Shown one piece after another: positions 1 through 64,000 of a stretch of 64,000 bases of DNA. The DNA is from an uncultured Verrucomicrobiae bacterium. Its GTDB lineage: Bacteria; Verrucomicrobiota; Verrucomicrobiia; Chthoniobacterales; Chthoniobacteraceae. The notes beneath the pieces were generated by a model that worked only from the letters and a program-made list of their open reading frames with translations, made no database searches and was not told where the DNA came from. The stretch lies in NCBI GenBank assembly GCA_963769025.1, contig CAVYKI010000009.1:608001-672000 (forward strand), given 5' to 3'. Position 1 is the stretch's first letter; each line of letters opens with the position of its first letter. A program made the translations under genes and the position numbers.

Positions 1-3000
1 CTGGCGGTGTTCGTGACTGCGCCACGGCCCTGCAGCGCCCCGGTGGAACCGATGCCGGTCCCGGTCAGAAACAGGCGGTTTGCAATGGTGACGCCGCCGG
101 CAATCTGGAATGCCGCACCCGTCTGGGCGACGGTCACGGAGCTGGCCGATCCGGTCCCGAGAGCGGTGGTGGTCTGGACTCTCACCGCGCCGGCATTGAT
201 CCGCACCGGACCGCTCCAAGCCGCGCCGTTAAAGGTGACGTTCCCCGAGCCCGGGCCGGTCGCGGCGTCGCTCAGGGTCACGATGCCGGTGGTGACGTCA
301 ACGTTCGTAACCGTCGTGCCGGGGGCAATGCCCGCGCCGGTGACGGTGGTCCCCCTCAGCGGCAGCGAGAGCGCCTCGGACGGCGTCAGGGTGATGGTCT
401 GGTCAAACTGCTGGATCGGAACCGAGGGCGCAAAACTCTGCACCGTCGCGCCATTGTTCGCCGTGATGAGCAGCGTTCCGTTGTCGTTCTTGACGATGCC
501 ATTGGTCTCGAATCCGGCGGGGAGCCCGAACGGCGCATCCACGGTGAAGATATTGCCGACGGTGACCTCGATCCCGTTCTGCGGTGTGGCGACCGTCGGG
601 TTCGTCACCGCGTTCAGCGAGGCCGTGTTTGCGAAAATCGTCCGGCTTGTGGAGAAGGTGTTCGTCGCGCGCAACGTGGCGATGCTGCCCGTCCCGTCCC
701 AGTTCAGGTTGACGGTGTTCAGGGCGTTGCCGAGCGCACCATTGCTGGCCACCGCGATCACGCCGTCCACGATGGAGATGGCGCTGCGGGCGCCTCCGAA
801 CGTATTGCCGCTGTTGCTGAGGACGAGGGTGCCGTTGCCGATTTTTTGCAGAACCGTGTTCACCGATCCGGTGACTGCACCGCTGACGATGCCGCTGAAC
901 GTGAGCCCCTGCACCGCATTCGACGCGGTCGGGTTCACCACGTTGAAGACACCGGGATTGAAAAGATCCGTCATGCTCACCGTCCCGGTGAAATCGACGC
1001 CGCTGCCCGCGTTGTTCTGGGCGGTGAGTGTCAGGTTTCCGAGCGTGAGGCTGCCCAGTTGCACGGTCTTGTTCGCGGCGCTCCTGAAAAGACCGCCGTA
1101 TGCCGTCCCGTCGCGATCCGGCTGGACGGTCGCGTCACTGATCATCGTGACATTGATGGGCTGCGCAAAGGTAAGCGTCTGCGGGGCGCCTGTGCCGTTG
1201 CCGCCCGCATAGGCCGCGCCGCCATTGCCATCGAGCGCCAGGATCAGGGTTCCGCTGGTGGTCACCGCATTGCCTTTGGCGAGCGCCTGCAGGCGGGCGA
1301 TGGAAAGCTTCGCCCCGGTCTCGATCACGACCGGTCCGCTGAAGCCGCCCGCGCCGCTGTTGTCACCGCTCAGGGTCACGATTCCGCCCGAGCCGGTCGG
1401 GATCGTCATCGTCCCGCTCCCGTTGATCGTTCCGCTGATGTTCAGATTCGCATTGGCGCTGCTGCTATAGTCGCGGGCCAGCAGCTGAAAGTCATTCTCC
1501 CCAGCCGTGATGGTGCCGGAGAACCCGCCGCCGTTCCCGCCCGCGCCGCTCAGCGCGGCGCCCCCGCCGGTGAAGGTGAGGTTGTTGGTGATGATGGAGT
1601 TCACCGCCGCGAATTCCGCACCGCCGCCGATGGTCACCGTGCCGCCCGCTGGGATGCCCGCCGAACTCGCCGCAAAGACGCCGGCATTGATCCGCGTGAG
1701 ACCGCCGTAAGTGCTGTTGATGTTCACCGCAGTCGCGCCGCCAAACGTGAGGAATTGCGCGGAGGCAGTGCCGGAGGTAGGGGCGCTGAGGCTCACCACT
1801 CCGGTGCCTGTGTCGATCGCGAGGATCGTCGTTCCGGGGGTGATATTCACGCCGGTGACCGTCGAGCCGACCACGAGGTTCGCCGCCTGCGCAGGTGAAA
1901 GGGTGAGCGTCGAGGTGCCGAAGGCCAGGGTCGCGCCGCCGAATACGAGATTCTGCACCGATGGCGAACCGGTCGTGGGGAGGCCGATGGTCACCTGGCC
2001 GTTGCCGAGGTTGATGCCCGTGATGAACGTGTTCGGCTGGATGTTCGTGCCCGAGACGAGGGAGCCGATGAACAGTTGGGACGCCTGGGCCGGCGTGAGG
2101 TTGATCGTCTGTGAGCCGCCGCCGACAGTGGCGGTGAACTCCTTGACGGGGCTCGAGGAGGCAGTCGCGACCTGCGAGAGGGTCACATTCGTGCCCGCGA
2201 CGCTGGCGATGGTCGTGCCGGGAGTGATCCCGGGACCATCCACCGACATGCCGGCCACGAGCGCCGGAATGGTCGCGCGGAGCGTGAGGGTGGTGGAACC
2301 GATCGCGGATGTCGCGTGGTCGTTGTTTAGCGGGCCGGCTGTCGCGCTGAAGTTCTGCGTGCTGCCAAAGGCCAGGGTCGCTCCGCTGAAGGTGATCGTC
2401 TGAAGGGACGCGGTGCCGATGGTGCTGGCGCTCAGGGTCACGTTGCCGGTGCCGACGTTGATCGCAAAGATCGTCGTATTTGGCGCGATATTCGTGCCGG
2501 AGACCGGCTGGCCGACGGTCAGCGTGCCCGCCTGGGCCGACGTGAGATTCACGATGTTCGATCCGCCCCCGACAGTGGTGTCGTAGCTCAGCGGAGCCGC
2601 CGAGGTGACGGTCACCGGGTTCGAGAGGGTCACCGAGTTGCCGGAAATCGAAGAGATGGTGGTGTTCGCCGGGATGCCGGGGCCGAAGGCGGGCATGCCT
2701 GGCACGAGTCCCGCCGGCGCCGTGGAAGCGAGGGTGATGGCGTTCGATCCTGCCAGCGTGGATGAACCGCCCAGGCTGAGCGCGCCGGCGGTCTGCGGAT
2801 TCAGCTGCAAGGATCCCAAACCGCTCTTGGTCAGCCCGCCCGAACCGGTGACCACGCTGGAAATATTCAGGGCGTCGCCGACCGCGTCTGTGCGGATGAT
2901 CAATTCATTTGCACCCGCCGCGATGGTTCCTCCCGCGATCGGGGCGATTCCGCCGCCGCTCTTGAGGATTCCCGCATTCGTGAGGGTGATCGTGGTGCCC

Positions 3001-4181
3001 GGGTTTTGGAGGATGCCGCCGTTGGCCGTAAACGAGCTGCCCGCGAGGTTCAGCGTGAGGACGGTGAGATTTCCCTGGCCGGTCACGTCGGCCGTCACCC
3101 GCACATGCTTGTTCGCGTTGGCCGGTGCGATTCCCGCCGCGGAGCCGGCCTGCGTCGCGGTGTTGGCATCCACTCCGTAGTTGATCCCCCGCACGAATCC
3201 GCCCGCGTCATAGTAGGCAAAGTTGTTGTTGCCAAACCCGTCCGTGAAGAACAGGCCTTGGTTCATGAATCCGGCGGCCTGCCCGGTCAGCACGATCTTG
3301 GTGTTGTTGGCCCCGGTACCGTTCTGCACGAAGCTCCCGGTCGCACCGGCTGCACGGGCGCTGAGCGAGGAAAATGTCAGGGTCGCGACATCGGAGAGGA
3401 TGTTGAAGGCATTCAGGCTCACCGTGCCCTCGCCGCCGCTGAAAGTCAGCGCGCCGAGCGACAGGTTCGTTCCTCCGGAAGCTGCGGTGAACTGGAACGT
3501 CGCGGTGCTCGTGATCGTCAGGGCCTGTGACTTCAGGATCCCCGGCGAAAACTGGGAGGCGAAGTCCAGCACCAGCTTTCCGCCAGCGAGGGTGACGCCG
3601 CCGGTGATGCCACTCGCGCCGGTGCTGTCGCCGTCCAAGATCAGCGTGCCGGCGCCCGCCTTGGTGAATCCGCCCGTCCCGCGCAACTCAACAGTGATCG
3701 TCGCGATGTCCCCGGCATGCGTCACCGTGATTGCCTTCGTGGCCGGGTTGGGACCCGTCGAGGCGATCGTGATGCTGTTGCCGAACCCGCTCAGGGAATA
3801 GCCGCCCACGCTGAAAGTGAGCGCGCCCGCGGTGATGTGCTCGCCAACGCTCACGAAGGTGCCCGTGGTCGAGAACGGGAAGACGGCCTCGTTGTTGAGC
3901 GAGTTATTCCAGACCGAGTCCGTCACGCCATTCCACCACTGGGGGGTCGTCGTGTCCCAGAATCCGTTTCCGCCCAGGCTGCCGCCCCCATTCGGATCCC
4001 AAAACAGCGTCGCTGCCCGCGCTTCTCCGAGCCCCAGTGCCGTGATCGCGGAGACGGCCAGCACGCGGCAAAAGCCGGAAATCGATCCCGCAAGCGCCTT
4101 GGAGCCCGAATTCGACACAGTTCCTCGAAGTTGGCGCTTCGATTTACGGCTGCGGGGGCTGAAGGTACGTTTCATGGGCAT
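1..4181 (-). CDS. Giant secreted autotransporter-associated beta-strand-repeat protein (5' part; runs off the window edge)
   Basis: Manual minus-strand translation from ATG 4181 (alt 4175): MPMKRTFSPRSRKS...signal-like ALGLGEARA-ATLFWDPNGGGSLGGNGFWD; passenger repeats GGFTKAGAGTLIL, GGLTKSGLGSLQL, LQKIGNGTLVLSNSGNTFGG; Gly/Thr/Ser/Asn-rich, no stop seen before base 1. The plus-strand ORFs in the track are its antisense shadow. Confidence 0.88.
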   Translation of the reverse strand, partial: MPMKRTFSPRSRKSKRQLRGTVSNSGSKALAGSISGFCRVLAVSAITALGLGEARAATLFWDPNGGGSLGGNGFWDTTTPQWWNGVTDSVWNNSLNNEAVFPFSTTGTFVSVGEHITAGALTFSVGGYSLSGFGNSITIASTGPNPATKAITVTHAGDIATITVELRGTGGFTKAGAGTLILDGDSTGASGITGGVTLAGGKLVLDFASQFSPGILKSQALTITSTATFQFTAASGGTNLSLGALTFSGGEGTVSLNAFNILSDVATLTFSSLSARAAGATGSFVQNGTGANNTKIVLTGQAAGFMNQGLFFTDGFGNNNFAYYDAGGFVRGINYGVDANTATQAGSAAGIAPANANKHVRVTADVTGQGNLTVLTLNLAGSSFTANGGILQNPGTTITLTNAGILKSGGGIAPIAGGTIAAGANELIIRTDAVGDALNISSVVTGSGGLTKSGLGSLQLNPQTAGALSLGGSSTLAGSNAITLASTAPAGLVPGMPAFGPGIPANTTISSISGNSVTLSNPVTVTSAAPLSYDTTVGGGSNIVNLTSAQAGTLTVGQPVSGTNIAPNTTIFAINVGTGNVTLSASTIGTASLQTITFSGATLAFGSTQNFSATAGPLNNDHATSAIGSTTLTLRATIPALVAGMSVDGPGITPGTTIASVAGTNVTLSQVATASSSPVKEFTATVGGGSQTINLTPAQASQLFIGSLVSGTNIQPNTFITGINLGNGQVTIGLPTTGSPSVQNLVFGGATLAFGTSTLTLSPAQAANLVVGSTVTGVNITPGTTILAIDTGTGVVSLSAPTSGTASAQFLTFGGATAVNINSTYGGLTRINAGVFAASSAGIPAGGTVTIGGGAEFAAVNSIITNNLTFTGGGAALSGAGGNGGGFSGTITAGENDFQLLARDYSSSANANLNISGTINGSGTMTIPTGSGGIVTLSGDNSGAGGFSGPVVIETGAKLSIARLQALAKGNAVTTSGTLILALDGNGGAAYAGGNGTGAPQTLTFAQPINVTMISDATVQPDRDGTAYGGLFRSAANKTVQLGSLTLGNLTLTAQNNAGSGVDFTGTVSMTDLFNPGVFNVVNPTASNAVQGLTFSGIVSGAVTGSVNTVLQKIGNGTLVLSNSGNTFGGARSAISIVDGVIAVASNGALGNALNTVNLNWDGTGSIATLRATNTFSTSRTIFANTASLNAVTNPTVATPQNGIEVTVGNIFTVDAPFGLPAGFETNGIVKNDNGTLLITANNGATVQSFAPSVPIQQFDQTITLTPSEALSLPLRGTTVTGAGIAPGTTVTNVDVTTGIVTLSDAATGPGSGNVTFNGAAWSGPVRINAGAVRVQTTTALGTGSASSVTVAQTGAAFQIAGGVTIANRLFLTGTGIGSTGALQGRGAVTNTA

Positions 4182-4760
4182 TTGTTCTTATTGGCACGGG
4201 TGAGAGCTAAACTGCAACATTGGATCTCCCTCGGACGCGATCCAATGCACGGAGCAAAAAACATCCTCTGCCGCCAAACGTGCGCGGGCCGTGGGAAGCA
4301 GCCAGAAATGCCGGCAGCACGCTGAAAAACATGAGCGCAAAAGGGCTCCTCTTGCGAGGAGCACCGGACGGGAAACTAGGGGGAAAAGCGGTCACTTTTT
4401 GCGACGGAAAATGATTCCATGAAACAGACGCTTCGCAACGGGAATCTATTCGGTACCGCGCACATAACCGTAAATACATCGCATACACCGGACGAACGGC
4501 TGCTCGTGTCGATGGGGATCCCGTTTGCACCGTCCCTCGTGGCAGCGCGCTGCCATCAGCGCCGACGGCTTCGTTTCGCCGGCCTCAAGGATGAAGGAAA
4601 CCTCACGATTCCGTCTGGCAAGTCGCGCCGCGTCGTGTCTCCGATCAACGTGGTCGGCGTGAGTCTGTCATACGCGGATGCGGCGCAATCCTTGTCCGCA
4701 TTGCTTGCCACCTGTGCGCTCTAGTTTGGATCGGGCTGAATTGACGAGGGCAAGCGCGCC

Positions 4761-4779
4761 GGGGCAGGGAGCCTGCCCC

Positions 4780-4783
<4 letters not shown>
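4761..4783 (-). repeat. GTAG-type REP-like hairpin overlapping the oxidoreductase stop codon
   Basis: Minus strand reads GTAG-GGGGCAGG-CTC-CCTGCCCC: 8-bp stem preceded by GTAG, no U-tract. Confidence 0.35.
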
Positions 4784-6460
<1,677 letters not shown>

Positions 6461-6512
6461 AGGGAAGGGGATTGGAGTGAAGTGTTCAGGATCAAAATGG
6501 GGAATGAAGCAT

Positions 6513-7721
6513 TTACTCGCCGAGCCGCCACAGCGCGCTGTCGCCGCGGATGAAGACATGCTTCCCGCTGAGCGCCGGCGTGCTGAGCACCATTTCCTTC
6601 GTGCCTTCCTTGAGCGGGAGTTGGAGCCGTCCGAGCGCAGCGCCTTCGGGCTCGGTGACGTCCACGACTTGCACGAGCCCCTTTTCACTCACCGCGATGA
6701 GCCGTCCGCCCGCACCGACGGGTGAACCACTGAACGGTCCCTCGAGCCGCAGCTTCCACTTGCTGTCACCGGTCTTGATGTCCGCGCTTGAGAGCACGCC
6801 CGCGCTGTTGAATGCGAAAATTTTCCCATCGAGGATCACGGGGCTGATCGTCGCGGGATTGATCTGCTTCGAGCGCCAGACCTGGTCCGGCGCGCTGCCG
6901 TCCGCTTTGGGCGAGAGCGCCGTGACTCCATTCGACGGCGAGTAAATCACGCCCTTCGCGACGACGCTCGAACTCGAAGTGGACGCGCCTTCCGTGTAAT
7001 CCCACAGCACGCTCCCGCTCGCCGGATCCACGCCGGTGAGCCCTTTCGAGGACTGCAGCACGGCGATGGCCGGCGACTTCGCATCCGCGCGCCACGGCAC
7101 CGGGCTGCTCCAGTTCGCAGCTTTCGGGCGATCAAGTTTCCAAAGGTTGCGCCCTGTCTTCACGTCGATGCCGAGCGAGTAGCTTTCGCTGTCGTTCTCG
7201 ATCACCGCCACCAGCGTCTCGCCGATCACGATGGGTGACGAAGCCATGCCGAGGCTGTTGCTCACGTTCGGATAATCGACCGTGAGGCCGCGCAGCCACA
7301 GCAGATTCCCGTCGAGGTCAAATGCCGCGAGATCGTTGCTGCTCCACAGCGCGAAGATGCGCTTGCCGTCGCTGCACGGCGTGCACGCGGCGATGGAAGT
7401 CTTCGGGTGCGACATCGTGCGCCCGGTAGCCTTGAGCTGCCGTTCCCACACCTTCGTGCCGTCGTCAAAGTTGAAGCAGATGACATGCAGCCGCTCCTGC
7501 TTCGGCCCGCTCGAACACGTCACGAACACCTTTTTCCCGATCACGATCGGGCTCGCCAGCCCGCGGCCTGGCAGCGACGCGGTCCAGTCGATTTTCGGCT
7601 TCGCAGGAACCACCGCATCCGCCGCGGTGGCTGAGCTGTCCGGTCCGCGGAACTGCGGCCAGTCGCCGGCAATGGCGGGGAGGGGGAGTGCTGCGAGGGA
7701 GAGGGCGAGGAGGCGTTTCAT
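6513..7721 (-). CDS. PQQ-binding-like (BamB-type) beta-propeller repeat protein
   Basis: Signal peptide, DWPQFRGP start motif, repeated AFDLDGNLLW / DVKTGRNLW / SSPIV / STPA blades. Confidence 0.88.
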   Translation of the reverse strand: MKRLLALSLAALPLPAIAGDWPQFRGPDSSATAADAVVPAKPKIDWTASLPGRGLASPIVIGKKVFVTCSSGPKQERLHVICFNFDDGTKVWERQLKATGRTMSHPKTSIAACTPCSDGKRIFALWSSNDLAAFDLDGNLLWLRGLTVDYPNVSNSLGMASSPIVIGETLVAVIENDSESYSLGIDVKTGRNLWKLDRPKAANWSSPVPWRADAKSPAIAVLQSSKGLTGVDPASGSVLWDYTEGASTSSSSVVAKGVIYSPSNGVTALSPKADGSAPDQVWRSKQINPATISPVILDGKIFAFNSAGVLSSADIKTGDSKWKLRLEGPFSGSPVGAGGRLIAVSEKGLVQVVDVTEPEGAALGRLQLPLKEGTKEMVLSTPALSGKHVFIRGDSALWRLGE

Positions 7722-7739
7722 GGATTGGAAAAATGAGGG

Positions 7740-8846
7740 TTACTTCGCCGCGAGGATCGCCGTGCCGGCGCTGTCGCAGAGGCGGAGCTGGAATTCCCAC
7801 TCCACGGTCCACTGCTCGGTCTGCTCGTTCTGGCAGCACTTCACGAGCACCGTGTTCGCGCCCTTCTTGAGGCGGACCTTCATCTTGTATTGGTCCATCT
7901 GCGCGCCGCGGTGATACTCGTCGCGCCCGAAGAGCAGCTCGCCGTTCAGCCACACCTTCCAGCCGTTTTTGCAACCGAGCCGCAGTTCTGCCTCGCGCTC
8001 CACGGGCGAGTCGATCGTCGTCGTGGCGTAGGCCGTCACGTCCTTCAGCATCCCGAGCGCCTTGTTGAAATCCAGCTTCCCCGTGTCCTCTTTCCCCGCA
8101 AACGGCTTCCACTTCACCTTGCCCGTCTTGCCGTCGAATTCCGCGTCGAGCTTCCCGCCTTGCTCCGGCGGGAACACCGTGTCGAAGCCCTTGCGCCCGG
8201 TGTTTTCAAATGGCCCGATGACGTTCCAGTTCATCAGGAAACCGAAGTGCTTCGGCAGATCCACAGCCACCCCGAGCTTCTTGAGTTCGCCCGCGATTGT
8301 CTGTGTCTGATCCTCGTCGCGGACCGCAGCCAGCGCGAGAAGGTATGCCGCCTTTGCTTCGTCACCGGTCTTCTTTTTCGCCGCATCCACGAGCCGCTGC
8401 ACCGCGCCGCGCCGCAGCTCCTGCACCGGGTCATTCACCAGCCCCGGCTCGATTTTGTCGGCGAGCGCGCCGTCGGCTTTCACGATCAAATCGAAGGCAA
8501 GCTGGCGCGCGGAAGCAGGATTTTGTGTGTCTTTCAAAAACGCCTCGATCTCCGCGACTGGCAGCGGCTGTTTGCCGCGCAGCGCCGCGTCCGCGATCGC
8601 ATCGCCCGCGAGCCGCAGCCAATTGTCCGCGACGGGGCCGCCTTTTCCGGTCGCGGCGAGCAACGCGGGCAGCGCCTTCGGCCCCTCGGCCACGACCTTC
8701 GCCCACGCCGCCGAGGCTGCTTCGTTGCCAGCACCTTCGCGGCCCGTCGCAGCGAGCGCCTTCACGGATTCCTCCACCGCCGCGTGCAGCGGTGTGAGCA
8801 TGACGATGATAAGTGTGGTGGGGGCAAACAGGAGGCGAGGAAGCAT
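7740..8846 (-). CDS. Conserved hypothetical secreted protein (helical N-terminus, beta-sandwich C-terminus)
   Basis: Signal-like N-terminus; HFGFLMNWNVIGPF and KVWLNG...LKKGANTVLVK motifs; co-oriented 18 bp upstream of the propeller gene. Confidence 0.75.
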   Translation of the reverse strand: MLPRLLFAPTTLIIVMLTPLHAAVEESVKALAATGREGAGNEAASAAWAKVVAEGPKALPALLAATGKGGPVADNWLRLAGDAIADAALRGKQPLPVAEIEAFLKDTQNPASARQLAFDLIVKADGALADKIEPGLVNDPVQELRRGAVQRLVDAAKKKTGDEAKAAYLLALAAVRDEDQTQTIAGELKKLGVAVDLPKHFGFLMNWNVIGPFENTGRKGFDTVFPPEQGGKLDAEFDGKTGKVKWKPFAGKEDTGKLDFNKALGMLKDVTAYATTTIDSPVEREAELRLGCKNGWKVWLNGELLFGRDEYHRGAQMDQYKMKVRLKKGANTVLVKCCQNEQTEQWTVEWEFQLRLCDSAGTAILAAK

Positions 8847-9045
8847 GGCGGGATAATCCCGCTGGCTTGCGCATCCTTGGCAAGCACGAAGGCGATCCGC
8901 CGAATCTTCCCCTTGGTGAAAGCGGTTTTGTTCACGTTGCGGAAGGGTGCGCCCACCTCGGGATTTTCACAAAACTGAGCATTAATATTTCGTGTTGACG
9001 GAGGATATTCTCGGTGGTTGAAACGCCGATATTCCCCATCACCAC

Positions 9046-9867
9046 ATGCACTCCAAACGTCTCCTCCCTGCTGCGTTCGCCGCGTCCCTGTTCGCAGCAA
9101 CCCCCCGATCCGAAGCCGCCCTCGCCGGCCTCTGGCGATTCACTGACACCGGTAGTAGCCAGGCGGATTCCTCTGTAAACTCGAACACGGCCACCACAAT
9201 GAACGGAGCGGTCTGGGCATTTGATGCCGCTCGCAACAGCGGCATCATGTCTTTTGATGGCCTCAATGACTTCCTGCAGGCGGCGGATTCACCAAGCCTG
9301 TCCATCACCGGGGACATGAGCATCGCGCTCTGGGTGAACATGACCACTTTGGCCAGCCCCGACCAGTGGCGGGGCTTGGTAGCCAAGGATCCGACAGGCA
9401 GCGGCAATCCCGCCCCTTACCAATTCTGGTTTAACCAAGGGAACAACCTCGGGGCCTTCGGTCGAGGCAACGGCACGGTGTCTGATTTTGCATTCGGCTC
9501 CGCAACTGTCGGCAACATTCCGGTGGCGGGGGTTTGGGAGCACTGGGCCGTGAGCCAGAGCGGCACCACCGCGACGATGTACCGGAATGGCCTCGCCATT
9601 GCGATGACTGACACCACGATTAGCACGACCATTGCCGATGGGGGAGGTCCGCTTATCATCGGTGACCGTCCCGGTGCGCAGGACATGAGTTTCCACGGAC
9701 GGATGGATGATGTGGCCATCTTCAACCAAGCACTCACGCAGGCCGAGATTCAGAGCATCATGGACGGCGACTTCAGTGCCTTCGGTGTGCCCGTGCCCGA
9801 ACCGGGAACTGCGGCCTTCGGGCTCGCACTTGTCGGCGTTGCGTTGCTCCGCCGTCGCAGGAATTGA
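9046..9867 (+). CDS. LamG (concanavalin-like) domain PEP-CTERM protein
   Basis: Signal peptide; SFDGLNDF, WEHWAV, FHGRMDDVAIFNQALT LamG motifs; C-terminal VPEPGT + hydrophobic helix + RRRR. Confidence 0.92.
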   Translation: MHSKRLLPAAFAASLFAATPRSEAALAGLWRFTDTGSSQADSSVNSNTATTMNGAVWAFDAARNSGIMSFDGLNDFLQAADSPSLSITGDMSIALWVNMTTLASPDQWRGLVAKDPTGSGNPAPYQFWFNQGNNLGAFGRGNGTVSDFAFGSATVGNIPVAGVWEHWAVSQSGTTATMYRNGLAIAMTDTTISTTIADGGGPLIIGDRPGAQDMSFHGRMDDVAIFNQALTQAEIQSIMDGDFSAFGVPVPEPGTAAFGLALVGVALLRRRRN

Positions 9868-9909
9868 AGCAGGCTTCTTCCGGTATGGAGCAGCCGAGGC
9901 TTCTCGTCG

Positions 9910-11487
9910 TCAGCGTCCGTCGTCCGCGAGCCACTTCACCGCTTCCGCGCGATACTCGGAGGAGGTCGGCGGGCGGCGTTGCGCAGACGTGAACTGCGTC
10001 ACCCACGCCACGCCTTTTTCATACAGGCTCCGGTGCGTGTGCCAGATGGGTTGCTTCACACCTTTGTCGTCGATGAGCCAGAAGCCACGGTGGCGACCGT
10101 CGTCAGTGACTTCGTTGTTGTAGAGTTCCCAGTAAAGGATGAGCGGGCAGCCCCACTCGAGGCCGGCGCGAATCACTTCGCGCGAGAGGCGATCCTGCTC
10201 GCCGGGCACGTGCCGGATTGCGGGGAATCCGTATTCGCCGATGAACACGCGCCGGCCCGTGATGCCAGGCTTGGGCGGCAGTTTCGATTCGATGAAACTG
10301 AGCGCCGCCTTCAGCATCGCGGGATCCGCCTGCGTGTCGTAGGCGGAGTAGGAAACGAGATCGACGTTGGTCTTCGGCAGCACTTCGTTCACGAGCGCCG
10401 GGCGGCCGTGCATGGCGAGCTTTACGTGATTGACCTCGGTGTAATGCCACACCGCCACGTCGCGGTGCGGCGTATTCCGTTTCGCATCATCCACGGCGCG
10501 CTGCCGCGCATTGAGCCAGTCCGCCATGCCTTGCACGGCGACGGGCGTCACTTTTGAATCATTCTCCGGCGCGACGCTGCCGCGCAGGAATCCGTCGCCC
10601 TCCCAATGTCCGAGGTAAAACGTCTTGCCGCTGCCGCTGTACGTTTTCAGCAAATGCGCGGCGAGTTCATGCATCTCGCGATACTCGTTCTCCGCATCCG
10701 CCTTTGAAAAACCGTTCCGCCATTTTTGCGCACCGCCGCCGAACGTGTGCGCCCACAGCACGAAATGCGCGAACGGCATATCGAGCACCTTGCGGTGCGA
10801 AGTCTCGTCACGTGCGAGCGAGGCCAGCGATTGAATGTCTGTGCGCACCGCCGGGACGTTGCCGTTCCGGTCGGCGTAGCGCGCTCCGAGATGGAACTTG
10901 ATAACCGTCCCGCCGAGTTCGCGGATCGCATCGGCGGTCTCCACGAGGCGCGGCGCTTTCGTGAACTGATACGATGCCCCGATGGTCTGCGTGCCGATGA
11001 TGTAGTTGAAATGTTGCACTCCGAACTTCGCGCCCGGAATCGTGAAGGCGCCTGGCTCGGGCGTGCGAACCACTCCAGGCCGCGAGCCCCAGATTTTCAG
11101 CAGTTCCACTTCGCCGATTTGCGCCGCTGACTCGCGGATGAGATTGGCGACGTATTGGCCTTCGCAGCGTTTTCCAGCGACGGCCTGCTTCGCCCAGTAA
11201 TCGTTGTGGATGACTTTCCGCCGCTCCAGAACCGCGAGCGCCTGCTCCCGGTTCTGCACGGGCTCGAAAACGCGCGCCAGGTTCACCAGCAACTCCGCCA
11301 CTTTCGCGCCGTCGCACAGCTTCCCTTTTTCCGCATTCTCGATCCAATAATCCGCCGCCGCCGTGACCTTCATGCGCACGAGCATCCCGATTTCGCGGGA
11401 AATATTCGCAGGTGCCGGCGCGGGGTCGGCTGCGGCGCAAATTGGTGGCAGCAGCAGGAGCGCAGCGAGGAAATGGAGCAGTTTCAT
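9910..11487 (-). CDS. Secreted hypothetical protein, probable glycoside-hydrolase-like TIM barrel with a duplicated N-terminal module
   Basis: Signal peptide MKLLHFLAALLLL (ATG 11487); GHWEGD and FIGEYGFP motifs resemble clan GH-A acid/base and nucleophile contexts. Confidence 0.6.
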   Translation of the reverse strand: MKLLHFLAALLLLPPICAAADPAPAPANISREIGMLVRMKVTAAADYWIENAEKGKLCDGAKVAELLVNLARVFEPVQNREQALAVLERRKVIHNDYWAKQAVAGKRCEGQYVANLIRESAAQIGEVELLKIWGSRPGVVRTPEPGAFTIPGAKFGVQHFNYIIGTQTIGASYQFTKAPRLVETADAIRELGGTVIKFHLGARYADRNGNVPAVRTDIQSLASLARDETSHRKVLDMPFAHFVLWAHTFGGGAQKWRNGFSKADAENEYREMHELAAHLLKTYSGSGKTFYLGHWEGDGFLRGSVAPENDSKVTPVAVQGMADWLNARQRAVDDAKRNTPHRDVAVWHYTEVNHVKLAMHGRPALVNEVLPKTNVDLVSYSAYDTQADPAMLKAALSFIESKLPPKPGITGRRVFIGEYGFPAIRHVPGEQDRLSREVIRAGLEWGCPLILYWELYNNEVTDDGRHRGFWLIDDKGVKQPIWHTHRSLYEKGVAWVTQFTSAQRRPPTSSEYRAEAVKWLADDGR

Positions 11488-11573
11488 TTTGAACAAGGGG
11501 GGTATGCGGCATGCCAAGGCACACGCAACGGGTCCCTTCTTGCATGTTGTGAGTCGGTGTGCGATAAACGTTT

Positions 11574-13688
11574 ATGAGCTTTCGCTGGCCGTTCGGAAGG
11601 ACCGCTAAGCCGGAAACAAAGGCTTCAACAGTGGAGGAAGTTTCCGGTGACGGTGAAGTATTGCGCGGGGAAGGTGCGGAACGGGATGGCGCATTAGGAC
11701 TGGATGGGAAGGCCTTTCATCCGCACCCGGTTCTTTCGCTCATTCCTCCGAAAATCCTCAAGCGCCTGCTGAATGATTCGGCCTTCATCGAACTGCCAAA
11801 AGGCGACGTGGTCTTCCGTCGGGGCGAACCGTGCGACGCGATTTTTCTGATCATCAGCGGGCGCTGTGAATCCCGCGATCCATCGGGCGCCGTCGAACGA
11901 ATCTCCGGGCCCGGTGACACGATCGGGGAACGTGCATTCCTGAACCGCGAGCCTTACCGCTCCACGGCGGTCGTCTCCACCCACTGCGTCGTGCTGCGCA
12001 TCAGCACGCACGAACTGCTGGAGCTGTTCGAGAAGGACCCGAGTTTTGCGGGGCGTTTCTCCCATGCGCTCGCCGGGCGCTTTCAGGTCGTCGGTGAAAC
12101 GCTGATGCCCAAACGCGTGCAGCGCATCGTTTCCCTCCTGTCCCTTTCGGACCAGGTGGATGACCGCGAAGTCGTGACGCGCCTGGCGGAGGAACTCCGC
12201 ACCATCACCGGGCAGCAGGTCCTCATGGTCCACTTCGGCCCGGGGCACGAGTCGGTCGCGCTCGACGACTGGCCAAAGGTGGGCCGGCACCTCAACGGAA
12301 GCTTCGCATTCAAGCCGCACGTGAAGCAGTCGGCGCGTGGCATCGACGAATTGCGGCTCAACGTCAGCCCGGAATCCGTCGCCGCAAACTCCGTGCCGCC
12401 GATGCTCAGCCACTGCGGCCGGCACTACGATTATGTGATTCTCCATGTCGCCGCCGCGACGCCGATGGGGCCGGCGCTCGAATGCCTGATCCAGTCGGAC
12501 CTCGCCTACGTCGTCGTGCAGCCTGGAAAGCGGACCTTCGAGGATTTCGCGACGCTCATGGACAAGCTGTCGGAACAGGCGCGCGGTGCGAGCGACCACG
12601 TGAAGCCGATCGTGGTCGTGGATGAAAGGCTGGACCGCTCGGAATTCCGCGACTTGATTGCAGGGCTGAATCTCCCGGTGCATTCGTTCGCGCACGGGTT
12701 CCCGGTTCATGGCGCGGGCGGTGATCGCCGGTTCGACCTGCACGTGCGACGCCTCGCCCGCGAAATCGCGCGTTGCCGCATCGGCCTCGCCCTTTCATCC
12801 GGCGGTGCAAAGGGCCTCGCGCACATCGGCGTGATCCAGGTGCTCGAAGAAAATGGGATCGAGGTGGACTGCATCGCCGGTTCGAGCATGGGCGCATATA
12901 TCGGCGGCCTCTGGGCCAACGGCGCCGACGGCGTGCGTCTCGAGGAAATCGCGCGCGAAAACGAAAACCGGTGGGGCCTTCTCTCGCTGTTCGATCCCGT
13001 CCTGCCGCCGCGTCGCGGATTCCTCCGGACCCGGCGCGTCATGGCGCGGCTCCGTCGCTCCATTGGCGACGCGTGGTTCTGCGATCTGGTGCGCCCGCTG
13101 CGCATCACGGCCACGAATCTGGACACGCTTGAGCGCCTCGTCTTTTCGCAGGGCGATGTCGGCAACGCGATCGAGGCGAGCATCGCCATCCCCGGGATCA
13201 TCGTCCCGGTGACGCTCGACGGCGAGACACTCATCGATGGCGGGATCGCGGATCCGTTGCCGGTCGATATCTTGCTGGAGATGGGCATCGAGCGAATCAT
13301 CGCGGTGAACGTCATCCCGCCGCCAGAGCGGCTCCGCGAATGGCACGCGCAAAAATGCATGCCGAGGGACATGGTCGCCGAGGGCCGCGGGCTGGGCACG
13401 ATGTTCAACCGTCACTTGAACTATTTTGCAAAGGGCAACGTCCTCGACACGCTGCTCCAGGCCATCAGCGGCGCGCAGACCCGCGTCGCCGAGACATCGG
13501 GAGAAAAGGCCGACGTCCTCCTGCGTCCGCTCTCCTGCGGGGCGCGATGGCATGATTTTACCAACCCCGGAAAATACATCGCCCTCGGCCGCGAGGCAGC
13601 CGAGGCGCAACTGCCAAAAATGATAGCCCTCGCAAAAGGAACCCCCCATGAAAACATCCCGCTTCCGGCCGTTGCCGGTGTTGCGTAA
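11574..13688 (+). CDS. cNMP-binding domain + patatin-like phospholipase (NTE family)
   Basis: cNMP domain (VFRRGEPCDAIFLIISG...GERAFL...RSTA); patatin SSGGAKG, AGSSMG (GxSxG) and LIDGG motifs. Confidence 0.9.
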   Translation: MSFRWPFGRTAKPETKASTVEEVSGDGEVLRGEGAERDGALGLDGKAFHPHPVLSLIPPKILKRLLNDSAFIELPKGDVVFRRGEPCDAIFLIISGRCESRDPSGAVERISGPGDTIGERAFLNREPYRSTAVVSTHCVVLRISTHELLELFEKDPSFAGRFSHALAGRFQVVGETLMPKRVQRIVSLLSLSDQVDDREVVTRLAEELRTITGQQVLMVHFGPGHESVALDDWPKVGRHLNGSFAFKPHVKQSARGIDELRLNVSPESVAANSVPPMLSHCGRHYDYVILHVAAATPMGPALECLIQSDLAYVVVQPGKRTFEDFATLMDKLSEQARGASDHVKPIVVVDERLDRSEFRDLIAGLNLPVHSFAHGFPVHGAGGDRRFDLHVRRLAREIARCRIGLALSSGGAKGLAHIGVIQVLEENGIEVDCIAGSSMGAYIGGLWANGADGVRLEEIARENENRWGLLSLFDPVLPPRRGFLRTRRVMARLRRSIGDAWFCDLVRPLRITATNLDTLERLVFSQGDVGNAIEASIAIPGIIVPVTLDGETLIDGGIADPLPVDILLEMGIERIIAVNVIPPPERLREWHAQKCMPRDMVAEGRGLGTMFNRHLNYFAKGNVLDTLLQAISGAQTRVAETSGEKADVLLRPLSCGARWHDFTNPGKYIALGREAAEAQLPKMIALAKGTPHENIPLPAVAGVA

Positions 13689-15141
13689 GTGGCAACTCGG
13701 CCGCCTGCGCGATTATCTCCGCGACACCGTCCTCCCGTTTTCGGCGCATTACTCGTCGATGTTCCGCCGCGAAGGCATCGACCCCGCGCGCCTCGAAACG
13801 GCCGACGATCTCCGGCGCATTCCCTTCACCACCAAGGCCGACTTTTCCGCGACCGCGGGCGAGCCTGATCCGATCCGCGCATTCGTGCTCCAGCCGGACA
13901 AGCGCGTGCTCTCCCGCCGGTTCTCGACGATCGCGAGCGCGCTCTTCCGCGGGCGGCGCGCGGTGGAGAAAAAATTTGAGCACGAGTTCCGGCCGGTATT
14001 TCTCACCAGCACCACCGGGCGCAGTGCCGACCCCGTGCCATTCCTTTTCACCGGGCACGACATCGCGAATCTCAAGCTTGCCGGGCGGCGCATGATGGAA
14101 GTGTGCGCGGCGAATCGCGAGATGCGGATGGTGAACATGTTCCCCTTCGCGCCGCACCTCGCGTTCTGGCTCACTCATTACGCGGGGACGGAATTTGGCG
14201 TGTTTGTCGTATCGACCGGCGGTGGAAAGACGATGGGCACTGAGGGAAACCTGCGCCTCATCCGCAAGATCCGCCCGGATGTGCTCATCGGCATGCCGAC
14301 GTTCATCTACCACGTCATGACCGAGGCGGTGAACGAGAAGATCGAACTCCCGAACCTCAGGAAAATCGTCCTCGCCGGCGAAAAGACACCGGCGGGCATG
14401 CGGAACAAGCTGCGCGAACTTGCCCGCGAGATGGGCGCCCCGAAGGTGGAAGTGCTGCGCACGTATGGATTCACCGAGGCGAAACTCGCGTGGGCGGAGT
14501 GCCCGTACGAGGAGGACGCCGGCAGCGCGGGCTACCACGTCCATCCCGATCAGGCGTTCATCGAGATCGTCGATCCCGCCACCGGCGAGCCGCGTGGCGA
14601 AGGCGAACCCGGCGAGATTGTTTTCACGCCGCTCGACGCACGCGGCAGCGTCGTGCTGCGCTACCGCACGGGTGATGTGATCGATGGCGGCCTGTTTTAC
14701 GAGGCGTGCCCGTTCTGCGGACTCGCGGTGCCGCGGCTGATCGGGGAGATTTCCCGCCGCTCCGATGTGCACGACCTGCACTTCGACAAGCTCAAGGGAA
14801 CGCTCGTCGATTTCAACCAGCTCGAGCACGTCCTCGACAACGCGGCGCACGTCGGCACGTGGCAACTCGAACTCCGCAAGCGCCACGACGACCCCCTGGA
14901 AGTGGACGAACTCGTGCTCCATGTCTCCAAGTCCGACGACTGCGACGAGGAGACGCTGAAAAAGAATCTCATCTCGCACTTCGCCGCGGGAACGGAGATT
15001 CACCCGAACCGCGTGGAGTTTCACACCGAGAACGAAATGCGCGAACTCCAAGGGGTGGGCACGGCGCTGAAGGAAATGCGCGTGGTGGACCATCGCCCGG
15101 CGGCAAACGGCGCGGCCAAACCGGGGGTTCATCATGGCTGA
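13648..15141 (+). CDS. Phenylacetate-CoA-ligase-like (PaaK family) AMP-forming ligase
   Basis: LRRIPFTTKAD, TSTTGRS P-loop, TYGFTE, LRYRTGD motifs. Confidence 0.85.
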   Translation: MKTSRFRPLPVLRKWQLGRLRDYLRDTVLPFSAHYSSMFRREGIDPARLETADDLRRIPFTTKADFSATAGEPDPIRAFVLQPDKRVLSRRFSTIASALFRGRRAVEKKFEHEFRPVFLTSTTGRSADPVPFLFTGHDIANLKLAGRRMMEVCAANREMRMVNMFPFAPHLAFWLTHYAGTEFGVFVVSTGGGKTMGTEGNLRLIRKIRPDVLIGMPTFIYHVMTEAVNEKIELPNLRKIVLAGEKTPAGMRNKLRELAREMGAPKVEVLRTYGFTEAKLAWAECPYEEDAGSAGYHVHPDQAFIEIVDPATGEPRGEGEPGEIVFTPLDARGSVVLRYRTGDVIDGGLFYEACPFCGLAVPRLIGEISRRSDVHDLHFDKLKGTLVDFNQLEHVLDNAAHVGTWQLELRKRHDDPLEVDELVLHVSKSDDCDEETLKKNLISHFAAGTEIHPNRVEFHTENEMRELQGVGTALKEMRVVDHRPAANGAAKPGVHHG

Positions 15142-16357
15142 TACCCGCCTCGCAATCATCGACGGCCTGCGCACGCCTTTCTGCAAAATGGGGACGGACC
15201 TCGCGGCGCTCCCCGCCGACGAACTCGGACGCATCGCCGTGAGCGCGCTGCTCGCGAAAACAGGCCTCGATCCCACGCTTGTGGACGAAGTCCTCATCGG
15301 CTGCGTGTGCCAGCCGTTCGACGCGGCAAACGTCGCCCGCGTCATCGCCCTGCGCGCCGGCATTCCCGAGTCCGTTCCGGCGGCGACGGTGAACCGCAAC
15401 TGCGCCTCCGGCATGGAATCGATCACCTCTGCCGCCGAGCGAATGGCCGCGGGCCGCGGATCCATTTTCATCGTCGGCGGCGCCGAGAGCATGACGAATG
15501 TGCCGCTGCTCTACCGTCCCGAGGCAGCGCGGAAATTCGGGAAGCTCGCGAAGGCAAAGTCCGCGACCGAGAGTCTCGCCGCGATGGCGCGTTTTCGCGT
15601 CAGCGATTTCCAGCCGCGTGTAGGCCTCCAGATGGGCCTCACCGATCCCGTGTCAGGCCTGAACATGGGCGAGACCGCCGAACTGCTCGCGCGGGAAAAT
15701 GGAATCTCACGCGAGGCGCAGGACGCCTTCGCGCACCACTCGCACGAGCGCGCCGTCGCCGCGGCTGACGCGCTGGCCGGCGAAATCTGCCCCGTCTATG
15801 TGAATGGCACCGCCATCCAGCGCGACAACGGCCCGCGCGCGGACAGTTCGGTCGCCGGGCTCGCGAAGCTGCGGCCCGTCTTCGACAAGTATGGCAGCGT
15901 GACCGCCGGCAATTCCTCGCAGGTCACCGATGGCGCCGTGGCGTTGCTCGTCACGTCCGCAAAGCGCGCGAGCGAACTCGGCCTCAAGCCGCTCGGTTTC
16001 CTCGCCCACTACGCCTACACCGGATGCGATCCCGCGCGCATGGGCCTCGGCCCCGTGAGCGCCATCGAGAAGGCATCCAAGCATGCCGGGTTGAAAACTG
16101 ACGATGCCGACATCGTCGAAATCAACGAGGCATTCGCCGCGCAGGTCCTCGCGGTGCTCCAGCGCGTCGAGGTGCCGGCGGAAAAGCTGAACGTCAACGG
16201 CGGCGCAATCGCGCTCGGCCACCCGGTCGGCGCGACCGGCGCGCGGCTCGTCCTCACTGCGCTGCGCGAACTCCAGCGCCGCGGCGGCCATCGCGCGCTG
16301 GTGTCCCTGTGTGTCGGCGGCGGGCAGGGCGCCGCGCTTTGGCTGGAGAGGACCTGA
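15134..16357 (+). CDS. fadA: Acetyl-CoA C-acyltransferase (thiolase, FadA/FadI type)
   Basis: NRNCASG, EINEAFA, NVNGGAIALGHPVGATG, SLCVGGGQG. Confidence 0.93.
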   Translation: MADTRLAIIDGLRTPFCKMGTDLAALPADELGRIAVSALLAKTGLDPTLVDEVLIGCVCQPFDAANVARVIALRAGIPESVPAATVNRNCASGMESITSAAERMAAGRGSIFIVGGAESMTNVPLLYRPEAARKFGKLAKAKSATESLAAMARFRVSDFQPRVGLQMGLTDPVSGLNMGETAELLARENGISREAQDAFAHHSHERAVAAADALAGEICPVYVNGTAIQRDNGPRADSSVAGLAKLRPVFDKYGSVTAGNSSQVTDGAVALLVTSAKRASELGLKPLGFLAHYAYTGCDPARMGLGPVSAIEKASKHAGLKTDDADIVEINEAFAAQVLAVLQRVEVPAEKLNVNGGAIALGHPVGATGARLVLTALRELQRRGGHRALVSLCVGGGQGAALWLERT

Positions 16358-16360
16358 ATC

Positions 16361-18427
16361 ATGCAAACAATCGACCGCACCATCCTCGGCGACGGCACCT
16401 GCGTCCTCACATTCGACCGCCCGGATTCCCCGGTGAACATCTTCGATGTGCCGACGCTCAAGGAACTGGACGCGCATCTCGGCAACCTCGCCGACGTGCG
16501 GACGCTCATTCTCACGAGCGCGAAGAAGTCCGTCTTCGTCGCCGGCGCGGACATCCATCTTTTTCAAAAGATGAGCATGGAGGAGCTGACCGCCTTCGTT
16601 GATATCGGGCAGGCCGTCTTCAACCGACTCGCTGCGCTGCCGATTCCCACGGTGGCCGCGATCCACGGCGCCGCTGTCGGCGGCGGCTACGAACTGGCGC
16701 TCGCGTGCGACTGGCGCGTCGCATCGCCGGACGCGGCGACAAAGATCGGCCTGCCGGAAACGAAGCTCGGGCTCATCCCCGCGTGGGGCGGCTCCACGCG
16801 CCTGCCGCGGCTCATCGGCGTGCCCGGTGCGCTGGATGTGATCCTCGGCGGCAAGACCGTCTCCGCCCGCCACGCGCTGAAGCTCGGGATGATCGACGAG
16901 GTCGCGCCGCGCGATGCGCTCATCAAGGCCGCGATGATCCTCGCGGAAAAAGGAAAGCATCCGCGCAGCCTCACGCATTCCGCGCCGGTGAACGCGGCGG
17001 TCTCCGCCGTCGTCGCGCACAAGGCCAGGGCCGACGTCCGGCGGCGGACGCGCGGCAATTACCCCGCCGTGGACAAGGCGCTCGACGTGATCCTGCACGG
17101 CTCCGGCGCATGGGACGAGGCGACATCGTTCGCGCGCGAGCGCGCGGCGATCCTCGAGCTCGCCGGCCTCGAAGCGACCCGGAATCTGATCCGCATTTTC
17201 TTCCTGCAGGAGCATGCGAAAAAATCCTCCGCACCAGCCGGTCCGAAGGTTGAGCACGCCGCCGTGATCGGCGCCGGAGTGATGGGAGCAGGCATCGCGC
17301 AATGGCTGGGCACACGCGGGCTGCGGGTCGTGTTGCGCGACGTGGATGCGGCGCGCGTCGCTGCCGGCATGGCTGGCATCGCCAAGCTTTTCTCCGACGG
17401 CGTGCGGGCCCGCGCGCTCACCGAGCACGAGGCGCGCACGGCGCTGGATCGCATCACGCCCGCCGCCGCGGAGGTTCCGCTGCAGGGCACGGAAATCATC
17501 ATTGAGGCAGCCGTCGAGAAGATGGCTGTGAAGAAAACGATCTTCCAGCGGCTCGACGAACTCGTGTCGAAGGACGCCATCCTCGCGACGAACACCTCCG
17601 CACTGTCCATCACGGAGCTTGCCGCGGCGACGCGCCATCCCGAGCGCGTGGTCGGCATCCATTTTTTCAATCCGGTCCACAAGATGCAGCTCGTCGAAGT
17701 GGTCACCGGCGATGCGACCGCGCCGGAGGTCGCGCAGCGCGCGGTGCAATTCGTCCAGCGGATCGGCAAACTACCGGTGGTCGTGCGCGATCGCCCGGGC
17801 TTCCTCGTGAATCGCATCCTCCTGCCGTACCTCGTCGAGGCGGGCGACCTGTTTGCGGCCGGTGCCGACCCCCTCGCGATCGACGAGGTGATGCTCGATT
17901 TCGGAATGCCCATGGGGCCGCTGCGCCTCGCGGACGAGGTCGGCATCGACATCGCCGCCGACGTCGCCGCCACGCTTGCCGCAGCGTTTCCGAAGCGGAT
18001 GCACGCGCCGGCGATCCTCGGCAAAATGATCGGCGCGAACCTGCTGGGCAGGAAATGCGGCGCCGGGTTCTACCGTCACGTGCGTGGCGATGAACCGGTC
18101 GTGAACCCCGACGCGATCGCATTGCGTCCCTCGGGCGCGACGCCCGAAAGACTCGGCGAACGGCTGGCGCTGCTCATGGTCAATGAAGCCGCCGCGTGTC
18201 TCGGCGAATCGGTCGCCGCGAGCGCTGGCGACGTCGATCTCGCGATGGTGATGGGCACCGGCTGGGCACCCTTCCGCGGCGGCCCGCTGCGATATGCGGA
18301 TTCGCTCGGCGCGCGGCATGTCTTCGATGCCCTCTCGCAGCTCGCAGAAACCGCAGGACCGCACTACGCGCCATGCGCATTGATCGCGGAGTTGGCAAAG
18401 ACCGGAGGCCGCTTTCATGAAAACTGA
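16361..18427 (+). CDS. fadJ: Enoyl-CoA hydratase / 3-hydroxyacyl-CoA dehydrogenase (FadB/FadJ type)
   Basis: AGADI, GGGYELALACD, GLPETKLG; VIGAGVMGAGIA, TNTS, GIHFFNPV, PGFLVNRIL. Confidence 0.92.
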   Translation: MQTIDRTILGDGTCVLTFDRPDSPVNIFDVPTLKELDAHLGNLADVRTLILTSAKKSVFVAGADIHLFQKMSMEELTAFVDIGQAVFNRLAALPIPTVAAIHGAAVGGGYELALACDWRVASPDAATKIGLPETKLGLIPAWGGSTRLPRLIGVPGALDVILGGKTVSARHALKLGMIDEVAPRDALIKAAMILAEKGKHPRSLTHSAPVNAAVSAVVAHKARADVRRRTRGNYPAVDKALDVILHGSGAWDEATSFARERAAILELAGLEATRNLIRIFFLQEHAKKSSAPAGPKVEHAAVIGAGVMGAGIAQWLGTRGLRVVLRDVDAARVAAGMAGIAKLFSDGVRARALTEHEARTALDRITPAAAEVPLQGTEIIIEAAVEKMAVKKTIFQRLDELVSKDAILATNTSALSITELAAATRHPERVVGIHFFNPVHKMQLVEVVTGDATAPEVAQRAVQFVQRIGKLPVVVRDRPGFLVNRILLPYLVEAGDLFAAGADPLAIDEVMLDFGMPMGPLRLADEVGIDIAADVAATLAAAFPKRMHAPAILGKMIGANLLGRKCGAGFYRHVRGDEPVVNPDAIALRPSGATPERLGERLALLMVNEAAACLGESVAASAGDVDLAMVMGTGWAPFRGGPLRYADSLGARHVFDALSQLAETAGPHYAPCALIAELAKTGGRFHEN

Positions 18428-20279
18428 CACCACTCCCACCGAGACGCCCTCAAGCATCATCGACACGTCGAAGATGTCGCCGGAGCAGCGCGCCGCGCTC
18501 GAACTGACCGAGGCCGCACGCGAGGTGACGCGGGACACCTTTGCGGGCGATCTGTTCCTCGGCCGGCTGAATTTCTGCGCGCTGCACCCGTTTCCGAAAC
18601 AAAGCCAGGAGGACCGCGATCAAGGTGACGCCTTCCTGGGCAAGCTCGCCTCCTTCCTGCGCGATGAGACCGATCCGGACGAGATCGATGCGACGGGCGA
18701 AATCCCGCAGCATGTGATCGACGGCCTCGCGAAACTCGGCGCGTTCGGAATCAAGGTCCCGACGAAATATGGCGGCCTCGGCCTCTCGCAGACCAATTAT
18801 TGCCGCGCCGCGATCCTCCTCGGAAGCCACTGCGGAAACCTCACGGCGTTGCTGTCCGCGCATCAGTCCATCGGCGTTCCGCAGCCGCTCATCCTTTTCG
18901 GCACCGAGGAGCAAAAGCAGCGCTACCTCCCGCGCGTCGCTGGCGGCGAGATTTCGGCATTCGCGCTCACGGAGGTGAAGGTCGGCTCCGATCCCGCGAA
19001 GATGGAGACGCACGCGGAGCCGACCGCCGACGGACAGCACTTCATCCTCAATGGCGAAAAGCTGTGGTGTACGAATGGGACGCAGCGCCGGCGTGATCGT
19101 GGTGATGGCGAAGACGCCGCCGAAGGACGGGAAGAAGCAGGTCACCGCATTCATCGTCGATGTCGACGAGCCCGGGCGTGGAGGTCGTCCGCCGCTGTCA
19201 TTTCATGGGGCTGCGCGCGCTCTACAACGGCGTGATCCGTTTCCGCGACGTGCGCGTGCCGCGCGAAAACATCCTGCTCGCGGAAGGGAAGGGGCTGCGC
19301 GTCGCGCTGACGACGCTCAACACCGGCCGCCTCACGCTGCCCGCCGCATGCACGGGCCTCGCGAAGCGCTGCCTGGAGATTTCTCGGAAGTGGGCGGCGG
19401 AGCGCGTGCAATGGGGCGCGCCCGATCGGCAAGCACGCCGCCATCGCCGAAAAGCTGGCGCGGATGGCCGCCGAGGTCTTTGCGATGGAAGCGATGACGC
19501 TCTATACGGCAAGCCTCGTGGATCGCGACAAGCACGCGGACGTGCGACTCGAGGCGGCGATGTGCAAGCTGTGGGCCACCGAGCGGTCGTGGGAGATCGT
19601 GAACGAGACCATGCAGATTCGCGGCGGACGCGGATACGAAACCGCGCAATCGCTTGCGGCGCGCGGCGAGCCGGGCATCGCGGTGGAGCGGTTCCTGCGG
19701 GATTCGCGCATCAACACGATCTTCGAGGGTTCGAGCGAGATCATGCGCCTCTTCATCGCCCGCGAGGCGCTCGACCCGCATCTCCGTGTCGGAGCGCCGG
19801 TGTTGAATTCGCAATTGCCATTCAAACAGCGCGCGGGCGCCGCGATGAAGGCCGCCGCATTTTACTCCCGCTGGTATCCGATGATGTGGCTGCCACGGTT
19901 CCAGCGCGTTCCGCTCGATGGCAGGCTCGCACGCCACGTCCGCTGGGCGGAACGCGCCACGCGCCGGCTCGCGCGCAGGCTTTTCCATTCGATGATCCGC
20001 TTTGGCCCGAAGCTCGAACGCGAGCAGGTGCTGTTGGGCCGCTTCGTGGACATCGCCACGGAAATCTTCGCCATCACCGCGACCTGTGCGCGTGCGGAGA
20101 GCCTCGGCAATGGCGATGCATGCGGCGTGGCAGACTACTTCTGCCGCATTTCCAGGGCGCGGATCAGGCAGCTTTTCGCCGGCGTTTCATCGAACTCTGA
20201 CCGCGAAGGCTACAAGCTCGCGCAGCGTCTGCTCTCCGGCGAAGAGTCGTGGCTTGAGGTCGGAATCCTGCCGGAATAG
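18417..20279 (+). CDS. fadE: Acyl-CoA dehydrogenase (ACAD9/VLCAD-like), frameshifted near 19085, 19180 and 19425
   Basis: [23 protein letters not shown]; next frame [11 protein letters not shown]; next frame [24 protein letters not shown]. Confidence 0.88.
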
Positions 20280-20294
20280 ATCTCGTTTTCACCC

Positions 20295-21041
20295 GTGGAA
20301 ATCATCGCCCACCGCGGCGCCTCGCATGACGCGCCGGAGAATACGATCGCTGCATTCCAGCTCGCGTGGGAGCAGCATGCCGACGCAGTGGAACTCGACA
20401 TCCAGCTCACGAAGGACGGGCGGATTGTCGCTTTCCACGACCTCACCACGAGGCGTATCGCAGGCATGGACAGGCGCGTGGACGCGCAGACGTACGATGA
20501 ACTGAGGGGGCTCACCGCCCGATTCCCGCAGGGCGCGCACATCCCGTCGATCGAGGAGACGCTCGCCACCGTCCCGGACGGCAAACGGCTTTTCATCGAG
20601 ATCAAGTGCGGTCCGGAAATTCTGCCGGGCCTCGAAAGAGCGCTGAGCGCTTCGGGCAAGTCCGCGGAACAAGTCGTTCTCATCGGCTTTGACATCGAGA
20701 CGATGAAGCAAGCGCGGGCGCGCTTTCCCGGCGGGACCGTTTGCTGGGTGGTGGCTTCGAAAAAGTGGAGTTTTGGCAGGGCACCGTCGGTCGCCGGGGT
20801 GATTGCCGCGGCAAAGTCAGCGCAGCTCGACGGACTCGATGTCGATGCCCGCTTTGCGATCGACGCGACATTTGTTGGCAAGGTGAGGGAAGCGGGACTG
20901 AAGCTGTTCGTCTGGACCGTGGACGACGCGAAGGCCGCGAGGAAACTCGCTGCGCTCGGCGTGGATGGCATCACCACCAACCGCCCGGGCTGGCTGCGGG
21001 AGCAACTGGAATCACGCACGCCGCAAATCAAGCGACCGTAG
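20295..21041 (+). CDS. Glycerophosphodiester phosphodiesterase
   Basis: IIAHRGAS..APENT, ELDIQLTKDG, IEIK, WTVDD, GVDGITTNRP. Confidence 0.93.
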   Translation: MEIIAHRGASHDAPENTIAAFQLAWEQHADAVELDIQLTKDGRIVAFHDLTTRRIAGMDRRVDAQTYDELRGLTARFPQGAHIPSIEETLATVPDGKRLFIEIKCGPEILPGLERALSASGKSAEQVVLIGFDIETMKQARARFPGGTVCWVVASKKWSFGRAPSVAGVIAAAKSAQLDGLDVDARFAIDATFVGKVREAGLKLFVWTVDDAKAARKLAALGVDGITTNRPGWLREQLESRTPQIKRP

Positions 21042-21105
21042 CGGCGAGCGTTGTCCCGGCGCGGCTTGGATGGAGGAACTGGAGACTCGACTCTTTGGTG
21101 CGCGT

Positions 21106-22764
21106 TCACGCGCCCCTGATGGCGGTACAGCCCGCGCCGGATGGGGAATCCGTCTGAATGCGCGCCAGGCTTTCGAGCGCCTTCATCACGGTGCTGGCGA
21201 GCGTTCCGTCTGTGCGGATTTTCGCGCACTGCGAGGCCGGCAGTTCGGCGGGCGGTTCGTAGAGATGGGTGAGGGCGGCGAAATCATCGAGCCGCGCGTC
21301 GGAGATTTCGTCGGACCTTCTTTCGCGGGCGCGGAGGCGCTTCTTCACAGTGGTGTTGCTTGCGTGCGCTTCGATGGTGCGCCAGCGGATGCCGTGCTTT
21401 TCGAGGCGGTTTGCGAGCAGTTTGCGATGCGCGGGACTGGCAAAGGTCGCGTCGAGAATGACGCTTTGCCCGGCTTTGATCTGCGCCGCGGCAGAGGCGA
21501 GCAGGTGTCCGTAGGTCTTCGCCGTCATCGCCGCCGAGTAGAGCCGCTTCCGTGCGGCGGCGCTGCTTCGCTCGTAGAGCGGGAATCCCGCCATCTTCTT
21601 GCGGACAGAATCCGAGGAAAAAACCTCCCAGCCGAGTTCGGCGCCAATCGCGTGCGCGAGCGTGCTTTTCCCGGAGGCGATGCGGCCCATCACGACGAGC
21701 ACGAGCGGTTCCGATCCGGATATGGCATATTGCAGGGCGAGCCGGAAATAGCGGCGCGCCCGTTCCGCGCTGGTATCGCGTTCCGCCTCGGGTGCGGCAT
21801 GCGCGACGCTGTGCAGACTCTCGACCTTGCCGCGGACATAGGCGCGGTAGCACTTGTAGAAATCCATCAGCCGCGGCATGCTGCGGTCGCCGAGCGCGGA
21901 CGCCATGCGTTTGGCGAAATGGCGGGAGAGATCGGGGCGGCCTTCGTAGTCCAGATCCATCGCGAGAAAGGCCGCGTCATTCGCCACATCGACGTAGCGG
22001 AAGCGATCGTTGAACTCGATGCAGTCGTAGATGTGCAGCGCGCGCGGAGCGACGTGGATGTGCTCCAGGTGCAGGTCGCCGTGACAATCGCGAATGCACC
22101 GATCCTTGATCCGTGATGCAAGGAGGCGCCGATTCCGCGAGTAGAAACGGCCCGTGAAAAAGCGGATCGTCTCGAATGCCCCGCGGGAGATCGTGTGGCC
22201 GATGAACTCGCGGGTCTGGCGGAAATTTTCGTCGGTGCTGATGCACAGCCGGTCGATGCGGCCCCACGACTCGATCTCCTCCGTCGGGTGCTGGGCTTCG
22301 TAAAACTTCTTCAGGACGCGCGCGATCCGGTTGAGAACCGCAGGGCCAATTTTCCCCCGCGCTACGAGCTGATCGAGAAAGCGCCCATCGGCGAGCTTGC
22401 GCATCCGCACCGCGTATTCCACCACCTTGCCTTCATCACCGAACGTGAAGCGCCCGTTGCGCACGGAGATGGGGACGGTGCCGAGGTAGACATCGGGGCA
22501 GAGCCGGCGGTTCAGCGTGACCTCGCGCTCGCAGAAGTGCCGCCGCTTCTCCAGTGTGGAGAAATTCAGGAAGCCAAAGTCCACCGGCTTCTTCACCTTG
22601 TAAACGAACGGCGGCGCGATGAACACGAACGACGCGTGAGTCTGCACGAGGCGCACGGTGCGCGGCCGGTGCGGATACGAGCGGGGATTCAGCAGGAAAG
22701 GGAGCAGCTTCTCCTGCGACTCGATTGCCTTCCGCGATTTTCCGCCTTGATTCGAATGGCTCAT
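21106..22764 (-). CDS. Bifunctional APH-like kinase / AAA_33 P-loop protein (Rv2004c-like)
   Basis: QTHAS, YKVKKPVDFGFLNFSTLEKR, DCHGDLHLEH, DCIEFNDRFR; Walker A GRIASGKST; ILDATF. Confidence 0.88.
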   Translation of the reverse strand: MSHSNQGGKSRKAIESQEKLLPFLLNPRSYPHRPRTVRLVQTHASFVFIAPPFVYKVKKPVDFGFLNFSTLEKRRHFCEREVTLNRRLCPDVYLGTVPISVRNGRFTFGDEGKVVEYAVRMRKLADGRFLDQLVARGKIGPAVLNRIARVLKKFYEAQHPTEEIESWGRIDRLCISTDENFRQTREFIGHTISRGAFETIRFFTGRFYSRNRRLLASRIKDRCIRDCHGDLHLEHIHVAPRALHIYDCIEFNDRFRYVDVANDAAFLAMDLDYEGRPDLSRHFAKRMASALGDRSMPRLMDFYKCYRAYVRGKVESLHSVAHAAPEAERDTSAERARRYFRLALQYAISGSEPLVLVVMGRIASGKSTLAHAIGAELGWEVFSSDSVRKKMAGFPLYERSSAAARKRLYSAAMTAKTYGHLLASAAAQIKAGQSVILDATFASPAHRKLLANRLEKHGIRWRTIEAHASNTTVKKRLRARERRSDEISDARLDDFAALTHLYEPPAELPASQCAKIRTDGTLASTVMKALESLARIQTDSPSGAGCTAIRGA

Positions 22765-22830
22765 GGGCGCAGTTCGCCGTCCCGCGCGCGTCCGCCGTCG
22801 GTGGCGGCTTTCCTACTGCGCGCCTTTGCC

Positions 22831-23235
22831 TCAGGCGCGCTCATGGGTCTTCACTTCCCCTCGCAACCGCGCCGCATAGTCCTGCAGTTGCCGACGGGCA
22901 CTCGCGAAGGCGTCGCGGATGGCCACGTAAACGTCCTTGTGCTCGGGCTGGAGTTCGCTGTGTTTCGCCACGGCAACGGCGTCATCGCGGCTGAGTGCGG
23001 CGCGCTGGGAAGGTTCGTGGCTCACGACGATTTCACGTCCGGGGACGGCGAGGTCGATGCGGAGGTGAAATGGCTCGCCGGACTTATGCTGCCGGTGCGG
23101 CGCTTCGACGATCACCCGGCAACTCGTGATCCGGGGAAAGAATTCCTCAAGCTTGGCCACCTCCTCGTGAACGCGCGCCGACACGGCGTCGGAGGAATCC
23201 ATGTTTCGATAAGTGATTTGAACGGGGGATTTCAT
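22831..23235 (-). CDS. HPF/RaiA (S30AE) family ribosome-associated protein
   Basis: MKSPVQITYRNMDSSDAV...KLEEFFPRITSCRVIVE...HKDVYVAIRDAFASARRQL. Confidence 0.85.
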   Translation of the reverse strand: MKSPVQITYRNMDSSDAVSARVHEEVAKLEEFFPRITSCRVIVEAPHRQHKSGEPFHLRIDLAVPGREIVVSHEPSQRAALSRDDAVAVAKHSELQPEHKDVYVAIRDAFASARRQLQDYAARLRGEVKTHERA

Positions 23236-23434
23236 ATCGTTTTGTTCGCATATTCGCCCCAGGCTCGCCGCGCTGCAATTGGCAAACGCAGCCCGTGTAT
23301 AGCATGTGGCTGGCAATATTGGCCGAGGTGTCTGAGCCGACGCGGCCGCTTTTGGCTGGTGCGCCGGACAAATGTTGAGTCCGGTCTGCTCCTCGCAGCG
23401 CTGAGTTGCTGCAATTCACCCCACCGCCAAAATC

Positions 23435-25689
23435 ATGCAACCCCATCGAAACCTGTTGCTCACAGTCAAACTCAAGCTCCGCCGGCTCCTGAATCTCGTT
23501 CCCGTGCTCATTGCCGCCTCGGCGGGCAATCACTCGTTTGCCGAGGACTGGGGACTCTACTCGATCAGCCCGTTCGGAGGGCCTGCGGTGGTGATGGAAG
23601 CCGTGAATTCCGGAACCGGGGAGGGCACGGTCGTCTCGCTCGGCAAGGCCGTGTCGGCGCCGAATCAGAAGTGGGTCATCAGCCCGAAGGGCGACAATCT
23701 CTACTCCATCAGGCCGTCGTACAGTTCCACGCTGGTCCTCTCGGTCGCAAAAGGCGGAGTGAAGAAAGGCACTGCCATTGTAATGGAAACGGACAGCGGA
23801 CAGCCGTGGCAATTGTGGGCGCTCACCAAGCAGGAGAATGGCAGCTACACGCTCACGCCGAAGCATGCACCGGACAAGGGGCTCGACGATTTCGGCGGCG
23901 ATACGAAACCCGGGGCGAAGCTGGACCTGTGGGAAAACAAGGCGGGTGACCGGCACCTCCAATGGTTCATCAAGCCTCTCGCTGGCAGTCCGCTTCCCGC
24001 CACTGGCGCAGCCGACGCCGCGGCCACAGGCTACGTCCCGCCTGCGATCAAGCCCGCGGACATCCTGCCGGGCACGACGAAACAGTTCACCTTTGCGCAG
24101 AGCAAAATTTTCCCCGGCACGGTGCGTGACGTCACCGTCTTCATCCCCGCGCAGTACGACGGCAAGAAGCCCGCATGCGTGTATGTGAAGACCGACGGCT
24201 TCAATCCGCGCGAAAAGACACTGCATGGAGACGATGATCGCGACGAAGGAAATGCCCGTGACGGTCGGCGTCTTCGTGCGGCCGGGCACGGTGCCCGCGC
24301 CGATGAAGGGCACGCTCGACCGGCGCAATCGCTGCTTCGAATACGACGGCATCAGCGACAACCACGTCCGCTTTCTCACCGAGGAACTGCTCCCGTTTGT
24401 CGCAAAGGAGTATCAGCTCAATCTCTCGACCGACGGCAACGACCGCTGCATCTCGGGCGGCAGCAGCGGCGGCATCGCGGCATTCACGGCGGCGTGGCAT
24501 CGGCCCGAGGCGTTCAGCCGCGTGTATGCGGCGAGCGGGAGCTGGGTCGCGTTTCGCGGCGGGCATGAGTTCCCGACGATGGTGCGGAAGTTCGAGGCAA
24601 AGCCGATCCGCGCCTTTCTCACGACCGCGACGCACGACATGGAGAACGCCGCGGGCGACTGGTTCCTGCTCGATCAGGAAATGGACAAGGCGCTGAAATT
24701 TTCCGGCTACGACTACCAGTTCCGCATCATCGATGGCCGCCACGTCGCGGGCTACATGGAGAACTGGCAGGAAGGCATGGCCTACCTCTGGCGGGGCTGG
24801 CCCGAGCGTCGTGAAGGCCGGTCCGAGCGCGCCGCGTGCGCAGGAAATCCTAATCCCCGGCGAGGACTGGCAGCTTGTCGCCGAGGGCTTCAAGAGCACG
24901 CGCGGCCCTGCGGGCAACGCCAGCGGCGAGGTATTCTTCGCCGACACCACGAACAACAGGATTCACCGCATCGGCCTCGATGGAAAAGTCACGGAGTTCG
25001 TCGCGGATGCCGGGGGTGCGCACTGCGTCACCGTCGGCGCGGATGGCACGCTCTACACCATCTCGGAAAAGAGCGGAAAGCTCATGAGCTACGACTCCGC
25101 GGGCACCGCGAAGACCGTGATGGACGGCATCCTCGGCCACTCGATCCTCGCCCGGCACGATGGCGGACTTTACGTGACGGACAACGACGACAAGAAGCCG
25201 AACAACGGCGGCAGCGTGTGGTTCATCAAGGATGGGAAAAAGACGCGCGTGGACGCGGGGCTGAAATTCGCCACCGGGATGGCGTCGCGCCCGGACCAGT
25301 GGCTGCTCTCGGTCGCCGAGGGGCATTCAAAATGGGTCTGCAGCTACCAGGTGAACGCCGACGGTTCGCTGACGAACAAGGAGCGCTTTTTTCCGCTGCA
25401 CGTCGACGACTGGGACGACGACGCAGGTGCGGAGTCGCTCTGCTATTCACTCGAAGGCCGCATGTTCGCCGCCACGCGCAGCGGCATTCAGATCACCGCC
25501 GACGACGGCCCCACGCAAATCATCCTGCCCGTGCCCGATCGGTCGCGCGTCACCGGCGTTTGCCTCGGCGGCAAGGATCAGGACACGCTCTTCGCGTTCT
25601 GCGGAAACAAAATCTGGAAACGCAAAGTGCAGCACCATGCGGCGGGCGCCTTCTCGCCTTGGACGAAAGTCACCGGGACGAAACTGTAG
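23435..25689 (+). CDS. Ricin-B lectin + esterase + SMP-30/gluconolactonase fusion, frameshifted near 24222 and 24810
   Basis: QxW repeats (NQKW, WQLW, HLQW); esterase SKIFPGTVRD, NRCFEYD, GGSSGG; propeller EGFKSTRGPA, GEVFFAD, GRMFAATRSGIQ. Confidence 0.8.
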
Positions 25690-25718
25690 CCTGCGCACGG
25701 TCATCGAATGACTTCCGG

Positions 25719-28700
25719 CTAATGGAAATCATGCGAGGCCGGGGTGGTCATTTGCTCGGCAAGCAACGGCAGAATCTCGCGGGCTTTGATGTGGATCACG
25801 CCGTCCACTTTTTGCAGGACACCGCGGATTTCCAGGAAGGTTTCCTCGGAGATGCGCAGGCGCAGTTGCTCGAAAAGCTCGGCTGAGACGATGGCGTTGG
25901 CGACGCCGGTTTCGTCTTCGAGGCTGATGAAGACGACGCCCTTCGCGGTGCCGGGGCGCTGACGGCAGATCACCATGCCGCCGATGGCGAGATACGTGCC
26001 GTTGCGCGTGCGGATTCCAGATCGCGCGCGCGCCACAGGTGCGGCACGCGCCCGCGAATGAGCGCCATGGGATGCGGGCCGGTGGTCAGCGTGGTGCCGG
26101 CGTAGTCGGCGTTCAGGCGCTCGAAGGGATTCATCGGCTGCAGCGGCAGCGGGGCGGAGGTCTCCGCGGCGGCAAAAAGATCGTCGGGATCGCGCGCGAC
26201 CTCCACCTGCCACTGCGCGGCGCGGCGATGCTCGCTCGAGTCCGTTGAGCGCGCCGATTTTTGCGAGCGAACGCACGGCGGCTTTCGGCAACGCGGTGCG
26301 AAGCTGGAAATCCACGAGCGATGTGAACGGTGCGGCATTCCGCTCGGCGACGATGCGCTCGCCATCCGTGTGCGTGAGGCCGCGCACGTAGCAGAGGCCG
26401 AGGCGGAGCGTGTCATCCGCGCCGACGGTGCAAAGCCAGTCGCTCTCGATGCACATTCACCGGACGGATGCGCACGCCGTGGCGCTTCGCGTCCTTCACG
26501 AGCGTCGCGGCGGAGTAGAAGCCCATCGGCTGGTTGTTGAGCAGGCCGGCGTAGAACTCCGGCGCGCGATGCACCTTCATCCAGCAGCTCGCATAGGCGA
26601 TGAGCGCGAAGGAAATCGCGTGCGATTCCGGGAAGCCGTACACGGCGAAGGACTGCACCGACTGCGACGATGCGATCGGCGATTTCCGGCGGCACGGCCG
26701 TTGCGCGCCATGCCGGCGCGCAGCTTCACGCACACTTTTTCCATGCGTTCCTGCGAGCGGTGGAAGCTCAGGGCGCGGCGCAATTCCTCCGCTTCGCTGC
26801 CGGTGAAACTCGCCATCACCATCGCGATCTTCAGCAGTTGCTCCTGAAAAAGCGGGACGCCGAGCGTGCGCTCCAGGACGGGCTCGCAGGCGTCGTCGAT
26901 GAACTCGACCGCTTCCTCGCCGCGCGCGCCGCGCGAGGTAGGGATGCAGCATGTTCGCCCTGAATCGGGCCGGGGCGGATGATGCGCGACCTCGACGACC
27001 ACATCGTAAAACTCGCGCGGCTGCATGCGCGGCAGCGTGGCCATCTGCGCGCGGCTCTCGACCTGGAACGTGCCGATGGTGTCGGCGCGGCAGAGCAGAT
27101 CGTAAGTCGCCGCGTCGTCCTTCGGGATCGTCGCGAGGTCCACCGGGCGCCCGCGCGCCTGCGCACATCTCGATCGAGTCCTGCATCGCGGCCATCATGC
27201 CGAGGCCGAGCAGGTCCACCTTGATGATGCCGAGGTCCTCGCAGTCGTCCTTGTCCCACTGCGCGACGACGCGGCCGGGCATGGAGGCATTTTCCAGCGG
27301 CATGACGCTGCTGAGCTGGCCCTTCGCAAATGATCATGCCGCCGCTGTGCTGCCCGAGGTGGCGCGGCAGTCCGTAGATGCGCTGGTAAAGCTCGACGGC
27401 GGCCGCGCGCGCGCGGGTGCGCCTGCGAGATGCCGGCCTGCGCGAGCTGCGCCTCGCAGTTCCAGCGTGTGCGGAAAATCGCCGTGGCCGAAGAGGTGCG
27501 AGAAGCGGTCGAGGACGTCGGGCGGAAAGTTGAGCGCCTTGCCGATTTCGCGCATCGCGCTGCGCCCGCGATAGGTGATGACGTTCGCGGTCATCGCCGC
27601 GCCGTGTTTGCCGTAGCGCCGATAGACTTCCTGGATGACGCGCTCGCGCCGGTCGCCGCTCGGCAGGTCGAGATCGATGTCGGGCCACGACGTGCGGCCC
27701 TCGCAGAGGAAACGCTCGAAGAGCAGTTTGCACGCGATGGGATCGCAGGCGGTGATGCCGAGCGAGTAGCAGACGACGCTGTTCGCCGCGGAGCCGCGGC
27801 CCTGCACGAGGATGCCCTCCGCTGTTGCAGAAATTCACGAGATCCCAGACGATGAGAAAGTATCCGCTGAAGCCGAGCCGCGCGATGAGGTCGAGTTCGT
27901 GATCGAGCTGTGCGCGCTCCGCCGGGCCGGGATGTCGCGTAGCGCCCGCGCGCGCCGTCGAGCGTCACCTTGCGGAGAAAGGAATCCATCGTCTCGCCCT
28001 GCGGCACGCGATACTTCGGAAATTCGTAGCCGAGGTTTTCGCAGCGAGAAGTCGAGGCGCTCCGCGAGGCGCACGGTGTTCGTCGACCGCTTCGGGCGTG
28101 TCGGCGAAAGAGCCGCGCCATGCGCGCGCGCTGGTTTGAGATGCCGCTCATCGTTGTGCGCGAGCAGGCGTCCGGCGGCGTCGAGGTGCGTGTGGTTCCG
28201 CGCGCAGGTGAAGACATCGAGCACGGCGCGCTCGTCGCGGTGTCGCGTAGAGCACGCCATTCGTCGCGAGCAGCGGGAGCTCTGTGGCGGCGGCGAGATC
28301 GCACAGCGCATCGTTTTCGCGCTCTTCGCCGCGGCGAAGGTGGCGCTGGATTTCCACGAAGACATTTTCCCGGCCGAAGATCGACGCCGAGTCGTTCGGT
28401 GGTCGCGAGCGCGCCGGCTTTGTCGTCGCGTGCGAGCGCGCGGCGCACCGGGCCTTCTTCGTCGCCCGTCAGCGCGACGAGGCCGGTCGCAAATTCCGCC
28501 AGTTCGTCCATGCGCACGGGTGCGTGAGTTTTCGTGCCGCGCAGTTTCGCGCGCGTGATGAGCTGGCAGAGGTTTTGGTAGCCGGCGCGGCTTGCGACGA
28601 GCACGGGCAGCACGCTGCCGTCGTCCATCGTCAGTTCCGCGCCGACGATGGGGCGGATGCCGTGCTCTTTTGCCGCCGAGTGGAAGCGCGCCGCGCCATA

Positions 28701-28832
28701 GACGCCTTCGCGGTCGCACAGCGCCACGGCGGGCAGGTCCAGCTCCGCCGCGCGGGCCGCGAGGCTCTCGGGGCGCGAGGCGCCGCGCAGAAAACTGCAC
28801 GCGCTGCGGGCATGGAGTTCGACGTATTCCAT
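25719..28832 (-). CDS. dnaE2: Error-prone DNA polymerase DnaE2 (ImuC), multiple frameshifts
   Basis: YVELHARSACSFLRGAS (PHP), GRGSAANS, WPDIDLD, PRHLGQHSGG, QWDKDD, FQVESRAQM, YGFPESHA, LLNNQPMGFY, RQRPGTAKG, C-terminal SHDFH. Confidence 0.93.
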
Positions 28833-28834
28833 GT

Positions 28835-30352
28835 TCACATTCCCGCTGGACGCATCGCGATGAGCGGCGCGCCGGTTTGATTTTTCGGCAATGGCTCGTC
28901 GTAGCTGCCTTCGATGCGCCATTCGTGCCGCACGCGCGCGAGGCGGTAGAGTCCGCCGTCCTCCATTTCCACGTCCCATTCCTCCGTGCCCCAGCGGTCG
29001 GATTCCCACCAGCCGCCAGACGCGCGATAAGGGCCGAGCACCGCGCGGATCGCTCCGCGCACTTTGGCGGATTCGAGATGAGCCGGATGATGCCCCAGCA
29101 TGCGCACGGTCGCGGTGAGCGGCGGACGCCAGCGGCGCAGCGCCAGGCCGGTGGCGAAGTCATCGGCGGGCGTCGTCGTGCTCGATAGTTCGTGAAAGCG
29201 CGGGGGGCGCAGGCGGATGCTGTCGGGGCGGTGGGTGTCGAGGACTTCGATGACGCCGACATTTTCCGCGCCGACCAATGCGGCGAGGCGGCCCAGCGTT
29301 TCGCCGAAGCGATTCGGGTCGCGGAGCGGGGTCTCGAAAAGCTGGAACTGCTGCCGCTCCGCGCGCGTCGGCGTGATGCACAGGCGCGCGCCGGTCGCGC
29401 AGTGATCGAGATGCAGGCCGTCGAGGTGCGTGTGGAGGATGCGGAAGAGCACGTCCACGTCGGCGGTGGGCGAGGGGACCGTGAACGCGCGCTCGTAGGC
29501 GCCGCCGTTTGCCAGCAGCAGCGTGAGCGTCATCTGCCCGGCGACGCGGTAGGCGTTGGCGAGGCGGAGCGTGAGTTGATCGAGGAAGCGGCGCAGGAGA
29601 AAAAGCAGCGGCTCGGCGGTGTCGATCTCGCGCTCGAAATCGAGGGCTTCGGAAAATTCCTCGGCGGTCCGTACGAGGCGCAACGGGCGCTCGGTCTGGC
29701 CGGCGGCGCGTTCCCACAGGCGGCCGGCTTCGGGACCGAGGCGATCCATCAGGTCGCCGCGCGGCAGGCTGGTGAGTTGCGCGAGATTGTGGATTCCCCA
29801 GTCGCGCAGCACGGCGAGCAGCTCCGGCGCGGGATCGAGTTCGTGCAAGGCGAGGTCGGAGAGGAAGGCCGCGGGGGATTGCACCACGAGCACGGGTCGC
29901 GCGCGGCGCGCGGCGAGAAAGGCGAGGTCGGGATTCGGGCCGATGCCGACCTGCGCGCGCAGCCGCAGCGATGCGAGGCCCGCCACGACGCTTGCGCCGA
30001 GCGACTGCCAGTCGGTCACGCTTGAGCCTTGCAGGTTCACGGTGCAAAAGCCGTCCGCCGTCGCCTCGATTTGCGGCGAGAGCGTCGCGGCGATTTCGAG
30101 CAGCGCGGCCTGTGCGCTACTTTCCTCCGCTGGCGAACGCGAGAGGAATGCCAGCCCGGCGCAGCGCGCGAGGGCCTGAGGCACGGTCTGCCCGGGCGTC
30201 ACGCCTGCGAGCGCGGCGGCTCCGGTCATTTCGAGCACGCCCGCCTTTGGCACCTGCGCGTCGGTGAGCGCCACGGGCTGCGCGTGCATTTCCTCGCGGA
30301 AACGCAACGCCGCCTGGAGACGGAAATCTGGCAGGAGAATCACCGCAAACAT
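28835..30352 (-). CDS. imuB: ImuB, Y-family polymerase-like accessory protein
   Basis: Y-family-like N-terminus (AALAGVTPGQTVPQALARC), DTHRPD, GPYRASGGWW C-terminal motif; between imuA and dnaE2. Confidence 0.88.
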   Translation of the reverse strand: MFAVILLPDFRLQAALRFREEMHAQPVALTDAQVPKAGVLEMTGAAALAGVTPGQTVPQALARCAGLAFLSRSPAEESSAQAALLEIAATLSPQIEATADGFCTVNLQGSSVTDWQSLGASVVAGLASLRLRAQVGIGPNPDLAFLAARRARPVLVVQSPAAFLSDLALHELDPAPELLAVLRDWGIHNLAQLTSLPRGDLMDRLGPEAGRLWERAAGQTERPLRLVRTAEEFSEALDFEREIDTAEPLLFLLRRFLDQLTLRLANAYRVAGQMTLTLLLANGGAYERAFTVPSPTADVDVLFRILHTHLDGLHLDHCATGARLCITPTRAERQQFQLFETPLRDPNRFGETLGRLAALVGAENVGVIEVLDTHRPDSIRLRPPRFHELSSTTTPADDFATGLALRRWRPPLTATVRMLGHHPAHLESAKVRGAIRAVLGPYRASGGWWESDRWGTEEWDVEMEDGGLYRLARVRHEWRIEGSYDEPLPKNQTGAPLIAMRPAGM

Positions 30353-30361
30353 GGTGCATCC

Positions 30362-31021
30362 TCATGCGATCGCGGATTCGCATTCGCCTTCCAAAACCGG
30401 CGCATGACGGCCGGCCGTGCGCCTGGGAAAGACGCGCCACGATGCCGCCGCGATGAGTTCGCGCTGCCAGCGGTGTTGTGCGGCGAGCGTCCAGGCTGCA
30501 CCGGCGGTGATGCGCACCTGCGCGGCTTCCACCATCGGCTGCGGCGTGAGCACCACGAGGGCGGCGGTTGTCTGCTCCGCGATTCGTTGCAGACGGTGCC
30601 ATGTGTTGGCCGGGATGCGTTGAAGCTGGCGCAGGGGCGCGGCTTGGAGGTCGAGCATGACGAGCGCGAGGTTGCCGTCGCGGAGCAGCAGGTCCGTCGC
30701 CTTCACGGCCTGCATGGCGTCCCCGCAGAAGACGACGAGCAGGCGTGCGAGCGCGGACGAGTTTTCCGGATCGAAAGTGCGCGCGGCATCCACCAAGGCT
30801 GCGAAGCAATGCTCGCGGCACAGCGCGCGCAGCATCGCGCGGATGAACAGCGCGCCGGCACCCGATGCGGTGGAAAGCTCCGTGAGCGCTGCGCGGCGCA
30901 GGCCGCCTTCCGTTGCGTCCAGATCGGCGAGGCCGGTGGGCAGGATGCCGCCGGGCCTTTGCGCCATCGCGGGGAATTTTTCCGCGAGCAAGCGACGCAG
31001 GTCGGCGAGGCGTTCGCCCAT
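30362..31021 (-). CDS. imuA: ImuA, RecA/SulA-like accessory protein (alt start 31054)
   Basis: LPTGLADLD..GGLRRAALTEL, ALVDAARTFDP, ATDLLLRDGNLALVMLD. Confidence 0.85.
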   Translation of the reverse strand: MGERLADLRRLLAEKFPAMAQRPGGILPTGLADLDATEGGLRRAALTELSTASGAGALFIRAMLRALCREHCFAALVDAARTFDPENSSALARLLVVFCGDAMQAVKATDLLLRDGNLALVMLDLQAAPLRQLQRIPANTWHRLQRIAEQTTAALVVLTPQPMVEAAQVRITAGAAWTLAAQHRWQRELIAAASWRVFPRRTAGRHAPVLEGECESAIA

Positions 31022-31034
31022 CGGCGGCGGCGAA

Positions 31035-31685
31035 TCAGGACTGCTTGCCGACATGACGCACGACTCCTTTCAGCAACCCGGCGAAATGCACCTGCTCCGC
31101 GGGCATGAGGATGTCCTTGAAGGCCGGATTCGACGCCTTCAGGCGCACGCGTTTGCCTTCGTAAAAAACGCGTTTCAGCGTGGCCTCGCGATCGTCGCCG
31201 ACGCACACCGCGGCGATTGCGCCGTGCGGCACCTTTGCATCCGGACGCAGCAGCACGAAATCGCCATCGAGGATGCCGTCGCCGGTCATCGAGTCGCCGC
31301 GCACGCGGAGGAGAAAATCATCGCGCCGGTGCGGCAGGATTTCATGCGCGTCGAGGACCGTGTCGGCCTGCGCGACGGCTTCCGAGAGCGGGCCGGCGGG
31401 GATCGTTCCGAGCAGGGGCAGGCCGCCGATGCCGAGCACGTGGCGGCCTTTTGCGGTGAGCCGCACGAGCCTCGAACGCCCCGGCACGCCGCCGCCCTGA
31501 ATCTCCACGAAGCCGCCGCGCTCCATTTTTTGCAGGGTCGGCGCGAGGCTGCTCTCGCCGGCCAGGCGCAGCGCCTTTGCCAGGTCCGGCACGAAGGCGG
31601 GGCGCTCCTTGCGCGCAAAGTCGGCCAGCGCGAGAGCGACGCGCTGCTGGACTGCGGTGAGGTCGGTGCTGATGGGTCGTGCCAT
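31035..31685 (-). CDS. lexA: LexA repressor (S24 peptidase + winged HTH)
   Basis: ATG 31685 MARPISTD; cleavage site LPLLGTIPAGP, catalytic GDSM and TLKR; heads the imuA-imuB-dnaE2 cassette. Confidence 0.88.
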   Translation of the reverse strand: MARPISTDLTAVQQRVALALADFARKERPAFVPDLAKALRLAGESSLAPTLQKMERGGFVEIQGGGVPGRSRLVRLTAKGRHVLGIGGLPLLGTIPAGPLSEAVAQADTVLDAHEILPHRRDDFLLRVRGDSMTGDGILDGDFVLLRPDAKVPHGAIAAVCVGDDREATLKRVFYEGKRVRLKASNPAFKDILMPAEQVHFAGLLKGVVRHVGKQS

Positions 31686-31722
31686 TCCATCGTGCAATAG
31701 CACGATGGAAAGAAGACGGCAA
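31685..31722 (-). promoter_or_regulatory. Putative lexA promoter overlapped by a perfect palindromic operator
   Basis: TTCCATCGTGC-AATA-GCACGATGGAA at 31685-31710; minus strand TTGCCG (31722-31717) N17 TATTGC (31699-31694). Confidence 0.7.
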
Positions 31723-32370
31723 GTTTCATCCCTCCGGCGGGGAGACCACGGGCATGATTTTAAGCGAGTCCGAAACTTAAGAGCCGGCAAGCCGGTCCGC
31801 GTCGCCCCAAAGCCGGTCGCCGTTTCGGCAAGCTCAAGCTCCCCGAGCCCAGCCGAAGGGAAAGCCAGCGACAAGGCAGTCCGTCGCGCAGTTTACGATT
31901 CGATCGCAAGCCTGGTTGAAAAATTGCGATCTCATCCTAGAATTTGGGTGTTCGCCCCAAAATGGTCCCCCGTTTTCCACAGACCGAGGCGCTTTTGTGC
32001 GTCGCGCCCCAGCTTTCGGGAATCAGCTCGTGCAGTGCGCAGAGCATCGTATTGCAAAGGGCAGCTCCGCGCATGCCCGGTGGAAGCAAGCCGCCGGTGG
32101 AAGCCGACGGAGTTGCATCCTACTTCAGCGGAACGAATCCAGAAGCAGCGGAGACGCGTCTTTTCAACGTGATAAAGTATAATAGTAATAAAAAACGGCG
32201 TTTTCTGCTTTTTCACATTGACTTGGCATCTCACAAATGAGAATAATGTGACCTTCGACGATTCAAGGCCAAGACCCCGTCGCCATTTTTCTTTCCGTCA
32301 TATTCTGAACCCCAACTTCTCCAGTAAGGGCATCGTCCTTCCAACAAAAACGAACGCGTCGCAAAACACC

Positions 32371-34152
32371 ATGAACACCCCAAAAATGAAAACAAACACA
32401 CCACTGAGGACGGGCATCTGTGCCGCGCTCGTCGCTCTCATCGGAGTCGCCATGCAAGGGGTGGGCTTCGCACTCACTGTGACGAACAATCAGGACAATG
32501 CACCCAGCGCGTCGCTCATCACGGGCAGCCTGCGCTGGGCCATCGTCAACACTCCGCCGAACGGGTTGGTCGACTTTTCTTCCTCCTTGAAGGGAAAGAC
32601 CATCGTGCTCAAAGCCGGCCAGGTGGTGATTGACAAGGTTTTGACCATCCGGGGCCTCGGATGCGATTTCCTGACGGTCAGCGGCAACAATGTGAGCCGC
32701 GTGTTTTATGTGAATGCGACCGGTCTCGCCCCGACGACCATCTCCGACATGACCGTCACCAAAGGCAATGGCACGGGGCCCGACCTCTCGGGCTTTGGCA
32801 ATGCCTCCCACGGCGGCGGAATCCACAACGTGGGCAATCTTCAGCTTCTGCGCGTCTGCGTGACCGCCAACAAGTCGCCGCTTGGCAGCGGCGGCGGCAT
32901 CTATAACCGAGGCACGCTCAGCGGGCTCACCGACAGCACCGTCTCCTACAATACCGCGGGCCAGAACGGCGGCGGCATCTTCGACGAGCAGGACATGACG
33001 ATCATCCGCAGTTCCATCACCAACAACTCCGCCGGCGGCGACGGTGGCGGCATCCAGGAGGCGGGCACGGCAAATCTGATCAATACGACGATCTCCTCGA
33101 ACACTGCAGCGGGCTCCGGTGGCGGGCTCAACGATCAGGGAGGAACCACGTTGAAGACCTACAACGTGACCATCACCGGCAATACTGCGGCGGTGGGTGG
33201 CGGGATGGCGAACGTGCCGTTCCTTGGCGCTTCGTGGGAGCTTCGCAACACGATCGTGGGCGGCAACAGTGCACCGAATGCGCCGGACGTGAGCAATGCA
33301 TTCGGTTCGCAAATCAGCCAGGGGAACAACCTCATCAAGGTCACCACCGGCGCCCCCTCAGGAAGTTTTGTCGCCAGCGACATCCTCGGTGCAGATCCAC
33401 GGCTCGGCCCCCTTCAGGAAAACGGGGGACCGACGCTGACTCACGCGCTCCTGCCCGGCAGCCCGGCCATCGACAAAGGCAGCAATGGCAACCTGCTCGC
33501 CAGCATGACCACGGATCAGCGGGGCTTCATGATCCGCGTCATCGACGGCGGCCTCAGCCTCACGGTGGACATCGGCGCCTACGAATACACCTCGGCAAAA
33601 GGGCTCAAGAACGAGGCAATCGCCAGTCTTACGGATTGCCTTTCCAGCACGCACTGCAAGACCCGCGTGTGGGCAGCTGCTGCGATCCTCCGCATCCAGC
33701 GCAGTCTGACGCCAGCGTTGTGGGTGACGGGGAGCGACACGACTCTCACGAGGTGTGGGGAACTCGTGTTCGATAAAGAGCAGGAGGCAGCCTATCTCAT
33801 TCAGAAGATCATCAAGTATAGCCCCGACCTGGCATGCGTGCAGTCGGCCACCTACGCGGTCCAGGATCTCGTGCTGGCGGATGAGCAGCTTGCCCGCGAG
33901 GCGATCCGCCTTGCCGTCGCCGCGAACGGCAACGCCAAAAAAATCCAGGACGCGAACAAGGAACTTGTCACCGCCCAGTCATATCTTGCCAAGCAGGACT
34001 ACAAGAAGGCCATCGAGCACTTTAAACATGCATGGGAAAAGGCGCAGGAATCGGTCGGCATCAAGCCGGACGACGACACATGCAAGGCCCTGAAGAAACA
34101 GTGGCAGAACGACGGCGACGACGATGACGACGACGAGGAGGACTGCAATTAA
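32371..34152 (+). CDS. Secreted right-handed beta-helix (choice-of-anchor Q type) protein with helical C-terminal domain and acidic tail
   Basis: Signal peptide; GSLRWAI; GGGIxN repeats; DPRLGPLQENGGPTLTHALLPGSPAIDKG...DQRG...DIGAYE; ends DGDDDDDDEEDCN. Confidence 0.85.
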   Translation: MNTPKMKTNTPLRTGICAALVALIGVAMQGVGFALTVTNNQDNAPSASLITGSLRWAIVNTPPNGLVDFSSSLKGKTIVLKAGQVVIDKVLTIRGLGCDFLTVSGNNVSRVFYVNATGLAPTTISDMTVTKGNGTGPDLSGFGNASHGGGIHNVGNLQLLRVCVTANKSPLGSGGGIYNRGTLSGLTDSTVSYNTAGQNGGGIFDEQDMTIIRSSITNNSAGGDGGGIQEAGTANLINTTISSNTAAGSGGGLNDQGGTTLKTYNVTITGNTAAVGGGMANVPFLGASWELRNTIVGGNSAPNAPDVSNAFGSQISQGNNLIKVTTGAPSGSFVASDILGADPRLGPLQENGGPTLTHALLPGSPAIDKGSNGNLLASMTTDQRGFMIRVIDGGLSLTVDIGAYEYTSAKGLKNEAIASLTDCLSSTHCKTRVWAAAAILRIQRSLTPALWVTGSDTTLTRCGELVFDKEQEAAYLIQKIIKYSPDLACVQSATYAVQDLVLADEQLAREAIRLAVAANGNAKKIQDANKELVTAQSYLAKQDYKKAIEHFKHAWEKAQESVGIKPDDDTCKALKKQWQNDGDDDDDDEEDCN

Positions 34153-34179
34153 GAGCCATTCGATCCTTGGTTGAATTCA

Positions 34180-34214
34180 GGGCGGCCGGAGTTTTCTCCG
34201 GCCGCCCTTTTTTT
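34180..34214 (+). terminator. Rho-independent terminator
   Basis: GGGCGGCCGGAG-TTTT-CTCCGGCCGCCC followed by T7. Confidence 0.88.
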
Positions 34215-34261
34215 GCATTTGCGTGGGGATCGCAGGGAATCGAATCGTGCACTGCACCTTC

Positions 34262-35395
34262 TCAGTCGCGCGATCTGGGTGCCGGAGGCAGCGCCACACC
34301 CATGGCTTCCAGGCTCTCGCGGATTCCTCCCAGCAGCCCCGCGAAGTCTCCCGGGGTGAGCTGACCGATCGTGCCGATGCGGAAGCTGTCGCCGTGGGAA
34401 AGCTTGCCCGGATAGATGACGAGGCCGCGCACGGCGAGCCGGTGGCAGAAGTCCTCGAAGTCAAATCGCGGGTCGGCCGGGAAGTGGAAGGCGATGATGA
34501 TCGGGCCTTGCAGTTCCCGGCGGAGGACAGGCCGGAATCCCATCCCCTCCATGCCTGACAAAAGCGTGCGCTGGCTTTCCCGGTAGCGCCTTTCCCGCGC
34601 GGCGACGCCGCCTTCGCGGGTGAGTTGATCGAGTGCCGCGGCGAGGGCGAGGCAGACATGCGTGGGGGGCGTGAATCGGAACTGGCCGCTGCTCTCGAGT
34701 TCGTCCCTCTGCGCTGGCAGATCGAGGCTCACGCTGCGGGCGTGGCCTCGCGCGGCATCGAGGGATGCGCTTCGCGCAATCGCAAAGGCAATGCCGGGGA
34801 CGCCCTCGATGCATTTGTTCGCCGAGGAGATCAGGCAGTCGATGTTCCATCTGGTGACATCCACCGGGATGCCGCCGAAACTGCTCATCGCATCCACCAG
34901 GAAGCGCCGCCCGGCTGCCGCGACGACGGCCCCGATTTCCGCGATGGGGTTGAGGATGCCGGTGGTGGTTTCGCAATGGACGGCAGCGACGTGGGTGACC
35001 TCGGGGTGTGCGGCGAGATGCACTTTTGCGGATCCCGGATCGTTCGGCTCGGTCTCCGGTGCTTCGATGCTGTCCACCGCGATGCCGAGCCGTTGCGCGA
35101 TGCCGATCATCCGGCGGCCGTACGCCCCGTTGGCGAGGACGAGGAGCTTTCCGTCCGGTGGGATGAGCGAGCCGATGGCGGCTTCGATGGCGAAGGTGCC
35201 GCTGCCTTGCATGGGCACTGCCGAGAACTCCGGGCCGGCGCCGGCGATCATCAGCAATTCCTGGCGAATGTGACGGACGATCTGGATGAAGGCCGCATCG
35301 CGCGGGCCCATGTCCCTTTGCATGGCGTCGCGCACGGCGTCGCTCGTGTTGATCGGTCCGGGCGTGAAGAGGCGCTGGCGGATGTGGTCCGTCAT
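34262..35395 (-). CDS. phnW: 2-aminoethylphosphonate aminotransferase (AepZ/PhnW family)
   Basis: LFTPGP, QGSGTFAIEA, NGAYGRR, VHCETTTGILNP, DAMSSFGG, SSANKCIEGVPG, QFRFTPPTH, IYPGK. Confidence 0.93.
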   Translation of the reverse strand: MTDHIRQRLFTPGPINTSDAVRDAMQRDMGPRDAAFIQIVRHIRQELLMIAGAGPEFSAVPMQGSGTFAIEAAIGSLIPPDGKLLVLANGAYGRRMIGIAQRLGIAVDSIEAPETEPNDPGSAKVHLAAHPEVTHVAAVHCETTTGILNPIAEIGAVVAAAGRRFLVDAMSSFGGIPVDVTRWNIDCLISSANKCIEGVPGIAFAIARSASLDAARGHARSVSLDLPAQRDELESSGQFRFTPPTHVCLALAAALDQLTREGGVAARERRYRESQRTLLSGMEGMGFRPVLRRELQGPIIIAFHFPADPRFDFEDFCHRLAVRGLVIYPGKLSHGDSFRIGTIGQLTPGDFAGLLGGIRESLEAMGVALPPAPRSRD

Positions 35396-36543
35396 TTCCG
35401 GGTGGCGAGGTATCGCATGAAGCGTTCCTTGATTGCAGGCGGCTTCACCGCGGGCCGGCCGAGTTTCTCCAGCGAGCCAGGGCGGATTTTCAAATGGAGC
35501 AGCGAGGGGCCGGCGTTCGGGCACATCTCCGCAAGACAGGCGGCGAGGTCCTCGGCACGCTCCGCGCTGAAGACGTTTCGGTAGCCCGCCGCCGCGGCGA
35601 TTCGCGCGAAATCAACCGTCGGGGAGACGGTCGCCTGCCCTCCGGTGGAATCGTGCGTTTCATTGTCGAGGATGATGTGGATCAAGCGCTCCGGCTGGTA
35701 GTGGCCGATGGTCGCAAGCGTCCCCATTTTCATGAGCGCCGCGCCGTCACCGTCGAGGATGATGACGCGCTGCCCCGGCAGTGTGTGCGCGATGCCGAGG
35801 CCAATCGCGGACGCGGTGCCCATACCTCCGACGACGTAGAGATTTCCCGGCCGGTCTGAAACGGTGAAGAGTTCGCGCCCGGTCTTGCCAGTCGTGGCCA
35901 CGATGGCGTCGTCGTCGGTGCAGAAGCGAAGGATGTGAGCGATGGCCTTACTGCGCGTGAGTCGCAAGGACGGCGAATCGAAAGGCAGAAGCCGTGCATG
36001 CGCCTTCACTGTGGCGGCTGCCGCGCGCGGCTCTAGCGCGCACGTCGCGAAGGTGTCCTTTTTCAGGATGAAGGCGAAGGGAAGCTGTCGCTCGCGCATG
36101 GAGGCATCGGCTTCGTCGAGGGCGGCATCCATTTCTCCCTGCTCCTCGGGGAACGGCAGCCACGGGATCTCCAGCGTGTCGAGCATCCGCTGCGTGATGC
36201 GGCCCATCAGTTCGTGCTGCGGCTCATCGGCGAGTCCCGGCTCGCCACGCCAGGTGGTGACGAGCAGCGTGGGGATGCGGAATGGATGGTTGAGCGACGT
36301 GAGCGGATTGATCGCGTTTCCGAGTCCCGAGTTTTGGCAAAGGGTCACCGTCTTGCGACCGGCGAGACTGGCGCCGAGGTTGATGCCGATTGCCTCGCCT
36401 TCACTCGTTGCGCCCACGTAGTCGAGTTCGCGGTCGTTGATCACAGCGTTGATCAGCGGCGTCAGGAAGGAGCAGGGGACTCCGGAAAAAAACGAGTATC
36501 CGAGAGCACGCAGCCTCGCGAGAAGCGCCCGTGCTTCGATCAT
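35392..36543 (-). CDS. aepY: Phosphonopyruvate decarboxylase
   Basis: FFSGVPCSFL, QNSGLGNAINPLTSL, WRGEPG..DEPQH, TTGKTGREL, DGDGAALM, HDSTGGQ; 4-bp overlaps with both neighbours. Confidence 0.93.
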   Translation of the reverse strand: MIEARALLARLRALGYSFFSGVPCSFLTPLINAVINDRELDYVGATSEGEAIGINLGASLAGRKTVTLCQNSGLGNAINPLTSLNHPFRIPTLLVTTWRGEPGLADEPQHELMGRITQRMLDTLEIPWLPFPEEQGEMDAALDEADASMRERQLPFAFILKKDTFATCALEPRAAAATVKAHARLLPFDSPSLRLTRSKAIAHILRFCTDDDAIVATTGKTGRELFTVSDRPGNLYVVGGMGTASAIGLGIAHTLPGQRVIILDGDGAALMKMGTLATIGHYQPERLIHIILDNETHDSTGGQATVSPTVDFARIAAAAGYRNVFSAERAEDLAACLAEMCPNAGPSLLHLKIRPGSLEKLGRPAVKPPAIKERFMRYLATRK

Positions 36544-37544
36544 TCCGCGCTGAGTGGGGCGAGGCTGAGCTTCGCGGGCGGACGCTTCGGCCGCGCCGAT
36601 GTTGCCAGCGCGGCTTTCTCCGCACCGTCGGCGATTTTTGCGGACTGGCCGGCGCTGTCGCCAGGAAGGTATCGCCTTTCGGCCTCGGTGAGTTCGTCGG
36701 CGTTCTGGAGGCGGAAGACTTCCTGCAAGGGAGCAATTTCCCCATCGATGCCGGTCACGGACTGTTCCTCGAAGATCTGGCGGCACGTCGCCTGCATCGC
36801 CGCGATCGAACTCCTCAGATTGTGATTTGCCCAGATGACCGTGCTGAATCCGGCTTCGGCGAAAACCGCCGCCGGCGTCCGACTGAAGGTCGTGGGCACC
36901 ACGATGAGCGGGGTGGAGCGATCCCACTCTGAGGCAAAGGCGAGGACCTCGTCTGCGTCAGTCCGCTTGCTGTGCACGAGCAGGGCATCCGCTCCGGCAT
37001 CGGCATACAGGTGCGCGCGGCGAAGAACCTCCGCAATTTCCACTCCCGCAATGAATCCCTCCAGTCGCGCGATGACGCAAAAATCCGCACGGCTTTGCGT
37101 GTCCTTAGCCGCCTTGATCTTTCCGGTGAACTCCATCGGATCCACCAGCTTCTTTTTGCCCTCGCTCAGGGAATTGCGCTTCGGAAAAATCTGGTCTTCG
37201 ATGCACACGCCGTCGATTCCGCGCTGATTGAGCTTCCGCACGAGTCGGCGGACGTTGTTGAAATTCCCAAACCCCGAGTCCCCATCGAGCAGGATCGGCA
37301 GCCGGGTGGCGTCGCGCATGAATTCCACGATTTCGAGCACCTGGGTCCAGCTCGCCTCGTTGCAATCGCGGACGCCGAGCGTGGCCGACATGGAAAGCCC
37401 GCTGGCCCAGATCCCGGCAAAGCCCGCCTCCTCGACGATCTTCGCGCTCAGCCCGTTGTGAGCTTCCATGAAGAACTCCATTTCCCCGGAATACAGCAGT
37501 TCTTTCAGCCCGCGAGGCTGGGGTGGATTGTGATTATGTTTCAA
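36540..37544 (-). CDS. pepM: Phosphoenolpyruvate mutase (start uncertain: TTG 37544 or further upstream)
   Basis: MEAHNGLSA, GIWASGL, RDCNEASWT, DGDSGFGNFNN, IEDQIFPKRNS, LLVHSK, IWANH; directly upstream of ppd. Confidence 0.88.
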   Translation of the reverse strand: MKHNHNPPQPRGLKELLYSGEMEFFMEAHNGLSAKIVEEAGFAGIWASGLSMSATLGVRDCNEASWTQVLEIVEFMRDATRLPILLDGDSGFGNFNNVRRLVRKLNQRGIDGVCIEDQIFPKRNSLSEGKKKLVDPMEFTGKIKAAKDTQSRADFCVIARLEGFIAGVEIAEVLRRAHLYADAGADALLVHSKRTDADEVLAFASEWDRSTPLIVVPTTFSRTPAAVFAEAGFSTVIWANHNLRSSIAAMQATCRQIFEEQSVTGIDGEIAPLQEVFRLQNADELTEAERRYLPGDSAGQSAKIADGAEKAALATSARPKRPPAKLSLAPLSAE

Positions 37545-37867
37545 AGGATGGGGGAGGTGGAAGGCTGTCGCAATTCCCTTGCCCGCAACAATCATGCTAG
37601 CGGAGGAAGTACTCCGTTCAAGGATGGACTGCCTTCCTGCAGCGGGTTCCATCCCTGCACGTCCGGCAAATTCGAGGTGTCCTGGCGGGCACTGCGTTTC
37701 CTTCCGGCGATGCCATTTGGGTGCAGCAAGGGCGACCGGCTGCTTGACGGCAGCGATGCGGAAAATACCGTGGCGGCCGTGAGCCGTGACGAACATCCAG
37801 CATCAAAGATCAGAGCAGTGCCGGCCCGGTCCATCCGCCAAGGAATGCGCAGCGCGGGGAATTGATC

Positions 37868-39070
37868 ATGTCGCTCTTTTCTTGGCTTGGCATCGGAAAA
37901 GCCAGTCCCGCTCCTTCTGAGCAATCACGGGCTGACCTGACCGGAACTGCAGACCTCCCATCCGTCTTTTGCGATCCGGCCTCGAATAACGCGCGGGACG
38001 CGTTGGACCTCGGAAAAATCCGCATCGTCGAAGATCCCACAGTCGCGGATCTCCTTTGGATGCGGAAGGGGTATCGGGACTGGTTCGGAAAACTCCGGCC
38101 GTTTCAGCTCTTGAATCATTTTCCAAACGAGCGCGCGATGACCGACAAGGGATTCCTCGCAGAGCACCTCGGCAGGTTTTCCAGGAACCAGTCGAAGTAT
38201 GACTTCGGCATGACGGATCTCGTCCAGGAGACCTACTGCCTCTACATTCCGGAAGAGAGGGAGCGTTTCTTCAGCCAGCTTCCGGCTTCTGAATCGAAGG
38301 AGAATCTTTGGATACTCAAGCCCTGCTCCTCGTCCCGCGGCAGGGGCATCCAAATCCTCTGGCAGTTTGATGAGTTGCGCGATGCGTATGCGCATCCCGA
38401 AGAATTCGCATTCGATCCGCAGAAGGACCGCTACGTCATCCAAAGATACATCCGGAACCCGCTGCTGCTCGACGGGCGCAAGTCCGAAATCCGGATCTAC
38501 TGGCTCGTCGCCTCCCTCGATCCGCTCCTCGTCCTCATGTATCGCGAAGGAACGGTGCGGCTGAATACGCAGCCATTCAGCCTCGATGATTTTGAAAATA
38601 CGCTGATCCACGTGACCAATGTGTTTCAGCAAAAGGCCCATCCGGACTACGATCCGTCGGCTGTCTTGAAATGGAGTTTTTCGGATTGGGAAAACTACCT
38701 CATCCAGGATCGGAAGCTCGCGCCGGAGAACTGGGTCGAGGGACACCTGAAGCCGCAGCTCAAGCGCATGCTGTCCTTCGTGGTGGACGCCGCGCGGCCC
38801 ACGCTCTCGCAAGATCTCGGCAACGGACTCCCCTTCGGCCTGTTCGGGGCCGACATCATTTTCGATGACACACTGCATCCCTGGCTCACGGAGGTTCAGA
38901 AGGGACCGGGGCTCAGCTTCGACGACCCGATCAAGCAGAAGGTGATTCCAGCCATGCTGAACGAGGGGATCGCCATCATGCTCGAAGTACGACGCCGCAA
39001 ACGCGACGGCCTCGGATTGGCGCAGCTGGATGCCGTCCAAGGATTCGAGTGGGTGATCCGTGAGACGTGA
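37868..39070 (+). CDS. Tubulin-tyrosine ligase / TTLL family ATP-grasp ligase
   Basis: NHFP...TDK, WILKPCSSSRGRGI, YVIQRYIRNPLLLDGRKSEIRIYWLV, HVTNVFQQK, GLFGADIIFD..LHPWLTEVQKGP follow TTL-family motif order. Confidence 0.85.
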   Translation: MSLFSWLGIGKASPAPSEQSRADLTGTADLPSVFCDPASNNARDALDLGKIRIVEDPTVADLLWMRKGYRDWFGKLRPFQLLNHFPNERAMTDKGFLAEHLGRFSRNQSKYDFGMTDLVQETYCLYIPEERERFFSQLPASESKENLWILKPCSSSRGRGIQILWQFDELRDAYAHPEEFAFDPQKDRYVIQRYIRNPLLLDGRKSEIRIYWLVASLDPLLVLMYREGTVRLNTQPFSLDDFENTLIHVTNVFQQKAHPDYDPSAVLKWSFSDWENYLIQDRKLAPENWVEGHLKPQLKRMLSFVVDAARPTLSQDLGNGLPFGLFGADIIFDDTLHPWLTEVQKGPGLSFDDPIKQKVIPAMLNEGIAIMLEVRRRKRDGLGLAQLDAVQGFEWVIRET

Positions 39071-39223
39071 GGCGCGGCAGAGCTGCTTCGAGCGGCTGCC
39101 GACGATGCTGAGGAACACCAGCAGCACCACCAGCCCGCCGCCTGCGTGCCGAACATCCTTGGGTGGCTTGGCTCACGCAGAGCGTGGCTGCGGTTCCTTC
39201 ACCGGCGGGCGAAAAGCGCGGCC

Positions 39224-40183
39224 CTATTTCGAAAGGATGAATTTGTGAAGATGCCCGAACGCGCTCCACTCCGCGACGATGAGATTGCCGTCCTTGTCGA
39301 TGGATGCGCCGTGCGGTGAGTTCGTGATGCCGTCCTTCCACTGGTCTTCCTTCAGCCCGAAGTTTGCACGTTGTGCCGCCACGGGATTGTCTCCGACCTG
39401 CGCGACGATCGCGCCAGTCTTGTCGAGCACCGTCACGCGTCCCTGCAGCTCGGGGACCACGGCGTAGTCGCCGCGGATGTGGACCGCGGCGGGCAGGCGG
39501 AGATCGGCCTGGATGACCTTCACGAAATTGCCGTCGAGATCCCAGTGCTCGACGCGGTTGTTATTGCGATTGCAGACGAAGAGCAGCGGCTTTTCCCCGC
39601 GCGTGTCGAGGGCGATGCCGTGGCACGTCTTGAAGAATCCGACGGAAGGGCCGGGCGCGCCGAATGCCTTCACGAATTTGCGATCCTTGTCGAATTTGAA
39701 GATGTGGTTGGAACCGTATCCGTCGGCCACGAAGATGGAGCCATCGGGGCCCACCGTGACGGCACAGGGGTTGAAGCCGTTCGCATCTTTGCACACTCCG
39801 GATTCCTCGGGGTATTTGAGGGACCACTCCTGCGTCCCGTCGAGCTTGAGCTTGATGACTTCATGCGCCGAAGGACGCGCGCCGTAGATCACCTCCGTGC
39901 CGTTTTCCTCGCGAATTTCGAGGCCGTGGATTTTTGCCGGGCCAAAGGCGCGGACAAATTTGCCAGCGGGAGAGAAAACGAGGATGCCGCGCGGTGTGTC
40001 GGTGGTGACGTAGATGTTGCCCGCCTTGTCGATCACCGCGCCGCCGTGGCACGCGCCGATTGGCTGGCCGCCGGGCGTCTTTTCGAAGAAGTCCGGTGCG
40101 ATGGAAAATTTCTGCTCCGCCGCGATGGCGTGGCCGGACAGGAGGGCGATGATTCCGAGGAGGGAGTGGGTAAGGCGTTTCAT
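39224..40183 (-). CDS. Secreted NHL-repeat six-bladed beta-propeller protein
   Basis: Signal peptide; HGGAVIDKAGNIYV, DGSIFVADGYGS, FKTCHGIALD, SPHGASIDKDGNLIVAEW. Confidence 0.85.
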   Translation of the reverse strand: MKRLTHSLLGIIALLSGHAIAAEQKFSIAPDFFEKTPGGQPIGACHGGAVIDKAGNIYVTTDTPRGILVFSPAGKFVRAFGPAKIHGLEIREENGTEVIYGARPSAHEVIKLKLDGTQEWSLKYPEESGVCKDANGFNPCAVTVGPDGSIFVADGYGSNHIFKFDKDRKFVKAFGAPGPSVGFFKTCHGIALDTRGEKPLLFVCNRNNNRVEHWDLDGNFVKVIQADLRLPAAVHIRGDYAVVPELQGRVTVLDKTGAIVAQVGDNPVAAQRANFGLKEDQWKDGITNSPHGASIDKDGNLIVAEWSAFGHLHKFILSK

Positions 40184-40302
40184 TGGGGACGCGCTTTTTC
40201 GGCGACGCGATCCAGTTTGGCAATCCGCGAGATGCCGCAGCCGGCGGCCGCCGGGTGCAAAGAATTTGTGTCGGCAACTCCGGACCGGTAGCGTCGGCGG
40301 CC

Positions 40303-41016
40303 ATGAAACTCCCCCTCATTTCCGCAGCCGTGACCTTCGCCGCGATCGCGGCCACCTCCGCCGAGACGCCGGTGCCCGCGAACTGGGCGCAGTCGGTCAA
40401 ATTTCCAGCATCAGAAAAGGCGGCGGCGCTTTTCAACGGCAAGGACCTCTCGGGCTGGAAGGGCAACGAAAAATATTGGTCCGTGCAGGACGGCGCGATC
40501 GTCGGCAAGAACACCGACGCCAACGCGCCCAAGGCGAGCACCTATCTCGTGAGCGACAAAAAGTACCGCGCATTCCGCTTGGTCTTCGAGGGCAAGCTGG
40601 TGACGAGCGAGATGCACAGCGGCGTGGCGATGTGGGGAACCCCGGTCGAGAGGGAAGGGGACCCGCTGAGCTACATGGGGCACCTGGTAATGTTCCCGTC
40701 CGGCTGGGGATTCTACGATCTCTACCGGCGCAACAGCATCCACAAGGACGACGGCACCGCGAAGAAAGCAGGGCGCCAGCACGAGTGGAACCAAATGGAA
40801 ATCCTCGCGCAGCCGCCGCGGATCCGCTTCGCGGTGAATGGCCAGCTCGTCGCGGACTGGACGGACCCGAAGCCGGAACTTTGCGGTGAAGGTCCGCTCG
40901 GCCTGCAACTGCACTCCAACAAGGTGCCGCAGGAGGTTCAATTCCGCGGGCTGATCCTTTCGGAGAACCCGGAGGACCGGATGGCGACGGTGACTGAAGC
41001 GCCCTCGGCGAAGTAG
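40303..41016 (+). CDS. DUF1080 / 3-keto-disaccharide hydrolase family protein
   Basis: Signal peptide; LFNGKDLSGW, WSVQDGAIVG, EWNQMEI, GPLGLQLH, VQFR. Confidence 0.88.
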   Translation: MKLPLISAAVTFAAIAATSAETPVPANWAQSVKFPASEKAAALFNGKDLSGWKGNEKYWSVQDGAIVGKNTDANAPKASTYLVSDKKYRAFRLVFEGKLVTSEMHSGVAMWGTPVEREGDPLSYMGHLVMFPSGWGFYDLYRRNSIHKDDGTAKKAGRQHEWNQMEILAQPPRIRFAVNGQLVADWTDPKPELCGEGPLGLQLHSNKVPQEVQFRGLILSENPEDRMATVTEAPSAK

Positions 41017-41049
41017 CGGCCGCGCCTCGCGGCGGCTCGCAAATGCGAA

Positions 41050-42915
41050 TCACTCGCGGGCCGGGCTCAGTCTCACGATTTTCTTCCCCGGCATCGCGCT
41101 TTTCACGAGCTCGGGGATCTGCTCGATGGCTTCGAAATCGTATTTCTGGATGGCGGGATCGAGTTTGTCCCACGGGACAAGGTAAGGCGAAGTCCGGTTC
41201 GCCTTGTCTTGCGTTTTCCCGTGACGCCAGCCGGCCAGCCATCGCTCCGCGTTCCATCGCTGGTGTTCCACCGGGGCGAGCGCCTTGATGTCGTTTTCAT
41301 CGAGGGCTTCGATCGCTTCGCCCGCATGGTCGTCCGCCACAAGCTCGCAACCGATGGCGCGGAGCTTCACGCGAAGATGGTCGGCCTGCTGGCGGTTGGA
41401 CTCGCGGATGTCATCCCGGAGGTCATCCCAGTCGCGGAGCGTGGGATCATTCTCCGGCGTGCGCTGCGAAGTCGCGGCGCGCCGTCCGACGAACCGCCGG
41501 TGAATTGCGCGTGCGAGTTCATCCAGCTCGTCGCCTCGAAATGCGCCGTCCGAGCACGTGTCGTCCACGGTGCCGAAGGGCACAATCCGCACCTTGTCGC
41601 CTTCCGCGGCTTCGAGGATGCGCGCCACTGAATCCTTCGAGCGGATGCGCACGTGGATCCCGCAGGATTTGCACTCGCGCAGGACATCCTGGAGGCGGAG
41701 GGCCACCTCGAGGCTGCGGCCATCGTCGTCGAGGCCGAAGTAGATATGCAGCAGTGCGGCGGGTTCGGCCGCCCAGCCCTCGATAAGCTTGCGCGCCTGC
41801 TGCGACTCGGCCTCCACCGCGTGAAATTGGATGTCGCAAATGTCGCGGCCGGCGAGAATCGGATAGCGGAACAGGAGGCGGTCGCGCTGCGTGCCGGCGT
41901 GGCGGTCGATCACCGAAATGCGGAGCGGCTTTCCATTTGCGAACTGCCCCATCTTTGCCGCGCGTAACGCGAGGCTGCGTCCCATCCTCCCGAAGCCGAG
42001 AATCACCACATGGACCGAGCGCGGATCGAGCGGTCCGATGCCCTTGCCGTCGAGCGGGTGATCGCGCAGCACGCGGCGCGCTTCGCTGTCATAGACGTCG
42101 AAGAAGTGCAGCCGGCTTGCCGCATCGTTTCTCTCCTGATCGATCCACCGGTCCACCGCCTCACGCAGATGAATGTCGGAGAGGTGGACGTGACGGCGCG
42201 GACGTCGCCCCGATATCCCCGCATTCAGGCACGCCTCACGGATTCCGGCCGCGATCCGCACATTGGTCGGATCCGAAGGCGTGATGACGATGATTTCCTC
42301 GGCCTTCGTGATCCGTGCCTCCGCGAGCACCTCCGGTTTCGAAGCATCGCCCAGAATCACGCACGCACCCGCCGCCTCGCAGGCATCGGTGAATGAAGCC
42401 TCCGGGTTGGGATCGATGATCACGACACGCTTTGGCGGGGGCACACGTTCGCCGTCCAAGCGCTTCAGGAAACGGCTTGCTGCCTCCACGATCCGCTTCC
42501 CGCCACGCACCTTGCCCCCGTCCATCAGATCCATCGCGATGGCGAATCCCTTCTGCCCCAGGCCGCACACGACGTAGTGATCCTCCCACCGCTTTAGCAA
42601 AAGCCGTCGCCATTCGCGCTTCAGCCGCCTCCCGATCAGGATCGCGCCCGCGCAGAACGCCGTCGCCACCCCGGCCCAGCGGCCCACTTCGAGCCACGCA
42701 TTTGCCCCGTGCTCGAAATGCGCCGTGTGCAGGATCAGCATCTGGATGCCGTGATACAGCGCTCCCAGAAAATGGACCTCCCCGTGGTGGCCGTGTTCGA
42801 GTTCGTAGCGCAGCACGCCCACTGCCCCTGCGACGACCGTCAGCACACCAAACAGGACGAGAAACCACCACTGCCTGCGCGGGATTCGGAGGTAATCGGA
42901 GGCGCCGTGGCTCAT
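41050..42915 (-). CDS. Membrane protein: 2 TM + two TrkA-N/RCK domains + C-terminal RyR domain
   Basis: Two hydrophobic helices; HYVVCGLGQKG and HVVILGFGRMG Rossmann motifs; LARAIH..WDDL..RESNRQQADH and EHQRWNAERWLAGW..LVPWDKL RyR motifs. Confidence 0.82.
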   Translation of the reverse strand: MSHGASDYLRIPRRQWWFLVLFGVLTVVAGAVGVLRYELEHGHHGEVHFLGALYHGIQMLILHTAHFEHGANAWLEVGRWAGVATAFCAGAILIGRRLKREWRRLLLKRWEDHYVVCGLGQKGFAIAMDLMDGGKVRGGKRIVEAASRFLKRLDGERVPPPKRVVIIDPNPEASFTDACEAAGACVILGDASKPEVLAEARITKAEEIIVITPSDPTNVRIAAGIREACLNAGISGRRPRRHVHLSDIHLREAVDRWIDQERNDAASRLHFFDVYDSEARRVLRDHPLDGKGIGPLDPRSVHVVILGFGRMGRSLALRAAKMGQFANGKPLRISVIDRHAGTQRDRLLFRYPILAGRDICDIQFHAVEAESQQARKLIEGWAAEPAALLHIYFGLDDDGRSLEVALRLQDVLRECKSCGIHVRIRSKDSVARILEAAEGDKVRIVPFGTVDDTCSDGAFRGDELDELARAIHRRFVGRRAATSQRTPENDPTLRDWDDLRDDIRESNRQQADHLRVKLRAIGCELVADDHAGEAIEALDENDIKALAPVEHQRWNAERWLAGWRHGKTQDKANRTSPYLVPWDKLDPAIQKYDFEAIEQIPELVKSAMPGKKIVRLSPARE

Positions 42916-42928
42916 GGTCGTTTGCGAT

Positions 42929-43228
42929 TCATTTTCGAGGCGGCACAATTTCGTAGCCGAGCGAAAGGATCGCCTTCAGCGTGCCGAGCGCGGTGATGCG
43001 GTCATATTCCTTCTCCGAATCCGGCAGCTCCGCGTACGGCACCAGGCACGGGTGCTTTTTCGCCGCATCGTCGCGACTCGGGCCAAAGGTCCACCCATCC
43101 GCCATCCGCTGCGCAGCCCAGCTATCGTGCGCGTTCTCCGCGAGCCGCTCGGTCAGCGCCATCATCTCTGGCGGCAGAAGCACGCCGGAGGCATCGATGG
43201 CCTTCGGGTGGTACGTGGAATCGCTCAT
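42929..43228 (-). CDS. Stand-alone RyR (ryanodine receptor repeat) domain protein
   Basis: YHPKAID, LAENAHDSWAAQRMADGWTFGPSRDDAAKKHPCLVPYAELPDSEKEYDR. Confidence 0.9.
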   Translation of the reverse strand: MSDSTYHPKAIDASGVLLPPEMMALTERLAENAHDSWAAQRMADGWTFGPSRDDAAKKHPCLVPYAELPDSEKEYDRITALGTLKAILSLGYEIVPPRK

Positions 43229-43288
43229 GAGCGCAGGTTGCCCCGGCAGCGGGATCACCCGCAAGCCTGCGATTGCCCGGGGCCTCGC

Positions 43289-45925
43289 TCATGCCAGTGC
43301 GCCTCCGAATTTCCTTTTCACGATCGCCCTCGCTTCCTCCAGTCCGCGTCCCGCCGGGAGGGCGTAGTAGATGGAGATGTAGGTGTGGTCGCGGGCGGTG
43401 TGGGCGGTGAGGGCGTAGATGTTTCCCTCCAAGTAGCGGAAGACTTTGTAGGTCAGCGCATAGATGAGGCCGCCGGAATCATGGGTGGTCTCGAAGCGAA
43501 GGCAGTGCAGGCCGGGCCGGGATTCGCTGAGCGTGATGCGGCCCTCGATGGGCGGCAGCGAGGCTTCGTCGGCGTCGGCGATGTGGCGTCGGTTGCGGAT
43601 GGCTTCCTCGACGATCGCGGAGAGGTCCTTCCGGAGGGGCAGGGCGCCGGGGGCGAGGTGGAAAAAGTCGAGGGCGAGGCCATGGTTCATCGCTGAGAAA
43701 AGGTGCGCCTGCCGGAGTTCGACCTGGCTTTGCCACAGCGCGCCGCTGATGGATGCGGCCAGCCCGCGGTAGTCCCGGGTGGCGACGCCGACGATGGTCG
43801 AGGTTCCATCGCGGATGATCGCCGCCTTTGGCCCGGCGGTGTCGTCGTCACCGGCGAGGCGGACGAGATGCGCGCCAAAGCGGATCGCATGGAGGCGGTA
43901 GGCGCCGCTGAAGAAATCCTCGCCGATGTCGCGCAGGATGGCGAGTTCATCCTCGCCGTAACCCGCTGCGGCGAGGGAGCCGGAGCGATCCTGTCGCGGA
44001 CGGAAGGTCGCCACGGCCTTTGAGTAAAGCTCACGGATATTCCACCAGCGCACCGGCTCGGCCTGCGCGGATTCCCACTGGGCGCGGTCGGCGCACGTGA
44101 ACACGAAGAGCGCCCGCAACCGCTGCTCATCTCCGCAGCGCCGCGCAAACTCCGCGACCTGCTCCCCGTCGTTGAGGCCGCTTTCGGCGAGTACCTTGAA
44201 AGCGCGCCGGTTTTCCACGAGGAAGCGCGCGACATCCACGGTGACCTGCGGGAACTCGCACTCGGGTGCGTAAGGCGTGAAGTAGTCCGCGAGCGGGATG
44301 CCGGAAACTCCCGAGGCGTGGCGTTCGTGGAGCGGGAGCGTCTCGTCGGTGCGGGCGGCTTCGTCCTCGGGCGTGAGCGGGAGCCGCTTGGTCTTCAGCG
44401 CGAGCTTCACCGCGGCGCGATGATCCGCGTCGAGCAGCGCGGCCTGAATCGCGGGCGCGACGCCTTCCTCGGTGGCGCTGATTTTTTCCGGGGAGACCGC
44501 GGTGGTGAGCCGCTCCGCGCCCTCGGCCACGTAGCGCTCCAGCGCGCGCATCTTTTGCCGCTCCAGCGCGCCGCGCAGGGAATGGCGTTCCCACATCACG
44601 CGGCCGTCGAGCGAGGATTCGAATTTCCCGTAGCCGGGAAAGAGACGGGCCTCGGCACCGTCGATCTGGGAGAGGAACTCGAAGGAATCCGCGAGGCTTC
44701 CGCGGGGCTCATAAAAGAGCGCGGAAACCTCCGGCACGCGCACGAGCCAGTCGCCGGCATTGTGAAAGGTCGCGTGGAGTTCGGCGGGGTCGATCGGCAC
44801 GCCGTAGCGCTGCGAGTCCAGCAGCAGCGAAAGCGCCGCGCGGCTCTTGTCTCGCGCGGTCTCGCAGAAGCCGGAGGTCGCATGCCGCAGGCCGGCAGTG
44901 CCGTAGATCATGGGACTCCCCGGCGACACCGCACGCCCGTGCCTCAGTTCCCGCCCGATCACCGCCCTTGAAAACACCGCCACACGGCGTCGCGCTGCGA
45001 GCAGTCGCGCGCGGACCTCGTCGGCAAATTCAAACCGCGCGCCTTCGTCGCTCCCGGGCCCGAGCATCTCTCCATATGAGACTGAATCCTCGAACCCGAG
45101 CATGTCCTCGGGGTGATTGCCAAAGGCGTCCGGCCTGCCTCCTGGCGGACGGCGCAGGTGCACCCACGCGCGGATGCGCAGCAGGAAATCATACGCCGCC
45201 AGGTCGCGCGGGTCCTCGAGTTCGCGATAGATCTCGTGGCTGTGGACGAATGTTTTCCCGGCAAGCGTCCAGATGCCGCCGAGGAAAACGCGAAGTCCGT
45301 CGTTCTTGATGTCGAAGCGATCCAGCCGCTCGCTTCCCGCGCCCGCGGCCTCCCACTGCTCCTTCCAAAAACCACGCAGGTGCAGGAAATGCCCGAAGGG
45401 ATCGCAGGACTCGCGGATGCGTTCACGGAAGCGCCCGGAAAGCCCGCACGGGTCGTACACCGCACGCATGTCGAGGAAGGAATTGAGCGGCTTGTCCACG
45501 AGCGCTGGCGCGTCATCGAGGCCGAACGGAAGCGCTTCGCAGCGAAAGCCGTGCTGTTCGCGGAATTCGTCCGTGTGCAACGTCTGCCGCTGGAGCTCCA
45601 GCAGGAAGGCATTGCCCTCGATCGCGTCGTCGAAGAGGAACGCGAAATCCAGATCGGAGCACGGCGTGACCTCGCCGCGGCCGGTCCCGCCGAGCGCCAC
45701 GACGGCGAAGGGCTTTGCGTAGCCGAGCGCGCCCTGTTGCGCCTCGGCCCATTGCCCGACGAGCGCCGTGAAAATTGCCGTCCGCGCATTGGCGATCGCG
45801 CGGCCATTCCCCAGATCGGCGCTCCGGATCCGGGCGTCATTTTCCGCGATGAGCCGACGGTGCGCCTCCAGCGGCCCGCACTCGCGGGCCACCTCCAGCA
45901 CTCGGGCTTCGTCTTGGGCGATCAT
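43289..45925 (-). CDS. GlnD-like nucleotidyltransferase with apparently degenerate HD domain and C-terminal ACT-like region
   Basis: VALGGTGRGEVTPCSDLDF (pol-beta NTase), FDIKNDGLR, AYDFLLRIRAWVH, VFTCAD, TRDYRGLAASISGAL; no LLHD motif visible. Confidence 0.75.
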   Translation of the reverse strand: MIAQDEARVLEVARECGPLEAHRRLIAENDARIRSADLGNGRAIANARTAIFTALVGQWAEAQQGALGYAKPFAVVALGGTGRGEVTPCSDLDFAFLFDDAIEGNAFLLELQRQTLHTDEFREQHGFRCEALPFGLDDAPALVDKPLNSFLDMRAVYDPCGLSGRFRERIRESCDPFGHFLHLRGFWKEQWEAAGAGSERLDRFDIKNDGLRVFLGGIWTLAGKTFVHSHEIYRELEDPRDLAAYDFLLRIRAWVHLRRPPGGRPDAFGNHPEDMLGFEDSVSYGEMLGPGSDEGARFEFADEVRARLLAARRRVAVFSRAVIGRELRHGRAVSPGSPMIYGTAGLRHATSGFCETARDKSRAALSLLLDSQRYGVPIDPAELHATFHNAGDWLVRVPEVSALFYEPRGSLADSFEFLSQIDGAEARLFPGYGKFESSLDGRVMWERHSLRGALERQKMRALERYVAEGAERLTTAVSPEKISATEEGVAPAIQAALLDADHRAAVKLALKTKRLPLTPEDEAARTDETLPLHERHASGVSGIPLADYFTPYAPECEFPQVTVDVARFLVENRRAFKVLAESGLNDGEQVAEFARRCGDEQRLRALFVFTCADRAQWESAQAEPVRWWNIRELYSKAVATFRPRQDRSGSLAAAGYGEDELAILRDIGEDFFSGAYRLHAIRFGAHLVRLAGDDDTAGPKAAIIRDGTSTIVGVATRDYRGLAASISGALWQSQVELRQAHLFSAMNHGLALDFFHLAPGALPLRKDLSAIVEEAIRNRRHIADADEASLPPIEGRITLSESRPGLHCLRFETTHDSGGLIYALTYKVFRYLEGNIYALTAHTARDHTYISIYYALPAGRGLEEARAIVKRKFGGALA

Positions 45926-46515
45926 GCGGAAAATCTGCCAGCAAAGCCGGCGATGTCACTTCAGCAATGAATGCCGCGTGCCGGACCGAGGACCGGAGAG
46001 TGTGAGGCGTCGCACCGAGCCGCGGGCCGCGCTTTCCCGGTCAGGCGTTCCGACTTCTTCCGGCTTGAGCAGGGACGGCAATTTTGCGCACCACCACTCC
46101 CTGACGGAGGGAATACGCAAGCCGTTCAGGACCGTTCGATGCGCTCGGCCGCGTCCGGGCGCGCAGTTCGCACAACTCGGGGACGTTTGCGAGTTCACGT
46201 TCGACAAGAAGGACATCGCGGTGAGGGCCGACAAGATGCCGATGTTCGCGCCTACACGCTAATGCCGAAGGATCAACTTCCGTTGTCTTGGTACCTGAAC
46301 CCTGAGGGTGAGGCACCGAAAAAATTGCCATAGAACATCTGAAGCAGTGCCCTTCAATTCCATATGACATACATTGTTCGATGTTATATGTATACACATC
46401 GATCGCTGATGGTTTCATTGCTGTGAACAACTTGCGAAGAACTACGACGCGTTCACTCCATGCGTTCCCGAAGCCTGATATGCACCCTGCGGCAACGCCT
46501 CCTTGCACCTCTTCC

Positions 46516-49500
46516 CTACTCAAGAAGGCCTCGGATCTCCTCCATACTCAGTGCTTCCATGAGGGACTGCTCGCCCTCCAGTGTCGCCGCAATTACGGCG
46601 CGCTTTTTTGCCTGAAGATTGATGATCCCTTCCTCGATTGTACCTCTCGAAATGAGTTTGTAGCTTGTGACGATCCGCTTTTGGCCGATCCGGTGGGCAC
46701 GGTCGGTCGCCTGAGCCTCAACGGACGGATTCCACCATGGGTCGAAATGAATCACGGTATCCGCAGCGGTCAGATTAAGGCCTGTTCCGCCCGCTCGGAG
46801 GCTTATGAGAAAAACCGGGACGTCACCCGCTTGGAATCGGGCGACCTCGGCGCCCCGATCCCGCGTTTGCCCGTCCAGGTAGCAGTGTCTCACACCGAGA
46901 TTGTCGAGTCGGCTGCGGATAAAGCTCAGCATGCTGACAAACTGACTGAAAATGAGCACCCTATGCCCGCCATCCAAGGCTTCCGAAAGCAATTCCTCCA
47001 GAAGCTCGAGCTTTGCGGAGGCATCGGAATCGCTTGGTTGCTGCTCAATGCCGAGTAGGCGGATATCACAGGCAGCCTGCCGCAGGCGCAGCAATGCGGT
47101 TAACATCAACATCCGAGCCTTGTTTCGATCCGTGTATCCAGACAATTCGGAAAGTTGAGACCGCGCCGCATTTGCGAGCTGATTGTAAACATCAGATTGT
47201 GCCGCAGTCATTGTGCAATACGCGATTTGCTCTAGTTTTTCCGGTATCTCCGTTGCTACTGATTCCTTCGTCCGCCTAAGAAGAAATGGCCGGATTCGGC
47301 GGGTGAGGCGTTTCTGTTCTGGTCCGTCGGAACCGCTTTGAATCGCCTTTTCGTACCCTTCACGGAAATCAGCGCGCGTGCCAAGGTATCCAGGCATCAG
47401 GAAATTCATCAGTGACCAGATGTCGCGCACTGAATTTTCCACTGGCGTGCCGGTGAGGACAAATCGGTGCGCTGCGTTGAGCGCCGAGGCTGACTGGGCG
47501 TTCTGGCTGTCGGGATTCTTGATATGCTGGGCCTCATCGAGGATAACGGCGCCGAATTGTTGGCTCCGGTAGTTTTCCGCATCCCTTCTGAGCAACGGAT
47601 AACTCGTAATTACCAGATCAGATCTCTCGATTTTATGGAAATCCTCCGCTCGATGCGCTCCCTCGAGCGTTAGAACCCGGAGTTCGGGTGTCCATTTCGA
47701 GGATTCGGCGCGCCAGTTGAAAATCAGCGACGAAGGACAGACGACGAGGCTTGGGCCCTGCCCTCGCAGCGTGCGGATGAAAGCGAGCGCCTGAAGCGTT
47801 TTTCCAAGACCCATTTCGTCGGCCAGGATGCCGCCGAAGCCGTTTTGCGCGAGGAAGTGCAGCCAATAGACGCCGTGTTTCTGATAGTCGCGCAGCACGG
47901 TATCCAGTGAACCAAGCGGGACCGGCATGAGACGTTCGAGATTCCGAGCGGCGCAGGCCCAGTCGCGCCAGCGTGTTTCGCCGGCGACGGGAAGTCCATT
48001 CTCCGTTGCGAACGCATCGAGCGCGCCCGCCTCTCTGCGATCGAGTCGGTAAACGCCGGCCTGGCTTTGCTGAGGATTGCTCTCGCGCAGGAGGCGTTCA
48101 AATTCATCGAGCAGCCCGGGATCGAAGACCGCAAGCTTGCCGTTTTTGCGCCGCACGTGACTCTGGCCACCTTGCAGCAACCGTGCGATGTCTGCGCCCG
48201 AAAAACGTTCGCCTCCTGTAGCGGCCAGCTCGTACGAAAGGTCGAACCACTGCTCGCCGGACGATCGGATTTCCAGCCGCGGTTTGATGCGCTCGACCTC
48301 GCGTGTGACATGCTGAAACCGCTCGCCGATCTCGACTTTCCAGTCGCGCTCCAGTCGCGGCAGCACGGACGCGAAGAACGCGAGGATTCGCTGTTCACCC
48401 TTGAGTGTGAGTTCCCCTTTTCCATCCGGGCCGGAAAAACCGCACGCCCGCAGTCGCTCCAGCGCCGACTGCTCGGCTGCACGGTTGCGCGCAAACCGCG
48501 CGAGGGCCGCGCCGGTGCCATCGAGCGTCACGCGGCGATCGCCATAAACTGCTTCAACCCGCGCAGTGAGAAAATTCAGCGAGCCTTCGACTCGCGCCGC
48601 AAATCGGGGCACCGGAAGTTCGGCGGGCGCGCCGGGCGCGACATCGCCCTCGATCTCGAAGAAGTTTGCGAGTGTCGCGAGTTCGCGTTCGATGAATGCA
48701 TCCGCGGCACCCGCGGGAATGCTGATTGGACGCTCGAAGACCGTGAAATACGCAGCCGGCAGCCCCGGAGCGACAGCGATGAACGTCCCGCGATCGCGCA
48801 GCCACACGGCATTCCCGGCGATCAAAAGCGCGCCATCGGCGGGCACGTGCGCCACTCGGAGGCCGCCATCTTCCATGCGCTCGATGCGCAGGGTGTCACG
48901 ATTCCCCTGCCCTTCGATTTTCACCGGCTGCGTCTTTCCAAAAGTGACCCGAGGATTCCCGGCCAGCGCGCCGAGCAACTCCGCAAATTGTGCCTGCGTC
49001 AGCATTACCATCGCCGGCAGCTTTCCATCGGCAAAAGCACGCAGCCGAGCGACCAACCGCATATCGGCTTCGCTCGCGCGGTAGCGTTTCGTCGCATCGA
49101 GCGCGCCGAGCGGTTTGCGTTGCCCGGCCGTCTCGACCTCGAATACCACCATCACGGATTTCTTGTCCCACGCCGCGGTGAAATTCGGTGGCAGTATCAC
49201 GTGCAGCATCGCCTCCGGACCCTCCGCATCCGGCGCAAAATTCGGGTCACCGGCAGGCCCCGCCGGCATGCTTGTCGCGCCAATTTTTTCCGTGGCTGGC
49301 GCCGGAACCTCGTCCTTCTTCAGCCCCCGAATCACCGCCACCCCGACCGCCAGCGAATGCGCGCACACGAGCCCGCGCCGCCGGCTCGCCGGACACGGGC
49401 AGGTGTTCTCCATGTTCGTGCGCGACACCACGCGCAGCCCTGCGCGGAAATTCCCCTCCGCACCGCGCACGAGGCCCGCGAGCACGGGCGGTTCATAGGC

Positions 49501-49599
49501 GGCCTCGAGCACACGGCCTGCATCGTAAAGCGACCGCGCTTCCTTCATCGCTTCCCAGCCGCCGGCGTCCATCAGGAGTTTTTCAGTGAGTTCGACCAT
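46516..49599 (-). CDS. SWIM zinc finger + SNF2 family helicase
   Basis: CPCP...VCAH SWIM; LRDYQ, ILADEMGLGKT, ILDEAQ, LTGTPVEN, LIFSQF, GGTGLNL, DPWWNP, QATDRAHRIGQ. Confidence 0.93.
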   Translation of the reverse strand: MVELTEKLLMDAGGWEAMKEARSLYDAGRVLEAAYEPPVLAGLVRGAEGNFRAGLRVVSRTNMENTCPCPASRRRGLVCAHSLAVGVAVIRGLKKDEVPAPATEKIGATSMPAGPAGDPNFAPDAEGPEAMLHVILPPNFTAAWDKKSVMVVFEVETAGQRKPLGALDATKRYRASEADMRLVARLRAFADGKLPAMVMLTQAQFAELLGALAGNPRVTFGKTQPVKIEGQGNRDTLRIERMEDGGLRVAHVPADGALLIAGNAVWLRDRGTFIAVAPGLPAAYFTVFERPISIPAGAADAFIERELATLANFFEIEGDVAPGAPAELPVPRFAARVEGSLNFLTARVEAVYGDRRVTLDGTGAALARFARNRAAEQSALERLRACGFSGPDGKGELTLKGEQRILAFFASVLPRLERDWKVEIGERFQHVTREVERIKPRLEIRSSGEQWFDLSYELAATGGERFSGADIARLLQGGQSHVRRKNGKLAVFDPGLLDEFERLLRESNPQQSQAGVYRLDRREAGALDAFATENGLPVAGETRWRDWACAARNLERLMPVPLGSLDTVLRDYQKHGVYWLHFLAQNGFGGILADEMGLGKTLQALAFIRTLRGQGPSLVVCPSSLIFNWRAESSKWTPELRVLTLEGAHRAEDFHKIERSDLVITSYPLLRRDAENYRSQQFGAVILDEAQHIKNPDSQNAQSASALNAAHRFVLTGTPVENSVRDIWSLMNFLMPGYLGTRADFREGYEKAIQSGSDGPEQKRLTRRIRPFLLRRTKESVATEIPEKLEQIAYCTMTAAQSDVYNQLANAARSQLSELSGYTDRNKARMLMLTALLRLRQAACDIRLLGIEQQPSDSDASAKLELLEELLSEALDGGHRVLIFSQFVSMLSFIRSRLDNLGVRHCYLDGQTRDRGAEVARFQAGDVPVFLISLRAGGTGLNLTAADTVIHFDPWWNPSVEAQATDRAHRIGQKRIVTSYKLISRGTIEEGIINLQAKKRAVIAATLEGEQSLMEALSMEEIRGLLE

Positions 49600-49686
49600 T
49601 CGCGTTCGCCCCATCCTTACCTTTCCTTCCACTCCTGCGCCAATTTTCTGTTCATCCTCACGCGCATTCCTACACTGCGCGCCTTC

Positions 49687-50475
49687 ATGAAAGTCATCGC
49701 GGTCGCGAATCAAAAGGGTGGCGTCGGAAAGACGACGACCTCGCTCAACCTCAGTGTCTGCCTCGCAGAATTGGGGCAGCGCGTGCTGCTCGTGGACCTC
49801 GACCCGCAGGCAAACGCCACCAGCGGCATCGGCATCGAGCCCGTGGACGACATTTCCGCCTCGGGTCCGATGATGCGTTCCGCCCCGTTCACCGACATGG
49901 TGATTCCGACGCGCTTCCCAAATCTCTGGCTCGTCCCCGCGAACCTCGACCTCGCGGGTGTGGAAGTCGAAGCGATCCTCGCCGGCGATCACCTCACGCG
50001 CCTTCGCGAAGCCCTCGTGGACATGAGGAAAGACGCGCCGTTCGATTTCGTCATCCTCGACTGCCCGCCTTCGCTCGGCGTGCTCATGACGAACGCGCTC
50101 TGCGCCGCGGACGAGGTCGTCGTCCCGCTCCAGTGCGAATACTACAGCCTCGAGGGCCTCGCGAAAATCGTCGGCGTCTGCGAGCAGCTCCGCCAGCCCG
50201 GCGCGAATCCCGACCTCCAGCTCTGCGGCATCCTCATGACGATGTACATGCGGACGAACCACTCCAACCAGGTCATCGCCGAAATCCAAAAGCACTACGG
50301 CGACATCATTTTCAAAACGGTGATCCCGCGCACCATCCGTCTCGCCGAGGCGCCGAGCCACGGGCAGCCGATCATCCAATACGAACCCGGTGGCCTCGGC
50401 TCCGCCGCGTACCGTGCATTCGCCAAGGAATTCCTCGCCCGTGAAGGCGTGAAGCCCGTGACGATGGCGGACTGA
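49687..50475 (+). CDS. parA: ParA/Soj family ATPase
   Basis: NQKGGVGKTTT, DLDPQANAT, DCPPSLG, PLQCEYYSLEG, IPRTIRLAEAPSHG. Confidence 0.92.
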   Translation: MKVIAVANQKGGVGKTTTSLNLSVCLAELGQRVLLVDLDPQANATSGIGIEPVDDISASGPMMRSAPFTDMVIPTRFPNLWLVPANLDLAGVEVEAILAGDHLTRLREALVDMRKDAPFDFVILDCPPSLGVLMTNALCAADEVVVPLQCEYYSLEGLAKIVGVCEQLRQPGANPDLQLCGILMTMYMRTNHSNQVIAEIQKHYGDIIFKTVIPRTIRLAEAPSHGQPIIQYEPGGLGSAAYRAFAKEFLAREGVKPVTMAD

Positions 50476-50525
50476 GCTGGCGCGGTTGGAAAAATCGCGC
50501 CTGCCTCACGCGGACAGCACGCGTG

Positions 50526-50882
50526 CTACTTGGGCGGAGCGGCCGCGCCGATGTTCGCGGGCTTGGAGATCTCCAGCGCCCCTGCAAAGGTCGCGCCATC
50601 TTCCATCGCGAGACGGAACGTCTTCAGGCTGCCTTGCAGATGCGCGCTCGGCTTCAGGTGGCAGCGCTGCGACACGGACGCTTCGCCATCCACGAGCCCG
50701 GAGCTGGTGAGATTCTCGACCACGATGGACTTCGCGTGGACCTCCGCGCCCTCCGCGATCACGAGCGAACTCCCCTCCACCAGGCTGCCCCGGAACTTGC
50801 CCTCAAACAGCAGTTCCCCTTTGAACTTCAGCGTTCCGGTGACCTCGATGTCTTTTCCCAATCTGCTCTGTACGGTGCTCAT
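50526..50882 (-). CDS. Bactofilin (polymer-forming cytoskeletal protein)
   Basis: LGKDIEVTGTLKFKGELLFEGKFRG...IAEGAEV...LAMEDGATFAG beta-helix pattern. Confidence 0.85.
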   Translation of the reverse strand: MSTVQSRLGKDIEVTGTLKFKGELLFEGKFRGSLVEGSSLVIAEGAEVHAKSIVVENLTSSGLVDGEASVSQRCHLKPSAHLQGSLKTFRLAMEDGATFAGALEISKPANIGAAAPPK

Positions 50883-51013
50883 GCCGCGCAGCTTCAGCAA
50901 TCGCCCGGCGTTCGGCAACCGCAATCGTTTCCGCCGCTGCAAATGTCCGCGCAAACGCATTCCGGCTTGAAAACCCATTGGCCGTTTGGCGCTCGTGGCG
51001 CGATATTGGCCGC

Positions 51014-51715
51014 ATGAATCTCACCATCCGCAAATCCGACGCCCGGGGCCGGGCCGAGCACGGCTGGCTTCGCTCGCGACACACGTTCAGCTTTGCCGAC
51101 TACTACGATCCGGCGCACATGGGCTTCCGCTCGCTGCGCGTGATCAATGAGGACTTCGTCGCCCCGGGCAGCGGGTTCCCCACGCATCCGCACCGCGACA
51201 TGGAAATCTTCAGCTACATCGTCGAGGGCTCTCTCGCGCATGAGGACAGCATGGGCAATGGCCGCGTGCTGGAGCCCGGGCAGATCCAGCTCATGAGCGC
51301 GGGCCGCGGCGTGACCCACAGCGAGGCGAACCCCTCGGCCACGGACCCGGTGCATCTCCTGCAAATCTGGATCCAGCCCCGCCAGAAAGGCCTGAAGCCC
51401 GGCTACACCGAATGGCATCCCGGCACCGCGCACGAGAGCAACCCCAAGGTCCTCGTCATTTCCCCCGACGGCCGCGAAGGCTCCGCCGTCATCCATCAGG
51501 AAGCCGACGTGTATCGCATCCGCCTCCGCGCGGGGGAATCCGTCTCCCACGGCATCCTCACCGGCCGCGGAGTGTGGCTGCAGGTGATCAAAGGTGCGTT
51601 GAGCGTGAATGACACGCCGCTCACAGCCGGCGACGCGGCGAGCACCGATGACACTGGCACGCTCGACATCACCGCCAGCGAAGACACCGAGGCGCTGCTT
51701 TTTGATCTGCTCTGA
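51014..51715 (+). CDS. Pirin family protein (YhhW-like)
   Basis: GWLRSRHTFSFADYYDP, LRVINED, HPHRDMEI, HEDSMG, MSAGRGVTHSE, QIWI. Confidence 0.93.
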   Translation: MNLTIRKSDARGRAEHGWLRSRHTFSFADYYDPAHMGFRSLRVINEDFVAPGSGFPTHPHRDMEIFSYIVEGSLAHEDSMGNGRVLEPGQIQLMSAGRGVTHSEANPSATDPVHLLQIWIQPRQKGLKPGYTEWHPGTAHESNPKVLVISPDGREGSAVIHQEADVYRIRLRAGESVSHGILTGRGVWLQVIKGALSVNDTPLTAGDAASTDDTGTLDITASEDTEALLFDLL

Positions 51716-51736
51716 CATCCACACCCACGCATCCCC

Positions 51737-52192
51737 ATGACCGCACACGACAAGCTCAAGCTCCTCGCCAAAGACCTCACCAAGGATTTCCCGCGCAGCC
51801 CGCGCGAAATGCTCGGAGGCTACGTCATCGCGGGGCGTGCGGTGGACAAATGCCGCTCGGTCCTCGCGGGAACCGCGGGCGAATATCACTCGGGCTGCCC
51901 GCTCGATGAGATCTGGCTGAACTTCGCCTGCATCTCGATGGACGACTTCAAAAAGTTCGTGGCCACCGGCGCGACCGACGCGGAGATCGCGGAGTGGATC
52001 CAAAAGACCGCCACGTCGCGGCCGAGGATCGAGGTCATCAAATGGAACAACGATCTGCGCGGTAAACGCCTCAGCGAAATGCCCGAGGGCATTCAGGAAT
52101 ACATGGAGGATTACGTGGCGAAATTCATCCCGCGCAACCGCCCCATCTACGCCTTCTTCGACATCTACGACATCGAGGAACAGCGCATCTGA
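51737..52192 (+). CDS. DUF5069-like protein
   Basis: PRSPREMLGGY...R..DKCR...GEYHSGCPLD pattern. Confidence 0.7.
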   Translation: MTAHDKLKLLAKDLTKDFPRSPREMLGGYVIAGRAVDKCRSVLAGTAGEYHSGCPLDEIWLNFACISMDDFKKFVATGATDAEIAEWIQKTATSRPRIEVIKWNNDLRGKRLSEMPEGIQEYMEDYVAKFIPRNRPIYAFFDIYDIEEQRI

Positions 52193-52199
52193 GGCTCCG

Positions 52200-53012
52200 C
52201 TACAGCGCGATGCCAAAGACGCGCGCCACCTTGCCCACGAACGGCCGCAGCGGCTCCGGGCAGTTTTGCCGCCACTCGGCGAGGTACGCGGCGAGCGGCA
52301 TCTTCCGGTCGCGCGAGCCGAGATTCATGAAGGTGACCGCCTCCCATGCACGCGGCTCGGCCTCGAGCAGCGGGAGCAGTTGCGCGGCCACGATGGCGTT
52401 ACTCGTGCGCAGCTTCGGGTTGCGCCGCATCGCCGGTTCATTCTGCCGGAACCACCGGATGAAGTCCCCGCGCCCGCCCGCGGCGCGCATCCGCTCCGCC
52501 GCGTATTCGGCGAATTCCGGCGCGTACGAGCGCCAGTTCCGGAAAGGCGCGGACCGCTCCCAGGACTTTGCCATCGCGCGCAGCGCGAAGAGCGACGCCG
52601 CCTCGGCGAGGCTTTCCTCCAGCCACAGGTGCGGCTTTCCATCCGCGCGCCACGTCCGCCGCCAGTCGTTGCTCTGCGCGGCCAGCACGTGGCAGAACTC
52701 GTGCGCAAACTGGAAGGCCATCTGCGCGCACCGCCGGTCCCCGGCCTCGATGCCGACGATGATTTTCCCGTCCGGCGTCCGCTCCCACGCCGTCTGCGGA
52801 TGCCCCTCGCGATGATGCACCACGATCGGCCCGATGCGCGTGCGCCGGCAATGCCGCGCGATTTCCTCCCCCGCCGCGAGCGCCACCGCCCGCACCTCCC
52901 GCGCGCTCATCCGCCCCCACCCGCCCTCCGCCACCGCGATGTCGAGCGTGGCCGCGCGGAGCGGACCCGCCATCACGGCGAGCAGAAGGGCGATGAAAAG
53001 AAAGTGCTTCAT
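52200..53012 (-). CDS. Secreted hypothetical protein with HExxH motif (putative zinc metallopeptidase)
   Basis: Signal peptide MKHFLFIALLL; FQFAHEFCHVL followed by WLEESLAE. Confidence 0.65.
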   Translation of the reverse strand: MKHFLFIALLLAVMAGPLRAATLDIAVAEGGWGRMSAREVRAVALAAGEEIARHCRRTRIGPIVVHHREGHPQTAWERTPDGKIIVGIEAGDRRCAQMAFQFAHEFCHVLAAQSNDWRRTWRADGKPHLWLEESLAEAASLFALRAMAKSWERSAPFRNWRSYAPEFAEYAAERMRAAGGRGDFIRWFRQNEPAMRRNPKLRTSNAIVAAQLLPLLEAEPRAWEAVTFMNLGSRDRKMPLAAYLAEWRQNCPEPLRPFVGKVARVFGIAL

Positions 53013-53317
53013 GGGCGACAGAGAATGAGGTGCCCCTTCGTTAAAACCCCATCTTTCGTTCGAGGCAACGCATTGACGAGGGCCGGGCTCACCGTTGCGC
53101 GCGATTGCCAACGCGCGGGAAGGCGCGCGCGCCGGCAGGGCTAAACACGGCACTTCTATCGTTGCCGCCAGCGGGTTTTCGGGGGCGGGGTGCGGGAGAG
53201 ACCTGGAGATTGGGGGACCCTCCTCTCCCTGTCTCCCCGTCTCCAAGTCCCCCTCTCCACTCCCCGCTCCACCCCGGGATTGCGTGTGCTGTCCGCGCTG
53301 TGTACCGCTCGCTCCCG

Positions 53318-55296
53318 ATGAACCCCTCCTCCTTCCCCATCATCCCGCAGTTGCTTCGTTCGGTTTCGCTTTTCGTCCTGCTGGTCGCGGGGGGCGCACT
53401 TTCCGCCGCGGCGGATGCGGCTCGGCCCAATATCCTATGGATCACCAGCGAGGATCACGGGCCGCACATGGGGTGCTATGGGGATGCCTATGCGACGACG
53501 CCGAATGTGGACGCGCTCGCGAAGCGCGGGCTGCTTTTCACGAAGTGCTGGTCGAATGCGCCGGTGTGCGCGCCGGCGCGGACGACGATCATCACGGGGA
53601 TGTATCCGACGAGCCTCGGCGCGGAGCACATGCGGAGCATGGTGCCGTTCCCGGCGGGGAAGAAGATGTTCCCGCAGTTCCTCCGCGAGGCGGGCTACTA
53701 CTGCACGAACAACTGCGAAGGAGGACTACAACATCGCGAAGCCGGGGCAGGTGTGGGATGAGTCGTCGAAGGACGCGCATTGGAAGAATCGCGCGGCGGG
53801 CACGCAGGGCCAGGGGGCGCAGCCGTTCTTCGCGGTCTTCAACTCGACCAAGAGCCACGAGAGCCAGATCCGCAAGCGCCCGCACACGCAGGTCCACGAC
53901 CCGGCGAAGGTGCGCGTGCCGGCGTATCATCCCGACACGCCGGAGGTGCGGCAGGATTGGGCGCAGTATTATGACACCGTGACGGAGGCGGACGCGGACG
54001 CGGGCAGCGCATCTCGACGGAGTTGGAAAAGGCGGGGCTCACGGAGGACACGATCATTTTCTACTACGCCGACCACGGCTCGGGGATGCCGCGGAACAAG
54101 CGCTGGCCTTACAACTCCGGCCTGCACGTGCCGCTGGTGGTGTTACATCCCGGAGAAGTTCAAGGAGCTGCGTCCGCCGGAATACAAGGCGGGCGGGAAG
54201 TCGGACCGGCTGGTGAGCTTCGTGGACCTCGCGCCGACGATGCTCAGCCTCATCGGCGTGAAGCCGCCGGAATGGATGCAGGGCCACGCCTTTCTCGGGA
54301 AGTTCATCGCGGAGCCGCAGCCCTTCCTGCACGGCTTCCGCGGCCGCATGGACGAGCGCCTCGACCTCGTGCGCAGCGTGACGGACGGCCGCTACGTCTA
54401 TGTGCGCAACTACATGCCGCACCTCATCTACGGCCAGCATCTCAACTACATGTGGCAGACGCCGACCACGCGCGTGTGGGAGCAGCTTCACAAGGAGGGC
54501 AAGCTGAACGCCGCGCAGGACAAGTTCTGGAACCCGAAGCCGCCGGAGGAGCTGTTCGATCTGCAGAGTGATCCGGATGAAGTGAAGAATCTGGCGGACT
54601 CGAAGGAGCACGAGGAGATCAAGACGAAGCTCCGCAAAGGCCCAGACGACTACACGCAATTCGAATTCGCGATGTCGGCTTCCTTCCCGAAGGCGAGCGC
54701 GCGATCCATTGGGCGGGCAAGGGACCGTATCCCTTACGACATTGATAAGCCACCTGGTTCAAGGAAATACTCCTGCGTCACGCGGGCTATATTTCCAGCG
54801 GAAGATGCGTCAAAAGCGCACTGGCCCGGCTTCCCAGTTTACCCTCCATCGGCACTCGACTGGCGATCCTTCAAGAGCAAATGCATTCTACAGAATTTCT
54901 TGTAAGGTATTGGGCAGTGCTCGGTCACCAAATGCGCGGCAAGCCAGCGGTGGACGCGAGCCATGACGCACTGCGTGTCCGCGTTGAAAGACACCTCCGC
55001 CGCCCGTCCGCATCGCCGCGGCGCGGGCGCTGGCGAAATTCGGCACGGAGGCCGACGCGCAGGCGGCGTTCACGGTGCTGCTCGATGCCGCGGACTGGTC
55101 GAAGAACGACGTCTTCACCGCGATGTCCGCGCTGGATGCGCTCGCCGCCACCGCCGGGAAGATCGCGCAGTCGAAAGACGCCGCCGCCCTCGCCGCCCGG
55201 ATCAAAGCCCTTCCCGCCAAAGGCCCCGCCCCCGACGCCCGCTACAAGGAATACATCCCGCGCCTCCTGGAGGAACTGCGCGAGCGCTTGCCGTAG
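53318..55296 (+). CDS. Sulfatase with C-terminal HEAT-like repeats, frameshifted
   Basis: [23 protein letters not shown] (FGly motif), [34 protein letters not shown]. Confidence 0.85.
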
Positions 55297-55327
55297 GACG
55301 CGAGAAACAGGGCGCATCCGCTGAAGA

Positions 55328-55490
55328 TAGCCCAGGCACTTCAGTGCTGGCGTTCCGATTCGGAAAGGCAAAGCGCAGTCCCGCAGGGACCGGCAGGCCG
55401 CGGACGACGCGCGGCAACCTTTGCTGTTCGTCCCTCCGGGACTCGTTGCTCGGCTGCATCCGGGATCCCGCAGCACTGAAGTGCTGGCGC
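55328..55490. repeat. Nested inverted-repeat element (REP/REPIN- or MITE-like)
   Basis: Outer arms GCACTTCAGTGCTG (55336-55349) / CAGCACTGAAGTGC (55471-55484); inner arms AGTCCCGCAGGGAC (55377-55390) / GTCCCTCCGGGACT (55430-55443). Confidence 0.7.
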
Positions 55491-55629
55491 TCACTCTCCG
55501 CGAGGCTGTCATCGTCATTGCGTGCTCTGCGTTTCAACTCCTCCCATCGCCGGCAAAGAAGCATGACGGAAAAAACAGAGGTTGAGCCTTGCCCAAATCC
55601 TTAAGTCCCTGTATCTCCCGCGCCGAATT

Positions 55630-56954
55630 ATGCGTTTTCCACTAGCACTCACGGCCCGAATCGCCCGGCACATCATCAGCAATAAGCTTCGCGGCGTTAA
55701 GAAATTCGCGACCGTGCTCCAGCTCGAGCCGCTCCACACCTGCAACCTGACCTGCACCGGCTGCGGACGCATCCGCGAATATTCGACCTCGATCAAGGAC
55801 GTGATGCCGCTGGCGGACTGCCTCGCAGGCTGCCGAGGAATGCGGGGCGCCGATGGTGAGCATTTGCGGCGGCGAGCCGCTCATTTACCCGCACATCGAG
55901 GACCTCGTGGCGGCCTGCTCGAAGCGCAAGCGCATCGTCTACATCTGCACGAACGCCACGGCGATGCGGAAGAAGATGCGCGACTATCTGGCGTCCATTT
56001 TCCTGAAAAATCCCGCCGCGGCCGAGGCGAAAATCCAGTTGCTGCTGAGCGAGGAACTCATCACCAACGCGCAGGCCGACGAGGTCGCGCAAAGGCCCGA
56101 AGGACGCGAAGAAGCCGGTCATCTCGCCGACGCAGTGGATGTATTGGAACGTGCATCTCGACGGCCTGGAGCGGACGCACGACCTCATCGTGGAGCGCGA
56201 AGGCGTCTTCAAGGAAGCCGTGCTGGCGATGCGCATGGCGAAGGTGCTCGGCTACCAGGTCGCGACGAACACGACCGTCTATAAGGAGACCGAGGTGCAG
56301 GAAATCGAGGACCTGTTCGCCTTCCTCAACACGCTGAACGTGGACGGCCACACCATCGCGCCCGGCTACGAATACGACGCCGCCAAGGCCGACATGGTGA
56401 AGCGTCTCGGCATCGAGCCGGAGAATTTTTTCCTCACGCGCAAGCTGACCATCAAGAAGTTCGCCAAGATCGAGGAGTGGGGCCGCCTTTTCCCGATCTT
56501 CGGCACGCCGGTGTATCTCGAATTCCTCGCCGGCAAGCGCGACCTGACGTGCTCCGCCTGGGCCATCCCGACCCGCAACGTGCGCGGCTGGAAAGGCCCG
56601 TGCTACCTGATGACGGACGGCCACTACAAGACCTACAACGACCTGCTCGAAAAGACGAATTGGGACAAGGTCGGCGTGGTGAATGGCGAGGCCCGCGACC
56701 CGCGTTGCGAGAACTGCATGATGAACTGCGGCTACGAGCCCACCGCGGCCCTCGGCCTGAACGGCAAGCGCGGCGACATGTGGAAGACGATCAAGTTCAA
56801 CTTCGGCACGAAGCCGAAGCCGAAGCCGGTGCAGATCGACGCCTTCAACGGCGTGACGTGCGGCAAAGGCCACGCGACCGGCCCCGCCGCTCCCGCGAAA
56901 AACGCGTGCGGCACGGGTGAAAACGCGGATCTCGCGGCAACCGCCGCGAAGTAA
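55630..56954 (+). CDS. hpnH: Hopanoid radical SAM adenosyl-hopene transferase HpnH, frameshifted
   Basis: LEPLHTCNLTCTGCG (CxxxCxxC), VSICGGEPL, VHLDG, PGYEY, CSAWAIPTRN..GWKGPCYL, CENCMMNCGYEPTA; adjacent to shc. Confidence 0.87.
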
Positions 56955-56977
56955 TCCCGAGGCCCCGGCAGCGTCCG

Positions 56978-58988
56978 ATGATTACTGAGACAATTCCGCA
57001 GACCGAACGCGATCCCCTCCCCCGCGCCATCGGGCTCGCGCAGGCAAATCTCCTCCGGCTCCAGCGCGAGGACGGCCACTGGTGCGGCGAGCTGTTCGTC
57101 GATAGCACGCTCGTCAGCGATTACATCGCCTACATGCACTGGGCGGGCGAAGTGGATCCGGTGCTCCAGGAAAAATGCGTCGCGCACATCCGCCGCCGCC
57201 AGCTCCCGGACGGCGGCTGGAACATCTACGAGGGCGGCCCGAGCGAGATCAACGCGACGGTCAAAGCCTACTTCGCGCTGAAGCTCGCCGGGCCACGCGC
57301 CGAATCTGCCCGTGGATGCACGAGGCCCGCGCCGCGGCGCTCCGCCTCGGCGGCATCCCGCGGATGAACACCTACTCGAAGCTCTACCTCGCGCTTCTCG
57401 GACAGTTCCCGTGGAAATATCTGCCGACCGTCCCGCCGGAGATGCTGCTTTTCCCGAAGTGGTTCTTCTTCAACATCTACCAGATGAGCTCGTGGACGCG
57501 CGCGATGCTCATCCCGCTCGCGATCCTGAATCACTTCCAGCCCACGCGCCATCTGCCGCCGGAAGTCGCGCTGCACGAGCTCTACCCCGTCGGCTCCGAG
57601 CAGGCGGACATGCGCCCGCGCTGGCGCAAGCCGCGCTTCTCGTGGCCGAATTTCTTCCTGTGCTGCGACCGCCTGCTGAAACGGCTCCGCCCTTTCCAAA
57701 TCAAGCCGCTGCCGCAAGCGCGCGCTGCGCATGCTGCGAGGACTGGCTGCTCGAACACATCGGCGAAGGCAGCGACGGTCTCGGCGCGATTTTCCCCGCG
57801 ATGCTGAACTCGATCATCGCGCTCAAGGCGCTCGGCTACACCAACGACCATCCCGCTGCTCGCGAAGGCGAAGCGCGACTTCGAGGGACTCTTCGTGGAT
57901 GACCCGACGGACTTCCGCATCCAGCCGTGCCTCTCGCCGGTGTGGGACACGGCCATCACGACCATCGCGCTCGCCGACAGCGGCGTGCCGCCGTCAAACG
58001 ACGGCGCTCCAGCGCGCGGAGCAATGGCTCGCTTTCCAAGGAAGTGCGCATCCGCGGCGATTGGGCGGTGAAGAACCCGCACCCCGAGGCCGAGCGGCTG
58101 GGCGTTTGAATATCGCAACGACTACTACCCCGACACCGACGACACGATGATGGTCCTCATGGCGCTGCGCGCCGCGCGGCCCGACGTCGATTTCGGCGTC
58201 GAGCAATTCAGCGCACGCAGCGCGAAGCCCGCCGCGCCTGCCGACGAGCGCACGGCGATCTACCAGCGCGCGCTGCGCTGGCTCATGAGCTTCCAGTGCA
58301 AGGACGGCGGCTGGGCGGCGTTCGACAAGGACGTGACGCACCGCTGGCTCGAGGACGTTCCCTTTGCCGACCACAACGCGATCCTCGATCCCACGTGCAG
58401 CGACCTCACCGGCCGCGTGCTCGAGCTGCTCGGGAAGATCGGATTCCCGCGCAACGACAAGCGCATCCGCCGCGCCATCAAGCTCATCCAGCGACACGCA
58501 GGATTCCGACGGCTCGTGGTATGGCCGCTGGGGCGTGAATTACATCTACGGCACGTGGCAGGTGCTCCGCGGCCTCCGCAGCATCGGCGAAGACATGCGC
58601 CAGCCGTGGATCGTCCGCGCGCGCGACTGGCTGGAGAGCTGCCAGAACGAAGACGGCGGCTGGGGCGAGACCTGCACGAGCTACGACGACCCGACCTTGA
58701 AGGGCCGCGGCCCGAGCACGCCCTCGCAGACCGCGTGGGCGCTCATGGGCATCATCTCCGCGACCGATTCGTCGCGCCAGGCGGCGTTCGACTGCAAGAG
58801 CATCCGCCGCGGCGTCGAGTTTCTCATCGAGCCGCCAAAATGCCGACGGCTCGTGGCCCGAACCCGAGACGACCGGCACCGGCTTCCCGTGCGTGTTCTA
58901 CCTCAAGTACGACATGTACCGGAACAACTGGCCGCTCATGGCACTGGCCCACTACGCGACGGCCATCGGCGTGCTCAAGCGCGACTGA
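56978..58988 (+). CDS. shc: Squalene-hopene cyclase, frameshifted
   Basis: QREDGHW, QLPDGGW QW repeats; SSWTR; SPVWDT; YYPDTDDT; QCKDGGWAAFD; GSWYGRWGVNYIYGTW; TGFP.VFYLKY. Confidence 0.92.
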
Positions 58989-59002
58989 TTCGCCGCGCCC
59001 GC

Positions 59003-60340
59003 TCAGTCGCGGGCGAGTTCTTCGAGCAGCGCCTTGTTCAGGCGGATTCCTGCCTCGAAGTTTTCGACGGGGAAATTTTCGTCGGGCGCGTGCGCGCGGC
59101 AGTTGGGCAGCGCGAGGCCGAGGAGGAGGGTCTCGACGCCGAGGATTTCGCGGAAGGTGGTCACGATCGGGATGCTGCCGCCTTCACGGATGAGGGCGAG
59201 GTCGTGGCCGGGGAATGACGCGGCGAGCGCGCGCTGTGCGGCCTTTCCATACGCGGAATGCGGGTCGGTGAGGTAAGGTTCGCCGCCGTGGCCGTCGGCG
59301 ATTTCGAGGCGGACACCGGGTGGGCAGTTCGCGGTGAGATGCGCGCGGACCTTCGCGAGGATGTCGGCAGGATGTTGGCCGGGGACGAGGCGGAACGTGA
59401 GTTTCACGAAGGCCTCGCGCGGGATGACGGTCTTGCTGCCGGTGCCCTGGAAGCCGCCGCCGATGCCGTTCACCTCGGCGGTCGGCCGGGCCCATGCGCG
59501 CTCGAGCGTGGTGAAGCCTTCCTCGCCGAACGGATGCGCGGCACCGGTGACAAACAGGAGTTCCTTTTCACCGAATGGCAGGCGCGCCCATGCGTCGCGC
59601 TCCCAGTCCTGGAGCGGCGCGACGCCGTCGTAAAAGCCCGGCACGGCGACACGCCCGTGCGCGTCGTGCAACGTGGCGACGAGACGCGCGACGGCGGTGG
59701 CGGGATTCGCGACCGTGCCGCCGTAGATGCCGCTGTGCAGATCGATGGACGGGCCGTGGACGCGCACTTCCATGGCGGCGATGCCGCGCAGGCCGTAGGT
59801 GAAGGTGGGCGTGCGCGGCGCGATCATGCCGGTGTCGCTGATGGCGATGAGGTCGCAGCGGAGGGCGTCGCGATTCGCGGAAAGGAATTCGGCGAGGTGC
59901 TTGCTGCCGACCTCCTCCTCGCCCTCGATGAGGAAGATGAGATTCACCGGAAGCTCGCCCTTTTCGCGCAGCGTCTCGCCGACGCCGAGGACGTGCGCGA
60001 GGATCTGGCCCTTGTTGTCCGTGGAGCCGCGCGCGTAGATGATGCCATCGCGCACGACGGGCTCGAAGGGCGGCGAGGTCCATTCGGCGAGCGGCTCGAC
60101 GGGCTGCACGTCGTAGTGGCCGTAAATCATGACCGTGCGGCGGCCGGGCTTGTGTTCGTTGCGCGCGGTGATGATGGGATGCCCGCCGGTCGGATGAAGT
60201 TCGGCGGTGAGGCCGATGGCGCGGAGTTTCGCGACGAGCCAGCCGGCGCATTTCGCGACGTCGCCGGCGTGGCGCGGCTCGGTGGAGACGCTGGGGAACC
60301 GGATGAAGGAGAACAGATCGTCGAGGTGCGGACTTTGCAT
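59003..60340 (-). CDS. M20 family dipeptidase
   Basis: IYGHYDVQP, ARGSTDNKGQ, EGEEE, DLHSG, GGSIP, HAPDE. Confidence 0.92.
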   Translation of the reverse strand: MQSPHLDDLFSFIRFPSVSTEPRHAGDVAKCAGWLVAKLRAIGLTAELHPTGGHPIITARNEHKPGRRTVMIYGHYDVQPVEPLAEWTSPPFEPVVRDGIIYARGSTDNKGQILAHVLGVGETLREKGELPVNLIFLIEGEEEVGSKHLAEFLSANRDALRCDLIAISDTGMIAPRTPTFTYGLRGIAAMEVRVHGPSIDLHSGIYGGTVANPATAVARLVATLHDAHGRVAVPGFYDGVAPLQDWERDAWARLPFGEKELLFVTGAAHPFGEEGFTTLERAWARPTAEVNGIGGGFQGTGSKTVIPREAFVKLTFRLVPGQHPADILAKVRAHLTANCPPGVRLEIADGHGGEPYLTDPHSAYGKAAQRALAASFPGHDLALIREGGSIPIVTTFREILGVETLLLGLALPNCRAHAPDENFPVENFEAGIRLNKALLEELARD

Positions 60341-60450
60341 CAGCGAACGCTACACGTGCCGTGCGGCCAACGGCAACGTCCGGTGTGTGACGAATCCCCT
60401 TCTCGACTTCACCGCTGCGCGTTCCGTAGAAACGCAGCCCGCAATTTTCC

Positions 60451-62164
60451 ATGAGCAACGAAACGCCCGCAGCTCCCTCGGCTCCAGCCGCACCTTCCGA
60501 TTTCATCCGCGACATCGTCGCGCAGCATGTCGCCGATGGGAGCTACCCGAACATCCTCACGCGCTTCCCGCCCGAGCCGAATGGCTACCTGCACATCGGC
60601 CACGCAAAATCGATCTGCCTGAACTTCGGAATCGCGCGGGAATTCGGCGGCGCGTGCAACCTGCGCATGGATGACACGAACCCGACGAAGGAGGACGTGG
60701 AGTATGTCGAAAGCATCATCCGCGACGTGGACTGGCTCATCGCCGGCTGGGCGGACGGGGTGAAGACGCCGAAGCTTTTTCACGCGAGCGATTACTTCGA
60801 GCAGCTCTACGAATTTGCGGTGACGCTGATCAAAAAAGGGAAGGCGTTCGTCTGCGACCTCAGCGGCGAACAGGTCGCGGCATACCGCGGCGCGCCGACC
60901 GAACCCGGGCGGCCTTCGCCGAACCGCGACCGCAGCGTGGAGGAAAACCTCGACCTTTTCGCGCGGATGCGCGCCGGGGAATTCGCCGACGGCACGAAGA
61001 CGCTGCGCGCGAAGATCGACATGGCTTCGCCGAACATCCACATGCGCGACCCGGTGCTGTACCGCATCCGCCACACGGAGCATCAGGCGACCGGGAGCAA
61101 GTGGTGCATCTATCCGATGTACGACTACGCGCACTGCCTGAGCGACGCCATCGAGGGGATTTCGCATTCGATCTGCACGCTGGAATTCGAAGTGCACCGG
61201 CCGCTCTACGACTGGCTGGTGGATGAAGTCGGCCTGTGGAATCCGCGCCCGCGCCAGTACGAATTTGCGCGGCTGAGCCTGACCTACACGCTGATGAGCA
61301 AGCGCAAGCTGTTGCAACTCGTGGAGGAAAACATCGTGACCGGTTGGGACGATCCGCGCATGCCGACCATCTGCGGCATGCGCCGCCGCGGCGTGACGGC
61401 GCAGGCGCTGCGCAATTTCGCCTACCACATCGGCGTGACGAAATACATGTCGCTCACGGACGTCGCCGTGCTGGAACACTCGATCCGCGACGACCTGAAT
61501 CGCACCGCACTGCGGCGGCTCGGCGTGCTTGCGTCCGCTGAAGGTGGTGATCATGAATTTTCCTGAAGGCGAGACCGAGATGTGCGCCGCGGTGAACAAT
61601 CCGAATGACGAGACGGCGGGCACGCGCGAGGTGCCGTTCAGCCGCGAGATCTGGATCGAGCAGGACGACTTCATGGAGGTGCCGGCGCCGAAATATTTCC
61701 GCCTGAAGCCCGGTGGCGAGGTGCGGCTGAAATACGCGTTCATCATCAAGTGCAACGGAGTCGTGAAGGACGCGAGCGGCCGGGTGACTGAGCTGCGCTG
61801 CACCGCTGATCTCGAAAGCAAGACGGGCGGGCCGAACGCCGGACGGAAGGTGAAAGGCACGATCCATTGGGTGAGCGCCGCACACGCGATTGACGCCGGG
61901 GTGCGGCTCTACGACCGGCTCTTCACGGAGGCTGAGCCTGAAAAGGACGGGCGCGATTTCAAGACGGTGCTCAACCCGCACTCGCTGGAAGTCATCACGG
62001 CGAAGGTCGAACCTTCGCTGCGCGATGCCACGGCAGACGAGCGCTACCAGTTCGAGCGGCTCGCGTACTTCGCCCTCGATCCCGACTCGAAGCCCGGCGC
62101 TCCGATCTTCAACCGCACCATCACGCTCAAGGACGCCTGGGCGAAGGAAGCCCAGCGCGGCTGA
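60451..62164 (+). CDS. glnS: Glutamine-tRNA ligase, one frameshift near 61530
   Basis: [24 protein letters not shown]-type [20 protein letters not shown]; second frame [32 protein letters not shown]. Confidence 0.95.
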
Positions 62165-62900
62165 TCACTTCGCTTCCGGAGCACGTTTCCCGCGAAGGTT
62201 GAAAAAATCGAATGTCTGCTGCGGCACCGGCGGTGGCGGAGGGATCGTAGTGGCGGCACCGGCTGGAACGATTTCCGCGATGGGAACCTCTGCTTTTTGC
62301 GGCGGGGTTTTTTCCGCGGCGATGGCTGCAGCTTCGGCAGCCATGCGAGCCCTCCGCCTTGCCAGTCTCGGCTCGTCCGGATTGTCCACGCCGTTTTCAG
62401 CCGCGGCATCCTCGGGGGTCATCGCCACGGCCTTCTCGGCGAGGGCTTCGAAATTTGACGCGCTGACAGTTCGATACGTTTCCTTGCCGTCGTGAAGGAT
62501 CGCAGACCTCGTAGTCCACCCGATCGCTCTCCAGGCCAGATAAGGACTGGTAGCTGGCGACATCGAAAGCGCCACACGACACCTCCGCTGACTTGAACGA
62601 CGGCAGTGCGGGCAGATCCATTTTGCCCGCGTACTTCAGCGCACTGCCGGAATACTTCCGGACCACGGCGGTCCATTGAATCACCCCGGCTGGCACCGCG
62701 CGCGACGATTGGTTGGTCACGTTGACGGCCAAAGTCTGTTTACGGTTCCGATCCACGCCGCCCACCACCTTATCGGGAACTCTGCCGATCGTCTTTTTGC
62801 TCACCGTGACCAGCAATCGGATCGAATCCGCGGCATGGCCGGGCGCAAGGGGGAGGACGACGAACGCAAAAATTCCCGCGAGGAATGGCAAAGTTCGCAT
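62165..62900 (-). CDS. Secreted hypothetical protein, probably one gene with a frameshift near 62505
   Basis: Signal peptide MRTLPFLAGIFAF..AA; beta-rich domain continues in a second frame (ILHDGKETYR) into an Ala/Pro-rich tail. Confidence 0.55.
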
Positions 62901-63426
62901 CTTGAAGTGAGCGCGCATGGGCGTGGAAATTAGCCGGTTTCTCCGCGAAGGACAGTGCGAAGGAACAGAAATGAACCGGGTAAGCGGGCAGGATGGAAGC
63001 AGATGCGTCGGGTATGCGAGATGCTTATAATTACCATATGCATCTTGTGAAAAAGAATACCAAACTTGTGTGCGCCTACTGCGTTTTGGTCACGACAGCA
63101 TTCGGAGTTGTCGCCCGTGACACAAATCGCCGTGCCGAACTGCGCCTGCACATCGCTGGCGCGGAGGTTGCACGCCCCGCGGAACCACCCATGCCGCTGC
63201 CAATCATGCCCCTTGCGCATTCGCCATTTCCGGAAGCGCGTCCAGGCCCGATTCATTCAGGCGAGCGGATTGCGAAAATCACGAAGCCGCGGTCGCGACC
63301 GTCACGTGGACAGGGCCCGTTGAACCCGGTCTCCGTCCTTCAATAAGTCGCCAACTCGGTGGAACTCGATGAGGCGATGCTTTCGTTACACTTGCTTTGC
63401 GGGCGGGAGCCGCTAGACCCCCGCGG

Positions 63427-64000
63427 GTGACTGAAACGGAAGCCTGCATCGTCCTCAACATGGTGCCTGGAATGGGCCCGGTGCGCCTCCGAACGTTGAT
63501 CGAGACGTTTGAGACACCGCAGCGAATCCTCGCCGCCGGCGCCGCCGCATTGCGCTCTGCAAAGGGCGTCGGCCCTGAAACCGCGGACGCCATCGCGTCG
63601 TGGGAAACGCACGTGGATCTCGCAGCGGAACTGAAGCGCATCGCTGATTTCGGCGCGAAAGTGATCACCGGGAGTTCGCCCGAGTATCCTTCCGCGCTCC
63701 GCACGATTCATAACCCTCCCGTCGTCCTCTACGTGTGGGGCGAGCTGCGGTCCGCGGATGCGCACGCCATCGGCGTCGTCGGTTCGCGAAACGTCACGCA
63801 CTACGGCACCGAGACGGCGAAAAAGCTCTCCTACCAGCTCGCGTTTGCCGGGTACACGGTCGTGAGCGGCCTCGCTCGTGGCATCGACACGTCGGCACAT
63901 CACGGTGCTCTCGCCGCGAAGGGTCGCACCATCGCCGTCCTCGGCAGCGGCCTCGCCACGCTGTACCCGCCGGAAAATCTCGGCCTCGCGGAAAAGATCG
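63427..64000 (+). CDS. dprA: DNA-processing protein DprA (runs off the window edge)
   Basis: Manual translation from GTG 63427: YPSALRTIHNPPVVLYVWG, IGVVGSR, VVSGLARGIDTSAH, TIAVLGSG, YPPEN. Confidence 0.93.
   Translation, partial: MTETEACIVLNMVPGMGPVRLRTLIETFETPQRILAAGAAALRSAKGVGPETADAIASWETHVDLAAELKRIADFGAKVITGSSPEYPSALRTIHNPPVVLYVWGELRSADAHAIGVVGSRNVTHYGTETAKKLSYQLAFAGYTVVSGLARGIDTSAHHGALAAKGRTIAVLGSGLATLYPPENLGLAEKI

What the first reader, a model, noticed from the sequence alone, without database searches (positions are those of the whole stretch)
34262..39070. Phosphonate (AEP) biosynthesis operon paired with a eukaryote-like tubulin-tyrosine-ligase family enzyme: candidate new phosphonate-conjugation system
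Seen: pepM-ppd-AEP transaminase are translationally coupled on the minus strand, and a TTL/TTLL-type ATP-grasp gene is divergent across roughly 320 bp. No cytidylyltransferase, CDP-alcohol phosphotransferase, LicD or glycosyltransferase is next to the three genes. Established: these three enzymes make 2-aminoethylphosphonate; AEP is usually activated as CMP-AEP for glycans or lipids; TTL/TTLL enzymes activate a protein carboxylate as an acyl-phosphate and ligate an amine; other ATP-grasp ligases build phosphonopeptides. Inference: the TTL-like enzyme may amide-link AEP through its amine to a protein, peptide or polymer carboxylate, i.e. an undescribed phosphonate modification or phosphonopeptide pathway.
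Basis: partly seen in the sequence, partly recalled or inferred. Interest (0 to 1): 0.87.

Follow-up and report, generated by a model that had tools for sequence, protein, structure and literature searches.

The report
Bacterial TTL-type ligase wedded to aminoethylphosphonate synthesis
A bacterial relative of the tubulin-modifying ligases is repeatedly found next to, and sometimes fused with, the three enzymes that make 2-aminoethylphosphonate, which points to an undescribed way of attaching this phosphonate through an amide bond.

Summary
The window encodes intact, translationally coupled PepM, Ppd and AEP transaminase genes on the minus strand (34262-37595). A divergent gene (37868-39070) is a clear tubulin-tyrosine-ligase (TTL) family ATP-grasp enzyme by sequence and by predicted fold. 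No cytidylyltransferase, LicD, CDP-alcohol phosphotransferase or glycosyltransferase was found anywhere in the 64 kb.

The pairing is not chance. Of 33 related TTL loci fetched from genomes, 6 have pepM-ppd-AEPT directly beside the TTL gene. In five of these the order is a co-directional TTL-pepM-ppd-AEPT operon. No other neighbour family recurs. The protein libraries also hold fusions of this TTL type to PepM (5 sequences), to Ppd, and to a degenerate AEP-transaminase-like domain.

The functional link is therefore well supported. The chemistry is inferred: most likely an ATP-dependent amide ligation of AEP's amine to a carboxylate. The acceptor is unknown; I rank protein or peptide first, then glycan uronate, then a small molecule.

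At least 20 well-flanked family loci have no pepM nearby, and no residue separates linked from unlinked enzymes. None of my 10 literature searches, seven of which aimed at this pairing, found it in print. I rate it a new variant of a known kind, interest 0.72.

The parts
34262..35395 (-). 2-aminoethylphosphonate:pyruvate transaminase (AEPT/PhnW type), 377 aa, last gene of the operon
   Evidence: NF010006 470.1 bits (cut-off 296), TIGR02326 453.6, TIGR03301 440.5. Pfam Aminotran_5. The ATG overlaps the ppd stop as ATGA.
35392..36543 (-). Phosphonopyruvate decarboxylase (Ppd), 383 aa
   Evidence: TIGR03297 430.2 bits (cut-off 312.5). Pfam TPP_enzyme_N and TPP_enzyme_C. The ATG overlaps the pepM stop as ATGA. 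83% identical to the L002 Ppd.
36540..37595 (-). PEP mutase (PepM), about 351 aa. The start is uncertain: the ORF is open up to 37796 and relatives align from residue 26-30. It is not fused to a nucleotidyltransferase.
   Evidence: TIGR02320 349.2 bits (cut-off 319.55). Pfam PEP_mutase E 7.6e-59. Start candidates.
37596..37867 (.). Divergent intergenic region between pepM and the TTL gene, presumably holding the promoters of both. It contains a TTGACG block shared with the Chthoniobacter locus L002.
   Evidence: Coordinates. Pairwise alignment with the L002 intergenic region shows a conserved GCTTGACGG. The consensus sigma-70 scan found 0 sites, so the promoter assignment is inference.
37868..39070 (+). 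TTL-family ATP-grasp ligase, 400 aa (alternative TTG start at 37862). It has the core TTL fold only, with no extra domain. It is the candidate AEP-amide ligase.
   Evidence: Pfam PF03133 166.3 bits. PDB phmmer best hits are 5vlq, TTLL7, TTLL6 and TTL, E 2.5e-26 to 1e-17. AlphaFold2 model pLDDT 89.5, pTM 0.87. Foldseek top hits are TTLL6 and TTL, TM about 0.7-0.8. Motifs aligned to TTLL6 are kept.
34179..34208 (.). Strong GC-rich hairpin (13 pairs, 11 of them G-C) with a T-run, lying between the convergent AEPT gene and ORF 32218-34152. It is the likely operon end.
   Evidence: Terminator-like site. The scan as a whole found no more sites than shuffles (3 found against 4.3 expected), so only the position and stem strength speak for it.

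Best explanation
The four genes form one functional module.

PepM converts PEP to phosphonopyruvate. Ppd decarboxylates that to phosphonoacetaldehyde. AEPT transaminates it to 2-aminoethylphosphonate (AEP). These three enzyme identities are shown by equivalog models; the pathway itself is established knowledge.

The TTL-family ATP-grasp enzyme then uses ATP to activate a carboxylate as an acyl-phosphate and couples it to the primary amine of AEP, giving an N-acyl-AEP amide. This step is inferred from the general TTL/ATP-grasp mechanism. It also follows from the fact that AEP has an amine but no carboxylate.

This would replace the usual CMP-AEP (PntC) activation logic: the acceptor is activated rather than the phosphonate.

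The acceptor is not encoded by any conserved neighbour. My split of the acceptor, within the overall confidence of 0.65 that AEP is the amine substrate of this ligase:
- Protein or peptide Glu/Asp side chain or C-terminus, about 0.3. This rests on family precedent and on the link to SET lysine methyltransferases.
- Glycan uronic acid or another envelope carboxylate, about 0.2.
- Free amino acid or metabolite, about 0.15.
For: Shown:
1. Enzyme identities.
2. Conserved synteny: pepM-ppd-AEPT lies directly beside the TTL gene in 6 of 33 related loci. L002 (Chthoniobacter) is divergent like the window. L011 (Nitrosomonas), L013, L014 and L015 (Verrucomicrobiota; L014 and L015 are near-identical) and L019 (Puniceicoccaceae) are co-directional TTL-pepM-ppd-AEPT, with an overlap or at most about 85 nt between the TTL stop and the pepM ORF.
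3. No other neighbour family recurs. The next largest cluster is a generic ABC-transporter family, 1-9 kb from the TTL genes and at varying positions.
4. Fusions:
   - P0148, 674 aa: TTL plus PEP_mutase, E 6.7e-55, best NCBIfam model TIGR02320. Five members, all 674 aa, from JGI, Logan and ENA.
   - P0149, 743 aa: Ppd (TIGR03297 318.8 bits, above the cut-off of 312.5) plus TTL.
   - P0121, 708 aa: TTL plus a degenerate AEPT-like domain. The three best NCBIfam hits are all AEP transaminase models, E 3.5e-18 to 4.5e-13. It is 28% identical to the window AEPT, E 6e-15.
5. The catalytic apparatus is kept. K151, the Gly-rich SSRGRGI loop, the KSEIR motif, D329 and E342 are invariant in 34 sequences and align with the TTLL6 motifs. 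In TTL, Asp318 and Glu331 bind the two Mg2+ ions and Arg202 binds the acceptor carboxylate (PMC3563685, passages read).
6. No PntC-type nucleotidyltransferase lies in the window or in the flanks of the 5 non-redundant linked loci.
7. For a protein acceptor: SET-TTL fusions P0071 and P0074 are 64-66% identical to the TTLs of the linked loci L011, L014 and L015. L013 has a SET gene fragment right after AEPT, and L016 has a SET gene upstream of its TTL.
Against: - No biochemical evidence of any kind exists. The amine donor and the acceptor are both inferred.
- 27 of 33 family loci lack pepM within the DNA held. At least 20 of these have 4 kb or more on both sides.
- The closest relative, L001 (78% identical), has no pepM in its 4 kb upstream, though its contig ends about 80 bp after the TTL gene.
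- Linked and unlinked TTLs are mixed in two well-supported clades. The label is not significantly clustered: 47-48 of 500 shuffles do as well.
- Only one weak column (E against D at position 61) distinguishes the two groups. Nothing in the sequence marks AEP specificity.
- The Mg-ligand Asn of the EVN motif is Gln (EVQ) throughout this family. The consequence is unknown.
- P0149 and P0121 are single-member clusters, so a fusion created by a sequencing error cannot be excluded for those two.
- In L002 a phosphonoacetaldehyde hydrolase (PhnX, TIGR01422 298 bits) sits in the same operon. That is a catabolic enzyme and does not fit a purely biosynthetic module.
Confidence: 0.65

Rival explanations
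1. Glycan or envelope variant. The ligase amidates a uronic-acid or other cell-envelope carboxylate with AEP. This parallels Campylobacter jejuni Cj1438C, which uses ATP to amidate the glucuronate of the growing capsule with ethanolamine phosphate or serinol phosphate.
For: - Precedent read in passages of PMC12409886. AEP is a close phosphonate analogue of ethanolamine phosphate (my own knowledge).
- In L002 the cassette sits inside a polysaccharide locus: a GNVR/Wzc-like kinase, Wzy_C, a Polysacc_synt flippase 0.45 kb downstream of the TTL gene (one 113-aa ORF between), a GT1/GT4 glycosyltransferase and Acyl_transf_3.
- L019 has three GT2 genes and an ABC exporter convergent on the cassette.
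- In the unlinked L006, the TTL gene follows a Glyphos_transf gene, an IspD-like cytidylyltransferase and a GT2.
Against: - The window itself has no glycosyltransferase or polysaccharide gene in 64 kb.
- L011, L013 and L014 also lack them in the DNA held.
- All characterised TTL-family enzymes act on protein carboxylates (established knowledge).
- Sequence kinship with Cj1438C was not tested, because I held no sequence of it. It did not appear among the PDB hits.
Confidence: 0.2
2. Small-molecule variant. The ligase joins AEP to the carboxylate of a free amino acid or metabolite, for example a glutamyl-AEP or another aminoacyl-AEP. The product would be a soluble phosphonate conjugate, either a phosphonopeptide-like natural product or a storage or osmolyte form.
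For: - Fusion to metabolic enzymes (PepM, Ppd, AEPT-like) is typical of steps in one small-molecule pathway.
- The module is a compact four-gene operon with TTL as first gene.
- In three Thiotrichales loci a sodium:dicarboxylate symporter-family gene lies directly upstream of the TTL gene.
Against: - No exporter, resistance gene or further tailoring gene is conserved with the cassette.
- The Pfam families of the amino-acid-ligase ATP-grasps are not matched. The only other hit is ATPgrasp_YheCD at 21.3 bits, below its cut-off of 26.8.
- The TTL family is known only for protein substrates.
- The link with SET domains points to proteins.
Confidence: 0.15
3. Independent chemistry. The TTL-like enzyme adds an ordinary amino acid such as Glu to some protein, possibly one of the AEP enzymes. 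It is linked to the AEP genes only by regulation or by a shared process, and AEP itself goes elsewhere through enzymes encoded outside the window.
For: - Most family members (27 of 33 loci) have no pepM nearby.
- No residue separates linked from unlinked enzymes.
- Eukaryotic relatives use Glu, Gly or Tyr as the amine (established knowledge).
- A PntC route could be encoded outside the 64 kb.
Against: - Three different fusion architectures with the three AEP enzymes and operon-internal placement in five loci are hard to explain by co-regulation alone.
- The C-termini of the cassette proteins show no conserved acidic tail that a TTL-type enzyme might target.
Confidence: 0.1
4. Chance adjacency of two unrelated genes in this one genome.
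For: The two are divergently transcribed in the window and are not in one operon.
Against: - The same neighbourhood recurs in 6 of 33 loci, across Verrucomicrobiota and a Nitrosomonas MAG, in two gene orders, and there are fusions as well.
- Only about 5% of bacterial genomes carry phosphonate biosynthesis at all (abstract of PMC8942020). Adjacency by chance would therefore be expected in far fewer than 1 in 1000 loci (my estimate).
Confidence: 0.02

Closest known systems
Eukaryotic tubulin-tyrosine ligase and TTLL glutamylases/glycylases (PF03133)
   Same: - Same Pfam family, well above the cut-off.
- Same three-subdomain ATP-grasp fold over the full length: Foldseek TM about 0.7 to TTLL6 and 0.7-0.8 to TTL.
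- Conserved nucleotide and Mg2+ motifs and the KxxxR acceptor-site arginine (PMC3563685).
   Different: - Only 22-25% identical.
- 400 aa core only, with no microtubule-binding extension.
- EVQ in place of the EVN Mg-ligand motif throughout the bacterial family.
- The hosts are bacteria, and no tubulin gene is seen in the window.
- The genomic partner is a phosphonate pathway, which is unknown for any TTL or TTLL.
TTLL12-type SET + TTL architecture
   Same: Relatives of the window enzyme occur as SET-TTL fusions (P0071, P0074) or beside a SET gene (L016, L013). [quoted passage not shown]
   Different: - The window has no SET gene.
- Kinship with TTLL12 specifically was not tested.
- According to that abstract, TTLL12 has no demonstrated ligase activity.
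ATP-grasp ligases in phosphonate gene clusters (phosphonopeptide ligases; the Paenibacillaceae AEP core flanked by two ATP-grasp ligases; ATP-grasp plus Mur-ligase clusters)
   Same: An ATP-grasp carboxylate-amine ligase is encoded beside phosphonate biosynthesis genes. An AEP core with ATP-grasp ligases has been noted and proposed to give a peptide or a phosphonylated peptidoglycan (PMC8942020, passages).
   Different: - The ATP-grasp family differs: TTL here, not an amino-acid-ligase type.
- The taxa differ.
- That paper's text has 0 occurrences of 'tubulin', 'Verrucomicrob' or 'Nitrosomonas', and its one held supplement has no PF03133 or TTL.
- The rhizocticin and phosphonoalamide ligases are recalled from memory and were not checked.
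Campylobacter jejuni Cj1438 C-terminal domain (glucuronate amidoligase)
   Same: It works like the proposed step: ATP-dependent amide formation between a carboxylate and the amine of a 2-aminoethyl-phosphoryl compound (ethanolamine phosphate) (PMC12409886).
   Different: - Its acceptor is a capsule glucuronate.
- Its product's phosphate is later removed by a phosphatase, which could not happen with a C-P bond.
- Sequence relationship was not tested.
PntC-dependent AEP tailoring (CMP-AEP for phosphonoglycans and phosphonolipids)
   Same: Same three-gene AEP core.
   Different: No PntC, LicD or CDP-alcohol phosphotransferase lies in the window or in the linked loci, and PepM and AEPT are not fused to a nucleotidyltransferase.

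Membership tests
TTL/TTLL family (PF03133) | Match to the family HMM above the gathering score | tested here: met
   166.3 bits against a cut-off of 20.1, E 1.1e-48, profile positions 7-281 of 292. All 120 listed homologues carry PF03133.
TTL/TTLL family (PF03133) | TTL-type three-subdomain ATP-grasp fold | tested here: met
   AlphaFold2 model pLDDT 89.5, pTM 0.87. Foldseek best hits are TTLL6 (E 1.7e-24, TM 0.71) and TTL (TM up to 0.80 normalised to the target).
TTL/TTLL family (PF03133) | Catalytic motifs: ATP-binding Lys, Gly-rich loop, acceptor-site Arg, and the Asp/Glu(/Asn) Mg2+ ligands | tested here: inconclusive
   K151, S156/G158, K205/E207/R209, D329 and E342 are invariant in A1 and align with the TTLL6 motifs. 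The Asn of EVN is an invariant Gln (Q344). The mapping onto TTL Asp318, Glu331 and Arg202 (PMC3563685) goes through the TTLL6 alignment and my recollection of the motif. It was not made by a direct alignment.
TTL/TTLL family (PF03133) | Ligation of an amino acid to a tubulin (or other protein) carboxylate | not testable with these tools
   This needs an enzyme assay. No tubulin-family hit appeared among the 148 window ORFs scanned.
AEP biosynthesis core (PepM-Ppd-AEPT) | PEP mutase equivalog | tested here: met
   TIGR02320, 349.2 bits against a cut-off of 319.55.
AEP biosynthesis core (PepM-Ppd-AEPT) | Phosphonopyruvate decarboxylase equivalog | tested here: met
   TIGR03297, 430.2 bits against a cut-off of 312.5.
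AEP biosynthesis core (PepM-Ppd-AEPT) | AEP transaminase equivalog, with the three genes in one operon | tested here: met
   NF010006, 470.1 bits against a cut-off of 296. ATGA overlaps at both junctions.
PntC-dependent phosphonoglycan/phosphonolipid clusters | Phosphonate-specific cytidylyltransferase (LicC/PntC type), free or fused to PepM or AEPT | tested here: not met
   No NTP_transferase-type hit in 148 of 161 window ORFs of 150 aa or more. PepM (351 aa) and AEPT (377 aa) are single-domain. None was found in the flanks of L002, L011, L013, L014 or L019. Elsewhere in the genome: not testable.
PntC-dependent phosphonoglycan/phosphonolipid clusters | LicD or CDP-alcohol phosphotransferase, or a glycosyltransferase beside the core | tested here: not met
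   None in the window. Glycosyltransferases are present near the cassette in L002 and L019 only.
Phosphonopeptide-type ATP-grasp amino-acid ligases | Membership of an amino-acid-ligase ATP-grasp Pfam family | tested here: not met
   The only non-TTL hit is ATPgrasp_YheCD, 21.3 bits, below its cut-off of 26.8. NCBIfam gave 0 families.
Cj1438C-type uronate amidoligase | Sequence kinship with Cj1438 residues 445-776 | not tested
   I held no sequence of it. It did not appear among the PDB sequence hits.
Known anti-phage defence components | Match to a PADLOC model | tested here: not met
   0 families for the TTL protein and for five neighbours.

The most novel reading that the evidence does not exclude
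The TTL-like enzyme is a protein-modifying ligase that amide-links AEP to glutamate or aspartate side chains, or to C-termini, of bacterial proteins. This would be a new post-translational modification of about +107 Da, placing a non-hydrolysable phosphonate on proteins. It would also be the first assigned function for the widespread bacterial TTL family. In some lineages the enzyme would act together with a SET lysine methyltransferase on the same target.
Probability: 0.3. Interest if true: 0.92.

Novelty: new variant of a known kind. Interest (0 to 1): 0.72.

Why it matters
Phosphonates are a sizeable part of the biological phosphorus pool. Apart from the CMP-AEP route, little is known about how AEP is attached to cell components.

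A conserved, partly fused TTL-AEP module gives a concrete and cheaply testable candidate for a second attachment logic, in which the acceptor carboxylate is activated rather than the phosphonate.

It would also give a first function to bacterial members of a family known only for building the eukaryotic tubulin code. Until now such bacterial members have been read as 'eukaryote-like' host-interaction factors; the Riftia symbiont paper PMC6918071 does so.

If the acceptor is a protein, it would be a new post-translational modification. It would also bear on old reports of protein-bound AEP, which I recall but did not check.

Tried and rejected
- **Precursor peptide beside the cassette.** 1029 ORFs of 25-130 aa within 1.5 kb of the TTL gene or cassette in 31 loci plus the window were compared all against all. 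Every conserved group was a shadow ORF lying over the TTL or AEPT genes.
- **Specificity-determining residues.** Only one weak column (E against D at position 61) separates linked from unlinked TTLs.
- **Conserved acidic C-terminal tails** on the cassette proteins as possible TTL targets: none found.
- **Conserved partner in the unlinked loci.**
  - 106 of 138 neighbour ORFs within 4.5 kb of the TTL gene in 20 loci were scanned.
  - 32 outermost or very long ORFs were dropped to fit the size limit.
  - L007, L010, L022, L026 and L030 were left out as near-duplicates, and L032 and L033 as partial.
  - The contexts are heterogeneous, with nothing recurrent except SET (L016) and, within the three related Thiotrichales loci, an SDF-family symporter.
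- **Sigma-70 consensus scan of 34000-39400:** 0 promoter-like sites.
- **PADLOC defence models:** none.
- **Literature.**
  - 'tubulin tyrosine ligase' + 'phosphonate': 0 papers.
  - 'tubulin-tyrosine ligase' + 'pepM': 19 papers, none relevant by title or abstract.
  - 'PF03133': 2 irrelevant papers.
  - 'aminoethylphosphonate' + amide + ATP-dependent + ligase: only the Borg preprint, irrelevant in the passages read.
  - 'phosphoenolpyruvate mutase' + 'tubulin': 6 papers, none relevant by title or abstract.
  - 'tubulin tyrosine ligase' + 'Verrucomicrobia': 2 papers; passages of one were read and were irrelevant, the other was judged by its title.
- **Not attempted.**
  - No complex prediction was run, because no claim of binding is made.
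  - I could not test whether genomes with unlinked TTL genes carry pepM elsewhere, or whether the window's genome carries pntC elsewhere.

Full report
**What is in the window.**

The region 34262-39070 holds four intact genes.

On the minus strand lie three genes:
- PEP mutase, 36540-37595: TIGR02320, 349.2 bits against a cut-off of 319.55.
- Phosphonopyruvate decarboxylase, 35392-36543: TIGR03297, 430.2 bits against 312.5.
- 2-aminoethylphosphonate (AEP) transaminase, 34262-35395: NF010006, 470.1 bits against 296.

Both junctions are ATGA stop/start overlaps. A strong hairpin followed by a T-run lies at 34179-34208, just past the last gene.

On the plus strand lies a 400-aa ORF at 37868-39070. 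It is 272 bp from the most upstream plausible pepM start. It matches Pfam TTL (PF03133) at E 1.1e-48 over nearly the whole profile. It matches no NCBIfam model.

Its best sequence matches among solved structures are:
- 5vlq, deposited as 'LOC100158544 protein', which is TTLL3 by my recollection;
- TTLL7;
- TTLL6;
- TTL.

These have E-values from 2.5e-26 to 1e-17.

An AlphaFold2 model built on a 34-sequence alignment is confident (pLDDT 89.5, pTM 0.87). Its best structural matches are TTLL6 and TTL over the full length, with TM about 0.7-0.8.

I scanned 148 of the 161 ORFs of 150 aa or more in the 64-kb window against Pfam. The 13 left out were shadows of the four genes or same-frame variants of ORFs already scanned. 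No LicC/PntC-type nucleotidyltransferase, LicD, CDP-alcohol phosphotransferase or glycosyltransferase turned up.

The immediate neighbours are unrelated to phosphonates:
- a 644-aa protein with a choice-of-anchor-Q domain;
- an NHL-repeat protein;
- a 3-keto-disaccharide-hydrolase-family protein;
- a TrkA_N/RyR-domain protein;
- a GlnD-like 878-aa protein;
- a LexA/ImuB/DnaE2-type cassette.

**Is the pairing more than chance?**

The TTL protein has many bacterial relatives. A search gave 246 hits with E of 0.001 or better. The 120 listed run from 88% down to 47% identity, and all carry PF03133.

A scan of one genome per species with an alignment of 34 of these (A1) returned 33 loci. The closest are from Chthoniobacteraceae MAGs (78% and 65% identity). 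The window therefore probably comes from a member of the Verrucomicrobiota; this is inference.

A tblastn search with the window's enzymes found pepM, ppd and AEPT directly beside the TTL gene in 6 of the 33 loci:
- L002 (Chthoniobacter sp.) has the window's divergent arrangement.
- L011 (Nitrosomonas MAG), L013, L014 and L015 (Verrucomicrobiota; L014 and L015 are near-identical) and L019 (Puniceicoccaceae) have a co-directional order TTL-pepM-ppd-AEPT.
- In the co-directional loci the pepM ORF overlaps the TTL stop or starts within about 85 nt of it.

An all-against-all clustering of 2015 ORFs from the loci found no other neighbour family shared by more than a few unrelated loci. The next largest cluster is a generic ABC-transporter family lying 1-9 kb away at varying positions. 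All the other large clusters are shadow ORFs of the TTL gene.

About 5% of bacterial genomes have phosphonate biosynthesis at all (abstract of PMC8942020). Adjacency by chance would therefore be expected in well under 1 in 1000 loci; that figure is my estimate.

**Fusions.**

A search for longer relatives found P0121 (708 aa). Its C-terminal 300 residues are 28% identical to the window's AEPT (E 6e-15). Its three best NCBIfam hits are the three AEP transaminase models, far below their cut-offs (E 3.5e-18 to 4.5e-13). In that alignment the lysine of the window's SSANKCIEG stretch faces an alanine. My reading, from recollection, is that this lysine is the PLP lysine, which would make the domain a non-catalytic AEPT-like module.

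I then searched 1.84 billion cluster representatives with P0121. This gave 77 proteins at E of 1e-30 or better. I scanned 15 of the longer ones among the 150 listed against Pfam. Two more fusions came out:
- P0148, 674 aa: TTL followed by PEP_mutase (E 6.7e-55). TIGR02320 is the best NCBIfam model at 273 bits, below its cut-off.
- P0149, 743 aa: phosphonopyruvate decarboxylase (TIGR03297, 318.8 bits, above the cut-off of 312.5) followed by TTL.

P0148 stands for five sequences, all 674 aa, from JGI, Logan and ENA assemblies. P0149 and P0121 are single-member clusters.

So this TTL type is found fused to each of the three AEP enzymes in turn, or to a relic of one. Together with the synteny this is strong genomic evidence that the ligase works in the AEP pathway.

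**What argues for caution.**

27 of the 33 loci have no pepM in the DNA held. For at least 20 of them that DNA reaches 4 kb or more on both sides. L001, the closest relative, has no pepM in 4 kb upstream, and its contig ends about 80 bp after the TTL gene.

I built a maximum-likelihood tree of 32 TTL rows. L006 was left out because its gene is split, and L032 and L033 because they are partial. The linked genes fall into two well-supported clades, where they are mixed with unlinked ones:
- the window with L001, L002 and the two L003 copies (support 99/97);
- a 10-row clade (support 100/99) holding L011, L013, L014, L015 and L019 together with the unlinked L009/L010, L016 and L017/L022.

The label needs 3-5 changes on the tree. 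It is not significantly clustered: 47-48 of 500 shuffles do as well.

No alignment column separates linked from unlinked enzymes, apart from a weak E/D difference at position 61. Two readings follow. Either the unlinked genomes obtain AEP from genes elsewhere, or the family accepts other amines.

In L002 a bona fide phosphonoacetaldehyde hydrolase (PhnX, TIGR01422, 298 bits against a cut-off of 220) directly follows AEPT. This mixes a catabolic enzyme into the operon.

**Mechanism.**

The first three steps are established chemistry for these equivalogs: PEP to phosphonopyruvate, then to phosphonoacetaldehyde, then to AEP.

For the fourth enzyme the ATP-grasp machinery is conserved. K151, the SSRGRGI loop, the KSEIR motif, D329 and E342 are invariant across 34 sequences. 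They align with the corresponding TTLL6 motifs.

In TTL, Asp318 and Glu331 hold the two Mg2+ ions, and Arg202 binds the carboxylate that is activated (PMC3563685, passages read). The correspondence of R209, D329 and E342 to those residues is my inference through the TTLL6 alignment.

One family-wide difference is Gln in place of Asn in the EVN motif. The family also has Arg and Lys at the two positions where the deposited 'engineered TTLL6' sequence differs from wild type. As I recall, those positions govern chain initiation against elongation; I did not read that paper.

AEP has an amine and no carboxylate. It can therefore only be the nucleophile. The product should be an N-acyl-AEP amide, and the acceptor carboxylate would be the group activated by ATP. 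That would explain why no cytidylyltransferase accompanies these cassettes: 0 of the 5 non-redundant linked loci and the window have one in the DNA scanned.

**The acceptor.**

Nothing conserved next to the cassette encodes the acceptor. There is no conserved small ORF and no conserved acidic tail on the cassette proteins.

Three readings remain.

*Protein or peptide.*
- Every characterised TTL-family enzyme modifies a protein carboxylate.
- Close relatives of the linked enzymes (64-66% identical to those of L011, L014 and L015) are fused to a SET domain (P0071, with 20 member sequences, and P0074).
- L016 has a separate SET gene about 600 bp upstream of its TTL gene.
- L013 has a SET gene fragment convergent on the end of AEPT.
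- L006 has a PKMT-type methyltransferase downstream of its TTL gene.
- L003 has two tandem TTL genes near a C39-peptidase ABC exporter.

*Glycan or envelope carboxylate.*
- L002 sits in a polysaccharide locus: Wzc-like kinase, Wzy_C, a flippase 0.45 kb downstream of the TTL gene, glycosyltransferase and acyltransferase.
- L019 abuts three GT2 genes.
- C. jejuni Cj1438C shows that ATP-dependent amidation of a glucuronate with ethanolamine phosphate exists (PMC12409886, passages read).

*Small molecule.*
- Fusion to metabolic enzymes and the compact operon fit a soluble product.
- ATP-grasp ligases beside an AEP core have been proposed to make peptides in Paenibacillaceae (PMC8942020).

I rank these about 0.3, 0.2 and 0.15 within an overall 0.65 for 'AEP is the amine substrate of this ligase'.

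**Comparison with what is known, and novelty.**

The protein is a member of the TTL family by HMM and by fold. Whether it has the family's defining activity on proteins is untested.

It works like the ATP-grasp tailoring ligases of phosphonate clusters and like Cj1438C. It is not a member of the amino-acid-ligase families: the only other Pfam hit is below its cut-off. Kinship with Cj1438C was not tested.

The inventory of phosphonate gene neighbourhoods that I read in passages (PMC8942020) mentions ATP-grasp ligases around AEP cores. It has no occurrence of 'tubulin', 'Verrucomicrob' or 'Nitrosomonas'. Its one held supplement has no PF03133 or TTL. Other supplements of that paper were not held, so a listing there cannot be excluded.

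Seven of my 10 searches across PubMed Central and bioRxiv aimed at this pairing. None found a paper linking a TTL-family enzyme with phosphonate genes. Bacterial TTL proteins have been mentioned only as 'eukaryote-like' factors in a symbiont (PMC6918071).

I therefore rate this a new variant of a known kind: a phosphonate cluster with an ATP-grasp tailoring ligase of a family never before tied to phosphonates. There is a substantial chance that it is something more unusual, namely a protein phosphonate modification.

**Verdict.**
- Observation: confirmed.
- Interpretation: partly supported. The functional link is well supported by synteny and fusions; the chemistry and the acceptor are inferred.
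- Interest: 0.72.

Noticed in passing
window 5072-6688, 18417-20279, 25719-29009, 53105-54905, 57175-59218, 60430-62164: Several genes are split into 2-4 adjoining ORFs in different frames. They are an FAD oxidoreductase, an acyl-CoA dehydrogenase, a DnaE2-type polymerase (PHP, NTPase, finger, HHH/OB pieces), a sulfatase, a squalene-hopene cyclase and a class-I Glu/Gln tRNA synthetase. This indicates frameshift errors in the assembly or pseudogenes. The four cassette genes are intact.
   Followed up: partly
window 25719-31874: A LexA-like S24 peptidase (31035-31874), an ImuB-like IMS-family polymerase (28835-30352) and the split DnaE2-type polymerase lie in a row. This looks like an SOS mutagenesis cassette.
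   Followed up: no
L002 5590-6378 (-): In the Chthoniobacter locus a phosphonoacetaldehyde hydrolase (PhnX, TIGR01422, 298 bits against a cut-off of 220) directly follows AEPT in the pepM-ppd-AEPT operon, and a solute-binding protein gene lies beside it. Biosynthetic and catabolic AEP enzymes share one operon. The window has no such gene.
   Followed up: partly
P0121 residues 416-689: The AEPT-like domain fused to TTL has lost the lysine that aligns with the K of the window's SSANKCIEG stretch. I take this to be the PLP lysine, from recollection. If so, it may be a non-catalytic AEP-binding module.
   Followed up: partly
L016 1230-1886; L013 5029-5223; P0071, P0074: A SET-domain gene lies beside the TTL gene (L016) or beside the TTL-AEP cassette (L013). 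SET-TTL fusion proteins also exist and are 64-66% identical to the TTLs of linked loci. The architecture recalls eukaryotic TTLL12.
   Followed up: partly
L003 6954-17159: Two tandem TTL paralogues (63-64% identical to the window's) lie beside a C39-peptidase ABC exporter, a second ABC protein and a pyroglutamyl-peptidase-domain protein. This layout resembles a peptide-modification cluster.
   Followed up: no
P0122, P0168, P0206, P0226: More distant TTL relatives carry an N-terminal Temptin_C domain. The meaning of this is unknown.
   Followed up: no
L020, L025 8636-9907 and the matching L026 ORF; L031 2492-4231: In three related Thiotrichales loci a sodium:dicarboxylate symporter-family gene lies directly upstream of the TTL gene and runs the same way (Pfam scanned for L020 and L025; the L026 ORF clusters with them). 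In L031 a prolyl-tRNA synthetase gene ends 10 nt before the TTL ORF.
   Followed up: no
window 37735-37775 and L002 about 9870-9910: A GCTTGACGG block is conserved between the two divergent intergenic regions, with a TAnnnT hexamer 16 nt downstream. It could be the TTL promoter. The consensus scan did not call it.
   Followed up: partly
window 41050-42948 (-) and 43289-45925 (-): One protein combines TrkA_N with a RyR domain. An 878-aa protein has a weak GlnD/DUF294 nucleotidyltransferase match. The functions of both are unknown.
   Followed up: no
L009 and L028 record titles: The MAGs titled Akkermansia muciniphila (L009) and Klebsiella pneumoniae (L028) carry TTL genes. The L009 gene is nearly identical to that of a Pedosphaera MAG (L010), and the L028 gene sits on a long branch. 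The species labels look doubtful.
   Followed up: no
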